A stretch of 35,369 nt of DNA. Source: Verrucomicrobiota bacterium (GTDB taxonomy: Bacteria > Verrucomicrobiota > Verrucomicrobiia > Chthoniobacterales > JACTMZ01). Both the position numbers and the translations under genes were made by a program. The stretch lies in assembly GCA_041177245.1 (NCBI GenBank), contig JBEDBL010000002.1, forward strand, positions 1 to 35,369, given 5' to 3'. The notes beneath the pieces were generated by a model, which did no database searches, was not told where the DNA came from, and saw only the letters and a list, made by a program, of their open reading frames with translations. Positions 1 to 35,369 of this stretch are shown here, piece after piece (within the stretch, counting starts at the first letter, position 1; every line of letters starts with the position of its first letter).

Positions 1-449
1 AGATGCCGGGCCAACCGCAGGACGAAGCGGTTCGCGTCGGTCGCGCTGATGGAAAACTGCCACTTCGGCAAACCGAACCGCCTGGTAAGCTCCTGCCCCA
101 CCCAAGTTGAGTCGGCGCTCGGAAGCATCACTGTCGAACCGCGATTCAACTGTGCGGTAATCGCCGAGGTAATCTCATCGACCGCGTGCCCGGTCATGGC
201 CCCGGTGTCACCCAGACAAAAATCGGTGTAGCAGTGGCCGTCGACATCGACGAATTTTGCACCGCGCGCTTCTGTCACCGAAATCGGAAACGCACCCGGC
301 CACCGCTTCATCCAAGGCATCGGCACACCACCAAGCAAAGAACCGTCCGCTGCTTTGGCCGCGGCCAGCGATTTCGGATGCGACTCGACGAACCTCGCCT
401 CCTCGCTGGCAATGCGCTGTGCGAGTATATTGCGATCTATTGCGCTCAT
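1..449 (-). CDS. Class-III PLP-dependent aminotransferase (glutamate-1-semialdehyde aminomutase-like), N-terminal part only; gene continues beyond the left edge
   Basis: Absent from the ORF track because it has no stop in the window. The reverse complement of 1-449 is open from the ATG at 449-447: MSAIDRNILAQRIASEEARFVESHPKSLAAAKAADGSLLGGVPMPWMKRWPGAFPISVTEARGAKFVDVDGHCYTDFCLGDTGAMTGHAVDEITSAITAQLNRGSTVMLPS... The F.D.DG..Y.DF..G block is typical of class-III aminotransferase N-termini. Confidence 0.8.
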   Translation of the reverse strand, partial: MSAIDRNILAQRIASEEARFVESHPKSLAAAKAADGSLLGGVPMPWMKRWPGAFPISVTEARGAKFVDVDGHCYTDFCLGDTGAMTGHAVDEITSAITAQLNRGSTVMLPSADSTWVGQELTRRFGLPKWQFSISATDANRFVLRLARH

Positions 450-511
450 TCGTGACTCTTATGCATTGTGCCGAATTCTGCGGATAATTTAAACTAGGCG
501 CAAGATGCAGG

Positions 512-1114
512 TCAGCAAGCGGCCCGGTGAGTTTTCGGGCGCAGGATGGCTGGAAGATAGAGCGGATGGACCGGGGTGCCATCCTTGGCCAATCGAAGAT
601 GGCAAAGCCCAGGGTGCCGCTGAAGCAGGGCGACAACTTCTGCTCCTCGAGCGCGCAACGCCTTCGGTGGTTGCCCGTAGGCCAGCACGACGGTTTTCGC
701 TTCCGCCGCCATCTCCAGGATCATCCGGTCGTTTTTCGGACCCACCGGATCGTCCACTTCCAGCAGTCGTCTTTTGTCCGTGGCGCGATAAGCATGGACG
801 TTTCCGACGAGTTGGCCCCCGTAGCCCCAAGCGCGCGCGAACGTCCCGGTCTTTCGGAGCGTCGGGTCGCTGTAATCAATGCAGGCCACACTGGGATTCA
901 TGAGAAGCCACAGGACAAGCGGAGCGCCGGGATTCCATATCTCCCTGAGCTGATAGCGGTATTGTTGGCAGTCCGAAAACACAACGCTGACCGCGGAGTC
1001 CGGCGGCCACGCCGGTCGGGATTTTCCTCCCGCATCATGTTGTTGGACGACGCGTAGTGATTCGGCGCGACCGGGCGAAAATCCAAATAATGAAGCCGGG
1101 GATGCGCTTTCCAT
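512..1114 (-). CDS. DUF1643 domain-containing protein
   Basis: 200-aa ORF with an ATG start at 1114-1112. The core YRYQLREIWNPGAPLVLWLLMNPSVACIDYSDPTLRKTGTFARAWGYGGQLVGNVHAYRATD...VGPKND matches the DUF1643 pattern as I recall it (RY.L.R.W...LNPS.AD...DPT.R.c..fA...GYG...NLFA.R). About 40 extra N-terminal residues. Confidence 0.75.
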   Translation of the reverse strand: MESASPASLFGFSPGRAESLRVVQQHDAGGKSRPAWPPDSAVSVVFSDCQQYRYQLREIWNPGAPLVLWLLMNPSVACIDYSDPTLRKTGTFARAWGYGGQLVGNVHAYRATDKRRLLEVDDPVGPKNDRMILEMAAEAKTVVLAYGQPPKALRARGAEVVALLQRHPGLCHLRLAKDGTPVHPLYLPAILRPKTHRAAC

Positions 1115-1283
1115 GATTTAGACGGAGAATTTCACCAATCCGTCTCGTTTTAAAGTCGTGAAGATTCCCGAACCCGCCGATCGGGCCTCCGCCACCGCTC
1201 GCACGTCTGTAGAAATTTCCCGCGGGGTGAACGTTGATTATCTGCCTATTTTGCAACGCGGCCTGCCGCCACGACGGCGAAGC

Positions 1284-1601
1284 TCAGTCCAAATGAAACA
1301 CCTCGCGCAGGGAAGCAGCCACCGGGCTGTTGTCCGGATTCGAAGGCATGATATCACCCATGTGCTTCCACCATTTTTGGCAGACCTCCGTCGAGGCGAT
1401 GGCCGCCCACAGCTCCTCGCTTTCAATTTCGGCGTAGCCGAAGAGTTGTCGCGTTTCCGGATGCAGGAAGATCGAGTAGTTCGAAACGCCGTGGTCTTTG
1501 AGCGCCTTTTCCAACTCTGCCCAGATGGGGTTGTGGCGTTTCTCGTATTCCTCCTCCGCGCCGGCCTTGACCGACATGACGAATGCTTTGCGGATTTTCA
1601 T
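1284..1601 (-). CDS. rhaM: L-rhamnose mutarotase
   Basis: 105 aa with an ATG start. [85 protein letters not shown] is a full-length RhaM-family sequence of the right size, with the EY..RH..IWPEL and W...M motifs. Confidence 0.9.
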
Positions 1602-1659
1602 GATATTTCAGCGATCACATCGAGCTGCGTGCCGCTGATTTTTTAACCAAGGCGCAAGG

Positions 1660-1849
1660 TCACTTCGACCAGTCCTCCCAAGCCAACCCCTCGATGGACC
1701 GAAAATCCCGGACGTTCAGCGTAGCCACAGTCAGACGATGGACAAGGGCGACCGCGCTTGCTGACGAGCACAGGCGTGCGCGAGGTGGCCACGCTTTCGC
1801 ACAGAGCGGGAAAGCGCGTCTTGGCCTCGAAAATTCCAATGGTTTTAAC
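1660..1849 (-). pseudogene. Decayed type II toxin-antitoxin module: Phd/YefM-like antitoxin N-terminus joined out of frame to the last ~29 codons of a VapC/PIN toxin
   Basis: One frame reads (V)KTIGIFEAKTRFPALCESVATSRTPVLVSKRGRP at about 1849-1745, a Phd/YefM-type N-terminus whose expected Met codon is GTT. A second frame reads AVALVHRLTVATLNVRDFRSIEGLAWEDWSK* at 1749-1660, a PIN/VapC C-terminal motif (..T.N.RDF..I.GL). The antitoxin C-terminus and the toxin N-terminus are both missing. Confidence 0.55.
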
Positions 1850-1880
1850 GGCACGAACAGACCAGCTGGTTGGCTGTTTT

Positions 1881-1943
1881 TCAAGGATGGTTCTCGCCCC
1901 CGGCATGGACCGACATGGCGGCGAATGCCTTGCGTATTTTCAT
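1881..1943 (-). pseudogene. 5' fragment of a second L-rhamnose mutarotase gene (20 codons, then a stop)
   Basis: The minus strand reads ATGAAAATACGCAAGGCATTCGCCGCCATGTCGGTCCATGCCGGGGGCGAGAACCATCCTTGA = MKIRKAFAAMSVHAGGENHP*. This aligns with the start of the intact rhaM at 1601 (ATGAAAATCCGCAAAGCATTCGTCATGTCGGTCAAGGCCGGCGCGGAG = [16 protein letters not shown]). Confidence 0.5.
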
Positions 1944-2089
1944 GATTTTGCTTTGGAGGCCGGGAACTCCGGAACATATTCGCGCTGCGGGTTTGCACGG
2001 TTGAGAACCAGAAAAGACGCCCCCTCCCGCACTTGCTCCTCGATCTCCGACCAATGGGCCTTCATTTCACAGATAGAAACGGCATTCAT
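1940..2089 (-). CDS. Short Phd/YefM-like antitoxin (N-terminal domain only; possibly also a remnant)
   Basis: An internal ATG in the 80-aa ORF gives MNAVSICEMKAHWSEIEEQVREGASFLVLNRANPQREYVPEFPASKAKS. The pattern M..V.I.E.K...SE....V..G....V..R..P fits prevent-host-death antitoxins. Its TGA stop overlaps the ATG of the rhaM fragment (ATGA). No partner toxin follows. Confidence 0.45.
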   Translation of the reverse strand: MNAVSICEMKAHWSEIEEQVREGASFLVLNRANPQREYVPEFPASKAKS

Positions 2090-2184
2090 CTGCTGGGCTG
2101 GATTCACGGTCTTTCCGGAAAGTTCTTCCACCACCGCGTTCGCTTTGGATATGACCAGTGACCCAACCGCTTCCTGAAGCAATT

Positions 2185-2988
2185 ATGCGCATCATCCGTT
2201 ACCAAGACCCGCAGGGCGCCGTTCACTACGGCTCCGAGAAACCCGATGGCTCCGCCATGCGTTGCACCGGCGACATTTACTCCGGGCTGCACGAGACGAT
2301 GGAACCTGCGCACGTTGCCAAACTCCTCGCCCCGGTCGCTCCGAGTCAGATTCTCTGCATCGGCCTCAACTACAGCCGCCACGCCGCGGAGTCCGGCATG
2401 AATCCGCCGGAGCGGCCGGTGCTTTTCCTCAAAGGCATCAACACGGTGCAAAATCCCGGCGACCCGATCGAAATCCCGGTCAAAGGCGCGAGCACCGAGG
2501 TGGATTACGAATGCGAACTCGTGGCGGTCATCGGCAAGACCTGTAAAAATGCCACCGCGGCCAATGCTTTGTCCCACGTGCTCGGCTACACCTGCGGCAA
2601 CGACGTCTCCGCGCGCGACTGGCAGATCAAATGGGGCAGCGGCCAATGGGCGCGCGGCAAAACCTTCGACACATTTTGTCCACTCGGCCCGTGCCTCGTC
2701 ACGGCCGACGAAATCCCCGATCCGCAAACGCTCGGAATACGCACCATCGTCAACGGCGAGACCGTGCAAGACTGGACCACAAAGGACATGATCTTCAGCG
2801 TGGCGCGCCTCATCGAATTCCTCAGCGCGAGCAACACCTTGCCCGCCGGCACGGTCATCCTCACCGGCACCCCGCACGGAGTCGGCATGGCCGCCAAGCC
2901 TCCGCGCTGGCTCAAGCCCGGAGACAACGTCACCGTCGAGATTGACCGTATTGGAAAGCTGAGCAATCCCGTGGCGCTGGAGTGCTGA
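2185..2988 (+). CDS. Fumarylacetoacetate hydrolase (FAH) family protein; candidate 2,4-diketo-3-deoxy-L-rhamnonate/fuconate hydrolase
   Basis: The ORF track starts at GTG 2158; I prefer ATG 2185 (MRIIRYQD...). FAH-family hallmarks are present: ILCIGLNYSRHAAE, VDYECELVAVIGK, GYTCGNDVSARDWQ, GKTFDTFCPLGP and GTVILTGTPHGVG. The pathway assignment comes from context only (adjacent rhaM). Confidence 0.85.
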   Translation: MRIIRYQDPQGAVHYGSEKPDGSAMRCTGDIYSGLHETMEPAHVAKLLAPVAPSQILCIGLNYSRHAAESGMNPPERPVLFLKGINTVQNPGDPIEIPVKGASTEVDYECELVAVIGKTCKNATAANALSHVLGYTCGNDVSARDWQIKWGSGQWARGKTFDTFCPLGPCLVTADEIPDPQTLGIRTIVNGETVQDWTTKDMIFSVARLIEFLSASNTLPAGTVILTGTPHGVGMAAKPPRWLKPGDNVTVEIDRIGKLSNPVALEC

Positions 2989-3057
2989 GCCGGAAAGCGC
3001 TCCTGCTCATTTTTGTAGCCGGAAAGCACATGGACACCTGGCTTCTCCGGTAGTTGG

Positions 3058-4518
3058 ATGGTGCCCAGACCCATCTTCAGGATCATGCAGAACCCGCATC
3101 CCCTTCGCGTCGGACTTTTCGGTATCGGACTCGAGGCCTATTGGCCGCAGTTCGAAGGTCTCAAACCCAAACTCGAAGGCTACCTCTCGCAGGTCGCGGG
3201 GAAACTCGGCCGACCCGGTGTCGAGGTCTGCGACCTCGGACTGGTGGACTCTCCTGAGAAAGCGATGGAAGCCGGGCATGCCATGCGGCGCGCGGACGTC
3301 GACATCATTTTCCTGCATGTCACGACCTACGCGCTCAGTTCGACAGTGCTGCCCGTGGTGCAGCGCGCGAAGGTGCCGGTGATCATTCTCAACCTGCAAC
3401 CGGTCGCCGCGCTCGACTACAAATCATTCAACAAGATGGGTGACCGCACCAAGATGACCGGCGAATGGCTGGCCCATTGCGGCGCCTGTCCGGTGCCGGA
3501 AATCGCCAACGTCTTCAACCGCGCGCGCATCGGATTCCACCAGGTGACGGGGACATTGCAACCCAGCGACTCCGCTTGGCGCGAGATCGACGATTGGATC
3601 GAGGCGGCGCGCGTGGCCAACGTCATGGCGCACAACCGCCTCGGACTGATGGGCCACTACTACAACGGCATGCTCGATATCCACACGGATACCACGCGCC
3701 AAGTCGCGTATTTTGGCGGACACCTCGAGATCGTCGAAGTCGAGGAACTCGCCGCAATGCGCCGCGGAGTCACCGCCGCAGAAACGCAAGCCAAGCTCGC
3801 CGAATTCCGCCAATCCTTCGACATCCAACCCGATTGCGCCCCGGTCGAACTCGAACGCGCGGCGCGCACTTCGGTGGCTTTGGACAAACTTGTTGCTGCG
3901 AAAAAACTCGGTTCGCTCGCTTACTACCACATGGGCACGGGCAACGACGAACACGAGGACGTAATGAGCTCGGTCATCCTCGGCAACTCGCTGCTTACCG
4001 CGCGCGGGATTCCCGTGGCCGGGGAATACGAGGTGAAAAATGCGCAGGCCATGAAAATCACAGACAGCTTCGGCGCGGGCGGTTCGTTCACCGAATACTA
4101 CGCCATGGATTTCGACGATGATGTCGTCCTCATGGGCCACGATGGTCCGGGCCACATCAAGATCGCTTCGGGCAAAACCAAAGTTCGTCCGCTGGAAGTC
4201 TATCACGGCAAAGTGGGCAAAGGACTCTCTGTCGAGATGAGCGTGCGGCACGGACCGGTCACGCTCCTCTCCGTAGTCGAATATGCCGACGGCTCGCTCA
4301 AGCTGCTCGTGGCCGAAGGCGAGTCTGTGCCCGGACCGATTCTCGAAATAGGCAATACGAACAGCCGCTACCGCTTTCCCATCGGCGCGCGCGCTTTTGC
4401 CGAGCGCTGGAACGAACAAGGCCCCGCGCACCACTGCGCCGTCGGCGTCGGTCACCTCTCGGATCGCATCACCAAGCTCGGCGCCCTGCTTTCCATGGAT
4501 GTCGTGCGCGTCTGTTAA
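3058..4518 (+). CDS. L-arabinose/L-fucose isomerase family protein
   Basis: 486 aa with an ATG at 3058; an alternative ATG at 3085 gives MQNPHPLRVGLFGIGL. AraA-like blocks: RVGLFGIGLEAYW, IIFLHVTTYA, GIPVAGEYEVKNAQAMKI (compare GEGDWKTA in AraA), SFTEYYAMDF, LMGHDGPGH and GPAHHCAVGVGH (compare GGAHH). Confidence 0.8.
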   Translation: MVPRPIFRIMQNPHPLRVGLFGIGLEAYWPQFEGLKPKLEGYLSQVAGKLGRPGVEVCDLGLVDSPEKAMEAGHAMRRADVDIIFLHVTTYALSSTVLPVVQRAKVPVIILNLQPVAALDYKSFNKMGDRTKMTGEWLAHCGACPVPEIANVFNRARIGFHQVTGTLQPSDSAWREIDDWIEAARVANVMAHNRLGLMGHYYNGMLDIHTDTTRQVAYFGGHLEIVEVEELAAMRRGVTAAETQAKLAEFRQSFDIQPDCAPVELERAARTSVALDKLVAAKKLGSLAYYHMGTGNDEHEDVMSSVILGNSLLTARGIPVAGEYEVKNAQAMKITDSFGAGGSFTEYYAMDFDDDVVLMGHDGPGHIKIASGKTKVRPLEVYHGKVGKGLSVEMSVRHGPVTLLSVVEYADGSLKLLVAEGESVPGPILEIGNTNSRYRFPIGARAFAERWNEQGPAHHCAVGVGHLSDRITKLGALLSMDVVRVC

Positions 4519-4705
4519 ACCAACCGCACCACACGCGCTCCCTCATTGTCTTTCGAATGCAGGCGACCGACAACCAACGCCCTACGAACCCCGTTCGCAA
4601 GAAAGTCCTCCATCTGAATTCATTAGGTCACCGGAGAGTCAACCTCGTCCCGCCGTCATCGCGGATCGCGCGCGACGAAACCCCAGCAGTCATGCTGAGC
4701 AAAGA

Positions 4706-7018
4706 TCAGTTCAAGTAAGCTGGACGGTAAACATCGACCGGTTTGCCCTGGGGCATACTGCGGAATCGCCTCCACGCGCCGCGCGTGGCGGGATCATTTT
4801 CGTCGGGCAGCGGGATCTCCTGCAGAGCCGTCTCGAAGCGCTTGCGGGCAGAGATGACTTCCGGGTCTGCAGACTCGCTCACGTCGCGGTATTCGTCACG
4901 GTTGGCCGCACCGCGGGTATCATAAAACCGCCCGCGGCCGTCGAGGAGCCAGTCTTTATCCCGCAACCAGCGCGCGTTGTTCATAGCCATCCGGATGGTC
5001 TCGCGTGGCGTGAAGGTTTCTCCGAGCAAATATGGGGCAAAACTGTGGCCGTCGGTGTTCATCGGTCCGCGATATCCCGCGAGTTGCGCGAAGGTCGGCC
5101 AGAAGTCGGTGAAGTCCACAAGCACGTCGCTGGAACCGCGGGGTCGCACCGGACCGCCACCCACCACCAAGGGAACGCGGATGCCGTTGTCGCGATCGTA
5201 GCTGTTCTTGTCCATGACAGCGTTGCGACCGCGGATGTCGGCCGTGCCGTTGTCGGAGGCGAAGAAGATGACGGTGTCCCTCGATCGTCCCTGCTTGGCC
5301 AAGCTTTCACGGAGACGTCCGAGCAGGTGGTCGAGGTAATGCATGTTTGAAGCGAGCGTTCCGGGCACCTTGCCGCCGGTCGGTTGGCCTTGTTTGTCCA
5401 GCTCCGGCACATCGGTGTAATACCAGCGTCCCTCGGGCGAACCGTCCACCTCCTCGTGCGCCTTGTGCGGGAGATTGGTTGCCCAGTAGGCGATGAACGG
5501 TTTGTCGCGCTCGGTTGCGGCGAATCCCAGCAAATGCTGCAGCTCCAGTTCAGGCCCGAAGTCCTCCGGCGTAGTCGGCACACCTTTGCCGTTGCGAACC
5601 AGACCCGGGTGCCAATACCAAGAGACGCCATACATGTCGTTCCGGTCAGGCGACCAATGGTTTTGCCGAGGTCCATTGTGTCCCGGCCAATACCATGCAA
5701 TCAGCCAGTCATCTGCGCCCAACACACCCGCATCGGGACCGTCCCCCGGGTGTTTTTTGCCGATCATGCTGGTGGCGTAACCAGCCTCCTTCATCATCTT
5801 GAGCACCGGCAGATGCCGCGGATCTTCCCAAAATGGCACTTCGGGGCAGACCGGGTTCTCGTAGTAGCCGGTGTGGTGCGGGTATTTGCCAGTCATCATC
5901 ATGGCGCGGGACGGGGCGCACACGGGCGTGGACCACGCATTCCGGAAAAGCACGCCGCCGTCAGCCAACTTCTGCAGGTTGGGCATGGTAATCGACCCGC
6001 CGTAGGGCGACAGTTCGTCGGCCGAAACATCGTCGGCGAGAATGAAGACGATATTGGGAGGACGTGCTTCGGTCAGGTTACGTTCGCCGTCGTCGCGGAC
6101 TGCGCGCTGCGACCGAGGGTTGAAAACATTTCCATTCAGCAGGTTGTCATCGGCGAAATCGTGGTTGTCGGCACTACTCCCGAAGCTGTAGCCGGCGTCG
6201 GCTTCGCAGTAGTTGCGACGTCCTTGGCGCGAACCGAGCCAGATGCCGTAACTGCCCGGGCGCGATCCGGAGAGATCGAAGGTATTGTTCTCGATGCGGT
6301 TTTCACGCGGCGCTTGATGGCGGACCGTGCCTCCTTCGCCGCAGTTGCGATAAAGGTAGATGCCGCCGAAGGCGGCGCGGACGAAGCGATTTCCCTCGAT
6401 GATGTTGCGCGCTGATCCATCGACGGCGATGACTTCGCGTGCAGCGCGAGTGTCGAACGTGCAGTTTTCGATCGTGTTCTCAGCGCTTTCCGCGTCGAGA
6501 TAGAGGACCGTGGAGGCGGACCAGCCGGTGAATCTGCAATTCTTGACAGTCACTCCCGTGACACCGGGACCTAGATAGAGAGGGATGCGGTGGTTTGCCT
6601 CGATTTGCATATTTTCGAGAACGATCTGCCGCGGTGCCGCCGCTTGGGCGCGCTCCGTATGACCTTCGCGCACAGAGGAGTTGCGCACCCGCGCAGCCTC
6701 GCCGTTGATTCCGAGGCCGAAGATGCGGATCGCTCCGCGCAGGCGTCCGTTGCGGATGGTGATGCGTTCCGGCACGTCCCAGCCACGACGTTTTTCCTCC
6801 GAGCGGATAACGATCTCCGTCGGCTTCCCTTCATTGAACCATCCGCCCTGCAAATCGATAAAGGTGCCGCTGGCGCCGCTGCCGGCAAGAACCACCTGTT
6901 CAAGACGCGGCGACGGAGCGAGCAGTCTCAGGAGGGTCGAAGGCGCGAAATAGAACCACAAGGCTACGGTCGCGCTCGCCAGAAGCAAAACGACGGCCGT
7001 CCCAAGTTTGAAGGACAT
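4706..7018 (-). CDS. Membrane-anchored or secreted fusion protein: N-terminal right-handed parallel beta-helix region plus C-terminal formylglycine-dependent (type I) sulfatase
   Basis: 770 aa with an ATG start and a hydrophobic N-terminus (MSFKLGTAVVLLLASATVALWFYF). PbH1-like repeats occur in the N-terminal part (VTVKNCRFTG, NTIENCTFD, NIIEGNRFV, NRIENNTFD, LLNGNVFN). The sulfatase domain starts at PPNIVFILADDVSADEL (about 6061 downward). The C-x-P-x-R signature PVCAPSRAMMMTGKYP has CAPSR encoded at 5906-5920. LPHKAH and FFASDNG blocks are also present. Confidence 0.9.
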   Translation of the reverse strand: MSFKLGTAVVLLLASATVALWFYFAPSTLLRLLAPSPRLEQVVLAGSGASGTFIDLQGGWFNEGKPTEIVIRSEEKRRGWDVPERITIRNGRLRGAIRIFGLGINGEAARVRNSSVREGHTERAQAAAPRQIVLENMQIEANHRIPLYLGPGVTGVTVKNCRFTGWSASTVLYLDAESAENTIENCTFDTRAAREVIAVDGSARNIIEGNRFVRAAFGGIYLYRNCGEGGTVRHQAPRENRIENNTFDLSGSRPGSYGIWLGSRQGRRNYCEADAGYSFGSSADNHDFADDNLLNGNVFNPRSQRAVRDDGERNLTEARPPNIVFILADDVSADELSPYGGSITMPNLQKLADGGVLFRNAWSTPVCAPSRAMMMTGKYPHHTGYYENPVCPEVPFWEDPRHLPVLKMMKEAGYATSMIGKKHPGDGPDAGVLGADDWLIAWYWPGHNGPRQNHWSPDRNDMYGVSWYWHPGLVRNGKGVPTTPEDFGPELELQHLLGFAATERDKPFIAYWATNLPHKAHEEVDGSPEGRWYYTDVPELDKQGQPTGGKVPGTLASNMHYLDHLLGRLRESLAKQGRSRDTVIFFASDNGTADIRGRNAVMDKNSYDRDNGIRVPLVVGGGPVRPRGSSDVLVDFTDFWPTFAQLAGYRGPMNTDGHSFAPYLLGETFTPRETIRMAMNNARWLRDKDWLLDGRGRFYDTRGAANRDEYRDVSESADPEVISARKRFETALQEIPLPDENDPATRGAWRRFRSMPQGKPVDVYRPAYLN

Positions 7019-7033
7019 GGCCCCCGACTTTAT

Positions 7034-8506
7034 CTAGGAGCGTTCCGCTCCGCCGCGCAGCGCGGCCACCCCGCTCAGATTGCTCCACGTGAAGCCGTAA
7101 ACCGCGACCACGATGAAACACGCGAGCGGGACGATGAAGCTGACCGACACATTGCTGATGTCGGCCACGTGGCCCATGAGTTTCGGCATGATGGCTCCGC
7201 CCATGATGGCCATGACGATGTAGGACGCGGCTTTCTTGGTCTTTGCGCCGAGGCCCGAGACACCGAGGGCGAAAATGGTCGGGAACATGATGGACATGAA
7301 GAAGTAGATGGCGAAGACGCCGACCACCGAGACCCATCCGGCTTTGGCCATGACCAGGAGGCAGAGGGCGACATTGATCAGGGCATACGTGCCGAGCACT
7401 TTGTGCGGCGCGATCTTCTTCACCACTCCCGCGCCGATGAAGCGGCCGGCAAGGAAGCAGGCGAAACCGAGCGAAGCGAGCGTGGACGCGGTCGCGTTGC
7501 TCACCGGCACCGGCGGTTGCGAGGTCATGTAGTTGATGAAATACGCGAAGATGCCCGACTGCGCCGCGACGTAAGCGAATTGCGCCAAAGTCGCGCCGGA
7601 AAAATGCGGATGCGCCCAGATGGATCCGATGCTCATGTCTTTCGCGCTGCGCACGACCCAAGGGGCGACCAAGACCACGAACAGGGCCGATACGCCGAGA
7701 AGCACCGGGAGAAAAAGATCCTGCGAAACTACCACGGCGATCGCCGAGGCGATCATGCCGATGGAGACACCGAGGACGGCCAGATTGAGCAAAAGCAAGA
7801 GCTTCGAAGCGCGCCCGGCATGCGGTTGGGCCGAGGACGACTGCTCGCCGTCTTTCGGCGCGGGCGTTTCCGCGCCGATCAGGTCCGGCATCGGCGCCTT
7901 GGCGAAGACGAAGGCAAGAAGGACGACCACGGCGGCGACCGCGGCGTAGGGAATCCAGAGCGTTTCGCTGCCGGTGCTCTTGCCACTGGCATCAGTGGAA
8001 TAAAAAAACATCGCACCAGCCATCGGCCCGAGGATCCAGCCGATGCCGTTGCAGGACTGCGCGAGATTGATGCGCGTGGCGGCATATTCGGGCGCGCCGA
8101 GCACTGTGGTGTAGGGATTGGCCACCGTTTCGAGGAAGGTCAGACCCGCAGCGATCAGGCAGACACCGAGCAGAAACGCCCAGAATTGCGCGATCTGCGT
8201 GGCCGGAATGAACCACAGACCTCCCGCCGCCACCATGAGGAGACCGGCGATGATTCCACCGCGATAGCCGAGCTTGGTCGCGATCCAGCCGGCGGGCAGC
8301 GCCATGAGGAAATATCCGAGATAATGGGCGAATTGCACCCAGGCGGACTGGGATAGAGTCAAACCCAACTCCTCTTGGAAATGCTTGTCCATCACATCGA
8401 TCATCCCGTTGCAGAATCCCCACAGCAGGAAGAGCGAGGAGACGAGCGCGAAGGTGACGAAATGATTTTTGCCGTCGGCGGTGGCGAAGATGCGGGGGGT
8501 ATTCAT
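7034..8506 (-). CDS. fucP: L-fucose:H+ symporter permease (MFS)
   Basis: 490 aa with an ATG start. The N-terminal FucP signature is FVTFALVSSLFLLWGFCNGMIDVMDKHFQEELGLTLSQSAWVQFAHYLGYFLMALPAG, followed by ETVANPYTTVLG...ATRINLAQSCNGIGWILGP. Twelve TM-like hydrophobic stretches. Confidence 0.9.
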   Translation of the reverse strand: MNTPRIFATADGKNHFVTFALVSSLFLLWGFCNGMIDVMDKHFQEELGLTLSQSAWVQFAHYLGYFLMALPAGWIATKLGYRGGIIAGLLMVAAGGLWFIPATQIAQFWAFLLGVCLIAAGLTFLETVANPYTTVLGAPEYAATRINLAQSCNGIGWILGPMAGAMFFYSTDASGKSTGSETLWIPYAAVAAVVVLLAFVFAKAPMPDLIGAETPAPKDGEQSSSAQPHAGRASKLLLLLNLAVLGVSIGMIASAIAVVVSQDLFLPVLLGVSALFVVLVAPWVVRSAKDMSIGSIWAHPHFSGATLAQFAYVAAQSGIFAYFINYMTSQPPVPVSNATASTLASLGFACFLAGRFIGAGVVKKIAPHKVLGTYALINVALCLLVMAKAGWVSVVGVFAIYFFMSIMFPTIFALGVSGLGAKTKKAASYIVMAIMGGAIMPKLMGHVADISNVSVSFIVPLACFIVVAVYGFTWSNLSGVAALRGGAERS

Positions 8507-8509
8507 CGG

Positions 8510-16823: not shown

Positions 16824-18391
16824 ACAACTTCGGGCACGCCGTCTTTCCAGCGCACATTCCAAAAGCGGATGTGGTTGCCGTGCGTCTTCCATTCGAAAGC
16901 GGAGAAAACCGTTCGATCGCCGTCATCAACCGTTTCCCAACCTGACCACAGCCCGGGTGCCGGCCAACGGAAAGGAACTTCCTCCCAAGGTCCGGTTTTC
17001 GGATTCATCGCGCGCAGCAACTGCTTGCCGTGTGCGCTGCTGATGAACATGTAAAAATTACCGTTGTGCTCGAAGACGCGCGGACTCTCCGGTTCTTTGA
17101 AAGTGGTTACCGCCGGCCCGAGATCTTCCCAATCGACAAGATTCTTGGATGAGGCCAAGGCAATTGCCCCCTTACCTTCCTTGCTCGTCACCATGGTGAA
17201 GAGCAGGAACTCATCACCGTATTCGATCACGTGCGAATCGCGGCAATCGATCCATCCGTCCGGGCGACGCTCGGCCCAGTCGGGCGCCTCGTAGACCGGA
17301 TTGCCGGGATGTCTCTCCCAGTTGAAAAGATCCTTACTCGTGGCCAGGCCAATCGTCTGCTTGCCCGGCACACGATCATCGAAGCCGGTGTAGAACATGT
17401 AGTAAGTCCCGTCGTGTTTGATAATCGACGGCGCCGATACCACCATGCCCTCCCAGGAACTGGGCACCGCCTCCATCACACGCGGATGATGCTCCCATGT
17501 TTTGAGATCCTTGGATGTGGCGTGGCCGAAAGCTTTTTCGTTTCCCGCTTCGAACCAGTGCTGGGTGTCGCTCGCCAAGCCGACGTTGTAAAAAAGATGG
17601 AACGTATCGCCTTCGCGGAACACGTAGTAGTCCTTCATGTATTCCCCCTCACGGGAGAACTCGCCAACTTTCCGGTCGATGACAGGCAGAGCAGCAGAAG
17701 TCGTCGCTTTCCCCGCGGTGCCCGGTTCCGAGGAAAGAAAAACGAATCCGCCGACAGTGGCCACGCCCTTGTCGGCCTGAACACGGAGCGAAATTTCCGA
17801 CCCCTCTCTCACGTTGTCCAAGTCCCAATAAAGCCAATCGACACGGCCGTCCGGCTGCGTTGCAACCTCGGCCAAAGCCGCCCCGTCGACAGCCAGCGAA
17901 GCGCGGCGAGGCACGTAGTCGGCCGTGCCGAGGTTGTCCACCAACACCGCCAAGCGCAAATCGCGCGGAACTCCGGGCCCAAGAACCACGCTCGTCAGCT
18001 CCACTATCCCCTCGACCTCGGACAAAGTCAGAGTGCCGGAGATCTTCGCTTTGCCGTCCGGCAACGGAATGGCGGCATAGCCGGGAAAATTTGCCGTCCG
18101 TGCGCCTGCCGCCACCGCGATAGTTTCGACGTAATGCGGAAGATTCTCCGCGCGCTGAGCGGTATCGCCATAATTCCCGGCCGGCCCGCCTCCGAAGAAG
18201 ATCCACCCATCGACATGACGACCAGCCCCGAGCGAGAGGGCGGCATGCGATACGTCGGCTGCATCGAACCAAACTTCGCTGTTCGTCACGACACCGGAGG
18301 CAGCGAACAATGCGGTCGAAGCGGAGGCAAACAAAACTGCCGTGCTCAAAGAAGCGCGGATCGGCAGAAAATGGCTGCGCAACGTTTTCAA
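16817..18391 (-). CDS. Secreted five-bladed beta-propeller glycoside hydrolase (GH43/GH32 clan) with an unassigned ~270-aa N-terminal domain
   Basis: Blade-like repeats: KDYYVFREGDTFHLFY, APSIIKHDGTYYMFYTG, CRDSHVIEYGDEFLLFT and PESPRVFEHNGNFYMFIS. The track start is GTG 18472, 85 nt inside the upstream gene. An in-frame TTG at 18391 overlaps that gene's TGA (TTGA) and gives a cleaner signal peptide (KTLRSHFLPIRASLSTAVLFASASTALFAASG). Start uncertain. Confidence 0.75.
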   Translation of the reverse strand: MKTLRSHFLPIRASLSTAVLFASASTALFAASGVVTNSEVWFDAADVSHAALSLGAGRHVDGWIFFGGGPAGNYGDTAQRAENLPHYVETIAVAAGARTANFPGYAAIPLPDGKAKISGTLTLSEVEGIVELTSVVLGPGVPRDLRLAVLVDNLGTADYVPRRASLAVDGAALAEVATQPDGRVDWLYWDLDNVREGSEISLRVQADKGVATVGGFVFLSSEPGTAGKATTSAALPVIDRKVGEFSREGEYMKDYYVFREGDTFHLFYNVGLASDTQHWFEAGNEKAFGHATSKDLKTWEHHPRVMEAVPSSWEGMVVSAPSIIKHDGTYYMFYTGFDDRVPGKQTIGLATSKDLFNWERHPGNPVYEAPDWAERRPDGWIDCRDSHVIEYGDEFLLFTMVTSKEGKGAIALASSKNLVDWEDLGPAVTTFKEPESPRVFEHNGNFYMFISSAHGKQLLRAMNPKTGPWEEVPFRWPAPGLWSGWETVDDGDRTVFSAFEWKTHGNHIRFWNVRWKDGVPEVVY

Positions 18392-19818
18392 GCGGCTGTG
18401 AGTTTTCCCCGACGCTGCTCCAATTCTCCGCGGATCCGGTAAGCGCGGTCCTCGGATATCGGATAAATCCACGCCAGCACGATGGCCACCGCGACTGCCA
18501 CGGCAGGCACACCGATATCCATCAACCGCATGGAGAGGATTGTTTCAGGACTCTGGGCCGCACCCAGCGCTTGCTTGAATCCCGTGATGTTGAGAATGAC
18601 ACCGGAGAGAGCGAAGGCGATTGTGCTGCCCACTTTCAGCAGCCACGCATACATCGCATTCAGCGCGCCTTCGTTCCGGTGGCCCGTCTCCAGTTCATGC
18701 AGGTCGCACACGTCTGCCAGCATCGAGGCGGTGAGCGTCCAGAGTGCGCTGAACCCGAAAGCGACAAACAGCGGCGGAATGAGAAACATCCAAGGGTGAG
18801 CCGGCGTGTAGCACCACCATTTGACCAAATTGCCGGCCAAGGCAAAAAAGAGAGCGAGAACCAGCGTGTGCCTTTTGCCGAAATGCGTCGCGACAAGGCT
18901 GATCAAAGGGACAAAGAAAAGGCTGCCCACCTGCCACACCGTTCCGCCCCATCCGGACAACACCGATGCGGGTCCCTCCTGGCCACCGTAGATGTAGTAG
19001 ATGGCGAGATAGATCGGGAGGCTGCCGATGCTGAAAATGCCGAGGCACATGAAGAAGACGATGCTTCCGAGAATAAGGAACGCGCGGTTGCGCATCACCG
19101 CCCTGATCTGCGGCCAGACCGGTTCCGCTGCCCGCGTGGCCTGTGCCGAGGTCTGCTTCTCGCGGCACAGGAACACCGCCAACAGCGCGAGTCCCGTCAT
19201 GAGGATCGCAAGCCCGACGGCAACCCATCTGGCACCCGTGATGCTGTCCGGAAACACCGGAAGTTTGACCAACGCATACAACCACGAGAGCAGGATGGCC
19301 GCCGCCGCGCACATGAAGGCGTTCGTCGCCATGAGCCTCGTCCGCTCGTGGTAGTCAGCGGTCATGGACAACCCCATCGCCCCCCAAGGCACGGCGAAGA
19401 GGGACATGAAGAGATAAAAGAGCGTGGAGACGAAGAGGAAATACCAAAATTGTCCCATCTCCCCCGAAGCTGTCGGCAACCACCAGAGCACAACGAAAAG
19501 AATTCCCGCACCGAGAGCGCCCACAACCATGAAGGGCTTGCGGCGTCCCCAGCGCGAGCGGCAGTTGTCGGACCATCCGCCGATCAGCGGATCGAACAGC
19601 GCATCGACAAAACGCGGGATCGCCATGAGCAGTCCGACGAGGAACGGATTCATCCCCAGGCCAATGTTGAGAACCACGTTGCCCAGATTCCCGATGGCAT
19701 TGCCCATCAGAGTGTAGGACATGCCGCCCGACGAGTAACCCGCCTTGTCGCGCAAAGGGACGCGGTCTTCCGGAAGCGTATGGTGATGCGCGCCGTGCTG
19801 GCTTGGGCTGGAGGACAT
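18388..19818 (-). CDS. Glycoside-pentoside-hexuronide (GPH):cation symporter family MFS transporter
   Basis: KAGYSSGGMSYTLMGNAIGNLGNVVLNIGLGMNPFLVGLLMAIPRFVDALFDPLIGGWSDNCRSRWGRRKPFMVVGA is the MelB/GPH signature (D.P.iG..sD...s..GrrrPf). I chose the start ATG 19818 (MSSSPSQHG...). The track start at 19911 is TTG, and ATG 19851 is also possible. Confidence 0.85.
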   Translation of the reverse strand: MSSSPSQHGAHHHTLPEDRVPLRDKAGYSSGGMSYTLMGNAIGNLGNVVLNIGLGMNPFLVGLLMAIPRFVDALFDPLIGGWSDNCRSRWGRRKPFMVVGALGAGILFVVLWWLPTASGEMGQFWYFLFVSTLFYLFMSLFAVPWGAMGLSMTADYHERTRLMATNAFMCAAAAILLSWLYALVKLPVFPDSITGARWVAVGLAILMTGLALLAVFLCREKQTSAQATRAAEPVWPQIRAVMRNRAFLILGSIVFFMCLGIFSIGSLPIYLAIYYIYGGQEGPASVLSGWGGTVWQVGSLFFVPLISLVATHFGKRHTLVLALFFALAGNLVKWWCYTPAHPWMFLIPPLFVAFGFSALWTLTASMLADVCDLHELETGHRNEGALNAMYAWLLKVGSTIAFALSGVILNITGFKQALGAAQSPETILSMRLMDIGVPAVAVAVAIVLAWIYPISEDRAYRIRGELEQRRGKLTAA

Positions 19819-20042
19819 GGTCGGGGCAGCGAGGAGCCTCCACGGAGACATGCCATCGCAATGGAGAAGGCTCGCTCCCAACAGAAAAAGTCGCCTTCGA
19901 ACGGGTGCCAAGACTTTCCGCGCGGATGCCGCGGGGCTGGCAACAAATCAGACTGGCGCTGCTCCCTTTAAGCTTGGCGCAAAAACGAAGGCTGGAGCGG
20001 GCGGCAAGAGCGCTACAGTCCAGAAGCGTCATTTTCCCACCG
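19819..20042. promoter_or_regulatory. Divergent intergenic region between the GPH transporter operon (minus) and the GH78-like gene (plus); promoters presumed
   Basis: A 224-nt gap if the ATG starts 19818 and 20043 are correct. It contains the 7-nt inverted repeat GAGCGAG (19827-19833) / CTCGCTC (19871-19877). No consensus promoter boxes were recognised. Confidence 0.3.
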
Positions 20043-22400
20043 ATGTCAGAGACCAATCAGGACTTCTCCGCACTTTCCGCCTCAGACGTGGAGATTGAAG
20101 CCTTCGGTATGCCCGGAACGCTGGGGCGCTGGGCAGCGCAACCAAACGATCCCCCCAGGCTGCGCGTGGCGCATGAAGCGTTTTGGATTCCTAATCCTCC
20201 CCGAACCCACGACCTCCATGTCGGCTTTGTCGCGGACTTCGGCTTGCCGCGCGGCTGTGAGGTTCGCTTCCGGGTGATCGCGCCCGCCGCCTTCCGCTTG
20301 ATGGTGGACGAACATGAACTTGCTTGGGGTCCATTGCGGTTCGCCGTTTCCATGCCGGAATACCAAGAATGCCGCGTCCAACTTCCTGCCGGATCGCACC
20401 GCATCAGCCTGCACGTGATTCACGAGGGCCTGACCACGCGTTTAGCCGCGGAGATGCCCGGTTTCGCGTGGATCGATGTTGCCGGAGAATTTGAAGCAGC
20501 GCCTGTTTGGTTCGGCCGACACTTGCACGAATATCTTTCCACGGGCCTGCGGGTCAGTCCGCTGCAAGGTTGGATGGAATGGACAAAGCAGCCTCGAGCG
20601 GGCGCATGGAAAACGGAGAACCCCGCGCGCGACCAAGGCTGGTCGAGAACGGTGCCTGTTCCCGGACTTGATGAAATCCTCGGGCCGGCGCGGGAATCTC
20701 TGCTGCAACTGCCGGTCTGGCCGTCGATTACGCCGAACGAAACCGCCCGGGGAAAATTCCGCGATATCTTCACGGGCTATCGGTTCGACGATCCCGCGGT
20801 CGCTTTCATCACCTCAAACCCCTCGCCTGATGCAGCGGAGGGAATCGACGGGATCTGGCTGCGGTTCGATCTCGGGCGCATCCGCCTCGGCACAATCGAA
20901 TTTGATGTCATTGCCGACGAAGCCGGCGAAGCTACCGTTGCCTACGCCGAGAAGTTGGGTCCTGATGGACGGCCTCTTCCGGTGGTCGCCCTCTCCACCG
21001 GTCCCACCCGCTTCCTGCAGAAGTTCGCTTTCGGTCCCGGGACCACGCAGATCAGGCCACTGCAAAGCCTCGGGGGAAGATATCTCGAAATCCGTATGGC
21101 CAGTCCCGGGAATGCGGAGATCGCCAACGTTCGTTTCCGCGAGCGCGACTACCTCAGTGAACCTGCAGGCCATCTCAACTTGAATGACGAGAGACTCGAC
21201 CGCATTTGGAAGGTCGGACTCGAGACCATGCGCGCGTCGACTGAAGATTCGGCGGTCGATTCGGTGCGCGAGCGCGGCGAATGGACTGGTGACAACGCTC
21301 TGGCCGGAGTGGAATTGCTTTTCACAGGTTGGAACAACCTCGCACCCGCACGCCGTGCACTCTATCACGCCGCGGCTTCCGCCCGGAAAGACGGCATGGT
21401 CGCGGGATGCGGACCGGGAGAACTGATTTATCTCGGCACTTACGCAGCACAATGGGTCAATTCATGTGTGCGGTGTGCTGAAATGGAAGGCAGCACGCAA
21501 TTGCTCGTTGACCTTGAAGCCCCCGCGCGCCGGAATGTCGATGCACTCCTCGCCTGCATCGAACCCGACGGGAGGCACCACCTGCCGTGGGGATTCATCG
21601 ACTGGGGCTACGTTCCGGTCAAAGGAGAAATCGAAATCCCGGTGCTTGCGCATGTTGTTTCCGCCGTCGATGAATGGGTGCGCTGGCAAAAACTTCTTGG
21701 GAGGACAGATACAGCACCATACGCGGAACGGGCCGACCAACTGCGGGAGATCATTCGCAAGGCCGTGGCCGCCAAGGCACCCGGTTACCACGCCGCCGTG
21801 CTCGCCGAACGCATCGGAGCGATGGACCGGGATATCGCCATCGAAATCGCGCTTAGACAGTTGCGTAGTTCCTTCCCTTACAATCCCGACGGCAAACGCC
21901 TGCGCGATCCGACCAAGGCCTCACCCGAGGTGGCCACTCCATATTTTACCAACTACTCCGTCGATCTACTCCTGCGTGCTGGCAAAGTGGACGAGACTCT
22001 CGACATCTGGCGTCGGGCTTGGGGCTGGATGCTCGACCGCGGTGCCACAACCTGGTGGGAAGTCTTCGATGAGCGGTGGAGCAATTGTCATTACTGGGCC
22101 GGTGCGCCGACTTGGCAAATGACCCGGCGCATCCTCGGCGTCGATCCGAGGCTGCACGAGGAAGGCCCGGCCATCCGAATCACTGTGCACCCGGGCGCGT
22201 TGACACATGCCGAAGGACGCGTTGCTTTTCCCGGCGCCGGCTGGGCTGATGTCGCATGGCGCCGCGAAGGAAACGGGATCAGTTACAAAGTGAGCTGCCC
22301 CGCGGAGTGGAGACTTCTCAAAGACGACACGACGGTTTCCCGCGCCGCTGGCACAACCGAGTTGCGACTTTCCGAGGCCGGTGCCGCTTTTGTTCCCTAG
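20043..22400 (+). CDS. Cytoplasmic alpha-L-rhamnosidase-like (GH78-like) six-hairpin glycosidase
   Basis: I chose ATG 20043 (MSETNQDF...); the track start 19803 is TTG and would overlap the divergent transporter. DSVRERGEWTGDNALAGVE resembles the GH78 R(D)ER.GWTGD block. Length, the N-terminal beta-sandwich region and the C-terminal (alpha/alpha)6-like region fit. No signal peptide. The family call is tentative. Confidence 0.6.
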   Translation: MSETNQDFSALSASDVEIEAFGMPGTLGRWAAQPNDPPRLRVAHEAFWIPNPPRTHDLHVGFVADFGLPRGCEVRFRVIAPAAFRLMVDEHELAWGPLRFAVSMPEYQECRVQLPAGSHRISLHVIHEGLTTRLAAEMPGFAWIDVAGEFEAAPVWFGRHLHEYLSTGLRVSPLQGWMEWTKQPRAGAWKTENPARDQGWSRTVPVPGLDEILGPARESLLQLPVWPSITPNETARGKFRDIFTGYRFDDPAVAFITSNPSPDAAEGIDGIWLRFDLGRIRLGTIEFDVIADEAGEATVAYAEKLGPDGRPLPVVALSTGPTRFLQKFAFGPGTTQIRPLQSLGGRYLEIRMASPGNAEIANVRFRERDYLSEPAGHLNLNDERLDRIWKVGLETMRASTEDSAVDSVRERGEWTGDNALAGVELLFTGWNNLAPARRALYHAAASARKDGMVAGCGPGELIYLGTYAAQWVNSCVRCAEMEGSTQLLVDLEAPARRNVDALLACIEPDGRHHLPWGFIDWGYVPVKGEIEIPVLAHVVSAVDEWVRWQKLLGRTDTAPYAERADQLREIIRKAVAAKAPGYHAAVLAERIGAMDRDIAIEIALRQLRSSFPYNPDGKRLRDPTKASPEVATPYFTNYSVDLLLRAGKVDETLDIWRRAWGWMLDRGATTWWEVFDERWSNCHYWAGAPTWQMTRRILGVDPRLHEEGPAIRITVHPGALTHAEGRVAFPGAGWADVAWRREGNGISYKVSCPAEWRLLKDDTTVSRAAGTTELRLSEAGAAFVP

Positions 22401-22413
22401 CGCAATCTGCGCT

Positions 22414-24291
22414 TTACTCGGCTGTGTAACGGAAGCGGAAACGCCCGAGGGGCGCCGCGTCACCTTGGACGTAGAGAAGCGATAAATCGTCCGCCAGTGG
22501 AAGGGCGATGTTGTCGAGCCACTTGAAATCGAAAGTCAGAGGCTCACCGGTCAGGCGCAGCAAGCTTCGCGGAACAGCGATATGCATCTCATTGGCCTCG
22601 ACGCGGAATTTCACGTTACCGGCCTTTAGCCAGCTGTTGACCCCGGTGTTCTTCTCCAGAACCGCTCCCTCCGGAGTCGGCGGGACGCGGTTGAGCACGT
22701 AATCGTAAACATCCCACGTGTGATTCTCGGGATTGCCGGTGCGGATGAGCAGGGTCATCCAGTTCGGATCAGTCGGCGGCGTGATGGGTTTTTCCGTCCG
22801 CACGTAGAAATAAACATTCTCTTCGTCGCGGCAGACCTTGATGAAGAGAAACCCGTTGCGCCCCGTTTTATTCGTGTAGTGCAGGCCTTCCTCACCGCGC
22901 CACGTGGTGCCGTTGCCTTCGAAGTCGGGGTGCGCTCTGGTCACCCTTGTTTTGGACGCGCGCCCGAAACCGTCATGATTACGCGGGGTCGTGTGACCCA
23001 CGATGCCGCGGAAGTCGGGCGCAACATCCTGCCACTGGTCGAATGAACATCCGATGTCGATCGTCTTGGCGGCGGAGGCCTTGGGGATTTCCGGAACGCC
23101 TTTGAAGCGCCGGATGTTGCCCACGGCCTGATAATAGAAGTTGTCGCCGAATCCGCCCTTCATGGGCTCGATGTCGCGGCTGAACTCCTCGTTGAACCCG
23201 TCGCATTGCACCCACGGCGTCTGCATGGAATGGGTGAGCCCCGCGACCCACTCGTTCCAAGCGGTGATCATGACGAATTTCGGGTCGATCTTGAGCGCGT
23301 AATCCCACTGCTCTTGGAAATTGAGGCCGCGCTGGATGGCGCCGATGGACGGATCCTGTTTGCCCTTGCTGAAGCCGCGCCCTCGCGCTTTTCCGGTCCA
23401 CATGAGTTCAAGGGCGCCAGTTTCCCAGTGCATGTTCTGCGCGGGCGAAACATTGACCTGCTCCGGCGCACCCGGGTCATCGGTGAAACCGTAGGCCTGC
23501 GGATGAACTCCGAGCCAATGCCAGGCGTATGGTGTGTTCTTGTAGGGAGGTGTTCCGGGCCAGAAAGCGGTGCGGAGGGTGAAATACCTGCGGACTTCCG
23601 GCATGGCCGCATCCGGGTTGCACAACATGAGCGGCTTGCCTTCCCACCGGAACCACAACTCATCGAAACGGCCCGGACGGTAGAATTTTTCCAGCAACTG
23701 CATGGCTATGTTGCCCATGTCCGTGTTCAGCATGAAACAGACCTGGGGAGTGCGGCCGCCCTCCTTCCTTATCTCCAGCAGCACGGGCAAAAATTGATTG
23801 AGGACATTTTCGTAAATCTCCGCGTTGGTGGCATCGACAACGAGAGTGTCGACCCCGGCCGCGGCAAGAAGGTGCATGTGGCGCCGTATAACCCACGGAT
23901 CGGTAAGTTTGTAGTAGCCGAACAGCGGCTCGCCCCAGAACGCGTAATGCCATTGCTTGGGACCAGAGTGGCGGAAGGTCGGGGTCGTCCGCATGTCGGG
24001 TTGCCCGGCGAGAATCTTGCTCACATCGTAAGGCCCGTAGCTATATTCGTCACCGGTCCAAGGAAGGTAAAAAATACCGACGAAGCGGTCTTTTTTCGGC
24101 AGCCCAACTTCGGCAGCGAGCGGCAACTCGCGCCCTAGCGCATCGGTCGCGGGCCATGGAACTCCGGGGTTTATGGACTCGCGGACCGTTTCGGCGCACC
24201 CCGAGTCAGTCCATGCCGCGAAAAAAGAGAGCAATGCACCCAAGACAGCAAGGAACCGGGAACTCATCGCGCGGATTTTAAGGTAAGGCAT
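22414..24291 (-). CDS. Secreted GH99-like/WbsX-like TIM-barrel protein with a C-terminal beta-sandwich (putative glycoside hydrolase)
   Basis: ATG 24291, or ATG 24267 giving MSSRFLAVLGALLSFFAAWTDSGCA as the signal peptide. FVGIFYLPW..., LLAAAGVDTLVVDATN and FVMITAWNEWVAG (the 'AWNEW' block, shared with the next gene) suggest a GH99/WbsX-type barrel. The C-terminal FDFKWLDN...GDAAPLGRFRFRY tail looks like an accessory beta-sandwich. CDS confidence is high; function confidence is low. Confidence 0.7.
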   Translation of the reverse strand: MPYLKIRAMSSRFLAVLGALLSFFAAWTDSGCAETVRESINPGVPWPATDALGRELPLAAEVGLPKKDRFVGIFYLPWTGDEYSYGPYDVSKILAGQPDMRTTPTFRHSGPKQWHYAFWGEPLFGYYKLTDPWVIRRHMHLLAAAGVDTLVVDATNAEIYENVLNQFLPVLLEIRKEGGRTPQVCFMLNTDMGNIAMQLLEKFYRPGRFDELWFRWEGKPLMLCNPDAAMPEVRRYFTLRTAFWPGTPPYKNTPYAWHWLGVHPQAYGFTDDPGAPEQVNVSPAQNMHWETGALELMWTGKARGRGFSKGKQDPSIGAIQRGLNFQEQWDYALKIDPKFVMITAWNEWVAGLTHSMQTPWVQCDGFNEEFSRDIEPMKGGFGDNFYYQAVGNIRRFKGVPEIPKASAAKTIDIGCSFDQWQDVAPDFRGIVGHTTPRNHDGFGRASKTRVTRAHPDFEGNGTTWRGEEGLHYTNKTGRNGFLFIKVCRDEENVYFYVRTEKPITPPTDPNWMTLLIRTGNPENHTWDVYDYVLNRVPPTPEGAVLEKNTGVNSWLKAGNVKFRVEANEMHIAVPRSLLRLTGEPLTFDFKWLDNIALPLADDLSLLYVQGDAAPLGRFRFRYTAE

Positions 24292-24412
24292 CAGTGCGTC
24301 CTTTGTTTACCAGCCACAAGTCTCGACGAGAGGGCCAAGCGGCGGCAATCAGCATAACAAAAACAGTGGCTGCCGCGATGACTTCGGGCCACCAAAGCAC
24401 GGACAAATGGTC

Positions 24413-25597
24413 TCAGGCCAACGCGGCGGCAAGCTCCGGCTTGGCGCGGTCGCCACCAAAAACACCCGCGATCGCCTCAAGGTAGCCCATACCGTTGGCC
24501 GTATCGGGCTCGATATAGCTGCCTTCCGTCCATTCGTTCCATGCATTGATGCTCATGAGGTTCGGACCAGGACGCCGGCTGAGCCTCTCGCGGTAAATCT
24601 CGAGCGCGCGGCGGAAAGCAGCAGGGGTATTCCCGCCGATGCAATTGGAGAAAGTCGACTCCGGCAGCGGTTCCCAGATGTCGGACTGCAACGTGCGCGG
24701 CGAGTTGTCCCAACCCATGGTGATATTGGGGAAGTATGGGATGTCGTATTCCTCCTCCATGCGATTCCATGTCTGGAGATACTTGGCCAAGACTTCTTCG
24801 AACGGAGTAAAAGGCGTTTTGTCCAGTTCGGCGTGATGAATCCAGACGTAGCTCGTCACGCTGTCGAACCCGAGCGCCGCCACGAGTTGCGGAAGGTCCT
24901 TGATCACCACTTCCCCCGGCAGCACCGGCTTGCCCCAGGCAACCGCGTTGAAATGCAGGTTCGGAAAACCCGCCGCCCGCACCCGCTCGCGGAATTCGTC
25001 GATCGCCTCGCGCGTGGCCTTCACCGAACCGTGGATCTCCACGAACTTAGAAAGGTCGTAGACGGAAAAGTATGGCGAGCCATCGACCGTGAGGTAGGAA
25101 GAATGACTGAAATAGCGGTCGATAATGAGATCAGTGATAAAGCGGAACATGCGCGGCGAGACGAGCCCCGGATAAAGCGATTCCTTGCCGAAGGTTCTCC
25201 CCATCGGGTGGATATTGATCCAGTCGTGGTTGGCCCACATGAGAGAAAAGTCCAACCGGTCGACATTGCGCGCTTTGAGGAAACCCTGTTCCAGACAGCG
25301 CTCGAGGAAAGGTCCGTCCTCGTAGTGATACCAGTCGAAGATGAAGTGATCGATGCCGTGGTCGGCCGCCGCATCGATCTTCTTTTCCATGACGAGCGGA
25401 TCCGACTCGTCCTCGTGTCCCCAGACAGGCACTTTCGGCTGCTCGTGACCCGGGAAGCGAGGGCCGGCGTGCTTGACCAACTGCCACTCGGTCCATCCCG
25501 GTCCGTGCACCTTTTCGTTGCGCGGGTCGACATGGTAGTTGGGGAAATAATAACAACCCACGCGGATATCTTGGGAACGGTCGGCGATGCTCATCAT
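24413..25597 (-). CDS. Glycosyltransferase WbsX / GH99-like domain protein (cytoplasmic)
   Basis: I chose ATG 25597 (MMSIADRSQDIRVGCYYFPNYHVDPRNEKVHGPGWTEWQLV), which is the WbsX-family N-terminal signature (YYFPQ.H....N..WWG.GFTEW). The later block SINAWNEWTEGSYIEPD also fits. The longer track ORF, running up to 25777, overlaps the upstream gene. Confidence 0.8.
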   Translation of the reverse strand: MMSIADRSQDIRVGCYYFPNYHVDPRNEKVHGPGWTEWQLVKHAGPRFPGHEQPKVPVWGHEDESDPLVMEKKIDAAADHGIDHFIFDWYHYEDGPFLERCLEQGFLKARNVDRLDFSLMWANHDWINIHPMGRTFGKESLYPGLVSPRMFRFITDLIIDRYFSHSSYLTVDGSPYFSVYDLSKFVEIHGSVKATREAIDEFRERVRAAGFPNLHFNAVAWGKPVLPGEVVIKDLPQLVAALGFDSVTSYVWIHHAELDKTPFTPFEEVLAKYLQTWNRMEEEYDIPYFPNITMGWDNSPRTLQSDIWEPLPESTFSNCIGGNTPAAFRRALEIYRERLSRRPGPNLMSINAWNEWTEGSYIEPDTANGMGYLEAIAGVFGGDRAKPELAAALA

Positions 25598-25643
25598 CTT
25601 GGAAATAGAAATACGGGCGTCGGGCACTTCACCAGAATCGAAC

Positions 25644-27668
25644 TCAGGGCGCAGTGCTTCGGACGCGGTAGAAGTCTTTCCCCGAGGCCGGAACACGAAA
25701 CTCGCGCCGGATATAATCCGCCGGCAAGAGGAGACCGCTCTGGTTGGATGCGTTGGATATGGAAAGGCCTGTTGCAACCGTCCAAAAGTTGGTCAACGCG
25801 CTGTTTTTCTGCACCTCGTAAGTGGCACCATCGATGCGTTGGACCCAATTGAACACGGCGTTGGACCCCACCGCTGTCACCGTCATGAGCGCGGGCGTCC
25901 CGAGCGTCGGGTTCCCGTCGAAGGCGTATTCCACATCGTTGACAAAGCCGTCGCTGTCCGGATCGGCGGTGCCATTGGTGTCGAACAGACCCGCATTCGT
26001 GGTCCAGTAATCAGCCCAAGCCGAATAGCCGCCGACCGATGTCACGGTCACGGTGCTGCTGGCGGGAGTGAAGGAACCCTGCACACCGGAGAGGCCGGCG
26101 AAGACAACGCTACGGGTTCCCGTAAATGACCCACTGAAAAGCTGGTAAGTTGAACCGACCACGGGCGCGGGTGAGACCGACGACATGGTGATAGCCGCTG
26201 TGCCGACGTCCGCGGTAAAATTTGATTTCGCCACACGGAGAATTCCCCCATCCACCGAAGTGGCGCCCGTGTAGGAGTTGGAACCCGAAAGGATCAGCGT
26301 GCCATTGCCCGACTTGGTAAGACCAGTAGCTCCATCTATGCTTCCAGAGAAGGTTTCGCTGGCCGAAGCCTTGTTGACCGTCAGAGTTCCCGCCGCGTTG
26401 TAGAACTGGCCTGCGCCGGTCAAACCAGCGATGGTCAGATTATTGCTCGTTTTGTAAAAACCCGTCGCCGAGAAAGACGCTCCCGAGGCAATCTGAACCG
26501 CGCTCGCGCTGGAGATGGCGCCGGCACCGTCCAACCGCAACTGGCCAGCCTCGACCACCGTGGGACCGGTGTAGGTATTCGCACTCCAGAGTGAAGCATT
26601 CCCGGCGTTCGCCTTGGTCAGGGAACCCGCGCCGCTGACGACGTTGGTCATATCCGCGGTGATCACAAGGCTTGCATTGTTGGTGATGCTGCCGCCGATC
26701 GCACATCCCTCGGAAAGCATCAAGGCTCCGGCCGAAACGAGCGTGCCCCCGGCACATGAGTTGGACGAAGCGAGCACCAGAGTCCCCCCGCCCGCCTTGA
26801 GCAAACCGGCTGGCGCGCCGCCCAAAGATACGGAGTTGGTCACGCTCTGGCCGCTGGCGACATCGAAATTATAGCGGGCGACATCGAAGGTGATGAGGCC
26901 GAATGGCGCCACACTCTGCGTGCCGGCCAACTGCCAGACCGCAGCCGTGAAGTTCTCGCCGGCGAGCGCATCGATCTCGAACACGGCCATGTCCACGGTG
27001 CCGTTGCGCACCAACTGCGCGGAATAAACGGTTCCCGTGGATCCGGTGTAAATGCTCACATAATCCGGGGCATACGTTCCGTTCGCTGCAGTGTCGACCG
27101 TAATCCCGACACGGTAGGTGGCGGACATTCCCATAGTGAAGGCAAATGCCTCGCCGAAGTAGCCGTTGCCGTCACCCGACGGCGTGTTGTAGGGCCCCTG
27201 ATTGGCCGCAACCGAGAGCGATCCCTGTCGGTAGATGGTCGATCCGTCCGGACCCAGAAAAGTCGGATAACCACCGAAATTGACGAAGGTGCCAGCACCC
27301 CCGGTGACCGAACTCAACATCACAGGCGCGGAATACAGAGTCGGGTTGCCGGATGCGGAGATACCCAGATCGTTGCCTCCGGAAACACCCTCGCCAACAT
27401 TGCTGGGCGACGCAATGGGTGTGGGCCTGATCTGGTAGTAGCCGGCAGTTCCGTAAACTTCGCTACCGCCGAGATCGAAAGTTTTCGGCGCGGCAGGAGA
27501 CGACCAATTTTGCGGGGCGTACGCCGGGCCAATCCCCTCCTCGACTCCAAGGAACGCAATGCTGGCTGCGTCGACACTAAAGGCCGATCCGGCCAGCAAG
27601 ACAGCTGCAGCGCATGCTGGCAGGCAAGTCCATCGGGAGGAGGTTGATGTCATCTGAAGCGTCTTCAT
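25644..27668 (-). CDS. Surface/secreted protein: conserved N-terminal head domain + autotransporter-associated beta-strand (PATR) repeats + C-terminal DPDSDG (thrombospondin-type-3-like) segment; no PEP-CTERM
   Basis: ATG 27668 gives MKTLQMTSTSSRWTCLPACAAAVLLAGSAFSVDA|ASIAF; the track start 27827 is TTG. PATR units: GGGTLVLASSNSCAGGTLVSAGALML and GNGTLILSGSNSYTGATSVDGGILRV. C-terminus: TADPDSDGFVNDVEYAFDGNP...FYRVRSTAP. Confidence 0.85.
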   Translation of the reverse strand: MKTLQMTSTSSRWTCLPACAAAVLLAGSAFSVDAASIAFLGVEEGIGPAYAPQNWSSPAAPKTFDLGGSEVYGTAGYYQIRPTPIASPSNVGEGVSGGNDLGISASGNPTLYSAPVMLSSVTGGAGTFVNFGGYPTFLGPDGSTIYRQGSLSVAANQGPYNTPSGDGNGYFGEAFAFTMGMSATYRVGITVDTAANGTYAPDYVSIYTGSTGTVYSAQLVRNGTVDMAVFEIDALAGENFTAAVWQLAGTQSVAPFGLITFDVARYNFDVASGQSVTNSVSLGGAPAGLLKAGGGTLVLASSNSCAGGTLVSAGALMLSEGCAIGGSITNNASLVITADMTNVVSGAGSLTKANAGNASLWSANTYTGPTVVEAGQLRLDGAGAISSASAVQIASGASFSATGFYKTSNNLTIAGLTGAGQFYNAAGTLTVNKASASETFSGSIDGATGLTKSGNGTLILSGSNSYTGATSVDGGILRVAKSNFTADVGTAAITMSSVSPAPVVGSTYQLFSGSFTGTRSVVFAGLSGVQGSFTPASSTVTVTSVGGYSAWADYWTTNAGLFDTNGTADPDSDGFVNDVEYAFDGNPTLGTPALMTVTAVGSNAVFNWVQRIDGATYEVQKNSALTNFWTVATGLSISNASNQSGLLLPADYIRREFRVPASGKDFYRVRSTAP
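26232..26591 (-). repeat. ~120-aa PATR 'LW..N.YTG...LDG.G...LQ(V/I)ASGA.FS.TG...SNN.T.AGL.GAG' module, copy 1 of 5 (gene 25644-27668)
   Basis: Encodes LWSANTYTGPTVVEAGQLRLDGAGAISSASAVQIASGASFSATGFYKTSNNLTIAGLTGAGQFYNAAGTLTVNKASASETFSGSIDGATGLTKSGNGTLILSGSNSYTGATSVDGGILRV. Confidence 0.75.
26868..27566 (-). other. Conserved unassigned 'head' domain, copy in gene 25644-27668 (~233 aa)
   Basis: Runs from ASIAFLGVEEG...QNWSSP...VYGTAGYYQIRP...NPTLYSAPVMLSSVTGGAG...GPDGSTIY...GPYNTPSG..GYFGEAFAFTM...GTYAPDYVSIY...AVWQLAGTQS to FGLITFDVARYN. Confidence 0.7.
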
Positions 27669-27754
27669 AGGCTTTGGTCGGTTGGGAGAACGGCGAAGGT
27701 GGCGTGTTTCGACTGGAAAATTATTCCCGGCCCGAGAGTCTGCGTCCCGTCCCG

Positions 27755-27827
27755 GAAATTGCGCACGGGGATAATAGCTCGGTCCGCGCATTTCTGCGAC
27801 TCGAACGCACCCGAGCCAGAAATGCAA
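27755..27827 (-). promoter_or_regulatory. Three-copy GAAATGC-core repeat giving two mutually exclusive hairpins (or a multi-site operator) in the 309-nt leader upstream of gene 25644-27668
   Basis: On the plus strand, GCATTTCTG (27788-27796) is a perfect 9-nt inverted repeat of CAGAAATGC (27817-27825), with a 20-nt spacer. The overlapping GCGCATTTC (27786-27794) also pairs with GAAATTGCGC (27755-27764), leaving a one-base bulge. The middle copy cannot pair with both at once. Confidence 0.4.
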
Positions 27828-27977
27828 TTTATCGAGCGAGGGGGCAGAAAGTGTGATGCCGGCGAAATCACAGTCGGGAGGACATTAGGGATACAATACT
27901 TGAACTCTGCGGAACCGACCTTCAAGACCGCGCCAAAGACTCCCGAAACCGTGCCATGCCCGACGCGACCAAAGGTC

Positions 27978-30900
27978 TTATTTCCCGGGAGCGTGCTCAC
28001 CGGTCGCCTTGCGTCTGGAATGGCGCCAGCGGGCGCCAGCCGCGAGAAGGAGAAGCACAGCGCCCGAAGCAAAGGTACCCGGCTCCGGCACGGGCGCGCC
28101 GGCGCCAGTGTAGGTGAGGAACAAATCATTGTTCGCATCCACGGCCAGACTGAAAAGGCCGGAGGCTCCGACAAAACCACCCGTGCCGTTGTTTGCCGAA
28201 GTGTTGATATTGAACAGGTTCGTATTGAAGGCGCCGGAGATCCCCACAGAGGCGAGGATTTTCCAAGAGTAGTTTTGCGAGGCATCGAAACCCGTCGCAA
28301 CACCCGCCGTGTCGGGGAGGCCCGAGAGCGACCAGAGGTTGATGTTGAATTTGTTGCTCGTGCTCAGCCCGTTGATATCCCAAGTGCCGCCGGTCACGTT
28401 GATCAAATCCCACGTGTTGGTCTGCCCGGCTGTGCCGCTCACGTTGAAGATCTGCCAGTTGTAATTGCCGCCGCCCGACCAAGTGAGCCCGTTGGTGATG
28501 GTCAATGTGCCGGGAGAATTCCCCGGCGCGATCGTGCCGCCGTTTTGAACTGTCACCGATGCCACTGATCCGCTGCCACCGAGGCTGGCACCATTTTGCA
28601 CGGTAGTCGCACTGCTGATCGAGCCGTTGACAACCAAACTACCAGCGCTCACCGCAGTCGCACCGGTATAACTGTTGGCACCGGATAGCGTCCAGGTGCC
28701 CGCACCCGATTTCGTCACTGCCGTTCCTCCGCTGATCACGCCGGAAAACGTGTCGCTGCCCGAAGCCTTGTTGACGGCGAGCGTTCCAGCCGCATTGTAG
28801 ACATTCCCCGCACCACTCAGACCGGCGATTGTCAAATTGTTGCTGGTTTTAAAGAGACCCGTAGCCGAGAACGTAGCGCCAGAGGCGACTTGCAGCGTGC
28901 TGCTGCTGGAGATTTCACCCGCTCCGTCCAGTTGCAACTGGCCCGCCTCGACAACAGTGGCTCCGGTGTAGGTGTTGGGATTCCAAAGTGAAGCGGTGGA
29001 TCCGGTTGCTTTGGTCAATGAACCGCTACCGCTCACGACATTGGTCAAATCCGCGCCAATCCTCAGGCCGGCGTTATTCGTAATGCCGCCAGCGATGAAA
29101 CCGCCACTGCCCAATTCCAGGGTGCCAGCCGAGATGAGCGTGCCTCCGGTATATGAATTGCTCGCCGTGAGCGTGGTCGTGCCAGCGGACAACTTCGTCA
29201 CGCCACCGCTGCCCGAAATGCTGCCGCTATGCGTGTAGGCATCCGAGCGGTCGAAGACCAACTGCGCCGCGTTATCACTCAAAGCGGTGCTGCCCGAATA
29301 AGAACCTGTGGTCCCGCCATTACCGATACGCACCGTGCTGGTCGATACGGTGAGACCGCCTGTGCTGGTCACCGCTCCGGTTAAGCGCGTTTCACCCGAA
29401 CTGGAAACCAAGGCGCCAGCACCGGAGATGGAATTAGCCACCACGTTGGTTCCGCTCACCGCAAACTCAAGGGACCCGGAGCTTGCGTTCGAGATGGTAA
29501 TTGCGCCCGAACCCAGACGCCCATTGCCAGAGACACTGAGACGGCCCCCTTGAATATCGGTGGCGCCGCTGTAGCTATTGCTTGCCGTGAGGATTAGAGA
29601 ACCTGTTCCGGTCTTGGTCAGACCACCCGTGCCAAGACTGATCGCATCGTTCACCCGAATATGACCCGCGCCTTCGGTGCTGAGGTTGAAATTGGCCGAC
29701 TCGATCGCGTTTCCAGAAGCGACATCAAGCGTCAGCAAATTGTTTGCCGCCGCCCCGATCCGCGCATCAGCCGCCAGGGTGACCTTGCCTTGCCAGGTGT
29801 TCGTGCCGCTCGCGCTTCGCAAGGCCCCGCCGCTGCCGCCCACACCGAGTCCGCTGATGGTCAGTGCCTCGTCGCCGATCGTAATTCCGCTGCCGCCACC
29901 ATTGGTTCCCTGAATACGGATGACAGCGCCGTTCGCGACGGTCGTTCCGCTATCTGTGCTGCCAAACCCGTTACCACTCGCGAGGTTCACCACCCCGGCG
30001 TTGACTGTTGTCGCACCGGTGTAGCTGTTGCTGCCCGAAATGGAGAACTGACCGGCACCGCTCTTGGTAAGGCTGAGCCCTCCTTGAATGTTGCCGGTGA
30101 GAAGGTCGGTGCCAGAAGTTTTGTTCACCGTCAAGGTGCCCGCGGCCCCAGTCACCGTGCCCGCTCCGGCTAAGCCAGCCACGGTGACATTGTTGCTGGT
30201 GAGGAACGTTCCAGTCATCGAAAACGTGGCACCTGAGTCGACTTGCAAGGTCGTGCTGCTTGAAAGCGCTCCCGATCCGTCCAGTCTAAGCGCGCCACTG
30301 CTGACGACAGTCGCACCCGTGTAGCTATTGGAGCGCCAAAGAATCGATGTCCCAGTGCCTCCCGAAGTCAGACCTGCCGTTCCGGCCAACTCCGCCACAA
30401 TCTCGGCTGCGTTGCTGAGGACAAAACTTCCGCCCGTTTTCGAAAGCGACGCCGGCGCGCCGGCGCTGGTTGCAAGGTATCCGCCATCGAAGGTCACCGA
30501 GCCGGTGCGCGTCATGTTGGTGCGCACATCAAGGTAAGCTCCGCCGCTCACCGTGACCGCTGCGGACGCATCGCCCAGGGCATTGCTCGAAGTGGTGATG
30601 ACGCGTCCACCGGAGATGGTTGTTTCCCCGCTGTAGCTATTGCTGCCGCTCAAAGTCAGCGTGCCGTTGGCCGATTTGGCCAGCGCCCCATTACCGCTGA
30701 TCGCCCCGGACAAGGTCTGATTGGCCGAGGTGTTCACCCGCAAGGAGGCAGAGTTGGTCGTCAGCGATACCGCGCCGCTGTAGTTGCCGGAGGCCAACTG
30801 CCCGGATCCTCCCACTTCCACCGCACCATTGCTGATTGTTGTGGTCCCCTGATACGTGCTGACACCGGTCAAGGCCATGGTTCCCGCGCCCGTCTTGAGC

Positions 30901-31757
30901 AAACCGGCGGCAGAGCCGCCCAAAACCGACGAGTTCGTCTGCGCGCCCGACGCAACGGCAGCGTTGTAACTCGAAACATCGAAGGTGATGAGACCAAACG
31001 CCGCCGCGCTTTGCGTATTGGCCAGTTGCCACAAAGCCGCGGTGAAAGTGTCGCCGGCCGCAGCGGTCACATCAAAAACAGCCATGTCGGGCGTGCCGTC
31101 ACGCGTCAAAAGACTCGAGTAAACACTGCCCGTGCCCCCGTTGTAGATGGAAACATAATCCGGCGCGTAGGTTCCGCTCGCCACCGTGTCCACAGCCACG
31201 CCGATGCGGAAACTTGCTCCCATGCTCGAGCCCATGGTGAAAGAAAACGCCTCTCCGAAGTATCCGCTGTTGCTTCCCGAAGGTGTGTTGAAAGGCCCTT
31301 GATTGACAGGAACTGAAAGTCCGCCCTGTGTGTAGAGCGCAGATCCGTCGGGTCCTCGGAAGATGGAGTAGCTGTTGAAGTTGACATAGTCGCCTGCTCC
31401 GCCCGTGATTGAACTCAACATAACCGGAGCGGAATAGAGGGTCGGATTGGAACCCGCCGTGATGCCGAGGTTGTTCCCCGCGGCCGCACCCGAATAAATG
31501 GTGGAACCTGGCGGATAGGAGATCGGGCGGATCTGGTAGTAGCCCGCAGTTCCGTAGACGTCGCCGCTCAGATCGTAAGCCTTGGAAACACCGGGATTGG
31601 ACCAATTCTGCGTGGCGTATCCACTGCCTGCCGTTCCCGGTTCCACCCCGACGAACGAAATCGTGACCGCTTCGGCAGTCGAAATCGCTGCCCAGACCGC
31701 GACCAAATGCAAAGTGGAGCGCGCAGCGGCAACCATACTGGATCTTGGGGGGATCAT
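27978..31757 (-). CDS. Giant PEP-CTERM-anchored surface protein: conserved head domain + long PATR beta-strand repeat stalk
   Basis: 1259 aa with an ATG start and the signal peptide MIPPRSSMVAAARSTLHLVAVWAAISTAEA|V. Many G.G.L.LSG.NSY(T/S)G.T.(V/I)..G.L units. The C-terminal GAPVPEPGTFASGAVLLLLAAGARWRHSRRK is a canonical PEP-CTERM sorting signal (about 27981-28093). Confidence 0.9.
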   Translation of the reverse strand: MIPPRSSMVAAARSTLHLVAVWAAISTAEAVTISFVGVEPGTAGSGYATQNWSNPGVSKAYDLSGDVYGTAGYYQIRPISYPPGSTIYSGAAAGNNLGITAGSNPTLYSAPVMLSSITGGAGDYVNFNSYSIFRGPDGSALYTQGGLSVPVNQGPFNTPSGSNSGYFGEAFSFTMGSSMGASFRIGVAVDTVASGTYAPDYVSIYNGGTGSVYSSLLTRDGTPDMAVFDVTAAAGDTFTAALWQLANTQSAAAFGLITFDVSSYNAAVASGAQTNSSVLGGSAAGLLKTGAGTMALTGVSTYQGTTTISNGAVEVGGSGQLASGNYSGAVSLTTNSASLRVNTSANQTLSGAISGNGALAKSANGTLTLSGSNSYSGETTISGGRVITTSSNALGDASAAVTVSGGAYLDVRTNMTRTGSVTFDGGYLATSAGAPASLSKTGGSFVLSNAAEIVAELAGTAGLTSGGTGTSILWRSNSYTGATVVSSGALRLDGSGALSSSTTLQVDSGATFSMTGTFLTSNNVTVAGLAGAGTVTGAAGTLTVNKTSGTDLLTGNIQGGLSLTKSGAGQFSISGSNSYTGATTVNAGVVNLASGNGFGSTDSGTTVANGAVIRIQGTNGGGSGITIGDEALTISGLGVGGSGGALRSASGTNTWQGKVTLAADARIGAAANNLLTLDVASGNAIESANFNLSTEGAGHIRVNDAISLGTGGLTKTGTGSLILTASNSYSGATDIQGGRLSVSGNGRLGSGAITISNASSGSLEFAVSGTNVVANSISGAGALVSSSGETRLTGAVTSTGGLTVSTSTVRIGNGGTTGSYSGSTALSDNAAQLVFDRSDAYTHSGSISGSGGVTKLSAGTTTLTASNSYTGGTLISAGTLELGSGGFIAGGITNNAGLRIGADLTNVVSGSGSLTKATGSTASLWNPNTYTGATVVEAGQLQLDGAGEISSSSTLQVASGATFSATGLFKTSNNLTIAGLSGAGNVYNAAGTLAVNKASGSDTFSGVISGGTAVTKSGAGTWTLSGANSYTGATAVSAGSLVVNGSISSATTVQNGASLGGSGSVASVTVQNGGTIAPGNSPGTLTITNGLTWSGGGNYNWQIFNVSGTAGQTNTWDLINVTGGTWDINGLSTSNKFNINLWSLSGLPDTAGVATGFDASQNYSWKILASVGISGAFNTNLFNINTSANNGTGGFVGASGLFSLAVDANNDLFLTYTGAGAPVPEPGTFASGAVLLLLAAGARWRHSRRKATGEHAPGK
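28623..28988 (-). repeat. PATR module, copy 2 of 5 (distal copy in gene 27978-31757)
   Basis: Encodes LWNPNTYTGATVVEAGQLQLDGAGEISSSSTLQVASGATFSATGLFKTSNNLTIAGLSGAGNVYNAAGTLAVNKASGSDTFSGVISGGTAVTKSGAGTWTLSGANSYTGATAVSAGSLVVNG. By eye this is the copy closest to copy 1. Confidence 0.75.
29982..30341 (-). repeat. PATR module, copy 3 of 5 (proximal copy in gene 27978-31757)
   Basis: Encodes LWRSNSYTGATVVSSGALRLDGSGALSSSTTLQVDSGATFSMTGTFLTSNNVTVAGLAGAGTVTGAAGTLTVNKTSGTDLLTGNIQGGLSLTKSGAGQFSISGSNSYTGATTVNAGVVNL. Confidence 0.75.
30963..31667 (-). other. Conserved unassigned 'head' domain, copy in gene 27978-31757 (~235 aa)
   Basis: VTISFVGVEPG...QNWSNP...VYGTAGYYQIRP...NPTLYSAPVMLSSITGGAG...GPDGSALY...GPFNTPSG..GYFGEAFSFTM...GTYAPDYVSIY...ALWQLANTQS...FGLITFDVSSYN. 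Confidence 0.7.
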
Positions 31758-31783
31758 GGCTTGGGGAAACCTACGCTTTAAGA

Positions 31784-34700
31784 CTACATCGTGCGGCCGG
31801 CCTGGACCTTCGCCAGCGCGCCATAAGTCCGTGATGCAGTGCCAGCCCGGCAGGCGGACAACAGCAGAAGTCCAAGCACTGCCGCGGCGGCGGCTGAAGT
31901 CGATGACTCAGGGATCGCCGTGATGGTGAAGGTGCTCCCGTTGAAGGTGGAACCTCCGAAACCGCCGGCGCCGCTGAAGGTGAAACCCGAGAGGGAAAGG
32001 CTGTTCGTTGTCTGGAAAATCAGGGTGTTCCCCTGGGTGAAATTGGCCAAGTCGAGCACAAGCAGCGCGCTCGGAGTGTAACCGATTCCGCCGAACTCGA
32101 TTGTCCCGGCCGTTCCCCCGCCGAAGTCGAGGAATGAAGACGCTGTGAGATTGAGGTTGCCGAAGACTTCGCTCACACCGCTGGCACGTTGGATCGTCCC
32201 GCCCGAGAGCGTAACGCCCGCGCCGTTGTTCACTTGGTTGCTTTGCGAGATGAGAAGTATCGCGTTTGTCGCCACGGACACCGACGCGGCCGAAGCTGCC
32301 GCGCCACCGACAGAACTGTTGAGATTCAAAACGCCTGCATCGACGGCGACAGCCCCCGTGTAGGTGTTGTTGCCCGTGACCACGAGAGTTCCTGTCCCTT
32401 GCTTCGTGATTCCCCCGCTGCCACCGAGGTTACCGGATTCCGTAGTCGCTGTGCCGGCATCCACCGTGTAAGTCGCGTTGTTGAGCGTCTTGTTCCCGCT
32501 CAGTGTCACCGTTTGGAGTGTGCGAATGTTATAGATACTCATCGCGTTGGCCACCGTGCCCGACGCATTGATCTGTAGTGTCGATGAAGAGTTGCTCTGC
32601 GTGATCATGCCGCTGCCCGCCGCACTCGCGTTGTCCAACCTCAAGAACCCCTCGCCCAGAACCGTTCCGCCGCTGTAGCTGTTGGCAGCGCCTAGGATCA
32701 GCGATCCGGTGCCGAGTTTGGTCAGACCTCCCGCGCCCAAGCTGATCGCATCGTTGACTTGGATATGGCCCGCTCCCTCGGTGGTAAAGTTGAAGTCCGC
32801 CGACTCGACCGCGTTCCCAGACGCGACATCCAATGTCAAAAAGCTGCTGGCCGCAGATCCAATCCGCGCATCGCCGGACAAGGTGACTTTCCCTTGCCAG
32901 GTGTTTGTTCCGGAAACGCTGCGCAAAGCCCCGCCGTTGCCGGCACGGCCTTGGCCGATGATGGTCAAAGCCTCCGCGCCGACGGTGATGCCGCTGCCGC
33001 CATTGTTCGTGCCCTGAATACGCAAGACGGAACCGTTCCCCACAATTGTGCCGGCCGCCGTGCTGCCCAAGCTGCTGGCGTGAACAAGATTAAGAACATT
33101 GTCCGACCCTCCGACCGTGGTGATCCCCGTGTAGTTGTTGCTCCCAGCGAGCCACAATTGGGTGTAGTCGGCCAGAGTGAGTCCGATGCCGCCCTGGATA
33201 CTTCCGGTAAAAACATCCGAACTCGTCGTGGGCTTGCTGACCGTCAGCGTCCCCGCCGCTCCCGTGACTGTGCCCGCGCCAGTCAAACCGGACACCGTGA
33301 CATTATTGCTCGGCGCAAAAAATCCGGTGGTGGAAAATGTAGCACCGGAAGCCACTTGAAGTGCGCTGTTGCTCGAGATCATACCCGCGCCATCCAACCG
33401 CACCACACCGCCCTCCACCACGGTGGCACCGGAGTAGCTGTTGGCCACCCAGATGGAAATAGTGGAACTGCCACTTTTGGTCAGTGAACCGGTTCCGCTC
33501 ACCGCATTGACCAAATCTCCGCGGATAATGAGGCTGGCGTTGTTGGTGATGCCGCCGCTGAGCACTGCACCGTTGAGATCGAGCGCACCCGCCGAGATGA
33601 GCGTTCCGCCCGAGTAGGAGTTCGAGCCCGACAAGACCAGTGTCCCCGCCCCCGCCTTGTTAAGGCGAACGCCCCCGGTGATTTGACCGGAAAACGTGTC
33701 GCTGCCGGAGGCCTTGTCCACGCTGAATGAACCCGCACCCCCGGTCACCGTCCCCGCTCCCGTCAGCCCGGCGACGGTCAAATTGTTGCTGGTGAGGAAA
33801 GTGCCGGTTGACGAGAAGGTCGCGCCTGAAGCGACTTGCAGCGTGGTGTTGGTCGAGAGACCGCCCGAACCGTCCAACCTCAGCGTGCCGCTGTTGACCA
33901 CGGTTGCCCCCGTGTAGCTGTTCGAGCGCCAAAGAATCGCGACGCCCGTGCCACCCGAGGTCAGGCCAGCCGAACCGCCCAACTGTGCGACGATTTCCGC
34001 GGCGTTGGTGAGCACAAAGCTTCCGCCGTTGTTGATCAGCGAAGCCGGTGCGCCGTCGGCAGTCGCCAGATATCCCCCGTCGAAGGTTACCGTCCCAGTG
34101 CGCGTGATGTTCGTGCGCACATCGAGGTAAGCGCCACCGCTGACTGTGACCGCCGAGGATGCGTCACCCAATGCGTTCGCAGAAGTCGCGATGAGGCGCC
34201 CCCCCGAAATGGTCGTGCCCCCGCTGTAGCTGTTACTACCACTCAAAGTCAGTGTGCCATTAACAGATTTGGACAAAGAACCGCTGCCGCTGATCGCGCC
34301 GGACAAAATCTGGTTGGCCGAGGTTGCGATGCGGAGCGAGGCCGTGTTGGTGGCGAGCGATACCGCGCCGGTATAGCTGCCGCCGGCCAACCGGCCCGCG
34401 CCGCCTACCTCGACCGCGCCATTGCTGATCGTCGTGGTGCCTTGATATGTGCTGACACCCGTTAGCACCGTTGTTCCCGCTCCGGTCTTGAGCAGCGCCG
34501 CCGGTGCGCCACCGAGAACCGCAGAATTGGTCTGCAGACCGGAGACGACATCCAAATTGTAACGCGACACATCGAAGGTAATCAGACCAAAAGCCGCGGC
34601 GCTCTGCGTCCCGGCCAACTGCCACAAAGCCGCGCTGAAACTTTCGCCCGCGGACGCAGTGAGGTCGAAGAAAACCATGTCTGGCGTGCCGTCACGCGTC

Positions 34701-35353
34701 AGTTGCGTGGAATAGGTGCTTCCGGTGCCCGAGTTGTAAATGGTGACATAGTCAGGCGCATAGGTGCCGCTGGATACGGTGTCGACCGCGATGCCGATAC
34801 GGAAATTCGCACCCATATTCGACGCCATACTGAAAGAGAAAGCTTCGCCAAAGTATCCGTTGTTGCTGCCCGAGGGCGTGTTGTAAGGACCGTTGTTGAC
34901 CGCGACCGAGAGCGATCCTTCGCGATAGAGCGCAGATCCGTCCGGACCGCGGAAGATCGGATAGCCTGGGAAATTGACATAATCGCCGGCGCCGCCGGTG
35001 ATCGAACTCAAGAACACCGGAGCAGAATACAAGGTCGGGGAATTGGTTGCGGTGATGCCGAGATTATTTCCCGAAGATGCTCCTTGGTAGATGTTGACTG
35101 CGCCGGGGTCCCAAGCCATCGGACGGATCTGGTAGTAACCCGAAGTTCCGTAGACCTCGCTGCCGCCCAAATCGTAGGTTTTGGAAACGCCCAGATTGGA
35201 CCAGTTTTGCACCGCGTAACCGCTTCCCGCCGTGCCGACTTCGACCCCGACAAAAGAAACCGTCGCGGCCTCGGCGGAGGAAAATGCAAGCCAGGCAGCG
35301 GCGATGAGCAAAGAAAATGTTGTCGGGACAGGAGATCCTAATTTTGTGGGCAT
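31784..35353 (-). CDS. Giant surface protein paralogous to 27978-31757: conserved head domain + PATR repeats + variant PEP-CTERM-like tail
   Basis: 1189 aa with an ATG start and the signal peptide MPTKLGSPVPTTFSLLIAAAWLAFSSAEA|A. It is colinear with the neighbouring paralog over the first ~550 aa. The C-terminus AIPESSTSAAAAAVLGLLLLSACRAGTASRTYGALAKVQAGRTM (about 31787-31920) has IPES in place of VPEP and a weak basic cluster. Confidence 0.9.
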   Translation of the reverse strand: MPTKLGSPVPTTFSLLIAAAWLAFSSAEAATVSFVGVEVGTAGSGYAVQNWSNLGVSKTYDLGGSEVYGTSGYYQIRPMAWDPGAVNIYQGASSGNNLGITATNSPTLYSAPVFLSSITGGAGDYVNFPGYPIFRGPDGSALYREGSLSVAVNNGPYNTPSGSNNGYFGEAFSFSMASNMGANFRIGIAVDTVSSGTYAPDYVTIYNSGTGSTYSTQLTRDGTPDMVFFDLTASAGESFSAALWQLAGTQSAAAFGLITFDVSRYNLDVVSGLQTNSAVLGGAPAALLKTGAGTTVLTGVSTYQGTTTISNGAVEVGGAGRLAGGSYTGAVSLATNTASLRIATSANQILSGAISGSGSLSKSVNGTLTLSGSNSYSGGTTISGGRLIATSANALGDASSAVTVSGGAYLDVRTNITRTGTVTFDGGYLATADGAPASLINNGGSFVLTNAAEIVAQLGGSAGLTSGGTGVAILWRSNSYTGATVVNSGTLRLDGSGGLSTNTTLQVASGATFSSTGTFLTSNNLTVAGLTGAGTVTGGAGSFSVDKASGSDTFSGQITGGVRLNKAGAGTLVLSGSNSYSGGTLISAGALDLNGAVLSGGITNNASLIIRGDLVNAVSGTGSLTKSGSSTISIWVANSYSGATVVEGGVVRLDGAGMISSNSALQVASGATFSTTGFFAPSNNVTVSGLTGAGTVTGAAGTLTVSKPTTSSDVFTGSIQGGIGLTLADYTQLWLAGSNNYTGITTVGGSDNVLNLVHASSLGSTAAGTIVGNGSVLRIQGTNNGGSGITVGAEALTIIGQGRAGNGGALRSVSGTNTWQGKVTLSGDARIGSAASSFLTLDVASGNAVESADFNFTTEGAGHIQVNDAISLGAGGLTKLGTGSLILGAANSYSGGTVLGEGFLRLDNASAAGSGMITQSNSSSTLQINASGTVANAMSIYNIRTLQTVTLSGNKTLNNATYTVDAGTATTESGNLGGSGGITKQGTGTLVVTGNNTYTGAVAVDAGVLNLNSSVGGAAASAASVSVATNAILLISQSNQVNNGAGVTLSGGTIQRASGVSEVFGNLNLTASSFLDFGGGTAGTIEFGGIGYTPSALLVLDLANFTQGNTLIFQTTNSLSLSGFTFSGAGGFGGSTFNGSTFTITAIPESSTSAAAAAVLGLLLLSACRAGTASRTYGALAKVQAGRTM
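33108..33454 (-). repeat. PATR module, copy 4 of 5 (distal copy in gene 31784-35353)
   Basis: Encodes IWVANSYSGATVVEGGVVRLDGAGMISSNSALQVASGATFSTTGFFAPSNNVTVSGLTGAGTVTGAAGTLTVSKPTTSSDVFTGSIQGGIGLTLADYTQLWLAGSNNYTGITTVGG. Confidence 0.7.
33571..33934 (-). repeat. PATR module, copy 5 of 5 (proximal copy in gene 31784-35353)
   Basis: Encodes LWRSNSYTGATVVNSGTLRLDGSGGLSTNTTLQVASGATFSSTGTFLTSNNLTVAGLTGAGTVTGGAGSFSVDKASGSDTFSGQITGGVRLNKAGAGTLVLSGSNSYSGGTLISAGALDLNG. Confidence 0.75.
34556..35266 (-). other. Conserved unassigned 'head' domain, copy in gene 31784-35353 (~237 aa)
   Basis: ATVSFVGVEVG...QNWSNL...VYGTSGYYQIRP...SPTLYSAPVFLSSITGGAG...GPDGSALY...GPYNTPSG..GYFGEAFSFSM...GTYAPDYVTIY...ALWQLAGTQS...FGLITFDVSRYN. 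Confidence 0.7.
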
Positions 35354-35369
35354 GGATGGGGATAATTAC

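What the first reader, a model, noticed from the sequence alone, without database searches (positions are those of the whole stretch)
25644..35353. Tandem trio of paralogous giant surface proteins with one shared head and three different C-terminal fates
Three consecutive co-oriented genes (35353-31784, 31757-27978, 27668-25644) encode signal peptide + the same ~235-aa N-terminal domain + PATR beta-strand-repeat stalks of different length. Their C-termini differ. One has a canonical PEP-CTERM (VPEPGTF...RWRHSRRK). One has a variant tail (IPESSTS...LLLLSACRAG plus about 20 extra residues). One has no anchor motif at all and instead carries a DPDSDG calcium-binding-like segment and a terminal beta-rich domain. 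The first two genes are only 26 nt apart. The layout looks like one binding head displayed on stalks of different length, in anchored and possibly released forms, inside a glycan-degradation neighbourhood that has no SusC/SusD-type genes. My hypothesis is that these proteins capture substrate or mediate adhesion. That is inference only.
Basis: partly seen in the sequence, partly recalled or inferred. Interest (0 to 1): 0.72.

Follow-up and report, generated by a model that had tools for sequence, protein, structure and literature searches.

The report
Stalked sugar-binding-like surface proteins of Verrucomicrobia
Three neighbouring genes encode secreted proteins that carry the same unnamed beta-sandwich head on rod-like stalks, and because this head always sits beside one conserved set of sugar-degrading genes, and is even fused to one of those enzymes, it is probably how these bacteria grab a particular polysaccharide.

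Summary
Three co-oriented genes (A 35353-31784, B 31757-27978, C 27668-25644) each encode a signal peptide, a shared ~240-aa head (66-77% identical) and PATR beta-helix repeats (7, 8 and 3), with different C-termini.

The head matches no Pfam, NCBIfam, PHROGs or PDB entry. It is a small family whose usual form is a ~280-aa protein: signal peptide, head, then PEP-CTERM.

- **Synteny.** In 12 of 12 informative Verrucomicrobiota loci, head genes lie just upstream of the window's catabolic cluster (WbsX-like, GH99-like, GH116, rhamnosidase-like, MFS, GH43/32-like). In 7 of 8 Planctomycetota loci they lie next to a WbsX+LamG protein.
- **Enzyme fusion.** A head-superfamily domain forms the N-terminus of the cluster's GH43/32-like enzyme.
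- **Fold.** The predicted fold is a jelly-roll that only weakly resembles CBM35/CBM6.
- **C-termini.** There are two sorting classes, not three fates. B has a PEP-CTERM that scores below the HMM cut-offs. A has a decayed PEP-CTERM. C has a recurrent TSP3-like loop plus an Ig-like terminal domain.
- **Phages.** Uncultivated phages also encode head+PEP-CTERM proteins.

Best reading: CBM-like glycan-capture proteins of a locus without SusC/D genes. Binding, surface exposure and the substrate are untested.

The parts
31784..35353 (-). Gene A (1189 aa): signal peptide, head, about 874-aa PATR stalk, decayed PEP-CTERM tail
   Evidence: ORF. PATR x7. Orthologues are 87% identical in L027 and 83% in L001.
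34538..35266 (-). Head domain of A (residues 30-272), an all-beta jelly-roll-like fold
   Evidence: No Pfam hit. AF2 pLDDT 88.8, pTM 0.89. Foldseek top hits are CBM35/CBM6/CBM4/PA14, but TM normalised to the query is 0.31 or less.
31787..31915 (-). A tail IPESSTS...LLLLSACRAG plus extension: a degenerate PEP-CTERM
   Evidence: Pro-to-Ser change and loss of about 29 nt encoding the RRR cluster relative to the L027 and L001 orthologues. No PF07589 hit, whereas the orthologue tails score 23.4 and 19.2 bits.
27978..31757 (-). Gene B (1259 aa): signal peptide, head, about 949-aa PATR stalk, PEP-CTERM-type tail
   Evidence: ORF. PATR x8. The N-terminal 580 aa are 76% identical to A, and the C-terminal 915 aa are 80% identical to the L027 B-like gene.
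30942..31670 (-). Head domain of B
   Evidence: 77% identical to the A head. Head HMM 399 bits.
27981..28091 (-). B tail VPEPGTFASGAVLLLLAAGARWRHSRRK plus 9 residues: PEP motif, hydrophobic helix, basic cluster
   Evidence: Aligns to the whole PEP-CTERM models but below their cut-offs.
25644..27668 (-). Gene C (674 aa): signal peptide, head, about 273-aa PATR stalk, TSP3-like loop plus Ig-like C-terminal domain
   Evidence: ORF. PATR x3. Head HMM 387 bits.
26850..27566 (-). Head domain of C
   Evidence: 66% identical to the A head.
25647..26030 (-). C-terminal module of C (128 aa): helix, DPDSDG loop, helix, then an Ig-like beta-sandwich ending FYRVRSTAP
   Evidence: 95 homologues; in every aligned homologue (53) the module ends at the extreme C-terminus, behind varied N-terminal domains. 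AF2 pLDDT 94.2. Only generic Ig/FN3/CBM21 fold hits. Related to the short '...FFRLR' domain of head paralogues elsewhere: hhalign probability 82%, E 1e-5.
24413..25597 (-). WbsX-like (PF14307) gene, the conserved neighbour of head genes
   Evidence: Pfam 1.5e-51. 80-90% identical orthologues sit directly downstream of head genes in 12 loci.
22414..24291 (-). GH99-like TIM-barrel protein with a signal peptide; part of the conserved cluster
   Evidence: Weak PF16317 hit. 71-82% identical orthologues lie in synteny.
19803..22400 (+). Bac_rhamnosid6H-like six-hairpin glycosidase (true start probably downstream of 19803)
   Evidence: Pfam. 68-73% identical orthologues lie in synteny.
18388..19911 (-). 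MFS_2 sugar transporter of the cluster
   Evidence: Pfam 2.1e-65. Synteny.
16817..18472 (-). GH43/32-like five-bladed-propeller enzyme of the cluster
   Evidence: Pfam. Synteny.
17711..18211 (-). N-terminal domain (residues about 88-254) of the GH43/32-like enzyme: a distant member of the head superfamily
   Evidence: HMM of remote head relatives (A6) scores 42.8 bits, colinear over model positions 60-237. Against 2,683 background ORFs, the HMM of this domain hits, below its own orthologues and E = 1, 28 head-family ORFs and only one unrelated ORF. P0285 is a head-like domain (69.6 bits) fused to the same catalytic domain, 51% identical. Direct hhalign is weak: E 0.0036, probability 9%.
10527..13802 (-). 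GH116 enzyme of the conserved cluster
   Evidence: Pfam. 68-78% identical orthologues.

Best explanation
A, B and C are Sec-exported envelope proteins. Their N-terminal head is a non-catalytic, CBM-like glycan-recognition module dedicated to the substrate of the adjacent catabolic gene cluster. That cluster comprises WbsX-like, GH99-like, GH116, rhamnosidase-like and GH43/32-like enzymes, a sulfatase and MFS importers.

Proposed mechanism:
1. The signal peptide directs export.
2. The head folds as a beta jelly-roll.
3. The PATR repeats form a beta-helix rod. From autotransporter passenger geometry I estimate roughly 15-20 nm for A and B and about 5 nm for C.
4. B is handed to an exosortase through its PEP-CTERM tail and ends up cell-associated. 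A has a decayed signal, so its fate is uncertain. C uses a different, recurrent C-terminal Ig-like module, preceded by a TSP3-like calcium-type loop, to reach another location or attachment.
5. The heads hold the polysaccharide near the secreted enzymes, and MFS transporters import the products.

The system would act as a functional analogue of the surface glycan-binding proteins of Bacteroidota loci, without SusC/SusD.

Shown here: the domain architecture, the paralogy, the conserved synteny and the fusion to a glycoside hydrolase. Predicted: the fold. Inferred: glycan binding, surface location, sorting and rod length.
For: - Architecture and paralogy.
- The head is unnamed and forms a small family: 423 clusters at 90% identity, and 294 representatives at 50% identity with E <= 1e-3, of which 49 have E <= 1e-30. 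Of the 120 best hits, 114 are 259-310 aa, that is signal peptide, head and PEP-CTERM.
- Synteny: head gene(s) lie 0-3 genes upstream of WbsX-like, followed by GH99-like and the rest of the cluster. The enzymes are 59-91% identical to the window's. This holds in L003-L008, L010, L015, L018, L019, L026 and L027.
- An AraC-type regulator lies directly upstream of the array in L026 and L027. Rhamnose genes (RhaA, rhaM) lie upstream in L027.
- In Planctomycetota, 7 of 8 informative loci have a divergently oriented WbsX+Laminin_G_3 protein next to the head gene.
- Fusion to an enzyme: P0285 and the window's own GH43/32-like enzyme carry a head-superfamily N-terminal domain.
- Other family members pair the head with dockerin, cadherin, LamG, PA14, Ig-like or LRR modules.
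- Fold: a confident all-beta model. The best PDB matches are CBM35/CBM6/CBM4/CBM51/PA14, with Foldseek probability up to 1.0 and TM normalised to the target up to 0.50.
- Many invariant aromatic and arginine residues (W22, Y39, Y44, Y102, W215, R48, R156, R191) would suit a binding site for an anionic glycan. This point is inference.
Against: - No binding or localisation data exist.
- No Foldseek hit reaches E <= 1e-3, and TM normalised to the query is 0.31 or less. The CBM resemblance therefore covers only a jelly-roll core.
- About 60% identity across two phyla is unusually high for a CBM. It could instead point to an enzyme or a protein-protein interface.
- PEP-CTERM proteins are classically linked to exopolysaccharide and floc formation (PMC1569441; titles listed), not to nutrient capture.
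- B's tail is below the HMM cut-offs and A's is decayed. No exosortase gene could be looked for.
- Phage-encoded copies have no obvious place in a nutrient-capture role.
- The enzymes of the cluster are themselves uncharacterised, so the substrate is unknown.
Confidence: 0.55

Rival explanations
1. A, B and C are adhesins or matrix proteins of the PEP-CTERM/exopolysaccharide system. They would mediate cell-cell or cell-particle attachment (floc, biofilm or sheath), and their position next to CAZymes would reflect remodelling of the cell's own exopolysaccharide rather than nutrition.
For: PEP-CTERM proteins are tied to exopolysaccharide loci and floc formation (PMC1569441; PMC9850573 and PMC9012009 by title and abstract). 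PATR rods are typical of adhesins, and the partial NCBIfam matches are to ShdA-type adhesin passengers. In L026, Wzz and Poly_export genes lie a few kb upstream. Partner domains elsewhere include cadherin and LRR.
Against: The conserved neighbours are catabolic: two MFS importers, a sulfatase, GH116, a GH43/32-like enzyme, isomerase-like, FAA-hydrolase and glycerate-kinase genes. A head-type domain is built into a glycoside hydrolase. The Wzz/Poly_export neighbours are not conserved across loci.
Confidence: 0.17
2. The head is itself an enzyme, for example a new jelly-roll lyase, hydrolase or esterase. It would act on the same glycan and be displayed on the cell surface.
For: Conservation is very high (57-77% among the 120 best hits, which span two phyla), with many invariant charged residues (K29, R48, R156, D162, R191, D232). 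Jelly-roll folds do host enzymes such as GH16 and PL7 (my own knowledge). The head is the invariant first gene of the cluster.
Against: No catalytic jelly-roll family appears among the top Foldseek hits, which are nearly all binding modules. There is no sequence match to any Pfam or PDB enzyme. The domain sits as an N-terminal accessory to a complete catalytic propeller, which is the classic position of a binding module.
Confidence: 0.12
3. The head is mainly a phage-host interface. The cell-surface copies would be phage receptors or decoys, and the phage copies would serve superinfection exclusion or host-surface remodelling. Under this reading the CAZyme linkage is secondary.
For: Head+PEP-CTERM genes that retain their signal peptides occur in at least 6 distinct uncultivated viral contigs with 28-34% GC. 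One of them carries a terminase and a virion structural protein. In the NJ tree the phage heads nest within the Verrucomicrobiota heads, next to the Verrucomicrobiaceae, Akkermansiaceae and Luteolibacter short forms.
Against: The cellular copies are embedded in a strictly conserved catabolic operon context in two phyla. A host-derived auxiliary gene in phages explains the viral copies equally well. There are no hits in cultured-phage genomes or in PHROGs.
Confidence: 0.06

Closest known systems
PEP-CTERM proteins with 'autotransporter-associated beta strand repeats' (TIGR02601 / PF12951 plus TIGR02595), first described from Verrucomicrobium spinosum (Haft et al. 2006, PMC1569441)
   Same: Signal peptide, PATR beta-helix repeats, no beta-barrel translocator, and a C-terminal PEP motif followed by a helix and a basic cluster (B, and the orthologues of A). 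Several copies per genome.
   Different: These proteins carry a defined, conserved and unnamed N-terminal head that is tied to one catabolic gene cluster. One paralogue uses a different C-terminal module, and one has a decayed signal.
Surface glycan-binding proteins (SGBPs, SusD/E/F-like) of Bacteroidota polysaccharide utilisation loci
   Same: Genes encoded at the head of a substrate-specific CAZyme/transporter cluster. Non-catalytic beta-sandwich modules held at the cell surface. Often several paralogues per locus.
   Different: No SusC/SusD pair and no lipoprotein anchor. Import is by MFS transporters, and anchoring would be by exosortase or the CTD. There is no sequence or close fold relationship. 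Binding has not been shown.
CBM6 / CBM35 / CBM4 jelly-roll carbohydrate-binding modules
   Same: A beta jelly-roll core, and these are the best PDB fold matches. A related domain is appended to a glycoside hydrolase.
   Different: The head is about 100 residues larger. TM normalised to the query is 0.31 or less and identity 15% or less. There is no HMM match, and the calcium and ligand sites have not been identified.
NCBIfam 'choice-of-anchor' domains (my own knowledge of Haft's families)
   Same: One extracellular domain is found with alternative C-terminal sorting signals in different paralogues.
   Different: No choice-of-anchor model matches A, B or C. The alternative here is an about 70-130-aa Ig-like domain, not a short tripartite signal.
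T9SS C-terminal domains (Por_Secre_tail) of Bacteroidota
   Same: The C tail is an about 80-aa Ig-like beta-sandwich at the extreme C-terminus of otherwise unrelated secreted proteins.
   Different: There is no sequence hit and no T9SS CTD among the fold hits listed. T9SS has not been described in Verrucomicrobiota (my own knowledge). A sorting role for this tail is purely hypothetical.

Membership tests
PEP-CTERM / exosortase substrates (TIGR02595, PF07589; Haft 2006, PMC1569441) | N-terminal signal peptide | tested here: met
   By inspection of the translations: a basic n-region, a hydrophobic core, and AEA|A, AEA|V or VDA|A sites. No predictor was run.
PEP-CTERM / exosortase substrates (TIGR02595, PF07589; Haft 2006, PMC1569441) | Near-invariant Pro-Glu-Pro motif at the C-terminus | tested here: inconclusive
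   B has VPEP. A has IPES, where the orthologues have IPEP. C has none.
PEP-CTERM / exosortase substrates (TIGR02595, PF07589; Haft 2006, PMC1569441) | Hydrophobic helix followed by a basic cluster at the very end | tested here: inconclusive
   B: helix, then RWRHSRRK, then 9 extra residues. A: helix, but the Arg cluster is deleted and about 20 residues are added. C: absent.
PEP-CTERM / exosortase substrates (TIGR02595, PF07589; Haft 2006, PMC1569441) | HMM score above the curated cut-off | tested here: not met
   B: TIGR02595 9.2 against 16, PF07589 12.3-13.3 against 20.7. A and C: no hit. Orthologue tails score 19.2-23.4 bits and short homologues pass. Haft 2006 notes that PF07589 misses the V. 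spinosum set.
PEP-CTERM / exosortase substrates (TIGR02595, PF07589; Haft 2006, PMC1569441) | Exosortase (EpsH/Xrt) gene in the same genome | not testable with these tools
   None was found among the window ORFs scanned. The rest of the genome is not available, and the contig could not be extended.
Type Va autotransporter | C-terminal beta-barrel translocator domain | tested here: not met
   Pfam finds only PATR in all three proteins. NCBIfam autotransporter equivalogs (ShdA, EprS, fusolisin) match only repeat stretches, at 28-77 bits against cut-offs of 999-2249.
Type Va autotransporter | Passenger-type beta-helix repeats (PATR) | tested here: met
   PF12951 at 1.4e-36, 1.9e-42 and 4.2e-26.
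Carbohydrate-binding module (CAZy sense) | A discrete non-catalytic fold contiguous with a carbohydrate-active enzyme | tested here: met
   This holds for the superfamily, not for A, B and C themselves. P0285 is a head-like domain plus a GH43/32-like domain, and the window enzyme 16817-18472 has a head-superfamily N-terminal domain.
Carbohydrate-binding module (CAZy sense) | Structural membership of a known CBM family | tested here: not met
   The best matches are CBM35/CBM6/CBM4, but E >= 1e-3, TM normalised to the query is 0.31 or less and TM normalised to the target 0.50 or less. There is no Pfam CBM hit.
Carbohydrate-binding module (CAZy sense) | Demonstrated carbohydrate binding | not testable with these tools
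   This needs recombinant protein and glycan arrays or ITC.
SusC/SusD-type polysaccharide utilisation locus | Adjacent SusC (TonB-dependent transporter) and SusD genes | tested here: not met
   No such Pfam hits among the window ORFs of 200 aa or more that were scanned.
Bacterial TSP3 / dockerin-type calcium-binding repeat (PF18884, PF00404) | HMM match of the DPDSDG segment of C | tested here: inconclusive
   C's tail has no Pfam hit even at E <= 10. Distant homologues of the same module hit PF18884. The AF2 model shows helix-loop-helix around the motif.

The most novel reading that the evidence does not exclude
The head defines a new carbohydrate-binding family that is the substrate-capture component of a glycan-utilisation system specific to the Planctomycetota-Verrucomicrobiota group and independent of SusC/D. 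Paralogues would be routed to the envelope by two alternative C-terminal signals: exosortase/PEP-CTERM, and a previously undescribed Ig-like C-terminal sorting domain ending F[FY]R[LV]. Phages have captured the module and express it through the host's sorting machinery.
Probability: 0.3. Interest if true: 0.75.

Novelty: new variant of a known kind. Interest (0 to 1): 0.58.

Why it matters
How Verrucomicrobiota and Planctomycetota seize polysaccharides without SusC/D machinery is an open question. So is what the abundant PEP-CTERM proteins of environmental bacteria actually do.

This locus offers a concrete, testable candidate. It is a small, highly conserved and unnamed domain, locked in synteny with one uncharacterised enzyme set (WbsX-like, GH99-like and others) across two phyla and fused to one of those enzymes.

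If the head binds the cluster's substrate, three things would follow:
- it would define a new CBM family;
- it would assign a physiological role to a class of PEP-CTERM proteins;
- it would give a handle for identifying the unknown glycan, possibly a rhamnose-containing or sulfated one.

The recurrent pairing of a PEP-CTERM paralogue with a CTD paralogue, and the phage-borne copies, are further leads.

Tried and rejected
- **Naming the head.** Pfam at E <= 10 on the isolated head, NCBIfam at E <= 0.01 on the full-length proteins, PHROGs, and the PDB by sequence profile all gave nothing.
- **Fold searches.** Foldseek against the PDB and BFVD returned only weak, generic jelly-roll, CBM and tail-fibre hits.
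- **C-terminal module of C.** Foldseek gave only generic Ig, FN3 and CBM21 hits.
- **WbsX-like protein.** No solved relative and no NCBIfam name for it or for most other cluster enzymes.
- **Literature.** Searches for WbsX, PF14307, and PEP-CTERM combined with Verrucomicrobia or polysaccharide utilisation found nothing relevant.
- **Other scans.** Rfam found nothing in the window. The promoter/terminator scan of the B-C gap was not informative.
- **Extending the contig upstream of A.** This failed.
- **Frameshift as the cause of A's odd tail.** Rejected. The alignment with the orthologues shows a point substitution plus a deletion, with the reading frame kept.
- **Recent duplication or assembly artefact as the origin of the trio.** Rejected. 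DNA identity is 60-75%, and A and B have orthologues at 80-87% in other loci.
- **Autotransporter membership.** Rejected, because there is no barrel domain.
- **Direct profile-profile link between the head and the GH N-terminal domain.** Weak on its own (hhalign E 0.0036, probability 9%). I accepted the link only with the bridging evidence.

Full report
**1. Observation**

Three co-oriented ORFs lie on the minus strand: A 35353-31784 (1189 aa), B 31757-27978 (1259 aa) and C 27668-25644 (674 aa from the ATG). The gaps are 26 nt between A and B, 309 nt between B and C, and 46 nt between C and the next gene.

Pfam and NCBIfam recognise only PATR / TIGR02601 repeats, with 7, 8 and 3 scoring copies. 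The matches to the autotransporter equivalogs ShdA, EprS and fusolisin cover only repeat stretches and score far below their cut-offs. There is no barrel domain, so these are not autotransporters.

The three proteins align colinearly through a signal peptide and a head of about 240 aa. B's head is 77% identical to A's, and C's is 66% identical. They also share an about 170-aa stalk module that occupies different positions in the three proteins. At DNA level the paralogues are 60-75% identical. They are therefore old paralogues, not an assembly artefact or a recent duplication.

**2. The C-termini**

*B.* The tail VPEPGTFASGAVLLLLAAGARWRHSRRK has the three-part PEP-CTERM layout defined by Haft et al. 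(PMC1569441). It nevertheless scores below the curated cut-offs: TIGR02595 9.2 against 16, and PF07589 12.3-13.3 against 20.7.

*A.* The tail gives no hit at all. Its orthologues are 87% identical in L027 and 83% in L001. They end IPEPST...RRR and score 23.4 and 19.2 bits. The DNA alignment shows three changes in the window copy: a Pro-to-Ser substitution in the PEP motif, loss of about 29 nt encoding the arginine cluster, and read-through for about 20 codons. The reading frame is kept. A's 'variant tail' is thus a decayed PEP-CTERM, not a third designed fate.

*C.* The last 128 residues form a recurrent module. A profile search found 95 proteins. In every aligned homologue the module ends within a few residues of the C-terminus, and the N-terminal parts vary (cadherin, He_PIG, MBG, TSP3_bac). 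Where the sources name an organism, it is Verrucomicrobiota or Chthoniobacterales.

AlphaFold2 models this module confidently (pLDDT 94.2) as helix, DPDSDG loop, helix, then an Ig-like sandwich. Foldseek finds only generic Ig, FN3 and CBM21 folds.

The module is related to the about 65-aa '...FFRLR' terminal domain on short head paralogues in other genomes (hhalign probability 82%, E 1e-5). It is also related to the terminal domain of the Methylacidiphilales head proteins.

**3. The head**

The head has no hit in Pfam even at E <= 10, none in NCBIfam and none in the PDB by sequence profile. A phage copy has no hit in PHROGs.

Homologues number 423 clusters at 90% identity. At 50% identity there are 294 representatives with E <= 1e-3, of which 49 have E <= 1e-30. 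It is a small, tight family.

Of the best 120 hits, 114 are 259-310 aa long. They consist of a signal peptide, the head, and an IPEPS...RRRR PEP-CTERM tail directly after '...TFDV'. The usual form therefore has no stalk.

Longer members combine the head with PATR, cadherin, Ig-like, dockerin, LRR, LamG or PA14 modules. The more distant ~250-aa relatives are also PEP-CTERM proteins: 27 of 35 pass PF07589, and none has any other Pfam domain.

AlphaFold2 gives an all-beta model (pLDDT 88.8, pTM 0.89). The best PDB matches are CBM35, CBM6, CBM4, CBM51 and PA14 jelly-rolls. None reaches E <= 1e-3, and the TM-scores are low: 0.22-0.31 normalised to the query and at most 0.50 normalised to the target. 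The viral structure library gives weak tail-fibre and CBM-like hits. The fold is lectin/CBM-like, but no membership is established.

**4. Genomic context**

The window carries a catabolic neighbourhood:
- WbsX-like
- GH99-like
- Bac_rhamnosid6H-like
- an MFS_2 transporter
- GH43/32-like
- glycerate kinase and a 2-hydroxyacid dehydrogenase
- a prepilin-type N-methyl protein
- GH116
- DUF6786
- a second MFS transporter
- a sulfatase with a beta-helix domain
- an arabinose/fucose-isomerase-like protein
- an FAA-hydrolase-family protein

No SusC/D-type gene is present among the ORFs scanned.

A scan of one genome per species found 24 loci. All are MAGs of Verrucomicrobiota or Planctomycetota. In all 12 informative Verrucomicrobiota loci (L003-L008, L010, L015, L018, L019, L026, L027), the head gene or genes lie 0-3 genes upstream of a WbsX-like gene. 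GH99-like and other members of the same cluster follow, with proteins 59-91% identical to the window's.

An AraC-type regulator precedes the array in L026 and L027. RhaA and rhaM lie upstream in L027.

In 7 of 8 informative Planctomycetota loci, the head gene is next to a divergently oriented 670-840-aa WbsX+Laminin_G_3 protein.

**5. Arrays and paralogue classes**

Tandem head genes recur:
- Four in L001 and four in L027. L027 reads C-like, B-like, A-like, then a short PEP-CTERM form. L001 reads B-like, A-like, a short CTD form, then a short PEP-CTERM form.
- Two in L003, L004, L005, L010, L015 and L018.

In seven of these loci, a head+CTD paralogue is paired with a head+PEP-CTERM paralogue. 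The heads fused to PATR stalks form one clade in a neighbour-joining tree, with A-, B- and C-type lineages. A and B have clear orthologues elsewhere. C's combination of head, short stalk and CTD was not seen as such in the other loci.

Both the window and an independent Logan contig end 16 nt upstream of A. The array may therefore continue upstream.

**6. Link to an enzyme**

P0285 is a head-like domain (69.6 bits against the head HMM) fused to a GH43/32-like catalytic domain that is 51% identical to the window enzyme 16817-18472.

The window enzyme's own N-terminal domain (residues about 88-254) scores 42.8 bits against the HMM of remote head relatives, colinear over 178 model positions. An HMM of that N-terminal domain was searched against 2,683 background ORFs. 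Below its own orthologues and E = 1, it hit 28 head-family ORFs and only one unrelated ORF. The direct profile-profile comparison is weak, so the link rests on this bridging evidence.

A head-type module as an N-terminal accessory of a glycoside hydrolase in the same cluster is the classic position of a carbohydrate-binding module.

**7. Phages**

Head+PEP-CTERM proteins that keep their signal peptides occur in six IMG/VR contigs and in two further metagenome contigs. One of the latter (L029) is the same contig as the IMG/VR locus L036. Most of these contigs have 28-34% GC. L029 carries a large terminase subunit and a virion structural protein.

In the tree these heads nest within the Verrucomicrobiota heads, next to the Verrucomicrobiaceae, Akkermansiaceae and Luteolibacter short forms. 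No cultured-phage genome carries one. The retained export and sorting signals suggest a host-derived gene expressed in the host envelope rather than a virion part. This is inference.

**8. Interpretation**

The best-supported reading (confidence about 0.55) is that the head is a CBM-like recognition module for the unknown glycan processed by the WbsX/GH99-like cluster. In this lineage it is displayed on PATR rods and delivered to the envelope by exosortase (B), by a decayed signal (A) or by the Ig-like terminal module (C).

The rivals are an exopolysaccharide-associated adhesin or matrix role (0.17), a catalytic head (0.12) and a primarily phage-related role (0.06).

Shown: architecture, paralogy, synteny and the enzyme fusion. 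Predicted: the folds. Inferred: binding, location, sorting and rod length.

**9. Novelty**

PATR plus PEP-CTERM proteins are commonplace in Verrucomicrobiota, where they were first found (PMC1569441). The new elements are:
- the unnamed head family;
- its strict linkage to one catabolic cluster in two phyla;
- its occurrence inside a glycoside hydrolase;
- the recurrent PEP-CTERM/CTD pairing;
- its carriage by phages.

Searches of the held literature found no description of any of this. I rate it a new variant of a known kind, with interest 0.58.

Noticed in passing
L029 10001-10834 (the same contig as L036); L030 5419-6249; L031, L032, L034: Uncultivated phage contigs with 28-34% GC encode about 277-aa head+PEP-CTERM proteins that keep their signal peptides. 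L029 has a large terminase subunit and a virion structural protein. In L030 the head gene is flanked by two PATR proteins with overlapping start and stop codons.
   Followed up: partly
window 4706-25597 compared with L005, L006, L010, L015, L018, L026, L027: The cluster genes found in each locus are 59-91% identical at protein level in MAGs labelled Methylacidiphilales, Verrucomicrobiaceae, Akkermansiaceae and Luteolibacter (for example 2-hydroxyacid dehydrogenase 91%, WbsX-like 80-90%). This is unusually high for such distant lineages and suggests a horizontally shared island.
   Followed up: partly
window 17711-18211 (-), inside gene 16817-18472: The GH43/32-like enzyme has an N-terminal domain that belongs to the head superfamily. 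It is a fourth head-type domain in the window.
   Followed up: yes
window 13762-14511 (-): A prepilin-type N-methylation-motif protein, with a weak match to Verru_Chthon cassette protein D, is conserved in the cluster (43-58% identity). In L007 and L008 it lies between the head gene and the WbsX-like gene. Its role is unknown.
   Followed up: no
window 35354-35369 and L025 1-16: Both the window and an independent Logan contig end 16 nt upstream of gene A. The related arrays in L001 and L027 have four head genes, and L027 has an AraC-type regulator upstream, so the array here may be cut short.
   Followed up: partly
window 27978-31757 compared with 31784-35353: B looks mosaic. Its first 580 aa or so are 76% identical to A, while its C-terminal 915 aa are 80% identical to the B-like gene of L027. 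This suggests recombination between the paralogues.
   Followed up: partly
L010 15409-16767 (-): Another protein in a related locus, with no head domain detected, ends with the same class of C-terminal domain (…FLRLKATLTP). This fits a general C-terminal module used by several secreted proteins.
   Followed up: no
window 8510-9763 (-), 9800-10441 (-), 22414-24291 (-), 24413-25597 (-): Several conserved cluster genes have no NCBIfam name and no solved relative: DUF6786, a 213-aa ORF with no Pfam or NCBIfam match, the GH99-like protein and the WbsX-like protein. The enzymology and substrate of the cluster are essentially unknown.
   Followed up: partly
L018 7174-9660: A Methylacidiphilaceae protein carries two head domains in tandem, followed by cadherin and Ig-like domains and the terminal CTD. 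The head can therefore be multimerised within one chain.
   Followed up: no

What the first reader, a model, noticed from the sequence alone, without database searches (positions are those of the whole stretch)
34556..35266. Unassigned ~235-aa head domain conserved in all three paralogs (also at 30963-31667 and 26868-27566)
Conservation among the three paralogs is highest in the segment directly after each signal peptide, not in the repeats. Shared blocks are (I/V)(A/S)F(L/V)GVE, QNWS, VYGT(A/S)GYYQIRP, PTLYSAPV(M/F)LSS(V/I)TGGAG, GPDGS..Y, GP(Y/F)NTPSG...GYFGEAF.F(T/S)M, GTYAPDYV(S/T)IY, A(A/V)(L/V)WQLA.TQS and FGLITFDV. I cannot place this combination in any family I know. It has no PATR periodicity and no obvious catalytic signature. 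A domain at the tip of a beta-helical stalk is the natural candidate for the functional (ligand-binding or enzymatic) part.
Basis: seen in the sequence. Interest (0 to 1): 0.68.

Follow-up and report, generated by a model that had tools for sequence, protein, structure and literature searches.

The report
Unnamed sugar-binding-like head module
The ~235-residue "head" on three neighbouring surface proteins is a real, folded, so-far unnamed beta-sandwich module that leads a conserved sugar-degrading gene cluster of freshwater Verrucomicrobiota. It is also built into one of that cluster's enzymes and is carried by phages, so it is most likely a new carbohydrate-binding module, but its function is untested.

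Summary
**Observation:** confirmed. Three tandem minus-strand genes (A 31784-35353, B 27978-31757, C 25644-27668) each encode a signal peptide, a ~232-aa head (62-78% identical) and a PATR beta-helix stalk.

**No named family:** the head matches nothing in Pfam, NCBIfam, PHROGs or PDB sequences. AlphaFold gives a confident all-beta fold (pLDDT 90.5). Foldseek finds only weak similarity to CBM35/6/4-type sandwiches (TM <= 0.49).

- The usual form is a stand-alone ~280-aa protein, head plus PEP-CTERM anchor.
- Wherever a bacterial locus has enough flank, the head gene(s) lie with one conserved cluster: WbsX-like, GH99-like, GH116 or sulfatase, GH78-like, MFS transporter, GH43/32-like.
- That cluster's GH43/32-like enzyme carries a homologous N-terminal module (hhalign 99.5%, E 2e-22). 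This is the architecture expected of a CBM.
- Phages carry the module too, as PEP-CTERM surface-protein cassettes and as signal-less genes just after tail-fibre-like genes.

**Best reading (~0.55):** a glycan-binding module displayed on the cell surface to capture the cluster's substrate.

**Rivals:** a lectin for a bacterial surface glycan, an enzyme, or a structural cap.

**Verdict:** candidate new CBM-like family. No binding has been tested.

The parts
31784..35353 (-). Paralog A, 1189 aa: signal peptide, head, long PATR beta-helix stalk, degenerate PEP-CTERM-like tail (IPESS + hydrophobic stretch + R)
   Evidence: ORF and translation. PATR PF12951 E 1.4e-36 with 7 repeats, and no other Pfam family, so no autotransporter barrel. 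The tail has no PF07589 hit.
35267..35353 (-). Signal peptide of A (aa 1-29, ...AFSSAEA|ATVSF)
   Evidence: Read from the sequence: hydrophobic core plus an AxA site. Inference only; no predictor was run.
34556..35266 (-). Head module of A (the finding). Domain proper is aa 30-262 = nt 34568-35266.
   Evidence: Alignment. AlphaFold2 pLDDT 90.5, pTM 0.90, 17 beta strands. No family hit.
31787..31915 (-). C-terminal tail of A: IPESS + hydrophobic helix + basic residues (degenerate PEP-CTERM-like)
   Evidence: Sequence. No Pfam PEP-CTERM hit.
27978..31757 (-). Paralog B, 1259 aa: signal peptide, head, PATR stalk, PEP-CTERM-like tail
   Evidence: PATR E 1.9e-42 with 8 repeats.
30963..31667 (-). 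Head module of B (aa 31-261 = nt 30975-31667)
   Evidence: 73-78% identical to the head of A. A and B are sisters in the NJ tree.
27981..28091 (-). PEP-CTERM-like tail of B (VPEPGTFASGAVLLLLAAGARWRHSRRK...)
   Evidence: The motif is visible in the sequence. PF07589 scores only 13 bits, E 0.11, below the 20.7-bit cut-off.
25644..27668 (-). Paralog C, 674 aa from the ATG at 27668: signal peptide, head, short PATR stalk, and a different C-terminal domain (DPDSDG..., ending FYRVRSTAP) with no PEP-CTERM
   Evidence: PATR E 4.2e-26 with 3 repeats. Tail scan.
26868..27566 (-). Head module of C (aa 35-263 = nt 26880-27566)
   Evidence: 62-65% identical to the head of A. Groups with the L003 copies in the tree.
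17705..18307 (-). Divergent homologue of the head: the N-terminal ~200-aa module of the cluster's GH43/32-like enzyme
   Evidence: BLASTP against head A: E 5e-7. Orthologue P0189 hit by the head profile at E 3e-14 in 1.84 billion proteins. hhalign A2 vs A5: probability 99.5%, E 2.1e-22, 190 columns. The AF2 model is all-beta at pLDDT ~90.
16817..18472 (-). GH43/32-like five-bladed beta-propeller glycoside hydrolase carrying that module
   Evidence: Pfam GH43, GH32N, GH130. Foldseek PDB: GH32, GH159, GH117, GH43 at E ~1e-12, TMt 0.53-0.76.
24413..25597 (-). WbsX-like (PF14307) gene directly downstream of the head genes. Probable start is MMSIADRS at 25597, with no signal peptide.
   Evidence: Pfam E 1.5e-51. 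Follows the head gene directly, or after one small pilin-like gene (L008, L009), in L004-L006, L008, L009, L012, L014, L015, L017 and L019-L023; further downstream in L007. Start position.
22414..24291 (-). Secreted GH99-like protein of the cluster
   Evidence: Pfam GH99, sub-threshold at E 1.7e-5. 71-82% identical orthologues in the same position.
19803..22400 (+). GH78-like alpha-L-rhamnosidase six-hairpin protein of the cluster
   Evidence: PF17389 E 6e-15. PDB rhamnosidases 2okx and 3cih. Synteny.
18388..19911 (-). MFS_2 sugar transporter of the cluster
   Evidence: PF13347 E 2e-65. Synteny.
10527..13802 (-). GH116-family glycosidase of the cluster
   Evidence: PF12215 and PF04685. 71-79% identical orthologues next to head genes.
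4706..7018 (-). Sulfatase with an N-terminal beta-helix domain. The sulfatase part is a cluster member elsewhere.
   Evidence: PF00884 E 5e-44 and PF13229. Orthologues in L007, L019 and L020.

Best explanation
**What it is.** The head is an autonomous ~232-residue beta-sandwich module of an undescribed family. It most likely binds a specific glycan without cleaving it, so it would act as a CBM or lectin-like module.

**How it is deployed.**
- In its commonest form it is exported by a signal peptide and tethered to the cell envelope by a PEP-CTERM (exosortase) tail that follows the last strand (...TFDV-IPEPS...) with no linker.
- In this window the same module sits at the N-terminal, distal end of PATR beta-helix stalks, in three old paralogous copies. 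This should hold it roughly 10-15 nm from the surface.

**Proposed role.** The head genes open a conserved glycan-degradation and import cluster: WbsX-like, GH99-like, GH116 or sulfatase, GH78-like rhamnosidase, MFS_2 transporter and GH43/32-like, with an AraC regulator upstream in relatives. The head would capture the cluster's polysaccharide substrate at the surface. A diverged copy fused to the GH43/32-like enzyme would target that enzyme to the same glycan. This is comparable to SusE/F-type surface glycan-binding proteins and enzyme-borne CBMs in Bacteroidota PULs.

**Shown:** the domain boundaries, the fold class, the absence of any family match, the architectures, the synteny, homology with the GH-borne module, and the phage copies.

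**Inferred:** carbohydrate binding, surface exposure through the tail or stalk, the identity of the ligand (unknown; the cluster suggests a rhamnose/fucose-containing, possibly sulfated glycan), and the capture role.
For: - **Independent fold.** AF2 gives pLDDT 90.5 and pTM 0.90, all-beta. 108 of the 120 best homologues are signal peptide + head + PEP-CTERM with nothing else. PF07589 passes its cut-off on P0003 and hits 29 of 44 alignment members.
- **Fold neighbours are mostly carbohydrate-binding modules.** The only recurring Foldseek neighbours are CBM35, CBM6, CBM4, CBM36, CBM51 and PA14, with Foldseek probability 0.97-1.0 for the CBM35/CBM4 hits but E only ~1e-3. In BFVD the neighbours are tail fibres and a CenC-like CBM.
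- **CBM-type architecture.** The head profile hits the N-terminus of GH43/32-like enzyme P0189 at E 3e-14. The window's own orthologue is homologous: BLASTP E 5e-7, and hhalign gives 99.5%, E 2.1e-22 over head residues 3-232. At least 100 orthologue clusters keep the module. The catalytic part is a GH32/43/117/159-like propeller.
- **Synteny.** Every bacterial locus with enough flank has the head gene(s) next to cluster genes (L003-L009, L012, L014-L023). Cluster enzymes are 68-88% identical across Chthoniobacterales, Verrucomicrobiaceae, Akkermansiaceae and Methylacidiphilales MAGs.
- **Other fusions are adhesin-like.** These include tandem heads, Ig-like/cadherin, LRR, PA14+TSP3 and PATR.
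- **Phage copies.** Signal-less copies sit directly after tail-fibre-like genes and before holin/endolysin genes (L033, L034, L036, L037/L038). That is where receptor-binding tip proteins are usually encoded.
- **Invariant residues.** They are rich in aromatic and polar residues (W22, Y39, Y44, Y102, W215, K29, Q46, N67, N98, R156, D162, D232), with no invariant Glu or His.
Against: - No binding experiment exists, and no ligand can be named.
- Structural similarity to CBMs is weak: TM 0.49 or less, below the usual same-fold threshold. At ~232 aa the module is nearly twice the size of CBM6/35 and closer to beta-jelly-roll enzymes.
- Synteny and fusion to a GH would also fit an auxiliary enzyme.
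- Phage tail-associated proteins can be depolymerases, or chaperones encoded after fibre genes.
- PEP-CTERM tails on the window's own proteins are sub-threshold (B), degenerate (A) or absent (C), so their anchoring is uncertain.
- CAZy/dbCAN CBM models and the AlphaFold DB could not be searched.
Confidence: 0.55

Rival explanations
1. The head binds a glycan, but the ligand is a bacterial cell-surface polymer (the cell's own or a neighbour's EPS, capsule or LPS-type glycan), not a nutrient. The proteins would then organise or anchor the cell's matrix, or mediate cell-cell adhesion. Phages would use the same specificity to adsorb (tail-associated copies) or to coat and mask the infected cell's receptor glycan (PEP-CTERM copies).
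For: - Phage copies next to tail-fibre-like genes imply a ligand exposed on a bacterial host.
- AT-rich phages encode cassettes of signal-peptide + PEP-CTERM proteins including the head.
- The head co-occurs with WbsX-like genes even in divergent contexts. In L024 these lie with RgpF, GT2 and STELLO glycosyltransferases; in L010 and L011 a WbsX-like gene is the neighbour. WbsX is named after an O-antigen cluster gene.
- From general knowledge, PEP-CTERM proteins are associated with EPS production and floc formation.
Against: - In bacteria the head is linked to degradative enzymes, a sugar importer and sugar catabolism genes, not to polymerisation or export genes.
- A homologous module sits on a secreted hydrolase.
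- Genes upstream of the AraC regulator differ between loci (EPS export in L019, T2SS in L021), so EPS genes are not part of the conserved unit.
Confidence: 0.2
2. The head is a small beta-jelly-roll enzyme (glycoside hydrolase, polysaccharide lyase or esterase) that makes the first extracellular cut in the substrate. In phages it would act as a tail-borne depolymerase.
For: - Its size (~232 aa) is typical of jelly-roll enzymes such as GH16, GH11 and PL7 (general knowledge).
- It is strongly conserved: 44-62% identity to the phage copies and to the bacterial copies in other orders, 63-76% to the PATR-fused copies in L001-L003 and L007, with many invariant polar residues.
- It is the first gene of a degradative cluster.
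- Phage tail proteins are often depolymerases.
Against: - There is no invariant Glu or His, and only two invariant Asp, both inside core strands (VD(T/S) and TFD).
- No GH16, GH11 or PL family appears among the 50 best Foldseek PDB hits, whereas CBMs recur.
- There is no Pfam or NCBIfam enzyme hit.
- The GH-fused copies have lost most conserved loop motifs yet persist in at least 100 orthologue clusters, as expected for a targeting module.
- Tandem duplication and fusion to LRR, cadherin and PA14 repeats are typical of binders.
Confidence: 0.13
3. The head has no ligand. It is a structural unit: a capping or folding nucleus for the PATR beta-helix, or a bulk surface-coat protein delivered by the exosortase system.
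For: - It sits at the N-terminal end of the stalks.
- Stand-alone copies are very abundant in lake metagenomes: 422 hits among 90% clusters.
Against: - Most copies have no stalk to cap.
- It is not a beta-helix.
- It is fused to unrelated partners, including a hydrolase, a trypsin-like protease and LRRs.
- Identity of about 60% between 30%-GC phage genomes and 60%-GC bacteria points to selection on a specific interaction.
- Its fixed position in a catabolic cluster is hard to explain for a generic coat protein.
Confidence: 0.05

Closest known systems
CBM35 / CBM6 / CBM4 / CBM36-type beta-sandwich carbohydrate-binding modules (e.g. PDB 2w87, 2w46, 1k42, 1uxz)
   Same: All-beta sandwich. These are the recurring best Foldseek neighbours, with probability 0.97-1.0 for the CBM35/CBM4 hits. 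A homologous copy is appended to a glycoside-hydrolase catalytic domain. Invariant positions are rich in aromatic and polar residues.
   Different: No sequence or profile similarity at all. TM is only 0.28-0.34 by query and 0.43-0.49 by target. The module is ~232 aa against ~130 aa. It is mostly a stand-alone PEP-CTERM protein rather than an enzyme appendage. Binding is untested.
SusE/SusF-type surface glycan-binding proteins of Bacteroidota polysaccharide-utilisation loci (functional analogy, from general knowledge)
   Same: Non-catalytic, surface-tethered beta-sandwich proteins encoded inside a co-regulated glycan-degradation and import cluster, often in several copies.
   Different: Different phylum. 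Tethered by PEP-CTERM or a PATR stalk instead of a lipid anchor. No SusC/D pair; the cluster has an MFS_2 transporter instead. No sequence relation.
PEP-CTERM / exosortase substrates (PF07589, TIGR02595)
   Same: Stand-alone homologues end in IPEP + hydrophobic helix + RRRR. P0003 scores 25.6 bits against the 20.7-bit cut-off, and 29 of 44 alignment members hit PF07589.
   Different: PEP-CTERM defines only the sorting tail, not the head. The window's own proteins have a sub-threshold (B), degenerate (A) or absent (C) tail.
PATR-containing passenger domains of type V autotransporter adhesins (PF12951, e.g. ShdA)
   Same: The stalks of A, B and C are PATR beta-helix repeats, with a functional module at the end of the stalk.
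   Different: No autotransporter beta-barrel domain was detected. The head itself has no PATR signal and occurs without any stalk.
Phage tail-fibre tip adhesins encoded just downstream of the fibre gene (e.g. T4 gp38; positional analogy, from general knowledge)
   Same: Signal-less head homologues start at or overlap the stop of a tail-fibre-like gene and precede holin/endolysin genes in L033, L034, L036 and L037.
   Different: No sequence or fold relation to gp38 was tested or is claimed. Virion association is not shown. A tail-fibre assembly chaperone role is not excluded.

Membership tests
CBM6 / CBM35 (CAZy; Pfam PF03422, PF16990) | Significant sequence or profile similarity to family members | tested here: not met
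   No Pfam hit on any of the three heads at E <= 10, and none on the 44 homologues. PDB sequence profiles A1 and A2 give 0 hits at E <= 10.
CBM6 / CBM35 (CAZy; Pfam PF03422, PF16990) | Same beta-sandwich (jelly-roll) fold of ~130 residues | tested here: inconclusive
   Foldseek hits 2w87, 2w46 and 2w3j: E 2.5e-3 to 4e-3, probability ~1.0, but TMq 0.28-0.31 and TMt 0.43-0.49, for a query of 237 aa.
Carbohydrate-binding module in the general CAZy sense | A discretely folding module found within a carbohydrate-active enzyme | tested here: met
   A homologous module sits at the N-terminus of the GH43/32-like enzyme (hhalign 99.5%, E 2.1e-22). It is predicted as a separate all-beta unit ahead of a GH32/43/117-like propeller and is kept in at least 100 orthologue clusters.
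Carbohydrate-binding module in the general CAZy sense | Demonstrated carbohydrate-binding activity | not testable with these tools
   Needs recombinant protein and glycan-binding assays.
Carbohydrate-binding module in the general CAZy sense | Not already covered by an existing CAZy CBM family (dbCAN models) | not testable with these tools
   dbCAN/CAZy HMMs are not among the libraries. Only Pfam, NCBIfam, PHROGs and PDB were searched.
PATR repeat (PF12951 / TIGR02601) | Match to the ~30-residue repeat profile | tested here: not met
   The heads alone give no hit. The PATR hits reported for the full-length proteins lie in the stalks, with best repeats at aa 564-592 (A), 1014-1043 (B) and 450-479 (C).
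Type V autotransporter | C-terminal beta-barrel translocator domain | tested here: not met
   Pfam scan of full-length A, B and C at E <= 1 returns only PATR. The NCBIfam autotransporter equivalogs score far below their cut-offs, and the best-matched stretches reported are repeat-containing regions.
PEP-CTERM exosortase substrate (PF07589) | C-terminal PEP motif + transmembrane helix + basic cluster scoring above the gathering cut-off (20.7 bits) | tested here: inconclusive
   Stand-alone homologue P0003: 25.6 bits, met. Phage L027 copy: 20.2 bits. Window B: 13 bits, E 0.11. Window A: no hit (IPESS variant). Window C: no such tail.
PEP-CTERM exosortase substrate (PF07589) | An exosortase (EpsH/XrtA-type) gene in the same genome | not testable with these tools
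   The window does not contain one, and the rest of the genome is not available.
Phage receptor-binding or tail-fibre tip protein | Encoded in the tail module of a phage genome and lacking export signals | tested here: met
   This applies to relatives, not to the window proteins. L033 9956-10669 and L034 9953-10702 overlap the stop of tail-fibre-like genes (PHROG tail hits down to E 7.7e-10 for L034 8307-9956; weak for L033). L036 follows a PF24243 Phage_tail_C gene. L037 and L038 precede holin and endolysin genes.
Phage receptor-binding or tail-fibre tip protein | Presence in the virion and binding to the host receptor | not testable with these tools
   Needs virion proteomics or cryo-EM and adsorption assays. 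No cultured phage in INPHARED carries the module.

The most novel reading that the evidence does not exclude
The head is a highly specific lectin for one particular surface or extracellular glycan, and it is traded between PVC bacteria and their phages. Bacteria would display it, on PEP-CTERM tails or PATR stalks, as the recognition unit of a dedicated and widely shared degradation cluster. Some phages would mount it next to their tail fibres as the receptor-binding tip. Other AT-rich phages would express signal-peptide + PEP-CTERM copies, together with PATR proteins, that the host's own exosortase pathway places on the infected cell. That could mask the receptor glycan (superinfection exclusion, or avoiding adsorption to debris) or boost substrate capture. 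If so, these would be phage-encoded exosortase substrates, and the family would be a new CBM family that defines a PUL-like system outside Bacteroidota.
Probability: 0.22. Interest if true: 0.78.

Novelty: new variant of a known kind. Interest (0 to 1): 0.56.

Why it matters
- **A handle on PVC glycan recognition.** Verrucomicrobiota and Planctomycetota are major degraders of complex, often sulfated and methyl-pentose-rich polysaccharides. They lack the SusC/D and SGBP machinery that explains substrate recognition in Bacteroidota.
- **A testable starting point.** This unnamed module leads a strongly conserved degradative cluster (cluster enzymes 68-88% identical across orders), is re-used on one of the cluster's enzymes, and is displayed on stalks or PEP-CTERM tails. 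It can be expressed on its own (~232 aa with a confident model), so ligand screening could identify both a new CBM family and the unknown substrate of the cluster.
- **The phage link.** Phage copies may connect glycan recognition, phage adsorption and phage-driven remodelling of the host surface. They may also be useful markers for phages of these hard-to-culture bacteria.

Tried and rejected
- **Known-family assignment.** These searches found nothing on the head:
  - Pfam on the full proteins, the isolated heads and all 44 homologues.
  - NCBIfam and PHROGs.
  - PDB sequence searches with one three-sequence and one 44-sequence profile, and with the GH N-module profile (noise only at E 1.7).
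- **Structure search.** Foldseek against PDB and BFVD gave only weak, generic beta-sandwich hits. I do not treat these as family membership. AlphaFold DB was not available.
- **'Divergent PATR cap'.** Rejected because the head is not a beta-helix and mostly occurs without a stalk.
- **Classical autotransporter.** Rejected because no barrel domain was found.
- **Other small secreted proteins tested for relatedness to the head.** The window's 213-aa protein (9800-10441) and the phage 235-aa PEP-CTERM protein showed no relation.
- **Substrate clues from the neighbours.** The WbsX-like and GH99-like proteins have no solved relatives by sequence. Only the GH78-like protein matches rhamnosidases.
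- **Literature.** Searches for WbsX/PF14307, PEP-CTERM with Verrucomicrobia, CBMs or phages, and GH116/GH78/GH99 in freshwater Verrucomicrobia found no description of this module or cluster.
- **Promoter and terminator scan of 24000-35369.** Counts were at chance level and uninformative.
- **Cultured phages.** INPHARED gave no match.
- **A misleading intermediate result.** The first hhalign of the head profile against the single GH43/32 sequence gave probability 3.9%. The relation became clear only with profiles on both sides.
- **Pocket mapping.** Mapping conserved residues onto the model was not possible because model coordinates are not exposed.

Full report
**1. What is in the window**

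The last 10 kb of the window holds three tandem genes on the minus strand:
- A: 31784-35353, 1189 aa.
- B: 27978-31757, 1259 aa.
- C: 25644-27668, 674 aa if the ATG at 27668 is used.

Each begins with a plausible signal peptide (read from the sequence). A ~232-residue segment follows, and then a stalk of PATR repeats: PF12951/TIGR02601 with 7, 8 and 3 reported repeats. No autotransporter barrel or any other Pfam family was found.

The C-termini differ:
- B ends in a PEP-CTERM-like tail (VPEP + hydrophobic stretch + RHSRRK). It scores only 13 bits, below the Pfam cut-off.
- A ends in a degenerate version (IPESS...).
- C ends in an unrelated domain.

**2.

B is 73-78% and C is 62-65% identical to A over the head.

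One nuance applies. Between A and B, stalk residues 250-550 are 76-84% identical, at least as conserved as the head. Only comparisons with C single out the head. At the DNA level the copies are 61-75% identical, so the duplications are old.

**3. No known family**

- Pfam, NCBIfam and PHROGs give nothing on the head, even at permissive thresholds and across 44 homologues.
- PDB sequence searches with profiles give nothing.
- Every database homologue that carries a name is called 'hypothetical protein'.
- Literature searches found no description.

**4. Fold**

With a 44-sequence alignment, AlphaFold2 gives a confident all-beta model: pLDDT 90.5, pTM 0.90, 17 strands.

Foldseek against the PDB finds a single match at E <= 1e-3. 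TM-scores are 0.34 or less by query and 0.49 or less by target. The recurring neighbours are CBM35, CBM6, CBM4, CBM36, CBM51, PA14, a gingipain adhesin domain and BclA/C1q-type heads. Against predicted viral structures, the equally weak neighbours are tail fibres, minor tail proteins and a CenC-like CBM.

So the head is a beta-sandwich that loosely resembles carbohydrate-binding modules, is about twice their size, and has no close structural relative in these libraries. It is not a beta-helix cap.

**5. The usual form is a small PEP-CTERM protein**

A search of 5.8 billion proteins returned 422 homologues. Of the best 120, 108 are ~275-290-aa proteins made only of a signal peptide, the head and a tail. 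The tail...TFD(V/A)-IPEPS-hydrophobic-RRRR, begins right after the last strand. P0003's tail passes the PF07589 cut-off, and 29 of 44 alignment members hit that family.

An exhaustive profile search of 1.84 billion representatives found 284 clusters at E <= 1e-3, of which 49 are at E <= 1e-30. The architectures seen are:
- stand-alone;
- N-terminal to PATR stalks;
- tandem heads;
- heads joined to Ig-like/cadherin, LRR, PA14+TSP3 or trypsin-like domains;
- internal to a 2537-aa protein.

**6. Taxonomy**

In one-genome-per-species contigs, the module occurs in MAGs labelled as follows:
- Chthoniobacterales, Verrucomicrobiaceae, Luteolibacter, Prosthecobacter, Akkermansiaceae and Methylacidiphilales;
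- a few Planctomycetota;
- three labelled Lentisphaeraceae, Akkermansia sp. and Bacteroides sp.

Several come from lake sampling series (Lake Mendota bins, Loclat).

The closest locus is L001, a Chthoniobacterales MAG. It has four consecutive head genes, two with stalks, and a stalk 86.5% identical to A's. The window therefore probably comes from a related freshwater verrucomicrobium. This is an inference.

**7. Conserved genomic context**

Wherever enough flank is available, the head gene(s) sit next to cluster genes. In most loci a WbsX-like gene (PF14307) follows directly, or after one small pilin-like gene in L008 and L009. Then come a secreted GH99-like protein, GH116 and/or a sulfatase, a GH78-like rhamnosidase, an MFS_2 transporter and a GH43/32-like enzyme. 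In L019-L023 an AraC-type regulator lies upstream.

The window has the same order:

| Gene | Coordinates |
|---|---|
| Heads | 25644-35353 |
| WbsX-like | 24413-25597 |
| GH99-like | 22414-24291 |
| GH78-like | 19803-22400 |
| MFS_2 | 18388-19911 |
| GH43/32-like | 16817-18472 |
| GH116 | 10527-13802 |
| DUF6786 | 8510-9763 |
| MFS transporter (read by eye as fucose-permease-like; not scanned) | 7034-8506 |
| Sulfatase | 4706-7018 |

Cluster enzymes are 68-88% identical across orders, and the heads are 50-76% identical. Two to four tandem head genes are common: L001 has 4, L014 has 3 and L021 has 2.

In a neighbour-joining tree, the PATR-fused heads (window A, B, C, L001-L003, L007) form one clade, with A and B as sisters.

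**8. The module is also part of an enzyme**

- The head profile hit GH43/32-like enzyme P0189 at E 3e-14 over its N-terminal 200 residues.
- The window's own orthologue aligns to head A at BLASTP E 5e-7.
- Some orthologues (P0391, P0397, P0404, P0393) keep nearly the whole motif set: FVGVE, RWS, GGSGHYVLAP, WVNFPGY, FRLG.MVDAF..APD(Y/F)(I/V)S, LTRD..PDLVLFDI and FSLITFDRL.
- Profile-profile comparison gives 99.5% probability, E 2.1e-22, over head residues 3-232. A first attempt with a six-sequence profile gave 96%.
- At least 100 full-length orthologue clusters keep the module.
- AlphaFold2 of the whole enzyme (pLDDT 91.3) shows an all-beta N-module followed by a five-bladed propeller. The propeller matches GH32, GH159, GH117 and GH43 structures at E ~1e-12 with TMt 0.53-0.76.

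This satisfies the architectural half of the CAZy definition of a CBM.

**9. Phage copies (unexpected)**

Seven IMG/VR contigs carry the module, and further phage-like contigs were found through protein look-ups. There are two kinds.

(a) AT-rich contigs of 28-34% GC.
- They have a terminase (E 4e-24) and a virion structural protein (phrog_1645, E 8e-93).
- They carry a cassette of signal-peptide + PEP-CTERM proteins: a ~240-aa unknown, the head (60-62% identical to the window's) and a 542-669-aa PATR protein. L024 adds a pilin-like protein.
- Of the 120 best database clusters, 78 are nearest to this clade. That assignment is by nearest reference only.
- In the tree the clade is nested beside the Verrucomicrobiaceae stand-alone heads.
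- Only the head is closely related to the window's proteins; the other cassette members are not.

(b) Signal-less, tail-less copies of 237-265 aa. Several start with MS..INPY.
- Their start overlaps or abuts the stop of a tail-fibre-like gene. PHROG tail-family hits reach E 7.7e-10 for L034. L036 has a PF24243 Phage_tail_C gene.
- Holin and endolysin genes follow (L033, L034, L036, L037/L038).
- This is where tip adhesins, or fibre chaperones, are usually encoded.

No cultured phage in INPHARED has the module.

**10. Conserved residues**

Thirty positions are invariant across bacterial stand-alone, PATR-fused and both phage types. They include W22, Y39, Y44, Y102, W215, K29, Q46, N67, N98, R156, D162, S186 and D232. 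There is no invariant Glu or His. This fits a binding face better than a hydrolase or lyase centre, but it is not decisive without coordinates.

**11. Interpretation**

The best-supported reading, at about 0.55, is a glycan-binding module displayed at the cell surface to capture the substrate of the adjacent cluster. A diverged copy would target the GH43/32-like enzyme to the same glycan. Stalk fusion and triplication in this genome would add reach and avidity, or diversify specificity.

The rivals are:
- the same binding activity directed at a bacterial surface polymer, for matrix, adhesion or a phage receptor (0.2);
- a small jelly-roll enzyme (0.13);
- a ligand-less structural unit (0.05).

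The ligand is unknown.

**12. Verdict**

This is a genuine, well-delimited, uncharacterised domain family. It is most likely a new CBM-like module, with unusual deployments: a PEP-CTERM tail, a PATR stalk, a GH appendage and phage genes. I classify it as a new variant of a known kind and score interest at about 0.56. Interest would be higher if the phage-host glycan-recognition link is borne out.

Noticed in passing
window 4706-25777 (and loci L003-L023): A roughly 10-gene glycan-utilisation cluster is conserved in order across several orders of Verrucomicrobiota, with enzymes 68-88% identical at protein level. It comprises WbsX-like, GH99-like, GH78-like, MFS_2, GH43/32-like, pilin-like, GH116, a 213-aa unknown, DUF6786 and a sulfatase. 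Its substrate is unknown, and the WbsX-like and GH99-like members have no solved relatives by sequence.
   Followed up: partly
L024, L025/L035, L027-L030, L032 (phage contigs, 28-34% GC): Phage genomes carry cassettes of two to four proteins, each with a signal peptide and a PEP-CTERM-like tail: a ~240-aa unknown, the head, a PATR protein and a 265-aa unknown. These would be phage-encoded candidates for the host exosortase pathway. I found no literature on this.
   Followed up: partly
L033 9956-10669; L034 9953-10702; L036 439-1236; L037 8001-8750: Head homologues without a signal peptide or PEP-CTERM tail lie directly after tail-fibre-like genes and before holin/endolysin genes. Several share the N-terminus MS..INPY. 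They are candidate receptor-binding tip proteins.
   Followed up: partly
window 25644-26020 (C-terminus of paralog C): Paralog C lacks a PEP-CTERM tail. It ends in a DPDSDG (TSP3-like) segment plus a ~100-aa domain finishing ...DFYRVRSTAP. Similar endings (FFRLK.., FYRIQTP, FLRLKASLAQ) occur in other head-bearing proteins (P0133, P0159, P0140, P0104). This may be an alternative C-terminal sorting or anchoring domain, and it has no Pfam hit.
   Followed up: no
window 9800-10441 (-): A 213-aa secreted protein with no Pfam family is conserved (51-55% identity) next to GH116 in L003 and L014-L018. It is not detectably related to the head.
   Followed up: partly
window 4706-7018 (-): The sulfatase carries an N-terminal right-handed beta-helix domain (PF13229/NosD-like) after a membrane anchor. 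Orthologues in L007, L019 and L020 match only the sulfatase part.
   Followed up: no
window 13762-14511 (-); also L007-L009, L012, L017: A prepilin-type N-terminal methylation protein (PF07963, of the type abundant in Verrucomicrobiota and Planctomycetota) is a recurrent member of the cluster, in some loci directly after the head gene. A distant pilin-like gene also follows the head-PATR pair in phage contig L024.
   Followed up: no
window 24413-25777 vs 25644-27668: The longest WbsX-like ORF (start 25777) would overlap the end of paralog C by 134 nt. Homologues of 392-393 aa and the sequence itself suggest the real start is MMSIADRS at 25597, which gives a cytoplasmic protein without a signal peptide.
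   Followed up: partly
L010, L011, L013 (67-68% GC, labelled Planctomycetota): Head genes in Planctomycetota-labelled MAGs are not in the verrucomicrobial cluster. In L010 and L011 they still have a divergent (26% identity) WbsX-like gene as neighbour on the opposite strand.
   Followed up: no
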